From Candidatus Undinarchaeales archaeon (lineage in GTDB: Archaea > SpSt-1190 > JASMDC01): DNA of 64,000 nucleotides. Below are positions 1 through 64,000 of the stretch, in pieces. A program made the position numbers and the translations under genes. The stretch spans positions 1 to 64,000 of the forward strand of contig JASMDC010000015.1 in NCBI GenBank assembly GCA_030753015.1, written 5' to 3'. The notes under the pieces were generated by a model. It worked only from the letters and a program-made list of their open reading frames with translations, was not told the DNA's origin and made no database searches. Each line of letters begins with the position of its first letter. The first letter of the stretch is position 1.

Positions 1-346
1 CATCGTGGTGATCGCCTCGCTGGTACAGATCGTCGAGACGATCATCAAGAAGGTGAGCCCCACGCTCTTCAGGGAGCTGGGCATCTTCCTGCCGCTCATC
101 ACCACGAACTGCGCTATTCTGGGCCTCACCCTAATCAACACCATCGATGGCAATGACCTCATCAGTACCGTTGTGTTCGCCCTTGGTGGGGGCGCCGGGT
201 TCACCCTGGCGCTGCTCATCATGTCGGGCATCCGCGAGCGCCTGGAGCTGGCGGACCTGCCCAAGCCCCTGGAGGGCGCTCCGATCGCGCTCATCACAGC
301 GGGCATCCTGGCCATGGCCTTCGGCGGTTTCGGGGGGATGCTCTGA
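1..346 (+). CDS. rnfA: Rnf electron transport complex subunit A (5'-truncated by window edge)
   Basis: LGIFLPLITTNCAILG motif and hydrophobic helices typical of RnfA/NqrE; its TGA overlaps the rnfB ATG. Confidence 0.93.
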   Translation, partial: IVVIASLVQIVETIIKKVSPTLFRELGIFLPLITTNCAILGLTLINTIDGNDLISTVVFALGGGAGFTLALLIMSGIRERLELADLPKPLEGAPIALITAGILAMAFGGFGGML

Positions 347-1260
347 TGGTAGAGCCGGTCGTCGCCGCCATTGCCGTCATGGGAGCGCTCGGCTTCATCT
401 TCGGTATCGGGCTGTCGTTCGCCTCCAAAGCCTTCCATGTGGAGACCGACCCACGCGTCGATCAGGTGCGCGAGCTCCTGGCGGGGGCCAACTGCGGAGC
501 ATGTGGTCTTGCTGGCTGCGATGCATTCTCCGAGGCCGTAGTAGCGGGCTCGACCGCGGCCAACGGCTGCACACCTGGAGGCACGGACGTCGCTGAAAAG
601 ATCGGTGAGATCATGGGAGCCGAGGTCGAGGTGACGGAACCACAGATCGCCGTGAACCGATGCAGGGGCGCTGAGAGCGTGTGCGGCCTCCACTGCGTGT
701 ACGAGGGCATCGAGTGCTGCTCTGCAGCGGCACTCGTGGGGACCGGGCCCAAGAAATGCTCCTATGGGTGCATCGCCCTGGGCGACTGCGTCGAAGCCTG
801 CAAGTTCGACGCCCTCACATTCGGCGAGGGAGGGATCCCGCACGTGATCACGGAGAACTGCGTCGGGTGCGGCGCCTGCATCAAGGCCTGTCCCAAGGGC
901 CTGTTCGAGCTCGTGCCCAAGAACGCTCTGGTCCACGTGCTCTGCTCCTCCCATGATCCGGGGAAGGTCGTGGGCAAGCTGTGCAAAGTGGGTTGCATCG
1001 CCTGCAGGATATGCGAGCGTGCATGCCCTGTCGATGCCATCCATGTCGTGGACGAACTGGCCGTCATCGATTACGAGAAGTGCACCGAGTGCGGAGCGTG
1101 CGCCGAGAAGTGTCCCAAGAAGTGCATCGAGGACCGCAGACCCGCAGACGAGATTGAGGCGTCCAGTAAGGAACGTGCAGAGAAGGCCGCGAAGGAGAAG
1201 GCCGCTAAGCTGGCCGAGGTCAAGAAGAAGATGGCGGAGAAGAAGGCTGCAAAGGAATAG
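346..1260 (+). CDS. rnfB: Rnf complex subunit B, polyferredoxin type, with Lys/Ala/Glu-rich tail
   Basis: N-terminal TM helix, GANCGACGLAGC Fe-S motif, several CxxCxxCxxxCP motifs. Confidence 0.93.
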   Translation: MVEPVVAAIAVMGALGFIFGIGLSFASKAFHVETDPRVDQVRELLAGANCGACGLAGCDAFSEAVVAGSTAANGCTPGGTDVAEKIGEIMGAEVEVTEPQIAVNRCRGAESVCGLHCVYEGIECCSAAALVGTGPKKCSYGCIALGDCVEACKFDALTFGEGGIPHVITENCVGCGACIKACPKGLFELVPKNALVHVLCSSHDPGKVVGKLCKVGCIACRICERACPVDAIHVVDELAVIDYEKCTECGACAEKCPKKCIEDRRPADEIEASSKERAEKAAKEKAAKLAEVKKKMAEKKAAKE

Positions 1261-1335
1261 CTGGACCACGCATCCCCTCCGCACCCTGATCCAAGCGATA
1301 AGTATTAGATAGGACAACGCCATTGTATCTATGAG

Positions 1336-3339
1336 ATGATCGGTATGAGAAGAACCGCTCTCGTGCTCGCTCTCGCGCTCCTGCTCGTAGGCTGCACGGA
1401 CCAGGGCCCTTCGGATGAGGGGGGTGCCACACCGAGCCTGTCTTCATCGCCGGAGCCGACCCCCCCGCCCACCGTGGGACCGGTCCTGGCCACAGCGTCT
1501 CCTTCTCCGGAGGGAACGCCTGTTCCGACACCGGTTCTGAGCGCACCACCGATATCGACCTCTACACCGGTCCCCACCGCACTCCCTACCACCACACCCA
1601 CTTCCGTTCCAACGCCGACACCTACCACGGCCCCAACGCCGACACCAAGGCCGACGATCGAGTTCGACCGGCGTGCACCTCCCGCAGTGACGATCATCAA
1701 CGCCGGAGAGACCGTCCGCGGTGTCAAGCTCATCTCTCGTGAGCACATCCTCGAGGTCATCGTGCCTCCGCCCCTGACGGCGACGGCACCCTTCGATTCT
1801 GCCATCCTCCCCGACGGTTCGGTCGTCATGGCCGGTAATGAAGGCCTACTCGTGAGCGTCGGACCGGAGGGAGCGATCAGTGAGACCCGGATACCCGGTG
1901 GGATGAACTTCGAGCCCGCTGACGACGGGACCATGTGGTACTACAACTGGGTCGATGGAGAGGTCTCCTTCTGGAAGGAGGGCATTGACGGCGGGCCGGA
2001 GGTCGCTGCCAGTCTACCGCCGGTCTACACCGACGGCTCGATCGCGGTCTCTCCTGACGGGAGTGCCGTGTACGTCGCCTGGTGGAAGCTGGACTACGAC
2101 GTCAAAAAGGAGTCTGCTCTCTATCGCTATACTGAGGACGAAGGCCTCGTGAAGCTTCTTGACGGGACGGACGGTTCGGTCCTTCGGGCGGTGGAGGTGA
2201 CACAGGACGGGACGGTGTACGTCGCGGCCACCGACGGGATATACCGGCTTGAAGGGGACAACGAGCTGGCCCTGGTCCACCGGATCCTCTACAACCACGT
2301 GACGAGCGACGGCCTGACCTCGGACGAGGAGGGTAACCTGTACTTCTCCGCGCTTGGGTGGGGAATGGGGGTGTTCAAGCTCTCCGACGACGGCTCAGCG
2401 GAGACGATCGCGACGTTCAGCGAGGATGTCGACGTCCCCCTCGGTCTCTCGTGGGACCAGAACAACGGTCGTGTGATCGGCGTGAGGAAGGAGAAGGGGG
2501 AGCTCATCTCGATCGACGGCGATGGGGACGTCTCGGTGCTGAACGATCCGAGCGGTCTCTCGACGCCTATTGCTATTCGGGAGCATCCCGAAGGTGGTGT
2601 GTTCCTCAACGCCGATGAAGCGGGGCCCATGTACATCGACGGGAGCGGGGACGTGGTCAGGTACCCGACCTTCGGTGCAAGGCCCGTCTACTATCAACCG
2701 CCCGCAGCAGACATCGTCTTTGATGAGGCCGGATTGATGTACTACACCTGTGCGGCCCCGGGCTTCATGAGCAAGATCGTGACCATCGACGCATACGGGG
2801 AGGTGCGGGACATCACGGGGAGCTCCGAGCACGAGGCGAGCTCACCGGCCGGGATCGCCGTCGACTCCAGGGGGCGTGTGTTCTATGCCGATTATCGGCA
2901 GGGCGCCGTCCTGGAACTGTCAGCAGACGGTGAGAGCACCCCGGTCCTCGAAGGCATACCCTATCCGGTGGGCCTCGTGATCGACAGCCATGATACGTTC
3001 TGGGTGAGCGCAGCGCCCGAAGGTTCTCAGGCCACCGACAATCCCTTGGACGAGGTCGATCGCACACGTGTGCTGCGTTTCAGACCCGGGGAGGAACTGG
3101 AAGAGGTGTTCAACTTCGGTGACGATGACAGGCACTCTTTCACGTTCTTCGATGTGGACGATGAGGGTACCATCTATCTCCCCGACGACAATATCCTCTG
3201 GCGTGTCAGCCCTGACGGGGAAGCGACCGAACTGGCCACAGGCTTCAGGAACATTCGAGCGGCCCGGATATTCAAGGACAGCAGTGTCTATCTGGTCGAT
3301 TATGAAGCGGGGGCCCTGTACCGATTGAGGCGTGCCTGA
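1336..3339 (+). CDS. Lipoprotein with Pro/Thr linker and NHL/SMP-30-like beta-propeller repeats
   Basis: Lipobox LLVGC; PT-rich stretch; repeats such as PAGIAVDSRGRVFYAD and DGLTSDEEGNLYFS. Confidence 0.75.
   Translation: MIGMRRTALVLALALLLVGCTDQGPSDEGGATPSLSSSPEPTPPPTVGPVLATASPSPEGTPVPTPVLSAPPISTSTPVPTALPTTTPTSVPTPTPTTAPTPTPRPTIEFDRRAPPAVTIINAGETVRGVKLISREHILEVIVPPPLTATAPFDSAILPDGSVVMAGNEGLLVSVGPEGAISETRIPGGMNFEPADDGTMWYYNWVDGEVSFWKEGIDGGPEVAASLPPVYTDGSIAVSPDGSAVYVAWWKLDYDVKKESALYRYTEDEGLVKLLDGTDGSVLRAVEVTQDGTVYVAATDGIYRLEGDNELALVHRILYNHVTSDGLTSDEEGNLYFSALGWGMGVFKLSDDGSAETIATFSEDVDVPLGLSWDQNNGRVIGVRKEKGELISIDGDGDVSVLNDPSGLSTPIAIREHPEGGVFLNADEAGPMYIDGSGDVVRYPTFGARPVYYQPPAADIVFDEAGLMYYTCAAPGFMSKIVTIDAYGEVRDITGSSEHEASSPAGIAVDSRGRVFYADYRQGAVLELSADGESTPVLEGIPYPVGLVIDSHDTFWVSAAPEGSQATDNPLDEVDRTRVLRFRPGEELEEVFNFGDDDRHSFTFFDVDDEGTIYLPDDNILWRVSPDGEATELATGFRNIRAARIFKDSSVYLVDYEAGALYRLRRA
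1455..1655 (+). repeat. Pro/Thr low-complexity linker
   Basis: PTPTPTTAPTPTP-type codon repeats. Confidence 0.7.
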
Positions 3340-3345
3340 GCGGAC

Positions 3346-4029
3346 TCACTTTATTGGTCGTGCTTTCCTGCCCCATCTTCTGAGCACGTCATCGACCTTG
3401 TCCTGGACATTTGAGCGTGCTGCCCTCTTCGCCATCCCCTCATCGATGAGCTTGTCATACTTCGTGTAGTGGTGGCGGACATGGGCCAGCACGGCCAGGC
3501 GGACCGCCTTCTCGTCCAACCTCTTGGCACCGGACGTCCGTCCCACCCGACCGCTGGATGTCTTGCAGGCGTGGCGGGCGATCTTCCTCTCGACCCCCTT
3601 GGGGCACGACGGATAGCGGTGGCGGAGGGCGCGGGCGAACCGCACTGCATGCTCCCGCTCACGCTCTTCCCGTCTCTTGTCCCGGGCGGCCGCATCTGCG
3701 CGGCACTCCTTTCGGGCCTGCTCGATGGCAGCAGGCTCGACGAGTATTCCTTCCCGCTTGTACCGCTTTTTCGAATAGACACGAGTGACTACCAGGGCCA
3801 GTGCGCCAGAGTGCTTCGACGCACGGCGGGTGAGTGTGGCATCGCCTTTCGGGAGGTAGGAAAGACGGTTCAGGTCGGCACATCTCAGGCAGAGCGTCCT
3901 TCCACGCTCCTTGGTGATGAAGCCACCGTTGACGATCCCGGTCCCACAGGCGGAGCACGTCGCCTCCCCTCGGACGAAGAACACGAGCGTATCAGATGCA
4001 CCCTCACGCTGACGGATCGTATTTCCCAA
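3346..4029 (-). CDS. DUF2293-like protein with N-terminal Zn finger
   Basis: CSAC...CLRC; SGRVGRT and AVLAHVRHHYTKYD motifs. Confidence 0.75.
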   Translation of the reverse strand: MGNTIRQREGASDTLVFFVRGEATCSACGTGIVNGGFITKERGRTLCLRCADLNRLSYLPKGDATLTRRASKHSGALALVVTRVYSKKRYKREGILVEPAAIEQARKECRADAAARDKRREEREREHAVRFARALRHRYPSCPKGVERKIARHACKTSSGRVGRTSGAKRLDEKAVRLAVLAHVRHHYTKYDKLIDEGMAKRAARSNVQDKVDDVLRRWGRKARPIK

Positions 4030-4127
4030 GGCGTTCTAGTGTGAAGGGGGCAGCTATAAGGATTTGCAGGTGTTCGGCCCACGCACCTTCGAAAGGTATT
4101 AATACCGGTCCCTGTGCCGCCGGTGCT

Positions 4128-4697
4128 GTGCTCGAGGAACGGTACCACGTCTACATGGACGGCACTGACCGGGATATGACCCCCCGCGAGCTCGTGGGCA
4201 TCCTCAGACAGCGGGAGGAACGGCCTGATGTCTGGTCCGCCAGGCTCTCCACGGGACTGCTCGGTAGGACTGACTGCCCCGCGGGCAACCGCGGTCCCAA
4301 GGGTTATTCGGAGGTCGTGCTCGCCGTCGGTGACGAAGGGCTGGAGAAGCTGGTCGACCTGGGGTTCATCCCATGTCCCACCTGCCGCCCGGAGGACGAG
4401 CCCGGATTCTGGGAGACCGTGGAAAGCGCAGTGGGTGAGCGGTACGACCTGGACTCGGTCTACGATTTCGCGGACAAGGGTGTCCTTGGCTACGACGCGC
4501 GACGTGTGGACTGGGAGGCGGTCCTTCCTGTCATCGGGACGGCGCCCAACAGGCTCTACGTCCCGCAGGGTATCGGCGAGGGCGAACTGACCGAGTTGAG
4601 GGACCGGTTCGATGCACTTAACGTGGAGCTCCCGCCTGTCGGGTACTACGATCGGGATTCTCCCGGACGCTTCCACGAGTACGCGATACCTGGATAG
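4128..4697 (+). CDS. Hypothetical protein with Ada-like metal-binding motif
   Basis: TATA-like GGTATTAATA near 4095, GTG start at 4128; STGLLGRTDC...GFIPCPTCRP resembles the Ada N-terminal Zn domain. Confidence 0.6.
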   Translation: MLEERYHVYMDGTDRDMTPRELVGILRQREERPDVWSARLSTGLLGRTDCPAGNRGPKGYSEVVLAVGDEGLEKLVDLGFIPCPTCRPEDEPGFWETVESAVGERYDLDSVYDFADKGVLGYDARRVDWEAVLPVIGTAPNRLYVPQGIGEGELTELRDRFDALNVELPPVGYYDRDSPGRFHEYAIPG

Positions 4698-4706
4698 CCG
4701 TCCTTC

Positions 4707-4766
4707 CTACGCTTTCTTGCACGGCCCGAAGTGCTCGGAGTAGAACTGGACGAGTTCCACCTTCGA
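4707..4766 (-). pseudogene. Displaced copy of the PEP carboxykinase 3' end
   Basis: 51/60 nt identical to 8104-8163; encodes SKVELVQFYSEHFGPCKKA* versus SKEELVGFYTKHYGPCKKA*. Confidence 0.9.
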
Positions 4767-5295
4767 TGTGCTTATCCTTTGTGTGTGGTTGCCCTTGTGA
4801 TCGCTCTAGGCATTCACCTGCTGATGGCTGAACTCCCATTCGCAGGACTCGTCAAGCACTAACTGTATTCCAAAGGAACGGTGGAACGCGACCATTTCCA
4901 GAGGATACCAGAAGATGATCCACTGTTCTTTTTCATTCTTCGTGCATTCAAATAGTGGATAATTGTATCTATCAAAGAATTTCTTGATGATGCTCCAGGT
5001 TCTTGTATAGGATGCGACATCATCTGGACTATTTAGAGGCAATCTTGGTGCCTTTATTGAATAATTATGCGAATAAGCTTCACTTTCTGAAGATATGATA
5101 CCAATAGTTCTCCATGATATGGTTAGTCTTTCTTCTTTTTCCTCTATTTTCACGAGTTTCCAGGTGAATGGATTGAATGTGGGGATTGGATCAACGTCCC
5201 CATGTTTCGACCTCAGATGGAGCTTGATGCATAACCTGAGGGAGAAGGAGAATATGATGTGCGTTCCGGAAATTCTGGTAGGGTAATTCCGGAAA

Positions 5296-6087
5296 TTATG
5301 GGAGGTTCATTAATGTTTCCCAAAGTGTCTGTTTTGGGGATGTTACGCGTTCGTGCAGAGGGTCCATCGAGGAGGATGAGTCTACCTCTCCCCAGTCAGA
5401 GAAGGGTGACTTGTTCGTCGTGAAGATGATGGGGCGCTTCAGTATATGTCGGTCGTTCACCACGTGGAACAGCACGTTCGCCGCCTCGGGCCCATAGGTC
5501 AGGTACCCGAGCTCGTCGATCACCAACACGCTTGGCGAGGTATATGCCTTCAGAGCCTTCCTGAGGTTCCCCTGTCGACCGGCCTCTGACAGTTCCTCGA
5601 TGAGGACCGACGCTGTCTTGAACTTGGCCGTGAAGCCGTTCTGTATTGCACGATACGCGATCGCTACAGCAAGATGCGTCTTCCCTCTGCCGGTCTTCCC
5701 CATCAGGATGAGATTGCGTCCTTCGGTGACGAGCTCGGGGCCAAGATAGGAGCCCATCAGTGCCCGACGGATATTCGAACGGATGGTGAAGTCGTAATCA
5801 TCGATGGTCTTGAGGAACGGGAAGCCGGCTTTCCGTGTGGCCCGCTGTATGCGGGTCTGTTCACGGTGGGCGACCTCCTCGGCCACGACAACCGCGAGGA
5901 AATCGCGGCATGACCAGTCCTCACGCTCGGCCCGCTCCACCAACTCCCGCCACCTACAACGAGTGTTGGCGAGGCGGAGTTGCTTGAGCAGCTGATCGAG
6001 GCTGATGTCCGATGGATTGACCGCAAGCGGTTCCTCCTGGCTTTCCGGGGCGTTCATGTGTATGCCTCCAGAGGGCTCTGCTGACAT
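5296..6087 (-). pseudogene. istB: IstB AAA+ transposition helper, frameshifted near C-terminus
   Basis: Walker A GKTGRGKT, Walker B LVIDELGY, TTN; after WGEV the expected DR segment is absent and a GRLILLDGPSAR tail lies in another frame. Confidence 0.85.
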
Positions 6088-7544
6088 GTACGGTGAACGA
6101 CGATATACCGTTCCACTGCGTCACACGAGAAGACGTTCTCCTGGACAGCTTCACGGAACGCGAGGTTCATGACATCGGCTCCATGCCGCTGGAGCAGCTC
6201 ATGGAGCCGGTCAACCGCAGCGGACCAGTCCCTTCTCCTGTGGACGAGTTCGGTGAGGAATACCAGGGCGGCCTCACCGGTCTCGAGGAGATCCTGACGC
6301 TTCAGATACCTCTTCCCGCGCTTCCCTGAAATGGCGGCAAGGCGTGCGGCGCGATGCTCGGGAAGCGTCGACAGCGTCCCAGTGGAAGGTCTTCGTGGAT
6401 GTGATGCCTCATGGGAACCGGCAACGATCCTCACCGTGTCACGATAGAGATACAGCGTCCCAGCGATGCACGCCGCCTCGGGTGGCATCGAGTACGAGCA
6501 CCCCTTGAAACGCACCGCACCCATGGGACCGACGTATATGGGGTACCTCAAGGCAAGGTCCTCGGGGGCGATCTTCACCGGCCTCAACCGGTCGAGCTCG
6601 ATGGCGCGACGTTCCGCCGGGATCACGCCGCTGGCCCTGGAGGGACGCGTCTCATTGATCTCGTGGAGCCACTCCTTGAGCTGATCCTGAAGATCCTCTT
6701 CATCGTGGAAGCGTCGCTGCTTGAAGAACGAATTCTTCACCCATTGCACGATCCTCTCCACGGACCCCTTCTCCTGGGGACGGTACGGCCAGCACAGCTC
6801 GACGTCGACATCGACCCCGATACCGAGTTCCAGCACGGAGGAGGCAAAGACGGGATTCCACTCGGTGACCTTTCCGGACCGGTCCCACTTCAGTGCTATG
6901 GTCTTGGGACGGTCGAACACCGCAAGCAGCGGGATCCCGCCGAGGGACGTGAAATGCTCGGCGAGGCCCCTGACGAGGGTCTCGACCTGCTCGTTGGGGA
7001 CGAGGGTCACCTCGGCCCAGCGGGACCACTTCAGACGGGAGGCGAAGAAGTGGATCCGCTTCAACGTCCCATCGAGGAACGTGACATCCACGTGACCGAA
7101 GTCATGCTGGGTGAACTCACCGGGCAGGCCTTCGAACCGCATCGTGTACCGTGCGACCTTTGGCCGCACGGAGGCCACAAACGCGTAGAAGGCAGTCTTC
7201 CCTCCGCGGTAACCTTGTTCACGTGCCCGCCGGAGGACCTCAAGGGTCATGAGGTCGGGTTCCTTCTCGAGAGTGTCCTCGATGAATTTCCGGAATGACT
7301 TGGCCTTGCTCGGACGACCGATCTTACGGGCGTGTCTCTGTGCATGGTCATCGACCTCTTCGACGGGTCGTTCACGACCGATCCTGCGCACGGTATTGAT
7401 GCCCATTCCGGTGAGCTGCGCGACCTCCTGTTGTGGGTGACCTGCCTCGAGCAAGACCTGTACCTTGTGTCGACTCAGCATTGGTTTCATTCGCGACATC
7501 TCCGGATGAGTATCCGGAGCGGGATTCTTCTGCTCTTCTCTCAT
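6054..7544 (-). CDS. istA: IS21 transposase IstA
   Basis: RFEGLPGEFTQHDFG, FDRPKT, PYRPQEKGSVER (DDE) motifs. Confidence 0.95.
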   Translation of the reverse strand: MREEQKNPAPDTHPEMSRMKPMLSRHKVQVLLEAGHPQQEVAQLTGMGINTVRRIGRERPVEEVDDHAQRHARKIGRPSKAKSFRKFIEDTLEKEPDLMTLEVLRRAREQGYRGGKTAFYAFVASVRPKVARYTMRFEGLPGEFTQHDFGHVDVTFLDGTLKRIHFFASRLKWSRWAEVTLVPNEQVETLVRGLAEHFTSLGGIPLLAVFDRPKTIALKWDRSGKVTEWNPVFASSVLELGIGVDVDVELCWPYRPQEKGSVERIVQWVKNSFFKQRRFHDEEDLQDQLKEWLHEINETRPSRASGVIPAERRAIELDRLRPVKIAPEDLALRYPIYVGPMGAVRFKGCSYSMPPEAACIAGTLYLYRDTVRIVAGSHEASHPRRPSTGTLSTLPEHRAARLAAISGKRGKRYLKRQDLLETGEAALVFLTELVHRRRDWSAAVDRLHELLQRHGADVMNLAFREAVQENVFSCDAVERYIVVHRTCQQSPLEAYT

Positions 7545-8103
7545 GGGTCCGCCTCCGATCCTGACCTACCATAATTTCCGGAATGGGACCTACCATAATT
7601 TCCGGAACCGACATATGATAAGACCTACATATATTCTCGTGATTTGGACTGATAAATAGGGGAATCTGAACAGAATGATGATGAAAATCGCACTTACAAC
7701 GGATAATAGTGGATTTATCGACCGGTCAACGTCGAACTTGATCCTTCGTTGTGAGAATGGCCATGCAAATGGGATGGCCGTAGAGGTCAATATGTCAAAA
7801 AGAATATGGAAGATGCCTGCAAGTACCGTTACTGCGAGGATAGCGCCGACATGCTCATGGACATCGAAGGACACAATGTATATCGCTGCGACCAGGAGAG
7901 AGCCCAAAATGGTCGTGAGGAAGGAGTGTGTCTTGTTCCTGTGGGCGAAGAAACCGGTCTCTCGGTTGATAAGGACGGCAATGAAGTCAAGGTCGGGCAG
8001 GATCCCCGCGATCACCACGGGAAGTGCATGGTCGCCGATGACCTGCCGCGCAAGTCCGTAGGAGAAGAGCCCGTGCGTCAGGACGTCCATGGTCGTTCAG
8101 ATT

Positions 8104-10038
8104 CTACGCTTTCTTGCATGGCCCGTAGTGCTTGGTATAGAACCCGACGAGCTCCTCCTTCGACGGGATGCTACAATTCTCCCAGATATGGATGACGTTC
8201 TGGAGGTCGTCCTCTCGCTCCTGCCCCGAGAACAGCTCCGCAAGGAATGCGGTGCGCTCGCGGATCTCCCGCTCCGCGAAGGCGATGTACTCCTCCGGCG
8301 TGTAATAGTTGAGCGGGTTGAACCGCTTGCCGAAGTCCTTCATCCCGTGGACCTCCTCCAACTCCTTGGGGTCGGGCAGGAGGTAGCCGAACACAGGGTG
8401 TTTGAGCCAGCTCTTGATCTTGCGGTGCTCGACGAGGTCGATGAGACCCTTGGAGTCACGGACGCCGATCTTCTCGCCCTGGCCGATCCAGACGGGATCG
8501 CCAGCAGCATTGATCATCTGCTTCCCTGTCTCCTTGTCCATCTTGGGGATGGGTTCCCCGTTCTCGTCGAGGTGCTTGATCTGATTACTGTCCATGTCGT
8601 ACTCGCCAACGAATCCGGCGTTTGAAATGAAGAACACCAGCTTCCCGTCAAGGCCGAGCCCCTGGTCGCTGTACACCTTGAGCTTGAGCAGGGCCTGGTG
8701 GCACTGTTCCCGGGCCATGAAATCCGTAGCAGCGTACGAGCGCACACGGGTGCCAGGTCGCTGGGCAGCGATGGCCGAGGTGATGATGGACTCGCACGCC
8801 GAGTCGAGGGCCACGGCCATGACCGGATCGGTCACTCGGAACATCGGCTCGAGCACGTCGAACTTCTTGAAGCTCAGCGCCTCGGTCTTCATGTACTTGT
8901 ACGGGGTCTCGCCCCACTGCGGATTCAGCTCGGAGAACAGGAAGATGAACCTGCCGTTTGTGGTACCGGAGCGGTGGTACTGCTGACAGAGGAGGTGGCC
9001 TGGCTGCTTCCCGGGCTGGACACGAGGTACCTTGATGGGCTTTCCGCCCTCCTCGAACACCTCATACTCCACGTTCTCGCAGTCCATGTTCTGGCACAGC
9101 ACCAATGGCCGGGAGCCGTCCGGATTGGCCATCTTGGACCTCATGAGGCCCGTCCACTCGGGGCTGCCGTCATACAGTCCCTCCGATTTAGCGTAGGAGG
9201 CCGCCTCCAGACCGATGATCTGGACCCGGGAGACGTTCCCGTCCTCGTCATACTCGGGCCGACCCAGAAGGGCGTCGTCCTGCTCCAGATCGGGGCCCAC
9301 GGTGAGCGTTGTCTTGCCGGTCCCCGACAGGCCCTTGAGGACCCGGTCGGTTGTAGCCCCGGCGTGGTAGGAGATGAGCCCCTCGCCCTCGGCCTTGTTC
9401 CACACCATGGTGAGGTTGGGCTTCTTGAAGTCGCCGCCGAAATAATCGACGCCAAGTGAGATCACCATCCGAACGTTGTCGTCCATGCCGGTGAGGTCGT
9501 AGAGCGTGATGGGGACGTTCGGGTCGTAGTCGGGCCACACCTCGCGGATCATGGCCACGTACTTGTCGGGCAGGCGCTCGGGTACGATCACGTTCCAGCA
9601 GTCGGGTTGCTGACCCTCCTTGGCGGGGAAGACCATCTGCTTGGAGAACCACGTGATATAGCCGGACTGCCGACACTTCATGCTCGCAGCGAACCGCAGC
9701 CCCACCTCGTACCCGGCCTCGCCCTGGATACCGTCCATGACGACCATGGGGACGTCCTCCTCGGCGAGGTACGCAAGGGCCGCCTCGTACACGCGCTTGC
9801 CGATCTTTGCGTCGAACGACCGCTGCTTGTAACCGAGCTTGTAGCCCTCGGGAACGAGGAAGAACGCCCGGTCCGGCCGCCGCCCTGGCTGTGTGGAGCC
9901 GAAGAGGTACTGGCCGTCGGCCGTGATGACGTAGTAGTCCTTGAGGAACTCGTGGTAGAACGCGTCGTCCGGGTTCCTGGTCACACGGGCAAGCGGGATG
10001 CGGGTATTGGGGGTGATGAGGATGGTATCGTCGGTCAT
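8104..10038 (-). CDS. pckA: Divergent phosphoenolpyruvate carboxykinase (ATP-type fold)
   Basis: YFGGDFKK, SYHAG, GLSGTGKTTL, QDD and TNGR correspond to PEPCK-ATP catalytic motifs. Confidence 0.75.
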   Translation of the reverse strand: MTDDTILITPNTRIPLARVTRNPDDAFYHEFLKDYYVITADGQYLFGSTQPGRRPDRAFFLVPEGYKLGYKQRSFDAKIGKRVYEAALAYLAEEDVPMVVMDGIQGEAGYEVGLRFAASMKCRQSGYITWFSKQMVFPAKEGQQPDCWNVIVPERLPDKYVAMIREVWPDYDPNVPITLYDLTGMDDNVRMVISLGVDYFGGDFKKPNLTMVWNKAEGEGLISYHAGATTDRVLKGLSGTGKTTLTVGPDLEQDDALLGRPEYDEDGNVSRVQIIGLEAASYAKSEGLYDGSPEWTGLMRSKMANPDGSRPLVLCQNMDCENVEYEVFEEGGKPIKVPRVQPGKQPGHLLCQQYHRSGTTNGRFIFLFSELNPQWGETPYKYMKTEALSFKKFDVLEPMFRVTDPVMAVALDSACESIITSAIAAQRPGTRVRSYAATDFMAREQCHQALLKLKVYSDQGLGLDGKLVFFISNAGFVGEYDMDSNQIKHLDENGEPIPKMDKETGKQMINAAGDPVWIGQGEKIGVRDSKGLIDLVEHRKIKSWLKHPVFGYLLPDPKELEEVHGMKDFGKRFNPLNYYTPEEYIAFAEREIRERTAFLAELFSGQEREDDLQNVIHIWENCSIPSKEELVGFYTKHYGPCKKA

Positions 10039-10116
10039 GGTATCTCGATGGCGAGGATGATGAGGGCTGTTATAAAGCTTATGTTAGGACTTGCCCCCTG
10101 CGAACGTGCTGCACGG

Positions 10117-10893
10117 TCAGTTGAAGAGGAACCCACGGACCACCTGGTAGAACCCTTCAGGATCGTCGAGCATCATGAAGTGGCCGCCGGTAACCGCATG
10201 CACCTCGCACGCTGCCTCCAACAACCGGTCCTTGCCGGGGAACTCCCTGGCGTTCTGGGTGCCTACCACGTAGCAGGTCCTGCAGTGGAGGGCGATATAT
10301 CGCTCAAGGAGGTCGGCGTTATTGGATACGTCCACCAGCCCGCATGCCGCGCGGTGGAGCGCCTCTGGATCGCACCGGGTGAGCGCCCGGATGTAGTACT
10401 CCCAGCATGCAGAGCCCTTGGAAGCGAGCCTGCCCACCTTTCCGATGAGCTGCACCCGTCCCTCGCGCATGAACCGCTCCCGCTCCATGGCCGCAGTAGG
10501 TCCCGAGAAGAAGCAGTTCTCGCCCGTGAGATTCCCCTCGGCGTTGAGGAACCGGGTCACGCCGGAGCGCTCGGCCAGCACGATGCCCACGACACCACCC
10601 ATGGAGTGGGTCACCAGGTCGTAGTGCTCAACGTCCAGCTCGGCAAGGAGTGCGAGCACCACCTCGGCGTAGTCGCCTACCGTGCAGGTGCACGTCCCAC
10701 GTGGCGAGGCGCCGTGGCCGGGGAAGTCAAGGGCGATGAGACGTCTGTCGGGCAGCACATCGGGGTCGAAGGCTCCCGCGAACGTATGCGCGTCGGCGCC
10801 CAGCCCGTGGAGTAGCACTACAGGCAGCCCGTGCCCGGGCCGTTCCCACACGGCGACCGGACCGTAGTCGAGCTCGACCTTCCTGCACTCCAC
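10117..10893 (-). CDS. Alpha/beta hydrolase
   Basis: LLHGLG, DFPGHG, THSMGG nucleophile elbow, GHFMMLDDP. Confidence 0.9.
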   Translation of the reverse strand: MECRKVELDYGPVAVWERPGHGLPVVLLHGLGADAHTFAGAFDPDVLPDRRLIALDFPGHGASPRGTCTCTVGDYAEVVLALLAELDVEHYDLVTHSMGGVVGIVLAERSGVTRFLNAEGNLTGENCFFSGPTAAMERERFMREGRVQLIGKVGRLASKGSACWEYYIRALTRCDPEALHRAACGLVDVSNNADLLERYIALHCRTCYVVGTQNAREFPGKDRLLEAACEVHAVTGGHFMMLDDPEGFYQVVRGFLFN

Positions 10894-11087
10894 GGTACGT
10901 TCCGGTCTGCCATCGCTTATAAAAGGTTTGACGTACGAAACCCACCTACTATCACAGGTGGAATGAATACGGTGTTTCCCGGAGGGGTACCGAACCCGAA
11001 AGGTAAACGGTTCACATGAATACCGGCAGCCAACTCCCCATAACGATATATTGAAGCGCAGTCTACTCTTCTACTGGGAGGTGTGCT

Positions 11088-12410
11088 GTGCAGCAGGACG
11101 TCGATGAGCCGGGTAATATAAGGAGGTCACAGTTCGCTTGCCGTACTGCCAGGACAACCCTGCGGACGTTCAAGTATCGTATCTATCCATCCGGGAAGCA
11201 GCTCACCAGGCTCGACCATCAGTTCTCGCTCTGCCGCGAGATGTACAATACCCTCCTGAAAAGGTGTCGTGAGGGATACCGGACGGATGGCACCCGTCTC
11301 AACGGGCGGAACAGGCTCTATCGGATGACCAAGGATATCAAGGACGAGGAGCCGAAGTTCAATACGGTGTACTCCCAATCGCGCCAGAACGTCGCCGACA
11401 GGCTCGCAAAGGCGTACCAGCACTTCTTCCGGAGGGTGAAGGAGCGGAAGGCGGGCAGGCAGGTGAAGGTCGGGTACCCTCGCGCCAAGAGGCGCGTCAT
11501 CAGCATCACCTACCCGCAGTTCGGATTCCGGTTCACGGGCGAGGACAAGCTCCACGTCTCCAGGATCGGCAGCATCCCGATCATGCTCCATCGCCTCCCA
11601 CAGGGAAGAATCAAGACGCTCACCATCAAGCGGAACCGGGCTGGTCAGTGGTTCGCATGCTTCGCGTGCGAAGTCGATGAGGACACAAGGACACCGATAG
11701 ATGGCGAGGTCGGCATTGATGTTGGCATCGAGCACTTCGTCACGCTGTCCGACGGCTCCGTCATCGAGAATCCGCGACATCTACTTAAAAGCGAGAAACG
11801 AGCGAAGCGGCTCCATCGCAGAGTATCCAGGAAGAAGAAAGGATCCCGGGACCGGAGGACGGCTGTCCGTCGGCTAGCACGGTATCACATCTATGTCGCC
11901 GACCAGAGGCGTGACTTCCTTCATCGGACGAGCCGTGCGCTCGTCGACCGGTACGGGACCATCGCTGTCGAGAAGCTCAACGAATCCAACATGCTCAAGA
12001 ACCACTGTCTCGCAAAGCACATTCAGGACGCATCGTGGAACACCTTCATCGACATGCTCCGCTACAAGGCTGTAGCGGCCGGGGGGGAGCTGGTCGAGGT
12101 GGACCCGAGGAACACGTCACAGATATGCAGTCGGTGCGGGGACATCGTCCCAAAGGCGTTGAGCGTCCGCGTCCATCAGTGCCCGCGATGCGGGTTCGAG
12201 ACGCATCGGGACGTGAACGCCGCACTGAACATACTCGCAAGAGCTAGGGCTGGACGAGCCCGAAGTCACGCCTGTGGAAATCCCACCTCTACTCTCGCCA
12301 CGAAGGCGGGGGCAAGTGGGATCGCAGAAGCAGGAACTAAACGCGATGAGCCCTTCGGGGCGATAGACGCTGGAAGCCTGAGGCTTTACAGGCTGTCCGA
12401 CAATTCATAG
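11088..12410 (+). CDS. tnpB: TnpB RNA-guided endonuclease
   Basis: FKYRIYPS N-terminus; RuvC GIDVG, AVEKL, RDVNAALNI; Zn finger CSRC...CPRC. Confidence 0.95.
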   Translation: MQQDVDEPGNIRRSQFACRTARTTLRTFKYRIYPSGKQLTRLDHQFSLCREMYNTLLKRCREGYRTDGTRLNGRNRLYRMTKDIKDEEPKFNTVYSQSRQNVADRLAKAYQHFFRRVKERKAGRQVKVGYPRAKRRVISITYPQFGFRFTGEDKLHVSRIGSIPIMLHRLPQGRIKTLTIKRNRAGQWFACFACEVDEDTRTPIDGEVGIDVGIEHFVTLSDGSVIENPRHLLKSEKRAKRLHRRVSRKKKGSRDRRTAVRRLARYHIYVADQRRDFLHRTSRALVDRYGTIAVEKLNESNMLKNHCLAKHIQDASWNTFIDMLRYKAVAAGGELVEVDPRNTSQICSRCGDIVPKALSVRVHQCPRCGFETHRDVNAALNILARARAGRARSHACGNPTSTLATKAGASGIAEAGTKRDEPFGAIDAGSLRLYRLSDNS

Positions 12411-12545
12411 TACTCACTACTTCAAGCCCACGAATAATCTCTCATGAAATGTGCGCCCTAACTTACATAGGGACGCGGTTCTGTGGATGATGGAAACGTG
12501 GGTCCGGAACAAGGTTTTATAAAATTGTGCACCCTAACTACACCC

Positions 12546-12698
12546 ATGGTGTACGAGGAGATCAAGACGATCAAAGGACGGCAGTACAGATACCTACGCG
12601 AGAGCGTCCGGATCGACGGTCGCGTCGTCCACCGGACCGTGAAGTATCTCGGTCCCGTGGAACCAAGATACAAACCTCAGAAGAAGAAGGTGGTCTGA
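12546..12698 (+). CDS. Small basic protein inside IS1182, translationally coupled to the transposase
   Basis: 50 aa, KTIKGRQYRYLRESVRIDGRVVHRTVKYLG; TTTTATAAAA upstream; TGA overlaps the transposase ATG. Confidence 0.65.
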   Translation: MVYEEIKTIKGRQYRYLRESVRIDGRVVHRTVKYLGPVEPRYKPQKKKVV

Positions 12699-14200
12699 TG
12701 TCATACATCCCCTCCCTCCACAAACAATCCTGGCTCTTGGCGCCGAACCTCGAGGACCTGATACCTGAGTACCACATCTGCTACCTCGTCGAAGCGCTCA
12801 TATCGATGGTAGACTTCACCGGGTTCGACGAGAGATACGCGGGTCCCGGGCACCCGGCGTACCATCCCCGGATCATCCTGAAGCTGCTCGTGATGGGTGT
12901 CCTGGACAGGGTGCGCTCCTCGCGCAAGCTGGCCAGAAACGCTCGAGAGAACGTCGTCTACATGTACCTCGCGGAGAAGCTGACGCCGGACTTCCGTACC
13001 ATCAGCGACTTCCGCAAACAGAACGAGGAGCTCGTGAAGCAGCTCTTCAAGCACACGGTGGCGCTCGCCAAACAAGAAGGGATGCTCGACCTTACACAGC
13101 TCGCGACGGACGGGACCAAGATCAAGGCCAACGCGGCCAACATGCGTTCGCTCACCCGGCAGGAGCTCGAGTTCATGACACGGTTCGTCGACGAGGAGCT
13201 CGATGAGTGGGCCAAACAGGACCAGCTAGAGGACGAGGCGTTCGGCAGCCTGAGGGGATACGACCAGCTCCCGGGCAAGGGCAAGCAGAAGATGCGGTCC
13301 GCAGTGCGGCACTATGTGAAGCAGACCAGGGAGAAGGGCGACTCGTTCGAGGAGGCGGCTTCCCGGAAGCTGGAGGAAGCACGCCAGGAGATGGAGCGGC
13401 ACGGCGTCGACAAAGTGAGCACGACGGACACCGACTGCCGCTTCATGAAGTCCAAGAAGGGGAAGATGGAGTTCTCGTACAACCCCCAGGTCACGACGGA
13501 CGGGAACGGCTTCATCCTCGCCTCTGACGTGTGCCAGAACAAGAACGATAAAAAACAACTACAGCCCCAGGTGCTTCAGGCGGAAGAGAACCTCGGCCGG
13601 ATACCCGAAGGAACGCCATGGAACTTCGACACAGGCTACTTCAGCGGTGACAACCTGGCCTTCCTCAAGGAGAAGAAGATCAACGCGTACGTCGCAACAG
13701 AAAAGCCGAACCAAAACCCGTTCAGCGCCGACAAGTTCATCTACGACCCGGAGAAGAACGAATACACGTGTCCCGGGGGACACGTCATGAGATTCCTCAG
13801 CGAAAGACATGAGAATACCAGTGGCTATAGGTACAGTATCTACAAGTCCGATAGCTGCCACACGTGCCCGCACCAGGGATCATGCACAAAACAAAAGAAA
13901 GGTATCCGTTATCTTAAGATCTATCCGCACCCCGAGCTCAGGAAGGAGATGATCGACAAGATGCATACCAAGAAGGCGAAGAAGACATACCGTCGGCGCA
14001 AGGAGACCGTCGAACCGGCGATAGGATGCATCAAATACAACCAGGGGCTCAATGAGTTCCTCACGAGGGGCCTTGGAACGGTGAGAACGGAGTTCAGGCT
14101 GGCCTGTACGGCCCTCAACATCAAGAAGCTGTGGTTGCGAACGCGGGGAAGGGTGACGGATGTGGTCGGAGTCGCCCCTGTGTCTGTAGACCCGTGTTAA
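12698..14200 (+). CDS. IS1182-family DDE transposase
   Basis: GHPAYHP, SSRKL, PDFRTISDFR, DGTKIKANA, DTGY, YRRRKETVEP. Confidence 0.95.
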   Translation: MSYIPSLHKQSWLLAPNLEDLIPEYHICYLVEALISMVDFTGFDERYAGPGHPAYHPRIILKLLVMGVLDRVRSSRKLARNARENVVYMYLAEKLTPDFRTISDFRKQNEELVKQLFKHTVALAKQEGMLDLTQLATDGTKIKANAANMRSLTRQELEFMTRFVDEELDEWAKQDQLEDEAFGSLRGYDQLPGKGKQKMRSAVRHYVKQTREKGDSFEEAASRKLEEARQEMERHGVDKVSTTDTDCRFMKSKKGKMEFSYNPQVTTDGNGFILASDVCQNKNDKKQLQPQVLQAEENLGRIPEGTPWNFDTGYFSGDNLAFLKEKKINAYVATEKPNQNPFSADKFIYDPEKNEYTCPGGHVMRFLSERHENTSGYRYSIYKSDSCHTCPHQGSCTKQKKGIRYLKIYPHPELRKEMIDKMHTKKAKKTYRRRKETVEPAIGCIKYNQGLNEFLTRGLGTVRTEFRLACTALNIKKLWLRTRGRVTDVVGVAPVSVDPC

Positions 14201-14274
14201 GGGTCCTCTTTCACATCAATAGATTGGTGTATGGCATCGAATTGTCGGACAGCCTGTTTAGCCTCAGGAGGATG

Positions 14275-14967
14275 TCACACATCTTGCGCCCGGTCGGCGA
14301 GCGCTCTCTCGAGCACCGAGGCCGGGAACGGTCGTCCGTGCCCGGGGTGGACCGTCTCTGCGTGCAGGTCCAGCAGACGGGACCAGGAATGGTACACCTG
14401 TCCGACGTCCTCGGCGAACACGGGCATGCCCGGCCCCCGCCGCATAGGGAGGCCGTTCATCGCGAGGTCCCCCACAATTGCGTCGCCGCTCTCCAGCACC
14501 ACCGAGACGGAACCGTGGGTATGGCCGGGTGTATGGACTACCCTGCCCGCAACACCCCAGCGGGCGAGGCCGGTGCGCTCTCCCAGGACGACGTCCACCT
14601 CGGGCCAGGTGAGGGGTCCGAACGCACGCGCGGGAGCGAGCAGGATGCGCAGGAGCGAGCCCCAGGCAGAGGTCCCCGGCGGTAACGGCGAAGCCTCCGG
14701 GAGAGTGGCGGCCGCCCGCTCGTGCATGGCGACGTCGCACCCAGTGGCCTTCACGACAGCGTCGGCGCAGCCACCGTGGTCGAAATGAGCGTGGGTGATG
14801 ATAAGGAGGTCGAGGGGCCGACCATCGAGGGCCCGGATCAGCGCCGAGATGAACCGTCGTGCCACAACCGACATGCCAGCATCGACCAGCACGGTGCCCT
14901 TGTCCAGAACGAGGTGAGCGGTGGTGAACGCCATGGTGAGGGGGATGATGCGGACCGTGGCGCTCAC
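14275..14967 (-). CDS. MBL-fold metallo-hydrolase
   Basis: THAHFDHGG, TPGHTHGS, GD, PGHG. Confidence 0.92.
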   Translation of the reverse strand: MSATVRIIPLTMAFTTAHLVLDKGTVLVDAGMSVVARRFISALIRALDGRPLDLLIITHAHFDHGGCADAVVKATGCDVAMHERAAATLPEASPLPPGTSAWGSLLRILLAPARAFGPLTWPEVDVVLGERTGLARWGVAGRVVHTPGHTHGSVSVVLESGDAIVGDLAMNGLPMRRGPGMPVFAEDVGQVYHSWSRLLDLHAETVHPGHGRPFPASVLERALADRAQDV

Positions 14968-16589
14968 CCCTCGCGCGCAAGGAAGAGGAAGGCGGTCTGG
15001 CCGTTGGGGAAGGTGACGTTCTTACGGACCACAAGCCCCAGATCATCGAACCTGCACGCTTCGTCCAGCTGCCAGCCCTGGAGGTACACCATGTAGAGCA
15101 CACCTGGCCGGCCGCCGTCCTGGCGGTAGGTACAGGGTGCCGTGATGCGGTAGGGGGTGCCCTCCCAGCTCTTGCGCTGGGTCATGACCGGATCGCGGGC
15201 GGTCCAGAACTGGAGGAACTTGTCGGTGCGCCGGATGTTGTCGGGGATGCGGACCTCGTCCCACGAGCCCTCCTCATCGCGCAGGTAGTCCCTGACCTCG
15301 TCCCACCCCGTGTCCCAGTAGTAGTTGACACTGGGATCTGCGGGGTAGACCGTGAAGTAGTACCCCAGGTAGTAGCCGACCAGAAGGCAGGACACAGCCA
15401 GGAACGGCAGCTTGAGCCCGATGTCCCTGAGCACAGGCTCGAGACGCGTCCATCCTATGGCCGCCGCAAGCTGGACGAAGGGCAATGCTACGGTGGTCCG
15501 TATGGAGTTGGGGATGCGGTCGATGGTGAGGCTCGCGGCCACGGGGACGAGCAGGAGCCCCCAGAGGAGTATGATGTGGACCGGGCGCCGCGCTCGTGCC
15601 ATGTGCACGATGCCGGCCAGGAGAAGGAGCCCCTCGAAGAGGTGGAGCTTGCCCACAACCCGTGTCGTGTACCGCACCTGGGTGTCACCGCGGAGGAGGA
15701 GAAAGTCGGGGTGCAGGTGGGCGAGGTAGTTCTGTACGAACTGGAGGGTGTAGAGCACCGTGGGGCTCTCGATGCCCATGTCTGAGTATCGCGAGCGCTG
15801 CCACATGAGCACGTCCTCGGTGAAGATGGACACGAGCTTGAAGCGGGCATTGGCCGCCTCGGGCATGGTGACGTAGGTGGATGCCAGGGGCGCGACCAGG
15901 ACGGCGAACACCACGAGCGCGAGTAGGACGTCGTTCAGACGGGCCCGCACCAGGTCCCGTCGTACGAAGAGCACACCGGCAAAGAACGTCGGGATGAAGA
16001 ACCGCGGGATCGCGTACGCATAGAGCGCCAGCGCCAGGGGGAGCGGTGCGGCCAGCATCGCTCGCCTGCGTCCCCGCAGCCCCGCCTCCAGCAGGTACCA
16101 ACCCAGGGCGATGAAGAGCGGCACGGGCACAGGATCCCAGGCCACCCTGCTCAGGTGGTGGTGCCAGGGGGAGACCGCCAGCATCAGTGCTGCCGCGAGC
16201 CCGGCCTGTCGGCCTGCAAGCGCCCTGCCGAGCACGAACGCGGCCCCCACGCCCAGGGTGCCGAACACGACCGCCGGGAACCGCACGCCCCAGGGGCCGA
16301 GCCCGAAGAGCATCAGCGAGGGTATGGTTGCGTAGATGTATAGCGGGTTCTTGTACTCGCCCAGGGAGAGGAAGAGGATGGGGTACGGCTCGTTGTGCAT
16401 GTCCTCGCCCGTGAGCAGGAGCGAATAGGCGTCGTAGCCGATGGACAGCTCGTCAGGGATGAGACCGGGGGGCACCGATGTGAGCCAGACGATGCGCAGC
16501 AGCAAGGCCAGCGCCATCACCGCGGCAACGTCGCGGGAGGGTGTGAACGCCCGGAGGATTGAGGACCCTTTTCCCTGCCCGGAGCCCAT
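14964..16589 (-). CDS. GT-C membrane glycosyltransferase (ArnT/GT39-like)
   Basis: PPGLIPDE, YKNPLYIY, VRFP, SPWHHHLSR and many TM helices; start chosen at ATG 16589. Confidence 0.85.
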   Translation of the reverse strand: MGSGQGKGSSILRAFTPSRDVAAVMALALLLRIVWLTSVPPGLIPDELSIGYDAYSLLLTGEDMHNEPYPILFLSLGEYKNPLYIYATIPSLMLFGLGPWGVRFPAVVFGTLGVGAAFVLGRALAGRQAGLAAALMLAVSPWHHHLSRVAWDPVPVPLFIALGWYLLEAGLRGRRRAMLAAPLPLALALYAYAIPRFFIPTFFAGVLFVRRDLVRARLNDVLLALVVFAVLVAPLASTYVTMPEAANARFKLVSIFTEDVLMWQRSRYSDMGIESPTVLYTLQFVQNYLAHLHPDFLLLRGDTQVRYTTRVVGKLHLFEGLLLLAGIVHMARARRPVHIILLWGLLLVPVAASLTIDRIPNSIRTTVALPFVQLAAAIGWTRLEPVLRDIGLKLPFLAVSCLLVGYYLGYYFTVYPADPSVNYYWDTGWDEVRDYLRDEEGSWDEVRIPDNIRRTDKFLQFWTARDPVMTQRKSWEGTPYRITAPCTYRQDGGRPGVLYMVYLQGWQLDEACRFDDLGLVVRKNVTFPNGQTAFLFLAREG

Positions 16590-16641
16590 GGCACACGGAG
16601 GACCGCGACCTTTCTTAAAGATGACGCGACCACCGGCCCTT

Positions 16642-16992
16642 ATGGACGAGGAGGAGATGCCCCAGGTGGTGTTCAAGGAGCGGGAGGGATATCGGACGGT
16701 GAACGTCAACGGCGTGTTCGGCGGCCCGCGGCCAGGATTCTTCGAGGTGATCGTGTTCTCGGAGGAGACCGATCCTACCGAGGCGTTCGGCACGGCCGCC
16801 ATCGATCCGGGACAAGCGGTGTTCAGGCGCACGGCCGAGGTACGGTTGGTAATCGATCCCTACCAGGCCAAGAGCATCGCCGCGTGGCTTTCTCGTAACG
16901 TGGAGGAGTACGAGCGCACGTTCGGCCCCATCACGGGACCGAGCGGCTCGAGCCCACGGGAGCACGACAGCGCCGACACCATGTTCCGGTGA
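16642..16992 (+). CDS. DUF3467-like small protein
   Basis: YRTVNVNGVFGG and VRLVIDPYQAKSIAAWL...YERTFGPI pattern. Confidence 0.65.
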   Translation: MDEEEMPQVVFKEREGYRTVNVNGVFGGPRPGFFEVIVFSEETDPTEAFGTAAIDPGQAVFRRTAEVRLVIDPYQAKSIAAWLSRNVEEYERTFGPITGPSGSSPREHDSADTMFR

Positions 16993-17047
16993 CCGGGGCC
17001 GCTCCTGGGCCAGCTTTAAGAACCTTCACGTGCTATGGGAGTGTACC

Positions 17048-17602
17048 ATGTCGACCTTCTGCGAGTACGAGTTCCAGTGCGAGTGCGGTGCCACCTTCAA
17101 GGCGAAACTGTGGGAGAGCGTCAACGTCACCAAGGACCCGGACCTGCGCCAGCTCGTGCTCGACGGCCAGCTGAACGTGGTCACATGCCCGGAGTGCCAG
17201 GTCGCGGAGCGCATCGAAAAGGTGTTCCTCTACCACGACATGGAGCGCGGTATCCTGGCGTTCGTCTACCCGGAGGGCAAGGGGGAGGAATGGAAGTCCA
17301 AGGACGAGGACGCCATCAAGCAGGTCACGGAGTTCCTCGAGAGCCTCAGGGGCGAGGATGGCGTGTCCTCCGAGGTAAAGGTCGTGTTCGGGCTGGAGGC
17401 GTTGCGCGAGCTCGTGGCTGCCCAGGGCAACGAGCCGACCGGGGCCGCGGACAGGAAACCGATCGCAGCGCACGCCCGAGCGGTGTGCGGCTGCGGCTGC
17501 CAGGACGATGCGGAGGAGAAGCCCAAGAAGAAAGCGAAGAAGAAATCCGCGCCGAAGAAGAAGCCCGCGAAAGCGAAGAAAGGGGCCAAGAAGAAGGCCT
17601 GA
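17048..17602 (+). CDS. CpXC domain protein with Lys-rich tail
   Basis: CECG, SVNVTKDPDL, CPEC, FLYHD; KKKAKKK tail. Confidence 0.8.
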   Translation: MSTFCEYEFQCECGATFKAKLWESVNVTKDPDLRQLVLDGQLNVVTCPECQVAERIEKVFLYHDMERGILAFVYPEGKGEEWKSKDEDAIKQVTEFLESLRGEDGVSSEVKVVFGLEALRELVAAQGNEPTGAADRKPIAAHARAVCGCGCQDDAEEKPKKKAKKKSAPKKKPAKAKKGAKKKA

Positions 17603-17653
17603 GCCTGCAGGCCTGACAGTACATTTAAATAACTCAGTCACACAGCATGCTCC

Positions 17654-18187
17654 ATGGCGGACGACGAGCCCTCTGGTCTCGACGCACTGGAGGCACAGAT
17701 CACCTCCTACACCGACCACAAATACTTCATCCCCGTGGCCCTGGTGGCGATCCTGGTGCTCTACGGAGCAAGCCTTGCATCCTACACGGGGTTGTGCGAG
17801 GTGGCCGGGATGACCGAGGCGATCTCGATCTTCGAACCGACCTCCATGCCCGAGAACTCCGCCTGCAAGTACGCGATCAAGCCCCTGCTCATCCTCACCG
17901 GCCTGCTGCTGGTGTTCGTGGTGCCCGGGTACGCCTGGACCATCGGACTGTTCGACGACGAGGAGATCGACGCCATCGAGCGGTTCACCATCGCGTTCGC
18001 GGTGTCCATCGCCCTGGTGGTGCTGTCCATCATCTACCTGAACATGCTGATGGGCATCAAGATAACCCGGCTCACCGTTATCGGTGACATCACCCTCATC
18101 ACGCTGCTGGGCCTTGCCTACTGGGGCTGGAAGCGCGAGGGCTGGTTCGGCGGGAAGGTGCCGGCGGCAAAGGCCGCGAGCGACTGA
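17654..18187 (+). CDS. DUF1616-like membrane protein
   Basis: FVVPGYAW and IDAIERFTIAFAVSIAL motifs. Confidence 0.7.
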   Translation: MADDEPSGLDALEAQITSYTDHKYFIPVALVAILVLYGASLASYTGLCEVAGMTEAISIFEPTSMPENSACKYAIKPLLILTGLLLVFVVPGYAWTIGLFDDEEIDAIERFTIAFAVSIALVVLSIIYLNMLMGIKITRLTVIGDITLITLLGLAYWGWKREGWFGGKVPAAKAASD

Positions 18188-18236
18188 ACCCGTTCTTCGG
18201 ATACGGGATGTCTAATCTACTCCTGTAGGTTTGTCC

Positions 18237-18362
18237 CTATTCGCCCACTGTCGAATCGATCCAGTCGGAGCTGGGGTTCATGTTCGTGAGGGTTCCGTCG
18301 TTGCTGTCCCTGGAATCGCTCGCCGTGGACCCTGAGCCATCGTCGAGCTTGAGTAAATACGT
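18237..18362 (-). pseudogene. LamG-like domain fragment
   Basis: YLLKLDDGSGSTASDSRDSNDGTLTNM..W resembles the LamG-jellyroll flanking motif; no credible start. Confidence 0.6.
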
Positions 18363-18443
18363 GATGGGGAAAGAGGAGCTGTTCCTCCGACGGAGCGTCA
18401 ACTCAAGCGGTCCAGATTGAGGCCGGGAGCGCACTACCTACGG

Positions 18444-21400
18444 CTAATCGTTGTCGCTGATGTTCGCAGTCACGTCGTCCGGGTTCAAGGTGTTGTAGTC
18501 TCCATCACTACTGGAGGCAGCTCCATTAGTGATCAGGACCGTGTGCGGGTTCACCTCGACGACACCGTCGTCCACGGCAGTCACCGTCACCGTCTGCGGC
18601 GTGTTCCAGGGGTTCGGGGCCCCCGGATTGAACGTCACCGAGGACGGGTCTACGGTCGCGCCTTCGGTCTCGTCGGCCGAGGAGATGGCGATCGTGACGT
18701 CATCCGTCGGTTTACTGGTGAGGACGATCGTATAGGTGTCCGAAGTCGCACTTTCCTCGTTCACGTCGGTCGAGCCGCCCGACTCGGCTACCGTGATGCT
18801 GGCATCTTCGTCATCGGTAATCGTTGCGGTCACCTGCTGAGTACCGCTCTCGGCGGCGTTCGCTGCCGGGCCCACGGTGTCTATGTCCACGATGACCGTC
18901 TCGACATCGTCATCGTAATCGTCGTTGACACCAGTGATGGTGACCGAGTTGGACGTGGTCTGGCCCGCTGAGATGGTCAGGCTCGTGCCCGAGCGGGTGT
19001 AGTCGTCCGAGAGGGTCGCCGTCCCGGAGAACGCCAGTGTTATCGTGACCTCGGCCGCTACCTCCGTGTTCGCGGACGCGCTCACTGTAGCCGTGCCTCC
19101 GTCCTCCGCCAGCGGGGAACCCGAGAGGCTGAGGGTGATGGCAGCTACGTCGTCGTCGGTGACGCTGACCGATACGCTGCCAAGGGCATAGCCGTTGTAG
19201 TCGCTGTTGGAGCTCGTTACGGTATGGGTGATAGTGCTTATCTCGGGCGACGTCTCGTCGTCCGAGTCGTCCTCCGCCGTTACGGTCACGATCTGCGTCG
19301 AGTCCCAGTCACCCGAGTCGAAGCTGAGGGCCGTCATGGACTGGAGGTCGGCGTCGTTACCGATGGTCACGGTGACGGTCGTGTTGGGATCGCTCCCGAG
19401 GACCACGGTGTAGCTGTCGGTGGCCCCGCCCTCGGTGACGGCCGTAGAGCCGCCGGACTCGGTGAGCGTCATACTAGCGGTATCGTCGTCGGTGATGGTC
19501 ACACCCACCCCAACGAAGCCCGAACTGTACTTGGAATCGGTGCTGGAGAAACTGTTCCAGATGTAATGCTGGTGCGTCGCCGCCTCGTCGACATCATCGT
19601 CGGTGGCCGTAACGGTCACCTGCTGGCTCACGTTCCAGTTGCCCGATGTGAACGTCAGCTGGCTCATGGCCTCGTACTGCTCGTCGAAGTCGACGATGGT
19701 GATGGTCACGGTCTCGACGGGCTCGCTGGTGAGCAGGATATCGTAGTATCCGTCGCCCGTCTGTCCCTCGGCAACGTCCGTATCGGTGTCGGGCACGCTC
19801 GTGCCCGCCGAGTCGTCATCGGTGATGCTGACCGACACGGACGAGAGCGACATACCACTGTACTTGCTGTCGGTGCTTGCCACGCTGTGCGAGACCGTCC
19901 CGGTGTGCGGGTCGGTCGTCTCGTCGATGTAGTCCTTGAACGCCGTGACCGTGACGGTCTGCGTCGAGTCCCAGTCGCCGTCGGTGAAGGTCAGGCTGCT
20001 CTTGTCGGTGTACGCCTCGGTGTCATCGGTGACCGTGACGACGACATCGTAATACGGCTTGGTATCGAGCACGACAGTGTAGGTGTCGGTATCGGTGGTG
20101 CCGTCCTCGGTGACCGCGGTGGACCCGCCGGACTCTGTGAGCGTGATGCCCGAGACGTCCTCGTCATAGACCTCGGGATTGATCTGGCGCGACTGGCCGT
20201 CATATAGGGTATCGCTGCTCGCAGCGGTGTGTGTGATATGACCGTAGTGCAGTCCGTCCCCGGTCGCCTCGTCATAGTCGTCATCGACCACAGAGAAGCT
20301 CACGGTCTGGTAGTCGTCCCAGTTGCCGCCGCCGCCGCCGGTGAAGATGAGCGTCGTTGAGCTCGTGATGCTGAGCTCGGAGTGGTGGTCGACGGTCTCT
20401 GCGAGCGTGACCGTGACCGTGTCGGTGGGATCGCTGTTCATCTTGACCTTATAGGTCGTGCTCTGCGCCTGGCCCGGCACCTCGAAGACAACAGGCGTGC
20501 TGTTGTCGATGACGATGCTCGAGGAGTCGTCGTCGGTGATCGTGACCGTCGCTGACTGTCCCGCCTGGTTGTAGGCGATGTTGGAGACGCTCTGTATAGT
20601 CGCGATGACCGTCTCATCGTCCTCGTCCACCCGGTCGTGTGTGGAGGTGACGGTGATGTTCCGCTCGAGGTCGCCCTGCGGGATGGTCACCTCGTAGGCA
20701 TCGAGGCTGTAGTCGGTGCCATCTATGGCAGTACCACTGATCGTGTATACGACATGAACGTCCAGGTCGTTGTGCCCGGAGAGACGCGCGGTGATCGTGG
20801 ACGTGCCGGCGTCCTCTTCGACGGCCCCGGCGGAGACGATGAGGCTGATCGACTCTGGGTCCTGGCCGCCTTCGATCTTGCCCGAGCAGATGGCCGTCTC
20901 TGCGTGGTCGCCGATGGCGTTGAACACGTCGAAGGTGACCTTGACCTTTGCACGATACCCATTGCCGTGGTGGAGGTCAACCATCCCGGCGCCCACGTCC
21001 TCGATGGAAAGTGTGCTGATCTCGCCCTCGGACACGTTCTGTTCGAGACAGCCGCTGGTCGTGTCGCCCCCAGTGTTGTAGTAGTCGCAGTTGTAGCCGC
21101 GCTCCGTCCATGTCACGTGCACGCCTTCAGGGTACTCTACGTCGACGTTGCGAACGCGTATGGACATACCTCCACCGTTCTGGATACGGAGCTTGAAAGA
21201 GCTGTCACGGTCATCCGCGTCAGGATTGTCGACGGTGATGTCCCAGATGCCCGTCGTCCCCGTGGCACGGAACTGGTGGTCGCGGTAGTGCATCTTCTCG
21301 AATCCCACACATCCGGTCTTGCGGTACGTGGACGGATTGATGATGCCCGCCGAGTAGAGCGCGGCTCCCGCGATGACGATGATGATGAACATCCACCCGT

Positions 21401-21458
21401 AGCTCATCAGGAACTCAAGGGAGGCCTGTGCACGTTTTGTCACAGTAAATATAACCAT
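18444..21458 (-). CDS. Large surface protein: class III (pilin-like) signal peptide plus tandem Calx-beta/cadherin-like domains
   Basis: KRAQ-ASLEFLMSYGW then a hydrophobic helix; about 7 repeats ending ITDDD/VTDDD; Thr/Asp/Ser-rich. Confidence 0.85.
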   Translation of the reverse strand: MVIFTVTKRAQASLEFLMSYGWMFIIIVIAGAALYSAGIINPSTYRKTGCVGFEKMHYRDHQFRATGTTGIWDITVDNPDADDRDSSFKLRIQNGGGMSIRVRNVDVEYPEGVHVTWTERGYNCDYYNTGGDTTSGCLEQNVSEGEISTLSIEDVGAGMVDLHHGNGYRAKVKVTFDVFNAIGDHAETAICSGKIEGGQDPESISLIVSAGAVEEDAGTSTITARLSGHNDLDVHVVYTISGTAIDGTDYSLDAYEVTIPQGDLERNITVTSTHDRVDEDDETVIATIQSVSNIAYNQAGQSATVTITDDDSSSIVIDNSTPVVFEVPGQAQSTTYKVKMNSDPTDTVTVTLAETVDHHSELSITSSTTLIFTGGGGGNWDDYQTVSFSVVDDDYDEATGDGLHYGHITHTAASSDTLYDGQSRQINPEVYDEDVSGITLTESGGSTAVTEDGTTDTDTYTVVLDTKPYYDVVVTVTDDTEAYTDKSSLTFTDGDWDSTQTVTVTAFKDYIDETTDPHTGTVSHSVASTDSKYSGMSLSSVSVSITDDDSAGTSVPDTDTDVAEGQTGDGYYDILLTSEPVETVTITIVDFDEQYEAMSQLTFTSGNWNVSQQVTVTATDDDVDEAATHQHYIWNSFSSTDSKYSSGFVGVGVTITDDDTASMTLTESGGSTAVTEGGATDSYTVVLGSDPNTTVTVTIGNDADLQSMTALSFDSGDWDSTQIVTVTAEDDSDDETSPEISTITHTVTSSNSDYNGYALGSVSVSVTDDDVAAITLSLSGSPLAEDGGTATVSASANTEVAAEVTITLAFSGTATLSDDYTRSGTSLTISAGQTTSNSVTITGVNDDYDDDVETVIVDIDTVGPAANAAESGTQQVTATITDDEDASITVAESGGSTDVNEESATSDTYTIVLTSKPTDDVTIAISSADETEGATVDPSSVTFNPGAPNPWNTPQTVTVTAVDDGVVEVNPHTVLITNGAASSSDGDYNTLNPDDVTANISDND

Positions 21459-21544
21459 TGTTATATCACGCGATATTATAGAGTTCTTCACGATATAAAA
21501 CCTTTACCTGAAACGAACGCGCAACCGTCGCGCAACAATGAGAT

Positions 21545-22378
21545 TCACTCGTCGTAGATGTAGACAGAGTCAGGATAGTGCCGGATGGCACCCTTGGTCC
21601 ACCGGTTCTGGACCTCGGCCTCGATGATCGAGTTCGCGACGTCCATGGGGACGTGTGCCTTTAGCAGGCCAAGGGGCGTGTTGAGCCCCAGCGGACGGTT
21701 GGGGATAATGTGGCGGGTGGTGTCGGACGGGAGCGGCGTCCGCGCCAGCGCCATGCGCACGACCTCTTCCTTGGAGATGACCGGGCGTCGGCACAGGCAG
21801 GCGATGTCCTCGTCCCGCTCGAACACGTCCAGGCAGTAGTCGTTGGACACGGGCCGATGAGCGATCTCCCTGTCACGGATCTCGGCCATGAAAGCGCGGT
21901 CGAACACGGCCCACTGCTCCACCGAGAAATCCTTGCAGGGGAACAGAAAGGCACCCTCGCCCTTGCGGAACGCGCAGCCGAAGTACGCCTGCCGTGTCGT
22001 CAGAGCGTGGGCCGCGTCCCAGAAGTCCCTCTGCTCGGGCTTGCGTCCGCACACCTTCTTGATGATGTCCAGCAGCTCTTCCCGCTCCACGGAGAAGAAC
22101 ACCTGCGACCAGCCGAACAGCTCGATGGAGGCATCGGTATAGTCGACGAGCGATGCTACCACGCTCACGCACCCCAGCTCGCGCATAGCCTCGGCACGGT
22201 GGATGCCGTCGATGGCGATGTATTGCTCTCCGTCCTTGGTGGGGAAGACGATGATCGGATTCTTCTGGACGCCGTCCGACTCTATAATGCTGGCCAGGCT
22301 CTGTACCTTATCGGGGATGATCGCCTCGTGGAGCAGCACCGAGTCGATGGGGATGACGTGGAGCGTGGGGAGTTCCAC
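21545..22378 (-). CDS. ParB/sulfiredoxin-fold protein, SerK/SbnI-like
   Basis: LLHE, NPIIV, IDGIHR, C-terminal PSDTTRH. Confidence 0.65.
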   Translation of the reverse strand: MELPTLHVIPIDSVLLHEAIIPDKVQSLASIIESDGVQKNPIIVFPTKDGEQYIAIDGIHRAEAMRELGCVSVVASLVDYTDASIELFGWSQVFFSVEREELLDIIKKVCGRKPEQRDFWDAAHALTTRQAYFGCAFRKGEGAFLFPCKDFSVEQWAVFDRAFMAEIRDREIAHRPVSNDYCLDVFERDEDIACLCRRPVISKEEVVRMALARTPLPSDTTRHIIPNRPLGLNTPLGLLKAHVPMDVANSIIEAEVQNRWTKGAIRHYPDSVYIYDE

Positions 22379-22452
22379 GGACTGTCAATAAGGAGCGAGC
22401 TTTTTATGGCTTATCTCTTTGCGTGGGCAGGCACAGCACGTGGGCGTGCGGT

Positions 22453-22971
22453 CTAGTCCCTTGCCGGCTCGAGCATCTTCCCCCGTGCCAGGCCATCTAG
22501 CTTGATATTGAGCTGGATGTTCTCGTTTGCCATGTGCTCCATCATCGATCCAACGTCGCCGAGGATGTTCTGCATCTCAGTGATCGAGAGCACGCGGCTC
22601 TCGGGCTCGATGAGGATGACGGTGGAAGGTGTGATGTTGAGCACCATCATCATCAGCACGTCGAGGCCCCGGGCGTACACACCAACGTCACCGATCATGG
22701 AGTGGACGTTGTTTCCGATGTCCTCCACGGAGGTGTACTTGACCTCGGCCACCTCGATATGGTCCTGGGCGCGGAGCGTGGCGACGATCTTCTTCAGAGC
22801 CGCCTGGACGGTCTCGGCATCGGCCTGCTGGACCTCGTACACGAACCGGGCGTGCATCCAGCCCTTCTTCTCGATAAGCTCATCTGCTTCCTCCTCTTCC
22901 ATGAACCGGAGCTCCTTGAACTCGAGCTCCTCGTCCTCGTCCCGGTCCTCGGTCCTGTCCTCGTCAGCCAT
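22453..22971 (-). CDS. Acidic hypothetical protein
   Basis: Host-like codon usage from ATG 22971; overlaps the upstream radical SAM stop. Confidence 0.7.
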   Translation of the reverse strand: MADEDRTEDRDEDEELEFKELRFMEEEEADELIEKKGWMHARFVYEVQQADAETVQAALKKIVATLRAQDHIEVAEVKYTSVEDIGNNVHSMIGDVGVYARGLDVLMMMVLNITPSTVILIEPESRVLSITEMQNILGDVGSMMEHMANENIQLNIKLDGLARGKMLEPARD

Positions 22972-23986
22972 TGCGCTCACCCATGATCTCGATGGCCTCA
23001 CCGCACTCGGGGCACACCCCTGTACGCGAGACCGCGTCGCTGATGATCGTGAAGCCGTACCTTTTAATAAGCAATCCCCCGCAGGCCGGGCAGTACGTGT
23101 TCTCCCCGTCGCTGCCGGGGACGTTGCCCACGTAGATGTACCGCAGTCCCGCGTCCTTTGCGATGGCCTGGGCCCGCTCCAGCGTCCCCGAGGGCGTCGC
23201 CTGCCGGTCACGGAGCTTGTAGTCGGGGTGGAACCGCGAGAAGTGGATGGCGATGCCGGCGTCGATGGCGGCCACGGCCTCGCACAGCTCCCGCAGGTCG
23301 TCGTCGCTGTCGTTGAGTCCGGGGACCACCAGGTTGGTGACCTCCACGTGCACGTCGTGCTCGCGCATCTCGCGGATGGACGCCAGCACCGCGTCGGGCC
23401 CCTTGGGCGCACCGCACCGCTCCTTGTAGAAGGCGGGCCGGATCGACTTGAGGTCCACGTTGGCGGCGTCGAGGTACGGCGCGATGGCCTGCACGGCGTC
23501 GACGGTCATGTAGCCGTTGGTGACGAACACGTTGTACAGGCCCTTCTCGTGCACGAGCCTGGCGATGTCGTAGGCGTACTCGAAGAAGATGGTGGGCTCG
23601 GAGTAAGTGTAGGCGATGCCGGCGCACCCCTCGGACTCCACCAGCTCCGCAACTTTTTCAGCGGTCACCTGGCGCGAGCCGATGTCCCCGGGATCGGCCT
23701 GGGACAGCGTCCAGTTCTGGCAGAAGCTGCACGTGAGGTTGCAACCGGCGGTGGCGAGGGAGAACACACGCGTCCCCGGGTGGAAGTTGAACAGCGGCTT
23801 CTTCTCGATGGGATCCACGGCCATGGACACCGGCCGCTCGTACGTAAGCGAGTACAGGGTGCCGTCGCGGTTCTCGCGCACCCGGCACACCCCCCGCTTC
23901 CCCGGCTTTATGTGGCACCTGTGGTTGCAGAGCGAGCAGGCGGCCACGCCGTCCTTCCCCTTCTCGTACAACATCGCCTCCTTCAT
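22964..23986 (-). CDS. amrS: AmmeMemoRadiSam system radical SAM enzyme
   Basis: MKEAMLYE, DPIEKKPLF, GCNLTCSFCQNW, YSEP, HFSRFHPDY, YIYVGNV, TYCPACG. Confidence 0.93.
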   Translation of the reverse strand: MKEAMLYEKGKDGVAACSLCNHRCHIKPGKRGVCRVRENRDGTLYSLTYERPVSMAVDPIEKKPLFNFHPGTRVFSLATAGCNLTCSFCQNWTLSQADPGDIGSRQVTAEKVAELVESEGCAGIAYTYSEPTIFFEYAYDIARLVHEKGLYNVFVTNGYMTVDAVQAIAPYLDAANVDLKSIRPAFYKERCGAPKGPDAVLASIREMREHDVHVEVTNLVVPGLNDSDDDLRELCEAVAAIDAGIAIHFSRFHPDYKLRDRQATPSGTLERAQAIAKDAGLRYIYVGNVPGSDGENTYCPACGGLLIKRYGFTIISDAVSRTGVCPECGEAIEIMGERNG

Positions 23987-24027
23987 ATGGTGTCCACCTC
24001 TGCGTGGTGTGGGTGCGGCTCACCTTC

Positions 24028-24960
24028 TTAAGGATTGCCGGCGCGCATGGGGCACCCCGGGCAGTCCTTACCGCACGCGCTCTTCCCCATCTGAGCCCGC
24101 TGTCGCTTGAGCCGGGGCACCTCGGACAGCGAGTCTTTTACCAGGTAGGGCAGGGTATCGGCGTCCATGGTACGAAGAGTGGACAGCACGCAGCCCTGGA
24201 TGGTGGCGCGCATCCCCGTCTCCTCCGCGGCTCGGGCCACGCGCATGACCAGGCCGGGAACATAGGCCACGGCGTCGAGGTCGAGACCGGCGGCGACCAG
24301 CCGGTCGCGGTTGTCGGCGTGGACGGCGCACTGGTGCACCATTACCTCGTCCATGCCGGTCCTGCGGGCGAGCTCGGTGATGGCGGGTAGCTGGTCGCTG
24401 TTGATGCCCGGCATGTCGACCACCCGTACGATGCCCCACACCCTCGACCGCCCTACAAGCGACAGCGCCTGCACGAGCTGGTCGAAGGTGTCCGCACCGC
24501 TGACGGCGGCATGGTGGGTGGGGTCTGCTGCGCTGACCGACACCATGCACAGGTCCACCAACCCCTCCAGCCGTTCCCAGAGGGCGGGAGTGAGCAGGGT
24601 GCCGTTGGTCTGGAGATCGAGCCGCACGTTACCATAGGCCTCCCGCGCTTCGCGCAGCACCGCCAGCAGTCGCTCGGGCTCCATCAGTGGCTCGCCGTAC
24701 TGGCTCACGGTGATCGCTTGGGGATCCGGCTCGCCGTAGTACCCGGGTTCTGGCAGCGTCCCCGCGTCGCCGGCCACTCGCGAGTAGCAGAACATGCACT
24801 CGTGGTTGCACTTCCCGGTGAGCTCGATGGAGGCGTGGTGGACCGGGTCGGGATTGGTGGGATCGGCGCCCTGGCACCCCTCGCAGTGGCGGCAGATGGG
24901 GAGCGCCTGGACCGCAGCCCTTAGCGCGGCTCCCGTAGTGCCCAGCGTGATGGTGGTCAC
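24028..24960 (-). CDS. Radical SAM protein with extra N- and C-terminal Cys clusters
   Basis: CNHECMFC, SQYGEP, QTNG; additional CRHCEGC and CGKDCPGC. Confidence 0.85.
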   Translation of the reverse strand: MTTITLGTTGAALRAAVQALPICRHCEGCQGADPTNPDPVHHASIELTGKCNHECMFCYSRVAGDAGTLPEPGYYGEPDPQAITVSQYGEPLMEPERLLAVLREAREAYGNVRLDLQTNGTLLTPALWERLEGLVDLCMVSVSAADPTHHAAVSGADTFDQLVQALSLVGRSRVWGIVRVVDMPGINSDQLPAITELARRTGMDEVMVHQCAVHADNRDRLVAAGLDLDAVAYVPGLVMRVARAAEETGMRATIQGCVLSTLRTMDADTLPYLVKDSLSEVPRLKRQRAQMGKSACGKDCPGCPMRAGNP

Positions 24961-24971
24961 TACCGGAGGCT

Positions 24972-24990
24972 AAAAGAAATCTATATAAAG
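24972..24990 (+). promoter_or_regulatory. BRE/TATA promoter of tRNA-Phe
   Basis: AAAAGAAATCTATATAAAG about 30 nt upstream of the tRNA. Confidence 0.65.
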
Positions 24991-25019
24991 GAAACCACCG
25001 CACTCCGGAACGGAACCAA

Positions 25020-25133
25020 GGGGCCATAGCTCAGTCTGGGAGAGCGCCGGACTGAAGTTCCGACTTGGATCTTCCGATACCAAGATGAGGATTTGAGATC
25101 CGGGTGTCCCGGGTTCGAACCCCGGTGGCCCCA
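25020..25133 (+). tRNA. tRNA-Phe(GAA) with 40-nt intron at 37/38 (25058-25097)
   Basis: Acceptor GGGGCCA/TGGCCCC; D arm TAGCTCAGTCTGGGAGAGC; anticodon stem CCGGA/TCCGG with CT-GAA-G; T arm CCGGG-TTCGAAC-CCCGG; no encoded CCA. Confidence 0.93.
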
Positions 25134-25226
25134 CTCCGCGGGGGGCGTTTCGTCCTCCGCAACCCAGCTGCCCAGAATGACCTGCCCACGGACAACCATA
25201 TAACACAAGAACGCCATTATACTCCT

Positions 25227-26864
25227 ATGAGGTCGAGGAACCCTCCCGTGCATGCGCGCACCACAGCGTGCGTCCTGCTTGTCCTCATCCTTATCCTGTG
25301 CACCGTCCACGGCGAGGACGAGAACACGACCCTTGACCAGAACGCCACTCTTGACGAGAACGTCACGACCCCCCCACCCACCCCGGTACCCGCGCCCGAG
25401 GCGACACCTGTTACCGCACCGGCACTTCCGGAAGACTCTCATCCACTCCTCGTCGGTATGCTCGACCGCCACACCGACTCCGTGAACACCGTGTGGGCCC
25501 AAGGGAAGTACATCTTCACCGGCTCGGACGACGGTACGGTCATGGTGTGGAGCCGCAAGGACTTCTCCCCCGGCCTGCTGGTCCGGATGGACGGCGCGAC
25601 CGTGTCCGAGCTGGTAGTGGACGACACCTACATCTACACCGTCGCCTACGAGACCATGGCCCGGGTGTGGAGCAACACCAACTTCTCGCCAATCGGTACG
25701 CTGGAGGGGCACACGGACCTCGTGACCGGTGTATGGAGCGATGGAGAGCGCGTCTACACGGCCTCCGACGACAAGACCGTGCGCGTGTACCGCCGGGCCG
25801 ATCTCTCTCTCGAGAACGTGCTCCGCGGACACCGCGGCTGGGTCACCGACGTCGTCACCAACACCGACCACGTCTTCACGGCGTCGTTCGGCGACAAGGA
25901 GGTGCGCGTGTGGCGCCGGTCCGACCTGTTGCCCGCGGGCACGCTCACTACACCGACGGCCACGGGCATGCAGGTGGTGTTCGCCGACGACGAGCACATC
26001 TTCACCGACGGCCGGGACACACAGGCCAAGGTCTACACGGTCCAGGTGTGGCGGACGGACGACCTCTCGTCGGTGGCGGTCCTCGGGGGGCACAACGATA
26101 CCGTCACGGCCATCCATGCGGACGAGGACTACGTGTACAGCGCCTCCCGGGACGGCTCGGTCCGGCTCTGGAACCGCACCGACCTCACGCTGCTTGAGAC
26201 GCTTACCGGGCACACCGATGCGGTGACCGACGTGTTCGCGGACGCTGACTTCATCTACACTGCTTCTTGGGACCGGACCGCCCGCGTGTGGCGGCGTCCC
26301 GATGCCGACGTATACGTCCCCTCCGTTGTGATGGACGCCCCCGGTCCCGGAGAGGTGGACCCGGACGGGCCGGACACGAACGACACGAATGCCGGGAACG
26401 ACACCGATGACACCGTAAGCAGCGACGACATCGGCTCCATCTACGAGGGGCTCCCCGACGCGTGGAAGGATGACATCGAGGACTACGATCCGGAGGCAGG
26501 TGGCAACGAGACGGGGCTGGAGGGAATCTTCTCGGGCACTCTCAACAAGACGCTGATGGGGACAACGGACATGAACGAGACGGTCGACCTCAACGTCTCG
26601 GGGATGGAGGGGGTCACACCACCGCCGGACACGTCGGCGGCGCCCACGACCGGGCCGGGGACCTTCACGCAGGAGGGCGAGGTGTACGATGACGCCGAGG
26701 TCCGCTCAGAGACGTATAGGATGGCCGACGGCAACGAGGACTGGGCCGAGGAGCTGGCGCCCAAGGAGCCGTCGAAGCTCCAGATGTACATCTACGCCGG
26801 GCTGGGCCTCGTGGTCTTCGGCAGCTGCGTGTTCGGGTACTTCTCGTTCTGCCGCGGCAGTTAG
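25227..26864 (+). CDS. Secreted WD40-repeat protein with C-terminal TM anchor
   Basis: Signal peptide, about 7 GH...VW repeats, acidic linker, C-terminal hydrophobic helix. Confidence 0.88.
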   Translation: MRSRNPPVHARTTACVLLVLILILCTVHGEDENTTLDQNATLDENVTTPPPTPVPAPEATPVTAPALPEDSHPLLVGMLDRHTDSVNTVWAQGKYIFTGSDDGTVMVWSRKDFSPGLLVRMDGATVSELVVDDTYIYTVAYETMARVWSNTNFSPIGTLEGHTDLVTGVWSDGERVYTASDDKTVRVYRRADLSLENVLRGHRGWVTDVVTNTDHVFTASFGDKEVRVWRRSDLLPAGTLTTPTATGMQVVFADDEHIFTDGRDTQAKVYTVQVWRTDDLSSVAVLGGHNDTVTAIHADEDYVYSASRDGSVRLWNRTDLTLLETLTGHTDAVTDVFADADFIYTASWDRTARVWRRPDADVYVPSVVMDAPGPGEVDPDGPDTNDTNAGNDTDDTVSSDDIGSIYEGLPDAWKDDIEDYDPEAGGNETGLEGIFSGTLNKTLMGTTDMNETVDLNVSGMEGVTPPPDTSAAPTTGPGTFTQEGEVYDDAEVRSETYRMADGNEDWAEELAPKEPSKLQMYIYAGLGLVVFGSCVFGYFSFCRGS

Positions 26865-26867
26865 TTC

Positions 26868-27374
26868 TCAGAGCTCCTGCTCCTTGAACAGGCCCTGGTA
26901 CTGGGCCTCGCCCTCGCATCGCTGGAATATGAGCTGGCACAGCCGCTCGCCGGGGACGATCTCGAGGTTGTTGGGGCCGGCGTTGAAGATCTCGAGCACC
27001 TGTCGGTTTGAGACACCGGGCTGTATGAACGGTGCTGTGATGTGCACCATGAGCCCCAACCGCGCAAAGCGCGAGCGGGAGTTGAGCCACCCGCAGATGG
27101 TGGGCGACAGGGTGACCCGCTCCTTGGTGATGCCCAGGATGAGCTCCTTGGGCTTGATAGTGTACTTGTCCTCGATGACCTTGTGCTTGGTGATCTTGCG
27201 GAAGTCGGAGCCCTCGACGACGGGGATGGAGTGGTCGATGTTGCGGAAGATGCGGATCTCGGGGGCGAGGGTCAGGTCCACGGACGCGGGGCCGACCGCC
27301 GTTCGATCGAACGGCTCGATGGCGATGTTGCCTGCCTCTATCTCGGCCAGGATCAGGTCATGGGTGAGCACCAT
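26868..27374 (-). CDS. dcd: dCTP deaminase
   Basis: PASVDLTL, SRSRFARLGL, APFIQPG, LEIFN, RLCQL. Confidence 0.9.
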   Translation of the reverse strand: MVLTHDLILAEIEAGNIAIEPFDRTAVGPASVDLTLAPEIRIFRNIDHSIPVVEGSDFRKITKHKVIEDKYTIKPKELILGITKERVTLSPTICGWLNSRSRFARLGLMVHITAPFIQPGVSNRQVLEIFNAGPNNLEIVPGERLCQLIFQRCEGEAQYQGLFKEQEL

Positions 27375-27581
27375 GATGTGTGACGGTGGCGCAGTGGTAC
27401 TTATGCTTTATGGTGTCGGTGCCCCTTAAGCGCCCTGCACGTACCCGGGAACGCCGTGCATCCTCTGGACCGGTACTCGTCCGGCGAGTGCCTTACAGCT
27501 CCATCCCCTCCCTCTCGGAAGAGGACTTCCGTTTAAAACGTAAAAGAGTTAATACTCGCTGTTCGATAGAGTGACCGAAGG

Positions 27582-28277
27582 ATGGCGGAGAAAGACTTCA
27601 TCTTGACGCTGGAGCACCTTATCGTGCGACGTTTCGAGTTCTTCATCACGATCCTGGTGCTGTGCTCGATCAGCACCCTGGTGTTCCACGAACCGTCATT
27701 CCATTGCAGGATCTGCGAGGCGGACAGGGACGGTCCGGCCGGTGGTGTCCTCGACTACTTCACCACTCTGGACGCCCGAACGTGCACCCAGTGCGAGCTG
27801 CTGAGGATCAAGAGGATCGGGTCCATGCTCTCATCGCTGTCCGGCTACATCGACGAGGCCGCGCTCCAGCATGAGCGGATCGTCATCCCGCTCGACGTCG
27901 GAGAGGGCTCGCTGGGGATCGTGAAGGACACGAACACCGGGAAGAACATCGTCCGCTACGAGCTGCCGATCGCAAGGACGAGGGTGCCCGAGCTGGACGG
28001 GAATCCTCTTCAGCTCTCGTTCGAAGGGGAGTCTACGTTCTGCGGTGTCCTCAAGGGCCCCTCCACAGGCCCCGCGACGTTCATCTGCAAGTTCGACCTG
28101 AACAGGGAGCTCGATGGGGAGCACAGGATATGGGTCCGGACGGGAGGGGTCGGGGACTTACCCGCGGGACGGAGCTCGCTAAAGGTATCATACATCAGCG
28201 GGATGAACGTCCGCTCCAGCATCGGGGCATCCTCGTCGAGGGACGATATCGTCGTGGAACTGTCGCTGGACGACTGA
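27582..28277 (+). CDS. Hypothetical membrane-anchored protein
   Basis: Long ORF, N-terminal TM, two CxxC. Confidence 0.65.
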   Translation: MAEKDFILTLEHLIVRRFEFFITILVLCSISTLVFHEPSFHCRICEADRDGPAGGVLDYFTTLDARTCTQCELLRIKRIGSMLSSLSGYIDEAALQHERIVIPLDVGEGSLGIVKDTNTGKNIVRYELPIARTRVPELDGNPLQLSFEGESTFCGVLKGPSTGPATFICKFDLNRELDGEHRIWVRTGGVGDLPAGRSSLKVSYISGMNVRSSIGASSSRDDIVVELSLDD

Positions 28278-28355
28278 CGGGCGAAACTGTCCGTGGGGCC
28301 TCTCACTCGCGCGCTCCACTGTATGTTTATTTACCTGCAATGCCTACTTGTCTAC

Positions 28356-28880
28356 ATGGGGAGGCCACTTACTATTCTACCAGTCCTCGTGCTGGCCGTA
28401 TTCCTCGCGGGCTGCTGCTGCGACAACGAGGTCTGCAAAGGAAAGGAGAGCTACGTACCTGCGTACAGTGAGTCGCGGCTGGTAGAAGAGACCTGTGACG
28501 ACTGCATGAACGTCCTCAAGATCTCCACCCAGGACGACATCTGCCTCAAGAGCACCACGAAGTTCGCGAGCTCCCGGGACATGGGCGACGGAACGGTACC
28601 TGCTGGCCAGAAGCTCTATCCCTACCTCCACAACACGGATGACGAGTGGAGCGAATGCGAGGCGTTCGGGGACGAGAATACCAAGCTCAAGTGCGGGTGC
28701 TGCGTCCTCCTCGACGGCAAGTTCCATGGCGAGAACGGGGCGACGGACCTCGCCAAGCATTACAAGTTCGAGGGTGGGGAATGCCACACTTCCGCCTCGG
28801 AAGAGGCCATGATGAGCGGGAACCGGTGGGCGAAGGTCCCCGAAAAGGACTACATCAAGGACAACGCCTGCCTCGGGTAG
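28356..28880 (+). CDS. Cys-rich lipoprotein
   Basis: Lipobox FLAGC followed by many Cys. Confidence 0.7.
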   Translation: MGRPLTILPVLVLAVFLAGCCCDNEVCKGKESYVPAYSESRLVEETCDDCMNVLKISTQDDICLKSTTKFASSRDMGDGTVPAGQKLYPYLHNTDDEWSECEAFGDENTKLKCGCCVLLDGKFHGENGATDLAKHYKFEGGECHTSASEEAMMSGNRWAKVPEKDYIKDNACLG

Positions 28881-29071
28881 CGGGTTCAGTTTCGAGCAGG
28901 ACGATGACGGCCGGATGGCCAAGGTCATCGGCAAGCTCGGCTACTGCTCCGGCAGCTCGTTCAAGTTCAGCTACGGGCACCGCGACGTCATGGAGATGGT
29001 CCCCGACCAGTAGCACAGCGCTACCAGTCGTATAAAAGTGATAACTGCACTAGTGAGAGCGTTCGTAGAGG

Positions 29072-30805
29072 CTACTGTGCAAGCTCCTTCTCGAGCTGCT
29101 CGCGGTACGTGGGCACGCCCTTCTCCTGGACTGCCTGGCGGAAGCCCTCGGTACCGAACACCACGGTCCCGTCGTCCATCTCCATGTAGCCGACGTTGTC
29201 CTCTCCACCATGCCGGGAGAGGAGGATGTCCTTGTTGACGTCCCACGTCTCCTTGATGGTGCGGCTGCCCATGAGCTTGGGTAGGAAGCTCTTGTTCCAG
29301 AACTTCTCCTTGTACCGGACACCTTCATCGGTGACGGTCTCGGGCTCCTTGATGATGACGCCCCAGTCGCCCTCGGTCTTCTCGATGGTGGCGAAGGAGG
29401 CTCCCAGTTCGGGATTACGGCCGATGCGCACATCCTTGTCCATGGGCGCGAAACCGGTTTCCTCGCTGTAGGACGCGAAGTCGAGGACGTAACCGTTGTC
29501 GAACTTGAGCCCTTCGGCGGTGTGCATGAAATCGTCGGACATTATGTCGAGTCGCATGTCCGGCTTGTGCGAGTAGCAGGTCCACATGGTCTTGCCCACG
29601 AAGTACATGCCCATGGCAGCGAGCGATAGTGGGAACACGACCTCCTTGGCCATGATCGAGGCGGCAAGGCCCACGCCAAAGCCGGCCATATGGACACCGC
29701 CCTCGACGGCCTCCTCCAGGCCGATGAGCTCGAAGAGCCTCTTGTCGTAGCCCTGGTCCTCGTACTTGGAGAGGATCTCGCGGCGGATGGCTACCGAGGT
29801 CTTGTGACCGCCAGCGTCCTTGATGCCGCCGGTGAGCTCCTCCGCTAGGAATATACCGCCGAAGGCGACCGCTGCCCCTCCGGGCGTGACACTGGCTATC
29901 GGGCCCAGGATGGCGGGCTGGATGGCGACGAGCGCGGCCGCGTGCGCGTTGGAGAACAGCGCCTCGCGGTACCGCTCCACCTTCCGCAACTTCTCCAGAG
30001 ACTCTGTGCCCTCGGAGGCGTCGTCCACCTGCTTGCCCCATATGGGAGCGGAGATCATCTTGAGGACCTTGGGCGAGAACTTTGCCATGATACCGGTGAA
30101 CCCGGCCATCTTGTAGAGAGCACCCTGCTCGAAGATGAGCCCGGTGAGCCCGCCCTCCAGCACGCCCTCGGCGAACCCGCCGACGTAGTTGCCGAGGTTG
30201 AGCATCCGGTACTCCTTGTCGTTCTTCATCAGGTCCATGTACTCGGGCCAGCAATCGAACAGCTTGCCCTTTTCCTTGTCCAGACGCATCAGGGCGGTGT
30301 CGCCCTCGATACCATAGAACGATGTTAGAGCGTCGCGGTATCCCGCGTCGGCACCCAGCTCACCGAGCTCCTGGCTCAGTGTCCGGGCGGTGTCCTTCTC
30401 TTCGTGATCGATCTGGTAGAGCTCCCCCGCCAGCTCGGCGGAGGGATCCGGCAGGTACACGGACCCACTGCCGGTCTTGAAAGATGAAACAGGATTGGTA
30501 CTCTCTCCCCGGTCGTAGAGGAACACCTTGTCCCCGTCCACGACAGAGATGCGGGAGCCAGTCTTTCCGTACTCCTCGGCTCCATCGGCACCGCGGTAGA
30601 GGCTCAGCGACTCCTTTCCTTCCTTGTCGCTGATGGTGGTGAGGTACCCGACGACCTCCGGATCGGTGCGGGGCCCGGCGTTATTGTACACGATGTGGAA
30701 GTGCACGTCGGACGACTGCCCTCCACTGGCACGCATGAGCTCGACATAATCCTGGTCGACGTGCAGCTCTTCTGCCCAGTCGAGCTTGTCCAGGGTCAGT
30801 TCCAT
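29072..30805 (-). CDS. Hypothetical membrane protein
   Basis: Long ORF with several Gly/Ala-rich hydrophobic helices; TATA-like element near 30863; start uncertain. Confidence 0.65.
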   Translation of the reverse strand: MELTLDKLDWAEELHVDQDYVELMRASGGQSSDVHFHIVYNNAGPRTDPEVVGYLTTISDKEGKESLSLYRGADGAEEYGKTGSRISVVDGDKVFLYDRGESTNPVSSFKTGSGSVYLPDPSAELAGELYQIDHEEKDTARTLSQELGELGADAGYRDALTSFYGIEGDTALMRLDKEKGKLFDCWPEYMDLMKNDKEYRMLNLGNYVGGFAEGVLEGGLTGLIFEQGALYKMAGFTGIMAKFSPKVLKMISAPIWGKQVDDASEGTESLEKLRKVERYREALFSNAHAAALVAIQPAILGPIASVTPGGAAVAFGGIFLAEELTGGIKDAGGHKTSVAIRREILSKYEDQGYDKRLFELIGLEEAVEGGVHMAGFGVGLAASIMAKEVVFPLSLAAMGMYFVGKTMWTCYSHKPDMRLDIMSDDFMHTAEGLKFDNGYVLDFASYSEETGFAPMDKDVRIGRNPELGASFATIEKTEGDWGVIIKEPETVTDEGVRYKEKFWNKSFLPKLMGSRTIKETWDVNKDILLSRHGGEDNVGYMEMDDGTVVFGTEGFRQAVQEKGVPTYREQLEKELAQ

Positions 30806-30959
30806 GGTTTCAAGATGATATACCACGGTTGTCTCGCCGGTAAAACGCAGCACCTCAACCCGTATATAAACCTTCCGTTCGGGCGTCATCGAGAAGTAGT
30901 GACGCCCCCGGTCGTCCGCTCCGTCAGGAATAAAAAAAGCGACCTTGGTGGAGAACGCC

Positions 30960-32300
30960 ATGGCCGAGGACGCCCTCTTCACCATCGAGAACACACGCAC
31001 CGGCGAGCGCTACCCAGCCACCTCCGAGCGATACACCGGCGACAATGGCGAGAAGCTGCGCTGCGCCTTCGACTACGAGCGCATCACCCTCACCCGCGAC
31101 ATCATCGACCAGCGGCGCCACCACACAACCGACTCTTTCCAGGTGTACAAGGAGCTAATGCCCGTCTTCCCCGACGAACCGCTGGTGGCCCCTAAGTTCG
31201 GCCCCACACCGTTCGAGCACGCCAAGAAGCTTTCCAAGAAGCTCGGAGTCGAGGTGTTCATCAAGTACCCCATGTACTACGTCACCGGCTCCCACAAGCC
31301 CTACCACCTCGTCCCGGCCGCCAACTACACCACCCAGGTCCGCCGACGGAACGGCGACAAGCGGCCCATCGTGTTCGCCAACTACTCCTGCGGCAATGCC
31401 GGCGACGCAGCGTCGTACGTGGCAAACCTCTTCGGCCTCCCCATCAAGGTGTTCCTCCTGGGCTCGGCCGACCACGAGCGCACAGCGCCATTGACCATGC
31501 GGGGCTCGGAGGTGTACAGCGTCTCCTGGGACGAGCGCGTGACCGGGGACCCGTCCTACTACATGTTCAAGGAGGCCGTGCGTCGGGGCGCCATCCCGCT
31601 CGCGTGCGCCGGTCCCGACAATTTCGGTGTCGTGGAGGGCGGCAAGGTGATGTTCCTTGAGGCCATGGAGCAGTCCGGCTGGCGCGGGTTCGATCACGCC
31701 TTCGTCCAGGTGGGCGGAGGGCTGCTGGCCAATGCCTTCCTCAACGCCTACGACGATGCACTTGCGCTGGGCCTGCTCCCGCAGGAGTCGGTACCTGCCT
31801 TCCACACGGTCCAGACCGAGGCCTGCTATCCGCTCCGGCTCGCCTACCAGCGAGTGATGGAGACCAACCCGCGGACGAACAAGGACGTGACCTGCTTGGT
31901 GTGTGACCGACGCGAGGAGATGCTCAAACCCTGGGAGGCCAAGGAGGAGCCCGAGAGCGTGGCCCACGGCATCCTGGACGTGGAGACCTACGAGGGCGCC
32001 GAGCTCATCGCCGGGATGTACCGCACCGGCGGGAAGGCCCTTATCGTGTGCGAGGACGAGCTCATGGACGCCTGGCGGCTGGGAGCGCGGGCCACGGGCC
32101 ACTTCGCCTCGCCAACCGGCACCTCCGGCCTTGCAGGGCTGCTTCGCGCTATCGACGAGGGGATCGTGGACAAGGGTGAGAGCGTGCTGCTCACGTTCAC
32201 CGGTATCGGTCAGAAGCAGCTCTCAACGACCAAAGAGGTCGCCGAACCCGTCAAGGTGAACCCCGTGGACGATATAGAACGGGCGATGCAGGGGCTGTAG
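30960..32300 (+). CDS. PLP-dependent fold-type II enzyme, threonine synthase-like
   Basis: TGSHK (PLP Lys), SCGNAG, QVGGGLL, TGTSGLAG, LTFTG. Confidence 0.8.
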   Translation: MAEDALFTIENTRTGERYPATSERYTGDNGEKLRCAFDYERITLTRDIIDQRRHHTTDSFQVYKELMPVFPDEPLVAPKFGPTPFEHAKKLSKKLGVEVFIKYPMYYVTGSHKPYHLVPAANYTTQVRRRNGDKRPIVFANYSCGNAGDAASYVANLFGLPIKVFLLGSADHERTAPLTMRGSEVYSVSWDERVTGDPSYYMFKEAVRRGAIPLACAGPDNFGVVEGGKVMFLEAMEQSGWRGFDHAFVQVGGGLLANAFLNAYDDALALGLLPQESVPAFHTVQTEACYPLRLAYQRVMETNPRTNKDVTCLVCDRREEMLKPWEAKEEPESVAHGILDVETYEGAELIAGMYRTGGKALIVCEDELMDAWRLGARATGHFASPTGTSGLAGLLRAIDEGIVDKGESVLLTFTGIGQKQLSTTKEVAEPVKVNPVDDIERAMQGL

Positions 32301-32309
32301 ATAAGACGC

Positions 32310-33650
32310 TCAGACGAGGGCGGACTCCTCGACGACCTCTCCACCTTCCTCGTCTACCGGCTCCCGCTTGACGACCTCCAGCCGCACCTTCTCGATGCGG
32401 TTGCGGTCCATCTGCTCCACGGTGAACTCCACCTCGGTATGCTCGTCCGACCACGTGATGGCCTCCCCCTCCTTGGGGATCTTGCCGAACAGGGCGATCA
32501 CGAGGCCTGCCAGCGTGTCGGCGTCCTCCTCCACGAGCTCGAGGTCGAACCGGTCGTTCACCTCGTCCAGGTTCAGAGCGCCATCGACGATAGCGTGTGA
32601 CTCGTCGATGATCTCCACCGGCTCCTCCTCCCGGTCGAACTCGTCGCGGATCTCGCCCACGATCTCCTCGATGATGTCCTCTATGGTGACGATCCCGGCG
32701 ACGTCCCCGTACTCGTCCACCATGATGGCCATGTGCTGCTTCTTCTTCTGCATCTCGCGCAAAAGCTCGTCGATCTTCTTGGTCTCGGGGAAGATCGGTG
32801 CCGTGCGCATGAGCTTGCTGACCCGTACGTTATTCGAGCCGTTCTTCTTGTTCATCAGCTCCAGAAGGTCCTTTGCGTACACAAGACCGACGATGTTGTC
32901 CTCGCTACCCTTGTACACCGGGATGCGGGAGAATCCGCTGGTAACGACCGTGTCCAGCACGACCTCCAAGGAAGCGTTGACGTCCACGAAGATCACATCC
33001 GGTCGGGGTACCATTACCTCCTTGGCCTTCGCTTCCCCGAACTCGAAGATGGACTCGATCATCTCCCTCTCGTTCTCCTCGAGCACGCCCTCCTTCTCGC
33101 CCACATCGATCATCTGGCGGATCTCGGCCTCGGTGACCAGGTCCTCGGTGTTCTCGACGTTCCCGCCGAGCAGTCGTGTGAGCCGGTTGGTCAGTGGGAG
33201 GAGCACCTTCACCACGGGATAGGCGATGTCCGTCCACCGTGAGACATAGGGTGCGATGCGCAGGGACATCCTCTCTGCGTTGTTGGCGGCATAGGTCTTT
33301 GGCGTGATCTCGCCGAAGATGAGGATGACGATGGTAAGGGTGATGGTGGCAAGTGCCATACCGCCGGAGGGGAAGAGCTGGAAGAATATGGCCGCGGCCA
33401 GCACCGACATGGCCACGTTCACGAGGTTGTTGCCCACAAGCAGCGCCGAGAGCATACGTGATGGGTTCTCCACGAGCGGGAGGAGCACCTTGGCCCGCTT
33501 GTCATCCTCCTCCTTGGCGAGCCCCTGGACACGGAGCCGGCTCACTGACGTGATGGCCGTTTCCGAGCCCGAGAACAGCGCGGACAGGAAGAGCAGGAAC
33601 AGGATGCCGAGAAGCTCCCAGAGAAGGACAGGATCAAGGGGTATGGCCAA
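32310..33650 (-). CDS. HlyC/CorC (CNNM) family CBS-domain membrane protein
   Basis: FSGSETA, LVGNNLVN, FGEITPK, SRIPV, VDEYG...TIEDIIEEIVGEI. Confidence 0.93.
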   Translation of the reverse strand: MAIPLDPVLLWELLGILFLLFLSALFSGSETAITSVSRLRVQGLAKEEDDKRAKVLLPLVENPSRMLSALLVGNNLVNVAMSVLAAAIFFQLFPSGGMALATITLTIVILIFGEITPKTYAANNAERMSLRIAPYVSRWTDIAYPVVKVLLPLTNRLTRLLGGNVENTEDLVTEAEIRQMIDVGEKEGVLEENEREMIESIFEFGEAKAKEVMVPRPDVIFVDVNASLEVVLDTVVTSGFSRIPVYKGSEDNIVGLVYAKDLLELMNKKNGSNNVRVSKLMRTAPIFPETKKIDELLREMQKKKQHMAIMVDEYGDVAGIVTIEDIIEEIVGEIRDEFDREEEPVEIIDESHAIVDGALNLDEVNDRFDLELVEEDADTLAGLVIALFGKIPKEGEAITWSDEHTEVEFTVEQMDRNRIEKVRLEVVKREPVDEEGGEVVEESALV

Positions 33651-33757
33651 TCCGGATCAGACCTCTGCAACCATGTGTGATTGCCTATAATAACGCAGGA
33701 GTTCATACCTTAAATACCTTTTGAAAGGCGACACTGTAGAGTAATCTTCTTCGGCTC

Positions 33758-34123
33758 TCATGTATCATCATCATCCACACTATCGTCTCGCACGCGGTAG
33801 TCCACGTCGATGACGTCTGCGTCAGGCGGGATGTCCACCCGTCCACCATCGGCCCCGAGCTTCCCCTCGGTGCGCAGGAATGTGAGCAGGCAGACGGGCG
33901 TCAGGTCGAACGGTCCGGGGAGGACGGCCTCGAGCCCCATGAAGATGGACATGGGATCCGCTGGGGAGCCTCGCAGGTCGGTTACGTAGTCCCACTGGGC
34001 CACGGCCACCAGAAGGTCGGCCGGCGCGAAGACCAAGAGCGGTATCATGTTGATGACGTCGATGGTTATGGCAGCTGCAAGCTTCCCGTTGCGGGACAAT
34101 CCTCGCCAGATGCCGGACGCCAT
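33758..34123 (-). CDS. Hypothetical membrane protein
   Basis: ORF directly abutting the pgi stop; hydrophobic N-half. Confidence 0.6.
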   Translation of the reverse strand: MASGIWRGLSRNGKLAAAITIDVINMIPLLVFAPADLLVAVAQWDYVTDLRGSPADPMSIFMGLEAVLPGPFDLTPVCLLTFLRTEGKLGADGGRVDIPPDADVIDVDYRVRDDSVDDDDT

Positions 34124-35542
34124 TCACTCCCGTGACCTGAGGCTGATTATGCGCTTGAACTCCCGCTTGTACCCGTCCACGGCGGACTGCTCGTAGGTGA
34201 GCCGCCCCAGCTCCCGCAGCTCTCCCTCCACGGCCACGGCCACGGCCAGACCGTAAAAGAGGCGGAAGAGGTGGTAGGTGTCCACGACGGGCATCTCGAT
34301 GGTGCACGTCGGCACGGAGTTGTTCAAAAGATCGGTCTCGGTACCCTCGAACGAGATGTCCTGGAGGATCCCGAGGTGGAACCCGCCCAGTGCCGCCAGT
34401 GTCGGGCCGAGGATCTCCTCCCGGGGCACCACGATGTCCTTGTCCGGGTCGTGCTCTACGACCCTCACGAAAACCAGCAGCTTGTCGCGTGGACCGTTGA
34501 TGATACCATTGAGCAGGGAGTGGTTGCCGGTCGGTCCAGCGGTCGCGATGATGTTCTGACCCCCGCCCCGCTCTTGGATGGACTCGGAGAGGAGCTGGGT
34601 ATACCAGTCGCCCACGGCACGCAGCACCTTCGCGTAGGGATAGAACACGAGGGTCGACTTCCCCTTGTGCAGGGAGAGGTAGGTGATTGATCCCAGGCGG
34701 AAGCCGAGGTTACGGGAATCGCCAGGATCCAGATAGGCGTCGGACTCGGCATCACGCATCCCGCGCACGGCCTCGCTCACACGCTCGGCGACGGTGCACT
34801 TCCTCTCGTCGGTGCCCACGGCAAGGGCCAGGAGGCCCACGGGACTGCCGAACGAGAACCGCCCACCGACGCCGTCGGGGACGGGGAGCAGGGCCAGAAA
34901 CCGCTGGGGCTGCTCCTGGTCGAGCCGGAAGAGCGCTGAACCCTTGGTGAGCCCGGTTGTCACTGCGACCTGTTGGGCGTACTCGGCCGGGTCCCGGCCC
35001 GCAGCCGCGAGCGCTTCCTGCAGCCGCTGGCGGATGATGAGGAACGCGGCGATGGTCTCGGCGGTCGTGCCGGATTTGGATATGACGTTGAATACGGTCT
35101 GGAGCAGGATTCCCCGTACGCTCAGGGTATGGAGGATATCGTGGAGCTCGGCCGGATCGAAGGTGTCACCGCAAAAGTACATCTCCGGCGCCCCACCCCG
35201 CTCCTCCCGGGGGAGTGTATTGTGCTGCGACGAGTCGAGCACGGCATGTACGGTGCGTCCAACAAGGTCCGAACCACCGATGCCCACGGTGACGAACGCC
35301 TCGGCCCGTTCCCGCACGAGCGCGGCGACCTCGATGACCCGGTCGACATCCTCTTGACGGGCATGGCTCTTGGTCCAGGCGCGGAGGTTCTGGATAAGTG
35401 TGTCCGGTCCTGCCGCGGCCTCTGCCCGGAAGCCGTTCTGGACGTCCAGCAACCTGTCCCGGAGATCATCGAGCTCTTTTCTTGGGACGCGATGTGCCGG
35501 CGCAATATTGTCATCAGTAACGTTGTCGATGCGGATGCGCAT
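34124..35542 (-). CDS. pgi: Glucose-6-phosphate isomerase
   Basis: GIGGSDL, ISKSGTTAET, VGGRFS, QLLSES, HS and YEQSAVDGYK motifs. Confidence 0.88.
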   Translation of the reverse strand: MRIRIDNVTDDNIAPAHRVPRKELDDLRDRLLDVQNGFRAEAAAGPDTLIQNLRAWTKSHARQEDVDRVIEVAALVRERAEAFVTVGIGGSDLVGRTVHAVLDSSQHNTLPREERGGAPEMYFCGDTFDPAELHDILHTLSVRGILLQTVFNVISKSGTTAETIAAFLIIRQRLQEALAAAGRDPAEYAQQVAVTTGLTKGSALFRLDQEQPQRFLALLPVPDGVGGRFSFGSPVGLLALAVGTDERKCTVAERVSEAVRGMRDAESDAYLDPGDSRNLGFRLGSITYLSLHKGKSTLVFYPYAKVLRAVGDWYTQLLSESIQERGGGQNIIATAGPTGNHSLLNGIINGPRDKLLVFVRVVEHDPDKDIVVPREEILGPTLAALGGFHLGILQDISFEGTETDLLNNSVPTCTIEMPVVDTYHLFRLFYGLAVAVAVEGELRELGRLTYEQSAVDGYKREFKRIISLRSRE

Positions 35543-35558
35543 GGCTATCGCCGACCGC

Positions 35559-35795
35559 TTACTTCTTTGCCGTGGACTTCTTAGGGGTTGCCTTCTTCTT
35601 GGGTGGGGCCTTCTTCTTGGGCGCCGGCTTGGCGGCGGCCTTCTTACCGGCCGCATCGGGCATCCCGTCGATCTTGCCCCACCAGAACATCTCGCGAACG
35701 CAGTAGTAGCCCCACACACCGCTCCACTTCACAGCGAGTTTCTCGCCGCAGTGCGGGCACTCCCGCGACACGAACGTGATCCGCTCGTCTGACAT
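35559..35795 (-). CDS. Small CxxC protein with Lys-rich tail
   Basis: CPHCG; KKAAAKPAPKKKAPPKKK tail. Confidence 0.6.
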   Translation of the reverse strand: MSDERITFVSRECPHCGEKLAVKWSGVWGYYCVREMFWWGKIDGMPDAAGKKAAAKPAPKKKAPPKKKATPKKSTAKK

Positions 35796-35860
35796 GAGGC
35801 GAGGAAGGGGAGCAATCTTTATCAATCTTTCAGGCGAGCGGCCCGCTCCAGACCCACGAG

Positions 35861-36277
35861 CTAGGTGGATCCGGCCGAGTCTATATAGGCCTCTACTGCG
35901 CTTCGCGTGTCCGCTGCCTCGTACCCCGCAAGGATGGTCACCATGTGGCCGTTGTGCTCCTTCGTCTCGATTATAACGGGCTGGAGGATGAAGCTTGTCA
36001 TGGCGTACCCCACCTTGTCGGACACCTTGTTGACGCTGCCCCCGCCGATAAGGAAGAGGCGGGCCGCAGGGATGTTGTCCGAGTCCATGAGGATGTTCCG
36101 CAGCGGGATCCCCTGCGCGTCGGCGAGATGGAGCGCGGCCACAAGGTCACCCAGCTGGGCCTCTTCACCGATGACGATGTAGGAGTCGGTGGTCTGGGCG
36201 GAGCCGGTCATGGCCCCGGTGGCCATGAGGACCACGAGGCCGATCAGGAGCACGTGGATGCGGTCGATCCGGATCAC
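35861..36277 (-). CDS. Small secreted protein with archaeal S-layer-type domain
   Basis: Signal peptide; VIGEEA..GDLVAA, LIGGGSVN, LAGYEAADT motifs. Confidence 0.65.
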   Translation of the reverse strand: MIRIDRIHVLLIGLVVLMATGAMTGSAQTTDSYIVIGEEAQLGDLVAALHLADAQGIPLRNILMDSDNIPAARLFLIGGGSVNKVSDKVGYAMTSFILQPVIIETKEHNGHMVTILAGYEAADTRSAVEAYIDSAGST

Positions 36278-36831
36278 TTCTTCGCCTCCTCAGCCCGGTT
36301 GCGGGCCTTGACGACCTCGAAGTGCGTGAAGTCCATGTGGTGGATGATCACACCCTCCTGGCTGCGAGGTACGTGGTCGCCCTCATGTGAGTGGTTGGAG
36401 ATCGTGTGGACGATGCCGGCCGGTATCCCTGCCTCCAGCGCGAGCCATGCCCCCGTGATTGGGTGGCGCACGAGCTTACCGTCGCTGCAGATGCGGTACT
36501 CGCCGTCCACCAGCTCGTACTCCAAGAGCTTACCCACGTCATGCAGGAGCGCTCCCGTGAGTATCCAGTCCAGGGGGATGCCGTAGCCATGGAGCTCGTT
36601 GAGGATGCTCGCGGACGAATGGGCGAGCCTCGTTATCGTCCGCACGTGCGATATCAGCGTTGCGTCGGTCCGTGCGGCCTTGGTGAAGGGGATCTCGTCT
36701 ATGGCGTCCCAGCCGCCCTTCTTCATGGCACGCACCCACACGTCGATGACACGCTGGCGCAGGTCGTCGTCCTCGAAAAGCTCGAGCTCGGGAAAGAGTG
36801 ATGCGATATAGGTCCTCTTATCGTCGGTCAT
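36274..36831 (-). CDS. HD-domain (HDIG) phosphohydrolase
   Basis: H...GALLHDVGK...RH...H...D. Confidence 0.85.
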   Translation of the reverse strand: MTDDKRTYIASLFPELELFEDDDLRQRVIDVWVRAMKKGGWDAIDEIPFTKAARTDATLISHVRTITRLAHSSASILNELHGYGIPLDWILTGALLHDVGKLLEYELVDGEYRICSDGKLVRHPITGAWLALEAGIPAGIVHTISNHSHEGDHVPRSQEGVIIHHMDFTHFEVVKARNRAEEAKK

Positions 36832-36930
36832 GTTTAAGCCTCCAGTTATCCGGTGGCCCGTGCCACCATCCGTCACGCCCTCTAAATACATTATTAAAGG
36901 TATAAACTTTGCCGTGCCGCGGGACTCGAT

Positions 36931-38190
36931 ATGGGGTACACGATAGCTGAGAAGATTCTTGCCCGCGCGGGCGGCAAGCCGAGCGCAACCGCAGGCGACA
37001 TCGTCAACGCACGGGTCGACCTTGCTATGAGCCACGAGAACACCGGACCGATATCGCGCATCTTCAAGAAGATAGGCGTGAAGCGGGTCTGGGATCCCGA
37101 GCGCATCGTCATCCCGATCGATCACTGTGTGCCAGCGGCCGCTGAGAAGAACGCCGTCGAGCACAAAGAGGCCCGGGAGTTCGTAAAGGAACAGGGTATC
37201 ACCAACTTCTACGACATCAAGGCAGGAGTGTGCCACCAGGTGCTCCCCGAGAACGGCCACGTCGTGCCGGGGATGCTCATCGTGGGCAGCGACTCCCACA
37301 CCACGACCTACGGCGCCCTGGGCGCCTTCTCCTCGGGGATCGGCCGTACCGAGATGGCCGCGGTGTACGCGACAGGGGAGATCTGGATGCGCGTGCCCGA
37401 GACAGTGCGCATGGTGGTGGACGGCGAGCTGCCGCCGCTTGTCAGCGCCAAGGACGTCATCCTCAACATCATCGGTACCGTTCGCGCCGATGGCTGCTCG
37501 TACAAGTGCGCCGAGTACACCGGTCCCACGGTGGAGCGCATGACACAGTCGAGCCGCATGGTCCTTTCCAACATGGCGGTCGAGATGGACGCAAAGGCCG
37601 GCATCGTCCCCGCCGACGACACGACCGCTTCCTACCTCAAGGGGCGCACCGATAAACCGGTCAATCCCGTCGTCTCCGATCCCGACGCTGTCGTGGAGCG
37701 CGAGGTGCATTTCGACGTGTCAGAGCTGGTCCCCCAGATCGCATGCCCGCACAAGGTCGACAACGTCAAGGCCGTGTCGGACATCGCGGGTCTGCCGATC
37801 AACCAGGCCGTGCTGGGCACCTGCACCAACGGCCGTGTTGAGGATCTCGAGCAGGCCGTTGCCATACTCAAGGGCAAGGAGGTCCACCGGGAAGTGCGCC
37901 TGCTGGTAATCCCGGCCTCGCGCAAGGAGTACATCGCCGCCTCGGAGGCCGGCCTGCTCACCGAGCTCGCCAGGTCCGGCGCGATCGTCTGCAACCCCGG
38001 CTGCGGGCCCTGCATGGGCGCCCACCAGGGGGCGCTGGCGCCCGGCGAGGTCGCCATCTCCACGTCCAACCGCAACTTCAAGGGCCGGATGGGGTGCAAG
38101 GAGGCCAAGATCTACCTTGCGTCCCCCGCCACCGTGGCAGCGTCCGCGCTCAAGGGCGAGGTCACCGACCCCCGGGAGGTGGTCGTATGA
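36931..38190 (+). CDS. leuC: 3-isopropylmalate dehydratase/homoaconitase large subunit
   Basis: DH, GVCHQ, DSHTTTYGA, GTCTNGR, CGPCMG, NRNFKGRMG. Confidence 0.9.
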   Translation: MGYTIAEKILARAGGKPSATAGDIVNARVDLAMSHENTGPISRIFKKIGVKRVWDPERIVIPIDHCVPAAAEKNAVEHKEAREFVKEQGITNFYDIKAGVCHQVLPENGHVVPGMLIVGSDSHTTTYGALGAFSSGIGRTEMAAVYATGEIWMRVPETVRMVVDGELPPLVSAKDVILNIIGTVRADGCSYKCAEYTGPTVERMTQSSRMVLSNMAVEMDAKAGIVPADDTTASYLKGRTDKPVNPVVSDPDAVVEREVHFDVSELVPQIACPHKVDNVKAVSDIAGLPINQAVLGTCTNGRVEDLEQAVAILKGKEVHREVRLLVIPASRKEYIAASEAGLLTELARSGAIVCNPGCGPCMGAHQGALAPGEVAISTSNRNFKGRMGCKEAKIYLASPATVAASALKGEVTDPREVVV

Positions 38191-38684
38191 AGGTCAAGGG
38201 ACGCGTGTGGCGCTTCGGCGACGACGTGAACACCGATGTCATCTTCCCCGGCAAGTACACCTACACGGTGACCGAGCCCGAGGACATGGCCAAGCACGCC
38301 ATGGAGGACGCTGATCCGGAGTTCGCCAAGGGCGTCCAGGAGGGCGACGTCATCGTTGCAGGCCGGAACTTCGGCTGCGGCTCATCGCGAGAGCAGGCGG
38401 TCACCGCCCCCAAGTACGCGGGCGTGGGCGCCATCATCGCCAAGTCGTTCGCCCGCATCTACTTCCGCAACTGCATCAACCAGGGCCTGCCCATCCTCAG
38501 TCTCCCCGAGGTCGACGAGATCCAACCCGGCGACGAGGTGGAGGTCGTGCTCGAGGAGGGGCTGGTGCGGGATCTCACGACCGGGAAGGAGTACAGGGCC
38601 AAGCCCCTGCCACCCTTCATCATGGACATAATCACGGCCGGGGGGCTCATCCCCAGCCTGAAGAAGAAGCTCGGAACGGAGTAA
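38187..38684 (+). CDS. leuD: 3-isopropylmalate dehydratase/homoaconitase small subunit
   Basis: DVNTDVIFPG, NFGCGSSREQA, SFARIYFRN. Confidence 0.9.
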   Translation: MKVKGRVWRFGDDVNTDVIFPGKYTYTVTEPEDMAKHAMEDADPEFAKGVQEGDVIVAGRNFGCGSSREQAVTAPKYAGVGAIIAKSFARIYFRNCINQGLPILSLPEVDEIQPGDEVEVVLEEGLVRDLTTGKEYRAKPLPPFIMDIITAGGLIPSLKKKLGTE

Positions 38685-38696
38685 GGAGGAACCAAA

Positions 38697-39815
38697 ATGG
38701 CAAAATACAAAATCGCGGTCCTGCCGGGCGACGGTATCGGCAAGGACGTCACGGAAGCGGCGATGATCGTTCTGGACAAGCTCGGCCTGGACGCCGAGTA
38801 CATCTACGGCGACATCGGATGGGAGTTCTGGTGCAAGGAGGGCAATCCCCTTCCCGACCGCACCCTCAAGCTCTTCAAAGAGACCGACTGCTGCCTCTTC
38901 GGCGCGATCACATCGAAACCGAAGGAGGAGGCCCAGAAGGCCCTGGCGCCAGAGCTGCAGGACAAGGGGCTTACGTACTTCAGTCCCATCGTCAAGCTAC
39001 GCCAGCTTTTGAACCTGCATACCAACCTCAGGCCGTGCAAGGGCTTCGAGGGCAATCCCCTCAACTTCAAGGACGGAATCGACCTGGTGGTGTTCAGGGA
39101 GAACACCGAGGGACTGTACTCGGGCGTGGAGTTCCACCCCGTGCCCGACGGTGTCCGTTCCGCTCTCAAGGACAACAATGCCAAGATGGGCCGGTTCGAC
39201 GACACGGCGGCCGATGACCTGGCCATCTCGTGCCGGATCTTCACCCGGGCGGGGTGCCAGCGCATCGTGCGCAACGCCTTCGAGTACGCCAAGACACACG
39301 GCTACTCTTCCGTCACCATCGTGGAGAAGCCCAACGTCATCCGCGAGACCAGCGGTCTCATGGTGCGCGAGGCGCGCAAGATTGCCAAGGAGTTCGACGG
39401 CATCGACCTCTGGGAGACCAACGTCGACGCCCAGTGCATGTGGCTGATCAAGAATCCCAACGATTACGGCGTGATGGTATCGTCGAACATGTTCGGTGAC
39501 ATAATCTCGGACCTGGCCGGCCAGTTGGTGGGCGGCCTGGGCTTCGCCAGTGCGGGCAACATCGGCGACGACTACGCGGTGTTCGAGCCCACCCACGGCT
39601 CAGCGCCCAAGTACGCGGGCCAGTACAAGGTCAATCCCATGGCCATGCTGCTCACCGTGAAGATGATGCTCGACTGGCTCGGGGAGGCTGACAAGGCCAA
39701 GAACCTCGAGAATGCCATCAGTGAGGTCATCAAGGAAGGCAAGGTCCGCACCTACGACATGAAGGGCGACGCCAAGACCCTCGAAGTGGCCCGCGCCATC
39801 GCGGACAAGCTGTAG
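38697..39815 (+). CDS. Isocitrate/isopropylmalate (beta-decarboxylating) dehydrogenase
   Basis: [36 protein letters not shown]. Confidence 0.92.
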
Positions 39816-39822
39816 ACCGCCC

Positions 39823-40200
39823 ATGAGCGCTACAGACCGGTGGGGGGTCGCCTGAACGGCGATCATCGAGGACCTTGAGCAGGCCGGCCTCGAAGGCCAG
39901 GAGGTCGACGTGCTCAAGACCTACCTCACCGAAAAGGAGCGGGCGCTCATCGAGGTAGCATACCGCAGGAGTAAGTTCCACGCGATCTTGCTTTCAGAGC
40001 TCGCTCGTGGGCTGGAGGACGCAGAAGGGTTCCACGGGCCGCATGCCGCCGAGCTCGAGCTCCTCCGTTTCCAGCCCACGCTCCACTCTCTGGAGAATAA
40101 GGGGCTTGTCAGGCTCCTCCACAAGGAGGTCCTTCTGACGGAGTCAGGGCTGCAGGTATGCGAAACGTTGTTCGGGATCGTGGAGGACCCGCCGGCCTAG
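39823..40200 (+). CDS. Hypothetical winged-helix-like protein with in-frame TGA at codon 11 (or start at GTG 39910)
   Basis: ATG 39823 is in frame with ORF 39910-40200 except for TGA 39853-39855; LHSLENKGLV...LTESG wHTH pattern. Confidence 0.55.
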
Positions 40201-40490
40201 GCGTGGTCTTCCTCGACCTCGATGACCCTATCGATGAGGTCAGCGACCTCTTCACCCTTTTCCGTGGGCTCGTAGAGCCGGGTCCGGCCCAGCTTGATGG
40301 TGCTCGCCAGCCCCATCTCACGGAATCGTTGAAGGACGCGGAGGGTGTGTGCGTACTCCGTATCGGCGACCTTAGAGATGGCACGAACGTAGCGCACGGG
40401 AGGATTGCCTCCGTTCAGCGAAAGAAAGATCTTTGTAGCCTTCTTTTTGAAAAAGAGGCCCAATAATTCGTCCTTCTGCTCTCTAGGCAT
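40197..40490 (-). CDS. Winged-helix (MarR-like) DNA-binding protein
   Basis: YVRAISKVADTEYAHTLRVL, GL...KLGR...PTEKG. Confidence 0.8.
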   Translation of the reverse strand: MPREQKDELLGLFFKKKATKIFLSLNGGNPPVRYVRAISKVADTEYAHTLRVLQRFREMGLASTIKLGRTRLYEPTEKGEEVADLIDRVIEVEEDHA

Positions 40491-40733
40491 AGTATTTCCT
40501 TCCTTGCTGGGGGTGAGGGGGAAATCGCTTTCCCCTCGTAGCGAATCTGTGTCAGAGCCTACATTTAAAAGTCCTTCGCCTGCGAGATTCGTTGTTTATA
40601 AATCTGGGCTAGTTTATAAATTAACTGCGACACTTTACGGCCATATCGTCCGAGTTACACCCTAATTCCGAAGAATCTTCCGAATTTTAAATGGGACTGA
40701 ATAATGAGAGGATACGATATGAGTGACACAGTG

Positions 40734-40970
40734 TCACGCTTCGTTGATGGCCTCCACGAAGTCCTTGCCCTCGAGAGCACGGATCTGGGCACGGCTCGCC
40801 CGGACGAGGAACGAGCGGCTGAAGGGGTACTCCTCCACGACGTCGAACTCCGAAAGGGCCGGCCGTATCTCGTTCATGCCGAGATCACCCTGCACGATCA
40901 CGATGACCTCCACCACGTCGTCGGGGCCGAGATCGTTGATACGAGATTCGAGAAAACCGTCCAGTTTCAT
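40734..40970 (-). CDS. Stand-alone subtilisin-propeptide (inhibitor I9)-like protein
   Basis: 78 aa: VEVIV...VVEEYPFSRSFLVRASRAQIRALEGKDFVEAI. Confidence 0.55.
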   Translation of the reverse strand: MKLDGFLESRINDLGPDDVVEVIVIVQGDLGMNEIRPALSEFDVVEEYPFSRSFLVRASRAQIRALEGKDFVEAINEA

Positions 40971-41112
40971 TCGATACCACCCATGGGAAAGGTATTTATC
41001 GGTGCGAAGATTATAACTAAATAGGTTCCAAAGGGGCGTTAATGGGAAAACTATATAAAGAACAAACGACACTATGTTACTATCGTCTGGTGACGAACGG
41101 GGGTTACAAATT

Positions 41113-41916
41113 ATGATGGATGGCCTTGATGGATGGGTTGACTCGTACCGCGCGGAGATGGACCGCGAGCGGGGCGATATGGATCCTGTAACAAAGGACA
41201 TCCAGCAGTCCATGTACCGTGGCCCTCTTTCCCTCCTTCGCAACGTCTACGACGTCTACAAGGACAACGCCTACTCTGCCCTTTTCGGGGCCGAGCCCAA
41301 GGACTACCTAGAGGGCAACGTCACCGCGAACCTCTTCGCCGGCACCAAGGACGGGATCGGCATCAAGTACGTCGCAGAGAATGGTCGCTTCGTCATCCCG
41401 ACCAAGGATGGCAAGTACGTCGAGGCCAAGAACTCCAAAGCCTACGCCCTTGACGACAAGGGACAGGTCCTCTCGGACAGCGAACTCGACAAGGCCGACG
41501 ACATAGTCATCGAGATGGAGACGCCGGATGGCGCCAAGATCCAGGTCAACTACTTCGACCTCGTCACGATCACTCAGCCCGTTAGCGAAGACAGCGACAA
41601 GCAGGGCGTGTACCTCGGTGTCGGCGAGTCTTACCTCCTTAACCCCTGGGGTGAGCCTGTCGCAAAGGGTGTCAACTGCTACTCGGCCGACTTCGCAGAG
41701 ATGGACATGGACCTTCGGCCCGTTGACCGCAAGTCCTGGTCTGCCATGGATTCCAGCTACCACGACGGCGTGCGCGTCAAGCGCCAGCCATACACCCCCG
41801 TGTACGACACAGAGAGCAAGTCGTTCAAGTGGATGGAACCCGTGAAGAACCCCCAGATCTCCGGCGGACACGACTTCGAGAAGCGCGAGGGCGTGTTCAA
41901 GTACCTGGCCGCCTAA
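41113..41916 (+). CDS. Acidic hypothetical protein
   Basis: Strong host-like codon bias; TATA-like CTATATAAAG near 41051. Confidence 0.7.
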   Translation: MMDGLDGWVDSYRAEMDRERGDMDPVTKDIQQSMYRGPLSLLRNVYDVYKDNAYSALFGAEPKDYLEGNVTANLFAGTKDGIGIKYVAENGRFVIPTKDGKYVEAKNSKAYALDDKGQVLSDSELDKADDIVIEMETPDGAKIQVNYFDLVTITQPVSEDSDKQGVYLGVGESYLLNPWGEPVAKGVNCYSADFAEMDMDLRPVDRKSWSAMDSSYHDGVRVKRQPYTPVYDTESKSFKWMEPVKNPQISGGHDFEKREGVFKYLAA

Positions 41917-42012
41917 AGGCCAGCAACCACAAACCTTATCTAGCGGAGGTTACACTGTAGAGAACAGAACGGACGGGTAAGAAGGACCGTATAGACAAGG
42001 ACGTGTACCCAG

Positions 42013-44160
42013 ATGGGCTTCGAAAAGCTGAAGAAGCGTGCCAAGGACTGGATGAGGGACCTGCCGACACGGCCGTCGGCCTCGGTCACTCCCAAGACCG
42101 AGGAGGGTATGATCCTCGACCGTTTGCGCAAGACCTTCGAGACGGGCGTCGTCAACGCCGAAATAGGTATGTTCCGGTGGACCGGAAAGGGTCCGGAGGA
42201 CACCAAGGCAGAGGACGTTCCCATCTGGCAGCGCCAGCAGGTACGCGAGATCGTGGAGGAGATGGGTGGCGAGTCCACCGTCCACGCCGGTCTGTCGGTC
42301 GACCTCACCTGGCCCACGCCCAACAAACGCATGCAGTCGATCCGGGAGCTGAAACACACCCTACTTTATGCCCGTGACATCAAGGCCAACGTGGTCACCG
42401 TCCACCCCACTACCATGCAGGGCGGTAATGCCTTCTTCGACACCGTTCTCTTCACGCCCGAGACACGCGCGCCATGGTACGGCGGCGGCGAGGCGGAGAT
42501 GTCGCAGCGCAACGAGACCGCCGAACAGGTGGGCTGGTACACACCGCAGTACTTCAAGCGCATGGAAGCATGGCGCAAGGCGCACATGCGCCGCACCCTG
42601 GAGCAGGCCTTCGGCAAGGGGGCCGCAGAGGTCGATGCCGCTATCTACTCGACGGGCATCGAGCTGTACATGAAGTTCCTGCAGGGTATGACCCAGCTCT
42701 TCGGGTTCTACAAAGAGGCCAAGGAGAACCATCTCCCCATGGCCATCGCCCAGGAGCACTTCAACAATTTCGTTCACATGTCGGCCAAGATCGCCGAGAA
42801 TCCCCAGCTCTCCGAGGAGGAGAAGAAGGCTGAGATCACGGCGCTGGCCAAGGCAGGGTTCCGTTCCGCCCTGTCGGACAGGGGACCCTACCAGGACGCC
42901 TCGCCAGCACACGTGCGACCCTACGCGGAACGGGCGTTCGCGCCCTTCCTCAGTGGCGGGGCGGGCGGCGGCGCAGGCGGCGGCGGCCCCGGTGCTGATA
43001 ACAACGTCGTCGACGCCGTGGGCAAGCAGCTGGCCTCCGTCAAGGAGCAGATCGCCGCCGATCAGGGCGTGGACGCGGACCAGCTCCACCTCACCCCCGA
43101 ACTCGTCGAGGAATACCTTCTCAAGGACGGCAAGACCGGGCTCAAGCACCTGCGCGAGCAGGCGAACAAGTGGAACCCCGGCCTGCGAGGGTTCGACGCA
43201 CGGTACAAGCCTATTACCGAAAAGACCTTCCTCACCACGCTCACCAAGTCGTTCGAGATCCTGCTGGACGACGAGGACATCAAGTCCGTGCTCAATGAGG
43301 GCGAGACCAAGATCGGCCTCGAGAACATGGAGATGACGAACCTCGCCACCGGCGTTCTGGGCTCACCGTACTTCTCCCAGCCCATCCACTTCAAGAAGGC
43401 GCTGAAGCAGATATGGGCGATCGCCAAGCGCAAGGGCATCAAGAACCCGGAGAAGGTCATCGGGATGACCTACGACATCCTCCACGCCTCCACCGGGAAG
43501 GACCCCCTCAAGTTCATGGAAGAGCTGCAGAAGCCGGAGATAGACCCCGAGACCGGGGAGAAGCTCCCCGGCGTGCCTCTCTTCAACGTCCACGTCTCGG
43601 GTGGCCCGATCAACGCCTACGGCGGGACTGCCCACCAGCACGTGGCCATGGGTTCGCGGGGCGATGCCATCACCCAGAAGCACCCCGGCCTCATGGACGA
43701 CATCAAGAAGAAGCTCAAGGAGGCCAAGAGCAAGGGTCTCATCGAGGACGTGCCGGTCATCACCATCGAACCCGGAGAGGGCGGTACCGAGGACACCGAG
43801 CAGACGCTCGCCAACTGGGTGACCGCGGGGGCCGAGCCCTTCTATGCCAAGTACGGCGCCGAGCTCGGGGTGGCCAAGGAGTGGGGTTACGACCAGGCCA
43901 CGGACGAGTACTACAAGGAGAAGGCAGAGCAGCAGAGCCTGAGCGAGTACCCCGGCGAGGGGCTCTACACGGCCATGGACCGTTCCTTCCTCTACCAGGG
44001 TGCACGGGCCACCTTCATGGAGACGCTCTACAGCCAGGGCGGTGCCCAGAAGGGTGTCGCGCCCGGTATGTGGGCAGGCGGAATGAGCCACCGTGACGTC
44101 GCCCAGCTACCCAAGCCCTGGGCGGAGCGCTTCTACTTCTCGGGCCAGGGGAACGAGTAA
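42013..44160 (+). CDS. Xylose-isomerase/AP-endonuclease-2-like TIM-barrel protein with large insertion
   Basis: STVHA, VVTVHP, IGLENM, GMTYDILHA, NVHVS, QH, TIE metal-ligand pattern. Confidence 0.65.
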   Translation: MGFEKLKKRAKDWMRDLPTRPSASVTPKTEEGMILDRLRKTFETGVVNAEIGMFRWTGKGPEDTKAEDVPIWQRQQVREIVEEMGGESTVHAGLSVDLTWPTPNKRMQSIRELKHTLLYARDIKANVVTVHPTTMQGGNAFFDTVLFTPETRAPWYGGGEAEMSQRNETAEQVGWYTPQYFKRMEAWRKAHMRRTLEQAFGKGAAEVDAAIYSTGIELYMKFLQGMTQLFGFYKEAKENHLPMAIAQEHFNNFVHMSAKIAENPQLSEEEKKAEITALAKAGFRSALSDRGPYQDASPAHVRPYAERAFAPFLSGGAGGGAGGGGPGADNNVVDAVGKQLASVKEQIAADQGVDADQLHLTPELVEEYLLKDGKTGLKHLREQANKWNPGLRGFDARYKPITEKTFLTTLTKSFEILLDDEDIKSVLNEGETKIGLENMEMTNLATGVLGSPYFSQPIHFKKALKQIWAIAKRKGIKNPEKVIGMTYDILHASTGKDPLKFMEELQKPEIDPETGEKLPGVPLFNVHVSGGPINAYGGTAHQHVAMGSRGDAITQKHPGLMDDIKKKLKEAKSKGLIEDVPVITIEPGEGGTEDTEQTLANWVTAGAEPFYAKYGAELGVAKEWGYDQATDEYYKEKAEQQSLSEYPGEGLYTAMDRSFLYQGARATFMETLYSQGGAQKGVAPGMWAGGMSHRDVAQLPKPWAERFYFSGQGNE

Positions 44161-44222
44161 ACGGCGGCCTGCGCCAAACATTTTATAAAGGAAGAGCAGG
44201 TATCTTTCGATGGGTTAGAGCT

Positions 44223-46367
44223 GTGTCTCCTGATAATGCTGTCGAGGGAAGAATCACGTCCATCGAGGAGAAGATGCGCACCTTCTCCAAGGCCATGCAG
44301 GCCATCGAGGCATTCTCCAACCAGCAGCGGCAGGTCCTCCTCAAGGCGCTGAGCGAAGGGGACAAGACCTCCGCTCTCGTGGAGCGTCTCAACACCCTCG
44401 AGGGCCGGTTCGTCAGGATCGAGCAGGAGGGGCTCAAGTCCACGGAGGACTATCTGGCCGTCGAGGAGCGGATGGGCCGCTCGTCCCAGGAGAACGAGGG
44501 CGCCATCAAGGCCATCTCCGACGAGCTGCGGTCCCTGCGCGAATCGCTGGAGATCGAGATATACAAGTCGTCGGCCAAGGTCGAGAAGAAGGTCGTCACA
44601 CGCCTCGAACCCATCGAGAAGGGGCAGGAGTCCATCACAGCGGTGCGCGACCGCATCACCCTGCTGGAGAAGCTGGTCAACAACCAGCTTACGCCCATCT
44701 CAGGCCGCATCGACACCGTCCAGCAAGGACTGGAGGAGCGGTTCAACAGCATCCAGGAGACCATGAACGAGAAGCTGGGCCGGCTCGAGGAGATCACCGG
44801 ATCCATCAAGGACTTCGTCCCCGAGGCCATCACCCACTCTCAAAGCTCGATCGAGGAACGGATCGATGCCCGCATCGGTGCACGGATGGAAGCGCTCGAG
44901 AATCGTGCTGCCTCGTTCAGTGACATCACCAAGCGCATGGACACGCTCGAGGATAGCCTGAACAAGCAGGTGTCGCCGCTCCGCGACGACGTGGCCATGA
45001 TCAAGGAGAAGGTCACGCTCGAGGTCGACAAGACCATCTCACGCGTGGAATCACGTGTGGACGGCAAGCTCGATCCTCTGTCGACCTGGGTCAGCGGCCT
45101 GAACAAGAAGGTCGAGAGCGTGGAGAAGAAGCTCCAGTCGACGCCCGACCTCGAAGCCCGCCTCACCCGTCTGGAGGGGCTCGTGGAGAGCCAGATCGCA
45201 CCATTGGGCGAGAAGCTCTCGGCGCTTGAGACCACCCTCGGTGTGGACGTGGACGACTCCGTCAACCGCCTCGAAGAGCGGGTGGACGCGCGGATGAGCG
45301 CTGCTGAGAACCGCCTTGGCGAGCGGCTCGGCACCATCAACACCATCATGGACGACCGGTTCTCCGGCGTCGACACCAAGCTCAACGGTCTGGACGAGAC
45401 GACACGGACCAGCGAGGTGCTCGTCGAGCGCGTATCGCGCATCGAGGACCAGCTGGGCGATTCCACCAAGGTGCTGACCGACCGGGTAAACTCCGTCGAG
45501 GTGCTCACCAAGTCGAACCAGGTGGAGGCCATCAACCGGATCGAGGACGTCAAGAACGACGGGATAGGCCCCATGACCAAGGACCTCAAGCGGGTCAAGG
45601 AGTTCATGGCCAAGGCCGCGACCAGCGTGGAGACGGCCGCCATACGCGAGGACATGAACGAGCACGGCACCCAGATCAGGGACCTCATCGCCATCTCCTC
45701 CAAGCTCCTGGACCAGTTCAAGGGCCTCAACACCATACCTCCCAGGATCACCAAGCTCGAGCTCAAGGTCGAGAACCTCGATCCCCTACGCACCGACTTC
45801 CAGAACGTGGTCACCATGACCCGGAAGGTCGGCCGGCTCGTCACCGGCGTGGAGAGCCGCATCTCGAAGAACGAGCGGGAGCTCAAGCGGTTCGACCGCA
45901 CCGAGGATGCGCTGACCACCCTCACCAAGGCGCTGGGCGACGTCACCAAGATAGCCAGCCGCAACGAGCTGGAGCTCGGCTCGCTGCGCGCACGCGAGGT
46001 CCCCAAGACCATCGACGAGCACGAGAAGCGTATCGACGACCTGTTCCGGCTGCAGCAGAAGGTGCTCTACACCAGCGAGGACCTGGCCAAGAAGGTCGGC
46101 GTGTTCCAGAAGACGCTGGGCACCGGTACCGACCTCATGGACGAGGTCGTCCACAAGGTGGAGCGGCGCCTCGAAGTGTTCGAGAAGGAGATGCGCGTGG
46201 TCAAGACCGAGAACGAGAGCATCCGGCTCTCCATGGGCGACGCCATCTCGGCCGCAGCCGACCTCGAGGACGTCAAGAAGGACGTCATCCGCCTGCGTGT
46301 CCGCCAGAAGAAGCTCGGAGAGACGCTGAAGTCCATGAAGGACAGGGTCTCGATGGTCATCGCGTAG
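44223..46367 (+). CDS. Long coiled-coil protein
   Basis: 714 aa of heptad-like E/R/K/L repeats; no Walker motif. Confidence 0.8.
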   Translation: MSPDNAVEGRITSIEEKMRTFSKAMQAIEAFSNQQRQVLLKALSEGDKTSALVERLNTLEGRFVRIEQEGLKSTEDYLAVEERMGRSSQENEGAIKAISDELRSLRESLEIEIYKSSAKVEKKVVTRLEPIEKGQESITAVRDRITLLEKLVNNQLTPISGRIDTVQQGLEERFNSIQETMNEKLGRLEEITGSIKDFVPEAITHSQSSIEERIDARIGARMEALENRAASFSDITKRMDTLEDSLNKQVSPLRDDVAMIKEKVTLEVDKTISRVESRVDGKLDPLSTWVSGLNKKVESVEKKLQSTPDLEARLTRLEGLVESQIAPLGEKLSALETTLGVDVDDSVNRLEERVDARMSAAENRLGERLGTINTIMDDRFSGVDTKLNGLDETTRTSEVLVERVSRIEDQLGDSTKVLTDRVNSVEVLTKSNQVEAINRIEDVKNDGIGPMTKDLKRVKEFMAKAATSVETAAIREDMNEHGTQIRDLIAISSKLLDQFKGLNTIPPRITKLELKVENLDPLRTDFQNVVTMTRKVGRLVTGVESRISKNERELKRFDRTEDALTTLTKALGDVTKIASRNELELGSLRAREVPKTIDEHEKRIDDLFRLQQKVLYTSEDLAKKVGVFQKTLGTGTDLMDEVVHKVERRLEVFEKEMRVVKTENESIRLSMGDAISAAADLEDVKKDVIRLRVRQKKLGETLKSMKDRVSMVIA

Positions 46368-46514
46368 ACCGGACGCGGACGGTCGGAGCTGCAGTGGGAC
46401 TTATTGGTCAGCGGGAGCGTTCCGGGGATGGCGAAGTTCTGTCCGGAGCCAGGAACACTTGTGTTATACGAAAGCCTACAGATTCAGTCCTTCTTCTTGA
46501 TCCTCCCTTGTCTG

Positions 46515-46545
46515 TTGAGAATCGCTGAGCGAGGCCGCCGATCCG
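46515..46545 (+). repeat. Repeat B, partial copy
   Basis: TTGAGAATCGCTGAGCGAGGCCGCCGATCCG matches 50864-50893. Confidence 0.75.
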
Positions 46546-46771
46546 GTTATGTGGGATCCCGGCCTACGCCGAATTCAAAGTCTTTTCCATTCTAATCATT
46601 ATTACTTCTGTACCCTCAACATTTTGCTTGATTTTCTTGACTTTTCGATATCCCGATTTTATATAGAATTCTTCAGCCGTTATACTTGAAAGAACGAATA
46701 ATAGTCTCTTGTTCTTTTCCCTCGCAATTTGTTCAATGTTGTTGATTAATTTCGTACCTATCCCTTTGCCA

Positions 46772-48497
46772 CCCGCTCTTGACAGTTCGTTCTTGAAACC
46801 CTCGTTTTGATAAGCAAAGAAGCGACTTCCATCCCAACGATCTCCATGTCTAAGGGAAGAGGTAAGTCATCCGGCACAGAAGTCGAGTACGGCAGCGTCC
46901 GTGCCTTATGGGAGATCATAGAGCGTACCCGCCTCATCGAGATTCTCAATAACGCCGCCCCCAAGCGCAACGGCATCCCAGTGGGCGAGCTCACAGTCCT
47001 CATGGCCATCAACCGCTGCCTCGATCCCCAGGCCAAATGGACTATCCCCGAGTGGTACGAGCGGACCTACCTCCCCGAGCTCCTCGGCATCGATCTCCCT
47101 GCGTCGAGCGGCTACCAGACGCTGACGCGTTGCCTTGACTACCTGACCGACCCCGTCCAGGCGGACGTCGAGATGGCGCTCTGCGGCCGTGTGATGGAGG
47201 CCTATCACCTCAAGCCGCGCATGTTCCTGTACGACCTGACCTCGACCTTCGTGGAGGGCGAGGGGGCCGCCCCGATCCTCCAGTACGGGTACAGCCGTGA
47301 CCACCGTCCCGACCGCAAGCAGGTCAACTACGCGCTGTGCGTGACTGCGCCCGAGGGCGTTCCCATGTTCCATGAGGCGTTCCCAGGCAACCAGGTGGAC
47401 TCCAAGACCGTGAAGGAAACGATGGAGCGCTTTCAGGACCGCCACGGCCTCGACGGGTGCCTTGTAGTGGACCGTGGGATCGTCACCTACAAGAACGTCG
47501 AGGAGATCGTGGACGTTCGCGGTCTCGACCTCGTTGGCGGGATGAGGATGAACAACGGCCTCGCCCGCCGCGTGCGGGCGGTGCCTCTCGACGACTACGA
47601 CGAGCCGTTCAAGCGTGGAAAGGAAGTGCTGCAGGCGTACGAGCTGCCGCTGACGATCCGCAAAGTGGAGCGACGGTGCATCCTCTACTACAGCGCGGAG
47701 AAGGCCGGGCGCGACTACAAGACAAGGATGGCCCACCTCGTGAAGGTCGAGGCAGGGATCAAGAAGCTGGCCGAGTCGCTCCGTAGGAGCGGGCGTGGCC
47801 GCAGGCCGACACCCGCGGGGATCGCCGGGAAGATCGACCGGCTCCTTGAGGAGAAGAAGTGCCAGGGGCTGATCACGTGGCGTTTCGTCGGCGGCCGCGG
47901 CGGCCGCCGGCTCAAGTGGGAGCGCGACGAGGCAGCCATACGGGACAGGGAACTGATGGATGGGAAGTACGTTCTCATCACCACGCTGGACCTGTCGCCG
48001 AAGGAGATCCTCGAGACCTACCGCGGCCGCGACACAGTGGAGCGTGCCTTTCGCATCACGAAACAGTCCATCCGCATACGGCCCATCTGGAACAGGAAGG
48101 AGCAGCACATCAGGGCACACCTCTTCATCTGCTTCCTGGCATACCTGCTCATGAGCCTCCTCAAGCTCGACCTGAAGGAGGTGGAGGTCGACCTCACTCC
48201 CGTGAAGGCGCTCAAGAGGATGGGGTATGTTACGGAATGGGTGCCGCGGACGATCCAGGCCGAGGGGGGACAGGATGTCCTTGGAAGGCTCATGCAGAAG
48301 CGTCGTTAGCCCTCGAGGCTAACACCGGCATCCCCCAATGACAATCGCGAGCGGAAGCTCTCATCATTATGCTCGATGATAGGCGATCCAATGGATGATG
48401 ACATCAATATGGGCACGTTTTGTTGGTGATCGTGAGGGAAAATGAGTAATCGAACTCACCTCAATCACGAATCTAATTATGAAATGTCAAGGGCGGG
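46772..48497 (+). mobile_element. IS1634-family insertion sequence (1726 bp)
   Basis: Imperfect inverted repeats CCCGC(T/C)CTTGACA(G/T)TTC; 6-bp target duplication TTGCCA (46766-46771 and 48498-48503). Confidence 0.9.
46807..48309 (+). CDS. IS1634-family transposase
   Basis: YDLTSTFVEG, YGYSRDHRPD, VVDRG, VERAFR, IRPIW, IRAHLFICFLAY. Confidence 0.92.
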   Translation: MISKEATSIPTISMSKGRGKSSGTEVEYGSVRALWEIIERTRLIEILNNAAPKRNGIPVGELTVLMAINRCLDPQAKWTIPEWYERTYLPELLGIDLPASSGYQTLTRCLDYLTDPVQADVEMALCGRVMEAYHLKPRMFLYDLTSTFVEGEGAAPILQYGYSRDHRPDRKQVNYALCVTAPEGVPMFHEAFPGNQVDSKTVKETMERFQDRHGLDGCLVVDRGIVTYKNVEEIVDVRGLDLVGGMRMNNGLARRVRAVPLDDYDEPFKRGKEVLQAYELPLTIRKVERRCILYYSAEKAGRDYKTRMAHLVKVEAGIKKLAESLRRSGRGRRPTPAGIAGKIDRLLEEKKCQGLITWRFVGGRGGRRLKWERDEAAIRDRELMDGKYVLITTLDLSPKEILETYRGRDTVERAFRITKQSIRIRPIWNRKEQHIRAHLFICFLAYLLMSLLKLDLKEVEVDLTPVKALKRMGYVTEWVPRTIQAEGGQDVLGRLMQKRR

Positions 48498-48873
48498 TTG
48501 CCATGACGATCGGGTTCGATAAAGAAATTCCTCACTTGATCATCATCTAAACTTATAGTACCAACTATTCTTTTATCTATTTCAGCGATTAAGATTAAGG
48601 TCTTCTTAGATCTCTCAATTAATACATTTGGGGCATTATGCGGTAGTAATGTATCGATTGCTTCCTTCGAATAATCCTTGATATTCACCGTTTCTAAATT
48701 CTTTGTTATTAGAATACTCAATTCATTCGCATCTTGATCTCTGAATCTGCGAATTATCATCTTTGTTCCTTGGCATAGTCATGATGTAAATCTTATAGCT
48801 TTGGTCGGAACTCCGCGGTCGATATCGTTCCCTGGCCTTCCACCCACATGGCCCCGATCATCCTGAAATGTGA

Positions 48874-48933
48874 CGATCCTAACGTCGCTCGAGACTCGCT
48901 AAGCGGGTCCGCGTATAGTGAATTCTTGCTCGT
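48874..48933 (+). repeat. Repeat B
   Basis: About 60 bp alignable with 50849-50907. Confidence 0.8.
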
Positions 48934-48988
48934 TACGCGCCCTAACAAGGCGATCTTTTCGAATGACCGATGGTCATGAAGACTATTC

Positions 48989-49171
48989 ATGTATGTCGGT
49001 CTGATCCTGATGCATATAGGAGCGCCGATAATGTTCCAGAGCATGGTCACGCTCCTGTCGTCGGTCATATGGATCCCGATCATTATCTACTGGATGAAGA
49101 TCGATGAGGCGACGCTGGAAGAGGTCTATGGTAAGGAATATGTCGACTACAAGAACAGAACAATGTTCTGA
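48989..49171 (+). pseudogene. 3' fragment of an ICMT/PEMT-like methyltransferase
   Basis: MYVG...DEATLEEVYGKEYVDYKNRT; the RHP motif and N-terminal part are missing. Confidence 0.7.
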
Positions 49172-49322
49172 TGTGAGAATAAAGAGGTCCGCTTTTTGTT
49201 ATACGCACTCAGTGCGGCTAAAGACACTAGATCAAGAGCTCCGGCCCTTGTCCCAAATACACCGCTCTCACACCCCATGGAAAAGAGATTTAAGAAAAAA
49301 GGGTAAAGAATAGTCGGGAAAA

Positions 49323-50156
49323 ATGGAGACCGAGGAAATAAAACGGACCGTGAAAGGCCGCTATGGCGAATGTGCAGAGACCGGTGGCGGGGAAAAGTCC
49401 TGTTGCTGTCCAAATGCTGCCCCCACATGTGCGAGCTTTGCTACCGAGCATGGGCTTTATGGGCAGGAAGAACTCTCCTTGGTCCCGCAAGTCGCTCGTA
49501 CCCTTTCCAAGGGTTGCGGTAACCCCACCGGTTTCGCCGACCTTCGATCCGACGAAGTGGTCGTGGACCTTGGTTGTGGTGCAGGGATCGATATCATTCT
49601 TGCTGCTCATAAGATTGGGCCCGGTGGGAAAGTGATCGGAGTGGATTTTTCTGCAAAGATGATCGAGCGGGCACAGCAGGCAGTGGCCGAGGCGCGCTTG
49701 ACGGATACCATCGAGTTCCATGTCGCTGACCTGGAACGTCTTGAGCTCCCGGATGTCCTTGCCGATGTGGTGATGTCGAACTGCGTCATCAATCTCTGCC
49801 CCGATAAGGTGGCCGTGTATCGCGAAGCCTTTCGTATCCTGAAATCCGGTGGGCGCATAGCCATCTCCGATGTCGTCTTTACTGGAACAATAGACCCCAA
49901 GGTCCAGGAGCGCTTCCGATCGACCTGGGCAGGATGTCTGGGCGGATCGATCAACGAGGAGGACTATTTCGAGATCATCCGAAAGGCAGGCTTCAGACAG
50001 GTCGAGATCGTGTCCCGTCATCCATTATCTCCGGAGGAACTGGAAGCAATGGCATGTTGTCCGGGGCCGGAATTCACCCCTGCTCCTGAAAAAGAGGACC
50101 TTGCTGTGGCTCGAGGGAAAGTGACGAGCATCAAGTTCACAGCGATAAAGCCCTAG
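49323..50156 (+). CDS. arsM: Arsenite methyltransferase
   Basis: SCCC, GCGNP, VVDLGCGAGID, SNCVINLCPDK, WAGCLGG. Confidence 0.88.
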   Translation: METEEIKRTVKGRYGECAETGGGEKSCCCPNAAPTCASFATEHGLYGQEELSLVPQVARTLSKGCGNPTGFADLRSDEVVVDLGCGAGIDIILAAHKIGPGGKVIGVDFSAKMIERAQQAVAEARLTDTIEFHVADLERLELPDVLADVVMSNCVINLCPDKVAVYREAFRILKSGGRIAISDVVFTGTIDPKVQERFRSTWAGCLGGSINEEDYFEIIRKAGFRQVEIVSRHPLSPEELEAMACCPGPEFTPAPEKEDLAVARGKVTSIKFTAIKP

Positions 50157-50249
50157 ACCGGCCGATCCAGCCCATCAAGGACGCACCGGCAGCGTTAATC
50201 GATCGCACTTCGGACTTCCATCACCCTTCGGCCGATATACGGCCTACGA

Positions 50250-50672
50250 TTACTTGCTGTCCTCGAACCCTACATCGATCAGGAATCGGGCGAACTCAGT
50301 GTCGACCACCTGGAAATGGTTGATGAGCCAGTTGACCAGGAAGACGTTGATGGAGGTAGCAAGCGCCCGAGTCGCGCCCTCTTCCTGGAAGTCCTCTATC
50401 AAGAGGCCCAGGGTGCGCTTGAACTCGTCGTGCTGCTTCTTGTGGTACGTCATCCCGGGGTAGCCCAGCTCCTCCATGTGCTTCTCTTCCGTGGAGAAGT
50501 GGAAATCGGTGTAGTCGACCATAAAGTCGAGCATCTTCGTGACCTTGCCCGAACCCTGCGTCACCTTAAGGGCACTTGACAGGTTGTTGAACCGTTGTAT
50601 GAGCATCTTGTGCTGCTCATCGATCAGTTCTATTCCCACAGAGTAACTGTCGTCCCATGCGATCGTTGTCAT
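50250..50672 (-). CDS. Bacteriohemerythrin
   Basis: WDDSYSVGIELIDEQH, HFSTEE, HKKQH, WLINHFQVVD. Confidence 0.92.
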   Translation of the reverse strand: MTTIAWDDSYSVGIELIDEQHKMLIQRFNNLSSALKVTQGSGKVTKMLDFMVDYTDFHFSTEEKHMEELGYPGMTYHKKQHDEFKRTLGLLIEDFQEEGATRALATSINVFLVNWLINHFQVVDTEFARFLIDVGFEDSK

Positions 50673-50848
50673 GTCGTATTCCTCCCTAGATGCCTGTCCA
50701 CAACGAGCCTCCTGACACCCCAAGGTTTTTGTTCCTACCGAATTCCCCTCGGTCAGTTCACTGTCACATGACCGCGTACTCGAGCACGGGAGTGCCGCCG
50801 ACCGCACATGACAGTCGCACTCACGGCACCTGTTCTGCTTAGACGTGT

Positions 50849-50907
50849 CGACCCTGACGTCGTTTGAGAATCGCTAAGCGGGGCCGCGATCCGAATTCCT
50901 TTGCCGT
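50849..50907 (+). repeat. Repeat B
   Basis: CGACCCTGACGTCGTTTGAGAATCGCTAAGCGGGGCCGCGATCCGAATTC. Confidence 0.8.
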
Positions 50908-50991
50908 GAACCGAGATCAAGAACGCTCTTTGAGATCCCCTTCATAAGGTTCAAATATTTGCGTGGGATCCTAGTTGAAGAAGGTGGCTAC

Positions 50992-51168
50992 ATGATAAAG
51001 ATAATCGGTTTTGGCGGTAGCATCCTTCCTGGCTCGAACGATAAGACCCTTTCCGACGCAGAGAAATTCCTCAATAAGATCGGCCGGGAAAATCTCATCA
51101 ACATGTCGATCAATTACATCGGCACGACCGGAACGCTCCGCGTCTTCATCACATACAACGAGGAGTAG
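50992..51168 (+). CDS. Small hypothetical protein
   Basis: AAGGTGG RBS-like sequence before ATG; 58 aa. Confidence 0.5.
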   Translation: MIKIIGFGGSILPGSNDKTLSDAEKFLNKIGRENLINMSINYIGTTGTLRVFITYNEE

Positions 51169-51312
51169 CTCAAACGAGCGGGCAGTAACGCTCGAACAGG
51201 GGACGGAAGATCCAGGCAGGCTCATGAGAAGAAATAAGTATCCCCGTCACCTGACAGAGGATCCCCCCACCTTCCCCTAACCCTTATAAACCCCCCCGAA
51301 TATCCCGGAGGA

Positions 51313-52851
51313 ATGCGGGGCGTAATCAGCTCGGGGCATCCGGTCACATCCGAGGCGGGTGCGAGCGTGCTGCGCAAGGGAGGGACCGCCGTCGACGCGG
51401 CACTTGCAGCGTCCGCTGTGAGCGGAGTTACCGAGCCCGGCCTCACCAGTCTTGGGGGGGGAGGTCTTGCCGTCATCCACGAGGGAGACAGCGGCCGCAA
51501 CCGGGTCTTCGACTTCTTTGCAGACATGCCCGGCCTGGAAGGTGACGGTCCGGACCCCTCCAGTTTCAAGGAGCTGGTCGTTGACTATGAGGGTGCGCTG
51601 GAGACGTACCTGGTCGGCATGGGAACGGCAGCGCTCCCGGGCGTGCTCCCGGGTATCCTGTACATCCACGAGGAGATGGGCACGCTCCCTCTGGCAGACG
51701 TCCTTGCCCCGGCGATACGGGTCGCGCGCGATGGGGTCGTGCTCAGCGCGTTCCAGGCCAGATGCAACTACCTGTTCCGGGACCTTCTGGGCATGGGCCT
51801 GGAAAGCCGGAAGGTCTTTTTCAGGGACGGGGTGATGCTAAAGGAGGGCGAGCTCTTCACGAACCCCAATGTGGCACGGCTGCTCTCGAAGTTCGGATCA
51901 GGCGACTGGAGGCAGACGCTGGAAAACGAGTTCTACTCGCCCATCGTCAAGCACATGGAGGAGATATCCGGCCCCATCACACCTGCCGACCTCGAGCACT
52001 ACACACCCATCGAGCGCTGTCCTCTGGAGATATCGTGCATGGGCTTCGACCTGCTCACACCGCCCCCCCCGTCCACCGGTGGCCTCAGGATCGCCTTTCT
52101 GCTCAAGCTTTTAGAGCGCAACGAGCTTGCGGGCATGGACCGGACGGGCCCGGAGTACGTCGAGCTGCTCGCACAATGTCAGGCATCCACCGATGCCATG
52201 CGCAAGGGAGTTGTGGACGGCAACATCCACGACAAGAATCTTGCCGAAGAGGTGCTCTCGGAAGGCTGCCTGGACCGCTTTACCGACGATGCCATGGTCG
52301 TTGCACCGCCCCGGTCGGCGGGGAACACCACCCAGATATCGGTCACAGACGCAACGGGCACCGCCGTGTCGCTCACGACCACCACCGGCGAGAGCACGGG
52401 CTTCATGATCCCCGGCACCGGCGTGCTCTACAACAACATGCTGGGCGAGATCGACCTCAACCCCGACGGCTGCCGGGCGAACCCGGTCGGAAAAAGGCTC
52501 ACGTCCTCCATGTCGCCTTCGGTGATGCTTGCTGACGGCGAGGTCATCGGCGTCATGGGGAGCGGTGGATCGAGCAGGATCATAAGTGCCATCGTGCAGG
52601 TGTCGCTCAACCACGCGGTGTTCGGCCTCGACGCGGCAACGTCCGTGGAGTCGCCCCGAGCGCACTACGAGGGCGGGGTGCTCCAGATGGAGGCAGGCTT
52701 TCCTGCAGCCACCGTCCAGAAGCTGAAGCGCACCTTCGAGGTGAACGAGTGGGACCGTATCGACCGGTACTTCGGCGGCGTCCACATGACCACGGGGCGT
52801 ACGGGTGCCGGCGACACGCGCAGGAGCGGGCACTTCATGGCCGTGGAGTAG
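51313..52851 (+). CDS. ggt: Gamma-glutamyltransferase family protein
   Basis: GGTAVDAA, SLGGGG, PPPSTGG, NTTQIS (Thr nucleophile), SSMSPS, GSGGSSRI. Confidence 0.9.
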   Translation: MRGVISSGHPVTSEAGASVLRKGGTAVDAALAASAVSGVTEPGLTSLGGGGLAVIHEGDSGRNRVFDFFADMPGLEGDGPDPSSFKELVVDYEGALETYLVGMGTAALPGVLPGILYIHEEMGTLPLADVLAPAIRVARDGVVLSAFQARCNYLFRDLLGMGLESRKVFFRDGVMLKEGELFTNPNVARLLSKFGSGDWRQTLENEFYSPIVKHMEEISGPITPADLEHYTPIERCPLEISCMGFDLLTPPPPSTGGLRIAFLLKLLERNELAGMDRTGPEYVELLAQCQASTDAMRKGVVDGNIHDKNLAEEVLSEGCLDRFTDDAMVVAPPRSAGNTTQISVTDATGTAVSLTTTTGESTGFMIPGTGVLYNNMLGEIDLNPDGCRANPVGKRLTSSMSPSVMLADGEVIGVMGSGGSSRIISAIVQVSLNHAVFGLDAATSVESPRAHYEGGVLQMEAGFPAATVQKLKRTFEVNEWDRIDRYFGGVHMTTGRTGAGDTRRSGHFMAVE

Positions 52852-53016
52852 GGCAGGGGACGGCCTCACTTTCGCATACCTGGGGCTTCAGGGGCGATGG
52901 ACGAACGACGGCTGATCCGTCATCGCTCCAAAGATACACCATCTTGCGCCCGAGGGGCTCGTCATGGCGAGGTGACCGGGCCTATTTAATTGTTAGACAC
53001 GTGAATTTCATGCTTC

Positions 53017-54822
53017 ATGGCACCACGGATCCGACAAGGTCAAGTTAATAAAAAAATACAATTTCAAAAGAGGATCCAAGGTGATGAGAATTCTAGTCCG
53101 GTGAAAGGCACCGATCATTATGTAGTCGCTCTGTTCTTTGTGTTATCACTGGTCTTTGTCGGGCCCATTCTTAAGGGGCTGTACATGTATGGTATTCTCG
53201 ACTGGGATCAACATTTCTTCTATCACGCGGTCCCAAGGGCCACCATCATCGAACATCACCAGTTCCCATTATGGAATCCGTACCATTGTGGTGGCAACAT
53301 CCTTCTTGCCAATCCCCAATCATCCTTCTTGTCCCCGACATTCATCTTCGTCCTCCTTTTCGATGTGATACCGGGATTGAAAGTGAGGATCCTGATCCAG
53401 TACATGATCGGGTTGTACGGGATGTATATCCTGGCCCGATCGTTGGGTATGACCACTAATGGCAGCCTGTTATCCTCGAGCGTCTTTATGCTCAACGGAG
53501 CGTACGCATCCAACATCGTGGTCGGCCATACCACTTTTCTTCCTGTGGTGTATATCCCCTGGGCCTTTCATTACTTACTGAGAGGGATCGAGGACATCAG
53601 GTACATCCCTCTGTCCTCGATCGTCCTTTCCATCATGATCTTTGAGGGAGGTGTCTTTCCTTTCGTGTTCACATGCCTGTTCATGGGTGCGTTCTCGTTC
53701 TTCAAGGCGCTGCAACTCAAGAAGATAGCTCCTGCAGGAGCATTCGTCCTTGTCCTCTTTCTTACCTTCCTGCTAGCTTCCATCAAATTCCTTCCCCTTA
53801 TCGAGTTCACTTCTATGAATCCATTATCAAGGGACGTCGGTAGGGGGTATACTGTTGAGATACTGGTCAACGCACTGACCAATCCCGACCTCAACACCGT
53901 CGATCTCAATTTGAAAGTATCGGACGACCAAGTAAATTACTGGATAGAATATTATGCGTATGTCGGCGCACTACCTTTGATACTCGGTATCTTTGGCGCA
54001 TGCGTGATGCTGGGCTCAAGGTGGCCATTATTATTGACCACAGTTCTGTTCCTCATCCTCTCCTTTGGCTCGAACGAGACGCTGGATCTCTGGGGCATGA
54101 TCCATCCCTTGCCCATCTTGAGCAGCTTCCAGGTACCCAGCAGATGTATGATGATGGTCGTCTTTTCTCTGGCTCTCTACTCCGGCTGGGCGCTTTCTTG
54201 GTTAGAGGGGTACGGGGCCCATATGTTGGTGACGTGGGGAGTGCTGGTCTTTGTCATCATGGATCTGGTGCTCGTTAACGGCGCTTTGTTCGAACTGGGG
54301 TTCATTCGATATCCTCCTGCGATCCTTGGTCGTCGTAGTGATACCCTCGTTCAATGGAAGGGATGGGGACATTATGATTATTTCTTGATGAACAAAGGCC
54401 TGGTCAACTGCTATGAACGGACGCATCTCCCGATACGTGCACTTCCAGCTCAGGACGAGCAGTATAGAGGAGAGGTCTACTACAACGGGTCCATCGGGAG
54501 ACCGGAAGTCATCAGTATAACCCCGAACGAGCTACGTTACCGCGTGTCCGTCGATCGACCCACCAGACTGGTGGTCAATCAGAACTATGATCCCGGCTGG
54601 TATAGCACGGGACATGATGTGGTATCTCATGATGGATTGATATCGATCGACCTCGATCCGGATGATGAGATCGTGACCCTCTCATATCTACCGCGCTCCT
54701 TCCTCCTTGGCCAGCTGCTCTCGTTCCTTGGTCTCGTTCTTGCAGCCCTTGTGTATTATGATAGACTTCCCAATGGGGGGCTGGTGCTCGCCTCCAACGG
54801 CAGGCTCAACGACGGGATGTAG
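53017..54822 (+). CDS. YfhO-like GT-C membrane protein
   Basis: FPLWNPYHCGGNILLANPQS, YAYVG, VPSR, NQNYDPGW; lower GC. Confidence 0.75.
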   Translation: MAPRIRQGQVNKKIQFQKRIQGDENSSPVKGTDHYVVALFFVLSLVFVGPILKGLYMYGILDWDQHFFYHAVPRATIIEHHQFPLWNPYHCGGNILLANPQSSFLSPTFIFVLLFDVIPGLKVRILIQYMIGLYGMYILARSLGMTTNGSLLSSSVFMLNGAYASNIVVGHTTFLPVVYIPWAFHYLLRGIEDIRYIPLSSIVLSIMIFEGGVFPFVFTCLFMGAFSFFKALQLKKIAPAGAFVLVLFLTFLLASIKFLPLIEFTSMNPLSRDVGRGYTVEILVNALTNPDLNTVDLNLKVSDDQVNYWIEYYAYVGALPLILGIFGACVMLGSRWPLLLTTVLFLILSFGSNETLDLWGMIHPLPILSSFQVPSRCMMMVVFSLALYSGWALSWLEGYGAHMLVTWGVLVFVIMDLVLVNGALFELGFIRYPPAILGRRSDTLVQWKGWGHYDYFLMNKGLVNCYERTHLPIRALPAQDEQYRGEVYYNGSIGRPEVISITPNELRYRVSVDRPTRLVVNQNYDPGWYSTGHDVVSHDGLISIDLDPDDEIVTLSYLPRSFLLGQLLSFLGLVLAALVYYDRLPNGGLVLASNGRLNDGM

Positions 54823-54958
54823 GCGCTTGAGCGACAGCAACTTACCGCAACGATCCGGGGGCTGCTGAGCTCTCCTCTCGTTCCCGAGGATGCCCCGGCC
54901 CAAGGGAAGCTATAAAACGTGAGTGAGGAAGCCGCGAGCATAGATCGGTGGTGTAACC

Positions 54959-55564
54959 GTGGAGATAGAATACGAAGGCGTCATCAGAACGGACGACATG
55001 ATCCTCTTGGGAGTGCGACAGAAGGGTACCGGCCCCTACGAGACACAGATGACCGTCCCCGGGATGACATACGACCAAAAGACCGATAAGGCCCTGGTCT
55101 CGATCGGTTCCAGGACCGACGACGGTGAGAGCGTTACGGGCATCATCCCCCAGCTCACCGGTCCCCTCGAGGGCTATGACCATGTCTCCATCGACCAGAC
55201 CGTGGAGCTCGCATCGTACCATCCCGCCACCGGGCACATGGTCGGTCCCATGTACTGCTCGCTTGACGTGGAGACCGATCTGGCTGCGTCAGGGAATGGG
55301 GACGGATACGTCGCTCTCGCCCGGGAGCCTGCTCAGATGGATACCGTTCTCCAGGCGCTCACCATGGAGGGCATCATCCCCGACGATGTCGTCACCGCAT
55401 ATGGCACGCTCATGGACGATCCCACCGAGGGCAACTACCTGAAGCTGCTCCACCAGATCGAGGTCAACAAGGATGACATCGCCCTAGCACGTCTCCACAT
55501 AGAGTGGTACATAGATGATGGGGACATCACGGACCTTGGCTTCGCACCCGGAGACCTCTCCTAG
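54959..55564 (+). CDS. Acidic hypothetical protein
   Basis: TATA-like CTATAAAA near 54910, GGTGGTG before the GTG start. Confidence 0.6.
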   Translation: MEIEYEGVIRTDDMILLGVRQKGTGPYETQMTVPGMTYDQKTDKALVSIGSRTDDGESVTGIIPQLTGPLEGYDHVSIDQTVELASYHPATGHMVGPMYCSLDVETDLAASGNGDGYVALAREPAQMDTVLQALTMEGIIPDDVVTAYGTLMDDPTEGNYLKLLHQIEVNKDDIALARLHIEWYIDDGDITDLGFAPGDLS

Positions 55565-55593
55565 GTCCGCTTTGAGCATAGGATCTGTTGCCC

Positions 55594-55686
55594 GTGCATC
55601 GGAAGTCTGACAAGATCATCGGCGTCAACGTCCTGGCCCCGGGGCGTCCGACCTGGTACACGAGGGTGCCATTATGGATTCGTGAT
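55594..55686 (+). pseudogene. Fragment of a pyridine nucleotide-disulfide oxidoreductase dimerisation domain (MerA/Lpd-like)
   Basis: VHRKSDKIIGVNVLAP then, after a frameshift, ASDLVHEGAIM. Confidence 0.55.
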
Positions 55687-55690
55687 ACGA

Positions 55691-55705
55691 GTGCGCCGGT
55701 CGGGA
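55691..55705 (-). repeat. Repeat A (tRNA 3'-end-like), copy 1
   Basis: GTGCGCCGGTCGGGA on + strand. Confidence 0.8.
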
Positions 55706-55841
55706 ACAAAGCCCACATTCAGGGGCAAATGAGAACGGGAACGGTCGCGGGGGGGCGCACTCCGCTGGACCTTGACCAACGGGCCCCGGGCATTCGATCG
55801 ATGGAATATGCATATATACTATAACCACCATTATACTAACT

Positions 55842-57074
55842 ATGATTATTGTTAGGGGGGAGGCAGAGGAGATCAAGAAGATACACAAGTGGTTGCTCGT
55901 GTACGGAAGGCGGAAGACGGGCAAGACCTTCCTCCTCAGGAACCTCACGGACTACGACGAGTACTACTTCGTGAAAAGGGACAGGGGGATACTCACCGAC
56001 TCAGGTGCCCTCTCGTACGAGACCTTCCTGGAGCTGTTCAAGCGCCAGCTCAACGACGGAGGGACGGTGATCGTGGACGAGTTCCACCGCCTGGGCGAAG
56101 GGTTCCAGGATATCCTCCACTTCCTTCCGAAGAAGGGGAAAGTGATACTCGTATCGTCCACGCTGCACCTATCGAGGAAGCTGGTGGGATCGCACTCCCC
56201 CCTGCTCGGTGTGGTCGCCGAGTTCCAAATGCCGCTCCTGCGACTCTTCGACGTGCTGAGCTCCCTGCACGGTGATGGTCTCTCCAAGAAGGAGCTCGTC
56301 GAGACTGCCGTGCTCCTGCGCGAGCCCATAACCATCGACCATTACACACCTGGCGAGGGAGCTGTATCCACGTTCACGAGGGTGATGACGAGCACGAAGT
56401 ACCTCGTACCGGCGCTCATCGGCGAGATATTCACAGAGGAGGACCGCTCCCTCTCAGCGGTCTACGAGGGCGTCCTGCGTGCTATAGCCGGCGGGAAGTG
56501 CGTATCGAGCGAGATATCGAGCTTCCTCTTCTCGCACGGACTGATCAAGAAGGACGATCCCAGCCTCCTCCAGCAGTACCTCAACAATCTCGTGTCGTTC
56601 GGCCTCCTGAAGCGGTTGAAGGTGTACAACAAGCGGCGTTACGTCTACATGCATACCTCGCCGCTGGTCTATCTCTACTTCTACGCTGACGAGAAGTACA
56701 ACCTCTCCGAGATCGAGGCTGGACCCGAGGTGATCTCCCGCATCATCGCCGAGCTCTATCCGCGCATCATCGAGGGAGCGGTGCGCGAGCTCTTGGCCGA
56801 GCACTTCGGGCTGGTGGAGTCCGTCGTCCGGGAGAAGGATTTTGACATCGACGCCTACCTGCTGCGGTTCAAGACGCCCGAAGTGGCCGTGGAGGTCAAG
56901 TGGAAGGACAAGGTCTCATCCAAGGACGTGCGCAAGGCCGAGGATACCCTGTCACGCGTCGAAGCGAAGCGCAGGATCCTGTTCGTCCCGGACAAGAAAA
57001 AGGTCGAGTGCGGGAGCGACCTCGAGATCATGGACGTAGGCGACGTGCTGCAGGGACGTGCTTCTGCGGAGTAG
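55842..57074 (+). CDS. Archaeal ATPase (P-loop, wHTH, C-terminal PD-(D/E)XK-like domain)
   Basis: YGRRKTGKT, IVDEFH, FDIDAYL...AVEVKW. Confidence 0.88.
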   Translation: MIIVRGEAEEIKKIHKWLLVYGRRKTGKTFLLRNLTDYDEYYFVKRDRGILTDSGALSYETFLELFKRQLNDGGTVIVDEFHRLGEGFQDILHFLPKKGKVILVSSTLHLSRKLVGSHSPLLGVVAEFQMPLLRLFDVLSSLHGDGLSKKELVETAVLLREPITIDHYTPGEGAVSTFTRVMTSTKYLVPALIGEIFTEEDRSLSAVYEGVLRAIAGGKCVSSEISSFLFSHGLIKKDDPSLLQQYLNNLVSFGLLKRLKVYNKRRYVYMHTSPLVYLYFYADEKYNLSEIEAGPEVISRIIAELYPRIIEGAVRELLAEHFGLVESVVREKDFDIDAYLLRFKTPEVAVEVKWKDKVSSKDVRKAEDTLSRVEAKRRILFVPDKKKVECGSDLEIMDVGDVLQGRASAE

Positions 57075-57087
57075 ATTCATAACAAAA

Positions 57088-57106
57088 GTGCGCCGGTAGG
57101 GACCCG
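57088..57106 (-). repeat. Repeat A, copy 2
   Basis: GTGCGCCGGTAGGGACCCG. Confidence 0.75.
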
Positions 57107-57251
57107 AGCGCGCATCAGGGGCACTCATCCTGTGCATACGCACGTAGAACAAGCGTATGGACTATGATCGGAACAGATATCGCCCGAGCGGACCTGTCGG
57201 AGATATACTTTTATTGACTTGGTTCGATCCACCGTACAGAGCGTGATTACC

Positions 57252-58667
57252 ATGGTATCCCCGTCCACCAAGATCGGCGACCTCATCGAGGAGCATCCCT
57301 TCCTTGTCGACTTCCTGCCCACCCTCTCTCCCCGGTACGAGGCCTTGCGCAGCCCCACCATGCGAGCCACTATGGGAAAGGTGGCCACCGTAGAGATGGC
57401 CGCCAAGATGGGAGGACTGGAGGTGGACGAGCTTGTCACCGCCATCGAGAGCGAGATCGCCCGACACGTCGAGGGCGACGCGTCCGCCCCGACCGAAGAG
57501 GAGCTTGCGCGACGCAAGGAGGTCCTCAAGGGCATCATCCGCGACATCCACGCGGGCGCCGACATCGAGGAGCTTAAGGTCCGGTTCGCCTCCCTCATCA
57601 AGGGCGTGGGCCCTGCTGAGATCTCGGCCGTGGAGCAGGCGCTCATCGCCGATGGCATGCCCGCAGAGGAGATCAAGCGCCTGTGCGACGTCCACGTGGA
57701 GGTGTTCAAGAGCTCGCTCGAGATGAAGAAGCCACCATCCACCCCGCCAGGCCACCCGGTCCACACCTACATGCAGGAGAACCAGGCAAGTGCCGACATC
57801 ATGCGCAAGATCGTAGATCGATTGGAGGGCCTGGAGGACGCGCTACCCGAGGTCAAGGGCCTTCTCGACGAGCTGGCCAAGATCGACATCCACTACACCC
57901 GAAAGGAGAACCAGCTCTTCCCCGCCCTCGAGCGCCACGGTATCACGGGGCCCTCGCAGGTCATGTGGGCCATCCACGACGATATCAGGGCGCTGGTGAA
58001 ACAGGTGCGGGAGGCACTGGATGGCGAGGACGTCGCAAGCGCCGCCACCCTCCTCCGGGACCTTGTTGGGACCATCGGCGACATGGTCTACAAGGAGGAG
58101 CACATCCTCTACCCGGCTGCGCTGGAAGCCCTGACGGAGGAGGACTGGGTGCGCGTGCGGCAGGGCGAGGAGGAGATCGGGTACGCATGGGTGACACCTG
58201 CGGCCCCCTGGCCACCCGAGGGGACCGAGGTAGCGGTCTCTTCTGAAGGGACCTCGGCCCTCTCCATGGACACCGGGGCGCTCACCCACGAGCAGCTCAA
58301 CCTCCTGCTCAAGCACCTTCCCTTCGACGTGACCTTCGTGAGCGAGAACGACGAGGTGCTGTACTACTCGGACACTCCAGAGCGGATCTTCCCCCGGTCG
58401 GCAGGGGTCATCGGGCGAAAGGTGCAGAACTGCCACCCGCCCAAGAGCGTCCACGCAGTCACTCGCATCCTGGACGAGTTCAGGGCCGGGACGCGGGACG
58501 TCGCCGAGTTCTGGATCCATCTCCACGGAAAGTTCCTCTACATCCGGTACTTCGCCGTGCGCGACGGTAAGGGCACCTATCGCGGATGCCTCGAGGTCAT
58601 GCAGGAGATATCCCGCATCTCCAAACTCGAAGGGGACAAGCGGCTGCTGGACGACAGCACTGCCTAG
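57252..58667 (+). CDS. DUF1858/DUF438-hemerythrin-PAS protein
   Basis: LCDVH, PGHPVHT, HYTRKENQLFP, VMWAIHD, KEEHIL, GRKVQNCHPPKS. Confidence 0.9.
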   Translation: MVSPSTKIGDLIEEHPFLVDFLPTLSPRYEALRSPTMRATMGKVATVEMAAKMGGLEVDELVTAIESEIARHVEGDASAPTEEELARRKEVLKGIIRDIHAGADIEELKVRFASLIKGVGPAEISAVEQALIADGMPAEEIKRLCDVHVEVFKSSLEMKKPPSTPPGHPVHTYMQENQASADIMRKIVDRLEGLEDALPEVKGLLDELAKIDIHYTRKENQLFPALERHGITGPSQVMWAIHDDIRALVKQVREALDGEDVASAATLLRDLVGTIGDMVYKEEHILYPAALEALTEEDWVRVRQGEEEIGYAWVTPAAPWPPEGTEVAVSSEGTSALSMDTGALTHEQLNLLLKHLPFDVTFVSENDEVLYYSDTPERIFPRSAGVIGRKVQNCHPPKSVHAVTRILDEFRAGTRDVAEFWIHLHGKFLYIRYFAVRDGKGTYRGCLEVMQEISRISKLEGDKRLLDDSTA

Positions 58668-58701
58668 GACGGAAGGTACCAGAGACGTTTCGCAAGAGAC
58701 A

Positions 58702-58786
58702 GGTGCGCCGGTCGGGACCCGTTCTCGTGTACGAACAGGCACAGAACGCCAGATGACCTTTTGGGACATCCTTAAAAGATCGGACC
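58702..58786 (-). repeat. Repeat A, copy 3 with extended homology to copy 5
   Basis: About 85 bp alignable with 60226-60315. Confidence 0.88.
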
Positions 58787-58870
58787 GCAGAGGCCTTCAA
58801 GTATGTCGAGAAAGGGCACAAGAAGGGAAGTGTCGTTATGACCGTGGTGGATGATGACAAGGGATCATAG
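58784..58870 (+). pseudogene. C-terminal fragment of a Zn-ADH/quinone-oxidoreductase (MDR) gene
   Basis: TAEAFKYVEKGHKKGSVVMTV...*. Confidence 0.8.
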
Positions 58871-58926
58871 GTACGTAATTTAGTTTCATGGCACTTAATA
58901 GCCAACAAGCGACATAGCTCACATGG

Positions 58927-59565
58927 GTGAACAAAACGGATGAACTATCTGCAAGATGCAAGAACGAGATACACACCTTTTTCGGCCTGGCCGTCGTTAA
59001 TCTTGTGATCGCTGCATTGATCCTGGCCTTCGGGATATCTACAGGTGTCACGCGGCTCATGGCCTTTTCCAGGTCAGGAGAGATCGAACTGATGTCCCTA
59101 TTATTGATCGGTGCGGGCCTTGCTGCAGCAATTGCTGGACTGTATTGGCTGGTAAAGACCGCCGAGATCCTCGAAGGTGTCGAAAAGATCGACTCGGACT
59201 GGGAAAAGATCACACAACATGACGATCAGGAACAGGTCACGGGTGTTCTTGTTCAAATGATAGCTCATTATCGAAAGAACCAGCCGGTCATCGACAGAAT
59301 GACCGTTCTTGGACGGATAGTCGGGATCCTTTTCCTTGTTTCCGGATCTCTGAGCCTGCTGGATTCGGGAAGGACACTGCTTGCATCCGGCATGGTCAAT
59401 GAAGGCATGTTCCAGCTTGCAGGTGCCATAGCGGTATTTAGCGTTGGGATCGGAAGTCTTCTCATCGCAAGATACTTCGAACGGTATTCCGGGATCTGGG
59501 TCGTCCGACTAAAGGAAGAAGATAACATCCAGGAAGCGCTCACCGAACTGTTGGAGGCCAGCTAA
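58927..59565 (+). CDS. Hypothetical 4-TM membrane protein
   Basis: Four hydrophobic helices; lower GC. Confidence 0.7.
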   Translation: MNKTDELSARCKNEIHTFFGLAVVNLVIAALILAFGISTGVTRLMAFSRSGEIELMSLLLIGAGLAAAIAGLYWLVKTAEILEGVEKIDSDWEKITQHDDQEQVTGVLVQMIAHYRKNQPVIDRMTVLGRIVGILFLVSGSLSLLDSGRTLLASGMVNEGMFQLAGAIAVFSVGIGSLLIARYFERYSGIWVVRLKEEDNIQEALTELLEAS

Positions 59566-59566
59566 C

Positions 59567-59842
59567 GTGAAAGGGCGACGTACCAATTACGAGATCTATT
59601 GGGAGATCCTGGTCTTCTGCCGTGAACCCAGATCGTTCACCAGTATTATCAATCGTTGCGATCTGAACTCAAAGATCGGGCAGCAGCATATCCAGTTCCT
59701 CACGGACAAGAAGTTCCTTTCGATCGAGACCCTCGAGAAGAAGAGATCGTACACCACTACAGAACAAGCTCACGAATATATCAGCCTTTTTTCACAACTA
59801 TATCGAAAGATGTATGACAGTGCCCCGGAATTCAAACTGTGA
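59567..59842 (+). CDS. Archaeal winged-helix regulator
   Basis: RRTNYEIYWEIL...TSIINRCDLN...YTTTEQA. Confidence 0.78.
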   Translation: MKGRRTNYEIYWEILVFCREPRSFTSIINRCDLNSKIGQQHIQFLTDKKFLSIETLEKKRSYTTTEQAHEYISLFSQLYRKMYDSAPEFKL

Positions 59843-59883
59843 ATGCTCGCTAAGGACCCGTTAGCATACGATCAACATGAGAA

Positions 59884-59899
59884 TGGTGCGCCGGTCGGG
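59884..59899 (-). repeat. Repeat A, copy 4
   Basis: TGGTGCGCCGGTCGGG. Confidence 0.8.
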
Positions 59900-60224
59900 G
59901 ACACAACCTTTATAGGTTCGTGAGGTCTCGCCATCCATTGTCCTAACGGACCTGTTGTGGGGACATTGCCGGCCTTCGCTGGATTGAACACCAGTGTCTC
60001 CACAACTGCTTTCCCCCATCCTTGCATATAATCCCACCAGCGAAGGCTGCGGATCGATAGAAGGGATGCCGATCCTACAAGATTCCCTGCTGTTGAGCAA
60101 GATAACGAGGGGCGTCTCCAGTATCCCATATCCCCCTGTTCATCGATAGGACCTGCCTACGGGATGTGGATCGAACCCTTTGCCACCCACCGTATTTTCC
60201 TTGAGCGAACACCGAGAGAAGGGA

Positions 60225-60315
60225 TGGTGCGCCGGTCGGGACCTGGACCCGTTCTTTTTTCTGACAGGCCCTGAACGCCAGATGACCGTTTGGGATATTG
60301 TTAAAAGAACGGACC
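60225..60315 (-). repeat. Repeat A, copy 5 (most complete tRNA T-arm/acceptor/CCA mimic)
   Basis: Reverse complement of 60225-60251 is CGGGTCCAGGTCCCGACCGGCGCACCA. Confidence 0.88.
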
Positions 60316-60336
60316 ATCGACTCTGGACGGATGATC

Positions 60337-61068
60337 ATGAAAGCCATCCTGCACACAAGATACGGACCTGCCGACGAGCTTGAGCTCACAGAGGTCCCCA
60401 GACCGGTCCCCGGGGACAACGAGGTCTCGATCAAGGTGCATGCGACGGCAGTGACGACGGGCGACTGCAACGTCCGGAACCTCACGTTCGCGCCCAGAGA
60501 TTTCAAGATCCCTGTGCGGTTGTTCCTGGGGATAAGAACACCTCGGATCAAGATACTTGGGAACGAGGTGGCCGGAGTGATCGAGGCCGTCGGCAAGGAC
60601 GTCACGCGGTTCGCGGTCGGTGACAAGGTCTTCGGGACCCCCGGCGCTGCCATGGGCGCCCATGCCGAGTACCTGTGCATGCCCGAGGACGGAGTGCTGG
60701 CGATAAGACCTGACCCGATGAGCTGGGAGGAGGCCGAGGTAGTCATCGCCGAGCACGACGGTGCGCCCGTCGGGTTCGCCCTCTTCTTCCATAACTACTC
60801 GACGTTCCTGGGACGGCACGGCATCTACATCGAGGACCTGTACGTCCGGCCCGAGCATCGAGGGAAGGGGTGCGGGAAACAGCTGCTCGCCCATCTTGCC
60901 GACCTTGCCGTCGAGCGGGGGTGCGGGCGATTGGAGTGGTGGGTCCTCGACGTCAACCGGCCTGCCATCGACTTCTACGGGTCTCTGGGAGCGCAGGCGA
61001 TGGACGAGTGGACCGTGTACAGGCTGACCGGAAAGGAGCTGGGGCGGCTGGCCGCAGGCGGGCGGTGA
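60337..61068 (+). pseudogene. In-frame chimera: MDR/Zn-ADH N-terminal domain fused to a GNAT C-terminal part
   Basis: MKAILHTRYGP...GAHAEYL...MSWEEA joined at about 60735 to EVVIAE...FFHNYSTFLG...YIEDLYVRPEHRGKG. Confidence 0.85.
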
Positions 61069-61075
61069 GCAGTCG

Positions 61076-61549
61076 CTACGAGAAGCTGCCGTACACCGTG
61101 ATCGGCGTCGTCACGTTCTCGAACCCGCGGTCCTCCAGCGCTGCCGCCAGGTCGTGGAACGCCACCTCGTCCATCTTCGAGCTCCGGAACTCGACCGACA
61201 CGTTCACCTTGTCAGAACTGAAGGTGCCGCCGCGCTCGTACCGGATGGTGCCATGAGCGACCGTGTGGATGTAATGGTCGTCCGGGGGATCGGCCGGCTC
61301 GAACTTGAAGTTCATGTAGATGGGATCGCGCTCGTCGTGGCCGACCTCCAGGTCGAGGCCCAGGTCCTTGTTGGCCAGCTCGAGAGCGAACTCGGCGTCA
61401 CGGTAGCCCTTGTTGATCTCCTGCTCGTCCATGCCCTTGCCGAACAGGCCAAGGAACTTGCCTGCGTCCATGGTGAAGTCGGCGTACCCGTCGCCGTGGA
61501 TCATGTTGACGGCCTCGCCGCCGTACTCGGTGAGCGCGCAGTATCCCAT
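61076..61549 (-). CDS. Acidic hypothetical protein
   Basis: Host-like codon usage; TATA-like element near 61588. Confidence 0.6.
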   Translation of the reverse strand: MGYCALTEYGGEAVNMIHGDGYADFTMDAGKFLGLFGKGMDEQEINKGYRDAEFALELANKDLGLDLEVGHDERDPIYMNFKFEPADPPDDHYIHTVAHGTIRYERGGTFSSDKVNVSVEFRSSKMDEVAFHDLAAALEDRGFENVTTPITVYGSFS

Positions 61550-61618
61550 AAGATTACCGTCCTTACTGACCGCGCGCTGGATCCCGGTATTTAAGGTTTG
61601 CCCGGGGGTGACGGACGC

Positions 61619-62353
61619 TCACGCCAGCTCGTAGATGTGCGTGACGGGGTCCGAGTAGACAAGCCAGAACCCATCGATACGCGCCCCGACGAAGGCATCC
61701 CCCAGGACCGTCCCCTTGACGGGCCCCGGTTCACGGCCTGCTGCGATGAAGATGGCGTCGGCCTTGGCAGCGTCCTCGGCATGGACGTACAGGTACCCTG
61801 CGCCGTGGACCTTCATCACCGTTCGTGTATCGGCGGGATCGTAGGCGAGCAGTGCATCTGCCACGTCCCGGACGAGCGCGTGGGGCACGCAGTCGGGGCA
61901 GATGATGTCGTCTGCGGGCATCCCCAGGTACTTGGATACCGTCACCGGCAACAGCTCCCTCGAGGGTGCGTCGATCACCGGCTCGCGCTCGCCGTAGGCG
62001 CGGATGGCATGACCGTAGTCCCACCATGAAAGGACGTGCGCGTCCGGCGGCGTGTTCCTGTGCAGCCAGTCGAGGCCGGGCCGCATGGAGCGCGGGAGCG
62101 TCTGGTCGGGGATGATGGTGCGGTTGCCCCTGGTGTACCGCATAAGGGTGATCTCTCGCGCGGCCGTGCCGTGGCCGACCTCCTCGGTGACAAGCTCCAG
62201 GTCGTACCTGCCGCCGATACGCTCGACGTTCTCATCGATATTCCCGGGGCCGTCTGGATTCCCGTACCCCGTTCCGTCCAAGTAGTTGATGGAGATGATC
62301 GCACAAATGATCAGGATCCCGAGGCCCGTCAGCACGTACCGGGTGTCCGTCAT
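61619..62353 (-). CDS. Stand-alone oligosaccharyltransferase (AglB/STT3) C-terminal-domain protein
   Basis: LDWLHRNTPPDAHVLSWWDYGHAI; only one N-terminal TM helix. Confidence 0.78.
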   Translation of the reverse strand: MTDTRYVLTGLGILIICAIISINYLDGTGYGNPDGPGNIDENVERIGGRYDLELVTEEVGHGTAAREITLMRYTRGNRTIIPDQTLPRSMRPGLDWLHRNTPPDAHVLSWWDYGHAIRAYGEREPVIDAPSRELLPVTVSKYLGMPADDIICPDCVPHALVRDVADALLAYDPADTRTVMKVHGAGYLYVHAEDAAKADAIFIAAGREPGPVKGTVLGDAFVGARIDGFWLVYSDPVTHIYELA

Positions 62354-62415
62354 CCTGCAATTGATTCAGGCGTGGATGCCATAAATACGTGCTGAGCGCA
62401 AAAAAGGCCTTAAAA

Positions 62416-63117
62416 TCAGGCCTTTTGGGGCTTACTTTCAACGTTCACGACGCTCCCGACGCCCACCTGGCGGAAGGTGCGGGGGAACAGCTCGGGGAAC
62501 CGGTCCGGCTCCCGAGTGCAGTGGCACGGGGCCACCAGAGAGAGGTTTTCCAGCTGCCCGGGGTCCTTTGCGTCATGCATCCCGCCCAGGATGCCCCTGA
62601 CCCGGCCGTGTAGGCTCGCTGCATCCAGCACCGGGGCAAAGCCGGGATGACAGCACCCGGTGACTGCCAGAACGCCGGTCCCGGCGTCGACGACCAGCGC
62701 CTGCTCTTTCAGTTCACCGCCCAGAGCCGGTGTCGTGCGCACGCCCGGCACCACCCTGCTGCCGTCCTCGGTCCCCGTCACCGAAACGTCGGCGCGGTTG
62801 GACAGCTCGATGCGCAGGTGTCGGGGGATGCCCTCGGGAACGTACAGCGGCACATCCCCCCTGGCCTCGAGGAAGCGTGCGAGACCCCCCAGATGGTCCC
62901 AGTGCGGGTGCGAGAGCACCACGGCATCGACCGACCGGATATCCACTCTCAGCTCTGCCATGTTGTGCAGGAGAAGTCCGCCGTCGAAGCCAGCGTCGAA
63001 CAGTACCTTTCCGCCGGGCACCTCTGCGAGGCAGGAAAAGCCCCAGCCGCAGCGCAGCGAGGTCGAAGCACCTGGCGCGAGCCGGTTGTCGTACAGCACC
63101 GTCAGGCGCGCGGTCAT
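62416..63117 (-). CDS. MBL-fold metallo-hydrolase
   Basis: TVLYDN, WGFS, LFDAG, SHPHWDHLGG, TGCCHPG, GGMH, PCHCT. Confidence 0.88.
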   Translation of the reverse strand: MTARLTVLYDNRLAPGASTSLRCGWGFSCLAEVPGGKVLFDAGFDGGLLLHNMAELRVDIRSVDAVVLSHPHWDHLGGLARFLEARGDVPLYVPEGIPRHLRIELSNRADVSVTGTEDGSRVVPGVRTTPALGGELKEQALVVDAGTGVLAVTGCCHPGFAPVLDAASLHGRVRGILGGMHDAKDPGQLENLSLVAPCHCTREPDRFPELFPRTFRQVGVGSVVNVESKPQKA

Positions 63118-63129
63118 AGCAGCCGTCCC

Positions 63130-64000
63130 TCACCGCATGTAGAAGAGGTCTTCTGCTGGCTCCTCCTTGATCTGGGGAGCAGCGAGCGCCTTCTGTACGA
63201 GCTCGTAGAACTTCTTGACCTCCTTGGTAAGAGAGGGGTGCACCTTCTCGCGGGCCTTCTCGAACTCCGCCAGGGAGACCTGCTTGGCCTCCATGTCCTT
63301 GCGGAGGGCAAAGATGGCCGACTCGCGACAGATGGCCTCCAGGTCGCTGCCAACGCAGTTCTCGGTCTCCTTGGCCAGCTTCTTGAGGTTCACGTCCTTT
63401 GCCAGCGGCATGTTCTTGGTGTGCACCTTCAGGATCTCGAGACGCGCTGCCTCGTCGGGAGCGCCAACAAGGATGTGGCGGTCGAACCGGCCCGCGCGCA
63501 TGAGCCCGCGGTCGATGATGTCCGGTCGGTTCGTGGCGCCGATGATGACCACGTCCTGGAGGTCCTCCAGCCCGTCGATCTCGGTGAGCATCTGGTTGAC
63601 GACCCGTTCCTCGGCCTTGTGCGAGCCCTCTCCCCCGCGGGAGGACGCGATGGCGTCCAGCTCGTCGAAGAACACCACCGTGGGCGCTACCTGGCGAGCC
63701 TTGCGGAAGATCTCCCGGATGGCCTTCTCGGATTCGCCCAGCCACTTGGAGAGGACCTCGGGGCCCTTGACCGAGATGAAGTTGGCCTCGCTCTCGTTGG
63801 ACACGGCCTTTGCGAGCAGGGTCTTTCCGGTGCCCGGCGGTCCGTAGAGGAGGATGCCCGTGGGCGGTCTGATGCCCAATCGGTCGAACGCGGCCTTGTT
63901 CTTTAGCGGCCATTCCACGGCCTCGACCAGCTCCTGCTTGATGTCAGCGCAGCCGCCGATGTCGTCCCACGTGATGTTCGGTACCTCGACCAGCACCTCG
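63130..64000 (-). CDS. cdc48: CDC48/VCP AAA ATPase, C-terminal (D2) part
   Basis: [47 protein letters not shown]. Confidence 0.95.

Follow-up and report, generated by a model that had tools for sequence, protein, structure and literature searches.

Accretion in tandem at tRNA genes is well known; the elements normally described are large and have an integrase. An identity block that starts from a symmetric tRNA loop (the T-loop or the anticodon loop), next to an arm that imitates the stem, was reportedly described by Williams in 2002 as a defining feature of att scars. The CIMEs (cis-mobilizable elements) of streptococci are flanked by att sites, lack recombination genes and stand in tandem at a tRNA gene or another att site. 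They are bacterial, are described as deletion derivatives of ICEs and IMEs and are thought to be mobilised by an integrase acting in trans. Integrons are recognised by IntI and attI beside the array and by attC sites, whose imperfect palindromes form hairpins.

Excerpts of four studies (PMC8371274, PMC6563490, PMC9897764, PMC4383910) describe tandem integrative elements at tRNA genes of bacteria and archaea, where displaced 3' fragments are attR scars, and report that archaeal elements can lose the integrase after integration. The smallest cryptic element in the excerpt of PMC6563490 measures 2.6 kb and has an integrase, and the Thermococcaceae examples in that of PMC9897764 measure 9-23 kb. 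Excerpts of two further papers report integrons in Archaea (10.1101/2022.02.06.479319) and a pTN3-type integrase of Thermococcales that drives recombination between tRNA-gene copies (PMC5495485). Here we describe a related locus in the window, the first 64,000 nucleotides of contig C24 (JASMDC010000015.1) of a Candidatus Undinarchaeales archaeon. A preliminary description had noticed in it an array of repeats that resemble a tRNA 3' end.

The repeat array and its cargo

The five repeats, described as sharing one orientation, were all recovered when the whole window was searched with GTGCGCCGGTMGGG. They matched the plus strand with 0 mismatches at 55691, 57088, 58703, 59886 and 60227; the earlier starts of copies 3-5 (58702, 59884 and 60225) had counted a preceding G or TG and meant the identical copies. 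A single match with one mismatch was found at 60761. The six matches compare with a mean of 0.19 and a maximum of three in 100 dinucleotide-preserving shuffles, none of which reached six. Successive copies 1-5 are spaced by 1397, 1615, 1183 and 341 bp. Three copies had been placed shortly past a stop codon, and the gaps measured 13 nt (57074 to 57088), 35 nt (58667 to 58703) and 43 nt (59842 to 59886). The look-alike at 60761..60774 was rejected as a sixth att scar, since it is a chance resemblance within GNAT coding sequence, where the native GNAT motif DGAPVG is encoded.

In the tRNA sense, the copies lie on the minus strand. The core of copy 1 (55691..55704, no mismatch) and the flank on its right, up to about 55765, form a type A module. 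Copy 2 (57088..57101) has A instead of C at position 11 and is followed, as far as about 57150, by a type A flank in degenerate form. Copy 3 (58702..58786) combines a core matching 16 of 16 positions with a type B flank, which contains the TATA-like box TTAAAAGA and then directly abuts a remnant of an ADH gene. Copy 4 (59885..60020) has a 15/16 core and a type C module with a TATA-like box and a 15-bp hairpin (z = -2.2). Copy 5 (60226..60315) has a 16/16 core with CCA, the T-arm mimic CGGGTCCAGGTCCCGA and a type B flank, which lies with a promoter region upstream of the ADH start. The organism encodes the archaeal TBP. Flank homology between copies begins at the core in every case. About 75 nt long, the type A flank forms a discrete module that recurs in six copies (55691 and 57087 in the window, C11:92754, C11:91265, C61:17108 and C22:40534) with different cargo directly after each, and it looks more like a functional site than a random remnant.

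The repeats delimit small gene-sized modules, as had been proposed; the first three contain the cargo named before. Unit 1 encodes an AAA_14-type ATPase (E 3e-7) with a weak Mrr_cat-like C-terminus (55842..57074, plus strand) and unit 2 a protein with domain matches to DUF1858, DUF438, hemerythrin and PAS_10 (57252..58667, plus strand). Unit 3 has, beside the ADH remnant, two genes (58927..59842, plus strand; GC content about 50% against about 60% around), one for a membrane protein of 212 aa and one for an HTH_45 winged-helix protein of 91 aa. Unit 4 contains no gene. To the left, the variable region continues (52852..55690, plus strand) with a 601-aa membrane protein of about 47% GC and a 201-aa ORF, and no recognisable core was found at its left edge (52.85-53.0 kb).

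The remnant beside copy 3 (58778..58870, plus strand) comprises about the last 23 codons of ADH and a tail, the remaining gene being deleted. It matched residues 284-306 of the ADH of a sister species with 61% identity (tblastn, E 0.001), and the DNA was 82% identical to the sister over 58783-58847. Copy 5 is followed by an in-frame ADH/GNAT chimera (60338..61068, plus strand) of about 134 N-terminal ADH codons and the GNAT C-terminus. That this chimera is real was borne out by matches to ADH_N (residues 39-136) and Acetyltransf_1 (residues 143-231) and by alignment to the sister's separate full ADH and GNAT, which placed the junction within microhomology at about 60727-60738. The fusion is a microhomology deletion. 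The flanks of copies 3 and 5 (repeat D4) are 87% identical over 52 nt, and what one copy retains of a single ADH gene complements what the other retains. On the left, their flanks are unrelated. Both copies go back to one duplicated core-promoter-ADH unit and are homologous from the core onward.

Parent tRNA genes, related loci and populations

Two intact tRNA-Gly genes elsewhere in the genome, tRNA-Gly(TCC) at C11:93606-93683 and tRNA-Gly(GCC) at C22:42906-42982, end in the reverse complement of the motif. The earlier guess that tRNA-Gly is the parent was therefore correct. Both genes end in ...CTCGGGTTCAAATCCCGACCGGCGCACCA, and the five window copies represent the last 14-27 bases of a tRNA-Gly gene, matching 14-16 positions of the 16-mer GGTGCGCCGGTCGGGA. 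The parent had been noted as absent from the window, and indeed no tRNA was found there, in the remainder of contig C24 or, in the sister genome, at the corresponding syntenic position.

At up to 2 mismatches, the 16-mer had 18 matches in the genome versus four for the reversed control: the two tRNA-Gly genes, nine fragments, one tRNA-Glu gene, the GNAT look-alike and five scattered matches. All nine fragments carry recognisable flank families. They occupy four loci, on the window contig, beside the two tRNA-Gly genes on C11 and C22 and, with one fragment, on C61. Outside the window locus, three of the four fragments adjoin tRNA-Gly genes in the same orientation, and the fourth stands solitary on C61. 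On C11, the cores at 91265 and 92754 precede that of tRNA-Gly(TCC) at 93607, all co-oriented, and on C22 the core at 40534 likewise precedes that of tRNA-Gly(GCC) at 42907. The core mismatches on C11 increase away from the tRNA, from 0 to 2 to no recognisable core. Fragments in direct orientation downstream of an intact tRNA are thus present on C11 and C22, but not in the window array.

The identity of the fragments starts at the boundary of T-loop and T-stem, that is with the 3' strand of the T-stem. It spans 14-18 nt and is followed by T-arm mimics. Degenerate T-stem and T-loop mimics flank copies 1 and 5 and the C61 fragment, as in copy 5, where CGGGTCCAGGTCCCGA imitates CGGGTTCAAATCCCGA of the tRNA. 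We read this start and the mimics as the mark of tyrosine-integrase att scars, rather than of MITEs or attC sites.

About 10 att-bounded units were tallied at the four loci in the two sister genomes. They measure 0.3-2.4 kb, or at most 1.6 kb after a 1,705-bp IS is subtracted, and mostly hold one gene. The annotated cargo genes all run in one direction, against the sense of the tRNA and towards it; in five cases the core lies 3-43 nt 3' of the preceding stop codon. The miscellaneous cargo includes a HicB-like antitoxin, and a single-gene ATPase unit of comparable kind was found at tRNA-Ser. Pfam scans of the unit ORFs detected no integrase or integrase remnant in the units. Matches to PF00589 were confined to five places on C31, C53, C76 and C88, with none on C24. 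This agrees with the earlier remark that no integrase lies within or near the array, and a tyrosine recombinase next to the motif, for which a search had been proposed, was not found. The XerA/IntI-like genes on C31 scored 220.4 bits on TIGR02249, under the cut-off of 265, and C88 carries a truncated integrase. No serine recombinase and no SSV/pTN3-type integrase (PF16795) were found in the genome.

The sister genome G001, 99% complete, represents the sole sister species compared. Unit content differed between the two species at every comparable locus. Copy 4 with 130 nt of flank was 89% identical at the sister's syntenic site, where the core is mutated to GGTGCGCCGGCCGGGA and a second decayed core lies at 530 bp from the copy 4 orthologue. 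The type C flank was conserved to the same degree as the surrounding coding genes. A degenerate homologue of the copy 5 flank was found upstream of the sister's intact ADH, probably the orthologue of copy 5 at the matching locus. Part of the window array is older than the split of the species, with cores decaying in the sister. The AAA_14-type ATPase had no match in the sister genome and the hemerythrin-PAS gene was not found there; the 601-aa membrane protein and the 201-aa ORF were absent from its syntenic region. Beside ArgZ/tRNA-Gly(TCC), the units had turned over completely. A 103-aa gene, 90% identical between the species, stands in a core-bounded unit by tRNA-Gly(GCC) in one and by ArgZ in the other. 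Since the arms of its two copies are unrelated on both sides, they are not one mobile unit.

The locus was present in marine metagenome runs of 13 studies. One independent study contributed a contig of 4,595 nt that contained copies 1-4 with 0 differences. A comparison of cassette order among strains or MAGs and a search for circularised repeat-to-repeat units had been suggested as checks. Copies 1-4 kept their order, and no excision or shuffling, circular junction, empty site, reshuffled order or core-using variant was seen in the four metagenome runs. Their sole structural polymorphism was a 1,580-bp deletion (60021..61600, joint 60020 to 61601; runs X4 and X13) of copy 5, the chimera and a 157-aa ORF, which used 1-nt microhomology and not the cores. 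The module patterns were found in none of the public collections scanned.

Origin of the array

We consider it probable that the repeats are displaced tRNA-Gly 3' ends, scars left by serial site-specific accretion and later reshaped by duplication and deletion. The cores are identical to the tRNA 3' end, and stacks of the same kind stand beside both intact tRNA-Gly genes. The enzyme, the order of events and the origin of the stack at a locus with no tRNA are inferred. A tyrosine-type integrase crossing over at the T-loop would leave each displaced 3' end of tRNA-Gly(TCC/GCC). Each event would add one or more cargo genes behind an arm from the element side, which contains a T-arm mimic and a promoter-like box. 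Units would accumulate in a single orientation. The cargo looks foreign from its low-GC patches and from the ATPase and hemerythrin-PAS genes not found in the sister. The core-promoter-ADH unit would then have been duplicated into copies 3 and 5 by a crossover at the core; ADH would have been largely lost from one of them, and the other would have been fused to GNAT by the microhomology deletion. A former tRNA-Gly copy may have been lost from the locus, or the stack may have arisen by integration at a secondary site or by core-to-core translocation. Several observations speak against such scars. Eroded elements of 5-50 kb should leave some integrase remnants, and there are none in the units; plain decay predicts neither a size limit of 2.4 kb nor co-oriented cargo. 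The window array and the syntenic sister locus lack a tRNA, the left edge of the variable region lacks a core, and the six type A modules resemble a functional site.

We regard an active cassette system as possible though doubtful. Small circles with no integrase, one att site and one or two genes would be moved by a recombinase in trans, inserting into and excising from tRNA-Gly-type sites, with the tRNA 3' end in the role of attI. Such a gene-capture system of the lineage, likewise a tentative proposal, would use mostly one-gene circles with a tRNA-Gly core and a conserved arm of about 75 nt, inserted one after another into tRNA-Gly-type sites, with tRNA-Ser and tRNA-Leu as further possible targets. 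It would be an independently arisen integron analogue in which a tRNA gene replaces attI and whose arrays turn over between sister species. The small size of the units, their co-oriented cargo, the absence of recombinase genes and the cores close behind stop codons fit this, as do the discrete type A module with its varied cargo, the turnover beside ArgZ/tRNA-Gly(TCC), the two locations of the 103-aa gene, the ATPase unit at tRNA-Ser and the duplication in copies 3 and 5, which has its boundary at the core. The multi-copy XerA/IntI-like genes and the truncated integrase on C88 are candidates for the trans recombinase. However, no recombinase is linked to any array, neither circles nor empty sites nor reshuffling were seen, copies 1-4 were unchanged in the independent contig, and the only variant ignored the cores. 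The cores decay in the sister, the 103-aa gene copies do not form one mobile unit and the module patterns did not appear in public collections. The uniformly small, co-oriented, fast-turnover units at four loci lend some support to the earlier idea of small cassettes mobilised in trans, but no movement was seen.

A regulatory or RNA-processing signal or a MITE-like repeat, with incidental likeness to tRNA-Gly, is very improbable. The copies are intergenic, just past stops and before promoter-like boxes, and the well conserved type C flank has a stable hairpin. Against this stand the 14-18 nt of tRNA identity that extend into T-arm mimics, and a motif antisense to the tRNA on the mRNA strand. 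The repeats shared only a 6-bp helix without covariation (fold z-scores -0.24 to -2.3, no common fold), and no Rfam family matched at E <=1. MITEs were rejected, as no terminal inverted repeats were found on the repeats examined and the nine fragments cluster at four loci, two of them by tRNA-Gly; this distribution, with three of the four fragments outside the window adjoining tRNA-Gly co-oriented and one solitary, largely refutes the whole explanation, including the dispersed MITE that had been named as an alternative. Even less credible is a primer-binding site at which tRNA-Gly would prime reverse transcription of the upstream mRNA into 'retro-cassettes'. As in a retroviral PBS, TGG on the plus strand precedes a stretch complementary to the tRNA 3' end, and the genes, which run towards the tRNA, stop shortly before the motif. 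But RVT_1 had no match in the 98.9%-complete genome, the likeness continues beyond 18 nt into the T-arm mimic, and TGG is missing in three of the five copies.

Between the two readings first offered, the eroded and rearranged tandem stack fits better than the integron-like array: part of the array predates the sister split and its cores decay in the sister, copies 3 and 5 are duplicates, and no excision or shuffling was seen in the four metagenome runs. An integron proper is not supported, as there is no IntI or attI beside the array and the repeats have no imperfect palindrome of the attC kind in common.

Comparison with known systems

Here every unit is small and without integrase and carries co-oriented cargo, across about 10 units, four loci and two genomes. 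If the units arrived small, they represent cassette-type gene gain that current island finders would overlook, and some of the hypervariable 'dark matter' in archaeal genomes could have this origin. If they are relics only, the locus is a worked example of how att scars persist, serve as crossover sites and end up far from a tRNA.

The stacks resemble Islander-type and archaeal accreted elements in that the far border of each insert repeats the tRNA 3' end directly, in their co-orientation and in their foreign cargo. They differ in that accreted elements, in the excerpts cited above, measure kb to tens of kb and usually have an integrase, and in that the window stack lacks the tRNA. Like CIMEs, the units are att-bounded, recombinase-less and in tandem, with movement in trans only a candidate, but for the archaeal units no parent element is known. 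With integrons they share co-oriented, mostly one-gene units of miscellaneous cargo between recombination sites, and the tRNA 3' end would be the single privileged entry point for new units; unlike integrons, they have tRNA-derived repeats and their own promoter-like boxes, and no adjacent IntI/attI or attC palindrome. Although the PF16795 integrase of the Thermococcales case was not found in this genome, pTN3-type recombination, as the excerpt presents it, offers a route by which core-core recombination could move or duplicate segments and strand fragments away from a tRNA.

The tRNA-Gly 3'-end repeats, their flanks and their cargo

When the window was scanned with the pattern GTGCGCCGGTMGGG, it matched without mismatch at 55691, 57088, 58703, 59886 and 60227 (copies 1 to 5), all on the + strand, and once more with one mismatch at 60761. 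These six matches compare with a mean of 0.19 in 100 dinucleotide-preserving shuffles, so that the five same-orientation repeats of the preliminary description are borne out. The distances between successive copies are 1397, 1615, 1183 and 341 bp. As had also been stated, the window holds no intact tRNA: ARAGORN detected none there nor in the rest of the contig (12.8 kb), and an Rfam search of 50000-64000 at permissive E-values returned nothing at an E of 1 or less. The locus is found at near identity in marine/seawater metagenome runs of 13 studies. The organism is an archaeon, since its genome encodes TBP and the TBP model matched only the archaeal ones among the control genomes. The eight TBP-domain matches make up four two-repeat genes (on contigs C44, C48, C53 and C65), a high number of paralogues.

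The whole assembly (117 contigs, 3.85 Mb) was then searched for tRNAs and for the repeat core. Two genes, tRNA-Gly(TCC) at C11:93606-93683 and tRNA-Gly(GCC) at C22:42906-42982, end in CTCGGGTTCAAATCCCGACCGGCGCACCA, the exact reverse complement of the motif, and the parent that had been guessed to be a tRNA-Gly is thus present in the genome. The acceptor stem of tRNA-Gly(CCC) differs from that of the motif. The 16-mer GGTGCGCCGGTCGGGA had 18 genome matches at up to 2 mismatches, compared with 4 for the reversed control; they are the 2 tRNA-Gly genes, 9 fragments, 1 tRNA-Glu gene, the look-alike at 60760 and 5 scattered matches. Five of the nine fragments are the window copies, and the others lie at C11:92754, C11:91265, C22:40534 and C61:17108. 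Those on C11 and C22 point the same way as their tRNA-Gly, at distances of 853 and 2342 bp on C11 and 2373 bp on C22. Among the 36 tRNAs, tRNA-Gly has the most extra 3'-end copies. For the other tRNA 3' ends, no single 1-mismatch match by itself exceeded the reversed-pattern controls (0-6 hits), and only 0-mismatch copies on the same contig and strand were kept. Such exact nearby copies were observed for tRNA-Leu (C31, 2.7 kb) and tRNA-Ser (C65, 1.65 kb).

In every fragment, the tRNA identity begins at the 3' strand of the T-stem and reaches the discriminator base, and in copies 4 and 5 it extends through the CCA. The tRNA-5' side is non-tRNA sequence that often mimics a T-arm, as in copy 5 with CGGGTCCAGGTCCCGA compared to CGGGTTCAAATCCCGA in the tRNA; the C61 fragment has retained TCAAATCCCGA. 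With tyrosine integrases that cross over in the T-loop, an identity starting at the T-stem 3' strand next to a T-arm-like flank is expected. The arms adjoining the cores belong to three families. Type A (~75 nt) occurs in six copies, at window copies 1 and 2, twice on C11, and on C22 and C61. Type B, with a TTAAAAGA box, adjoins copies 3 and 5 (87% identical over 52 nt), and type C adjoins copy 4. Members of a family are homologous from the core onwards, and their flanks on the other side of it are unrelated. Searching with an nhmmer profile of type A brought back the six known copies and, beyond them, only weak core-only matches. The type A arm pattern had no match in viral, genome and metagenome contig collections, nor a 27-mer of the type C module in metagenome contigs, collections that may omit this genome or very near ones. 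No terminal inverted repeats were found around the copies.

The type C module is noncoding (window 59885-60020, corresponding to G001:C16:77008-77138 in the sister species G001) and 89% identical between the species, which makes it no less conserved than the neighbouring genes at 78-91%. It carries a TATA-like box and a 15-bp hairpin, whose stem differs between the species at three positions, all of them wobble-compatible on the + strand only. The module could represent a small RNA, or else a recombination site. An ORF across copy 4 (59872-60129, - strand) was considered as the split N-terminus of an SSV-type integrase and rejected: synonymous and non-synonymous changes between the species are about equal, the frame is shifted close to the core, a start codon is missing from the sister copy and PF16795 has no match in the genome.

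The cargo of the units, the DNA bounded by cores, was annotated with Pfam. Unit 1 encodes an AAA_14-type ATPase (55842-57074), unit 2 a DUF1858-DUF438-hemerythrin-PAS_10 protein (57252-58667) and unit 3 a membrane protein (58927-59565) and an HTH_45 protein (59567-59842). After copy 5, a single ORF (60338-61068) joins an ADH_N to a GNAT domain, showing that the ADH/GNAT chimera described earlier is real. The C11 units carry a CMAS-like methyltransferase and a HicB-like antitoxin. In the C22 unit (C22:40534-42907), which adjoins tRNA-Gly(GCC), a 103-aa membrane-protein gene is split by a 1,705-bp IS with a DDE transposase (DDE_Tnp_1, 524 aa); the IS has imperfect inverted ends, and the TCGGA of the gene is present at both of its borders. 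The C65 unit (C65:5622-7344) contains a single AAA_14/DUF4143 ATPase gene, with intact tRNA-Ser(GCT) on one side and an exact fragment of that tRNA's 3' end on the other. Its layout is that of the tRNA-Gly units, and the contigs with paralogues of its ATPase (C39, C90) stop close to the paralogue. Every annotated cargo gene lies on the strand opposite to the tRNA sense, and in five cases the gap from stop codon to core is 3-43 nt.

No recombinase was found in any unit, and PF00589 matched only on C31 (twice), C76, C53 and C88, in agreement with the missing integrase of the preliminary description. The C88 gene is cut off by the contig end. The C31-type genes scored 224.7 bits on an archaeal XerA/integron-integrase model (cut-off 220) and 220.4 bits on the integron integrase model, under the cut-off of 265. 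A multi-copy tyrosine recombinase with a conserved N-terminal extension of ~90 aa is located at C31:1-2571, C76:975-1991 and C53:13556-14062, comprising two tandem copies at a contig start, a copy with a TAG stop inside the gene and a remnant; its appearance is that of a repeated mobile element. Searches with models that included PF16795 and RVT_1 detected no SSV-type integrase, reverse transcriptase or serine recombinase in the genome, and a PBS/reverse-transcription reading of the repeats was rejected for lack of an RVT_1 match. Upstream of the array region, the window has a DDE_Tnp_1 transposase gene (500 aa, 46807-48309) with low-GC patches around it at 48-51 kb.

Copies 3 and 5, ADH and GNAT (REARRANGEMENTS)

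At copy 3, core and type B flank lead straight into the last ~23 codons of ADH. At copy 5, core and flank of the same type precede ADH codons 1 to ~134, and at an EEA/KEA microhomology (~60727-60738) the reading frame passes without a shift into GNAT, beginning around its codon 60. Because the same type B flank precedes complementary pieces of ADH, copies 3 and 5 are judged from their sequence to be duplicates of one ancestral unit and not two separate insertions. The core was most likely the crossover point of this duplication, since the homology between the two copies starts there. The core-like sequence at 60761 codes for DGAPVG, a GNAT motif, ~20 nt inside the GNAT-derived sequence; as native GNAT coding sequence with a chance likeness, it was ruled out as a sixth scar.

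The locus in the sister species and in metagenomes

The locus was looked for in 40 relatives and is shared by one of them alone, G001, a 99% complete genome of the same genus. The synteny continues through a gamma-glutamyltranspeptidase-like (GGT-like) gene (window 50906-52851, G001:C16:81740-79813) and is back at the GNAT gene (window 60728-64000, G001:C16:71036-63381). The 7.9 kb in between in the window and the 8.8 kb in G001 are mostly unrelated. Three features are common to both: copy 4 with 130 nt of flank (89% identity, the G001 core being mutated to GGTGCGCCGGCCGGGA), the type B flank region upstream of ADH, and the ADH C-terminal remnant at window 58778-58846. In G001, the type B region lies directly after the GGT stop codon, beside a core-like stretch of poor preservation, and a complete ADH comes after it; a second decayed core is found 530 bp beyond the core of the copy 4 orthologue. 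Because of these common features, part of the array is taken to be older than the species split, and its cores are decaying in G001. Neither the AAA_14 ATPase nor the hemerythrin-PAS gene was detected in the 99% complete G001, and both therefore look like later additions.

The units adjoining ArgZ and tRNA-Gly(TCC) are completely different in the two genomes. The 103-aa gene (~90% identical) sits in a core-bounded unit at tRNA-Gly(GCC) in the genome of the window and at ArgZ in G001, and its flanks on both sides are unrelated. All exact cores of G001 (4/4) lie at contig ends, and the FMN_red-side unit may be present there too. A search of 52.85-55.69 kb for a decayed core at the left border of the variable region gave no match at up to 4 mismatches of 16. 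The left flank of copy 5 aligned locally with that of the second decayed core of G001 at a score of 26, which is within the range of shuffled sequences (mean 22, maximum 35). Window ~61616 is another breakpoint of the hypervariable region. The syntenic G001:C16:66590-67855 encodes three tandem paralogues of ~130 aa with signal anchors, each behind a ACATAAAAA box and none of them in the window.

Population variation was analysed by comparing metagenome contigs from four runs of four studies with window 50900-62500; the uncovered stretches in runs X12, X13 and X20 carry no information on the array. In X4, from an independent study, one 4,595-nt contig over 55427-60021 (copies 1-4) showed zero differences. 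A joint from 60020 to 61601 was observed in two independent runs, at a depth of 7.4 in X4 and 3.6 in X13, and the reference form was bridged in X12 and X4. This 1,580-bp deletion (window 60021-61600) takes out copy 5, the chimera and a 157-aa ORF, with a microhomology of 1 nt only. Its joint is at the right edge of the type C module, 6 nt past the end of the G001 homology (60014). In one of its two runs the deletion allele was deeper than the reference form.

Origin of the array

The repeats are probably att scars of site-specific recombination that targets tRNA-Gly. They are stacked beside both tRNA-Gly genes and at the tRNA-less hypervariable locus of the window, where one duplication, most likely at a core, and three or more deletions have remodelled the array. 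For the window, a third tRNA-Gly copy may have been lost, integration may have used a secondary site, or exchange may have occurred from core to core. Such a core-to-core exchange would be of the kind reported for the integrase-driven recombination of Thermococcales.

Plain erosion leaves unexplained why the ~ten units are uniformly small, why not one of them retains an integrase remnant and why their cargo shares one orientation. For this reason we keep alive a rather unlikely alternative, that the units are small integrase-less cassettes moved in trans, for which the discrete arm module also speaks. However, no joint at the cores was present among the contigs of the four runs, although contigs cannot reveal rare circles. 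The earlier interpretation is supported in part: tRNA-derived repeats that delimit small units without a recombinase were confirmed, but membership among the integrons was not: no common attC-type hairpin was found among the repeats, which rules out an attC-like folding, and the array is not an integron.

A literature search returned no description of cassette-sized arrays of such kind, which is not proof of absence. As far as the sources go, tandem integration, integrase loss and tRNA fragments are described for elements of at least 2.6 kb that usually bear an integrase (PMC6563490, PMC8371274, PMC9897764), whereas the units in the window are cassette-sized and have none. The array is classed here as a variant of accretion at tRNA sites.
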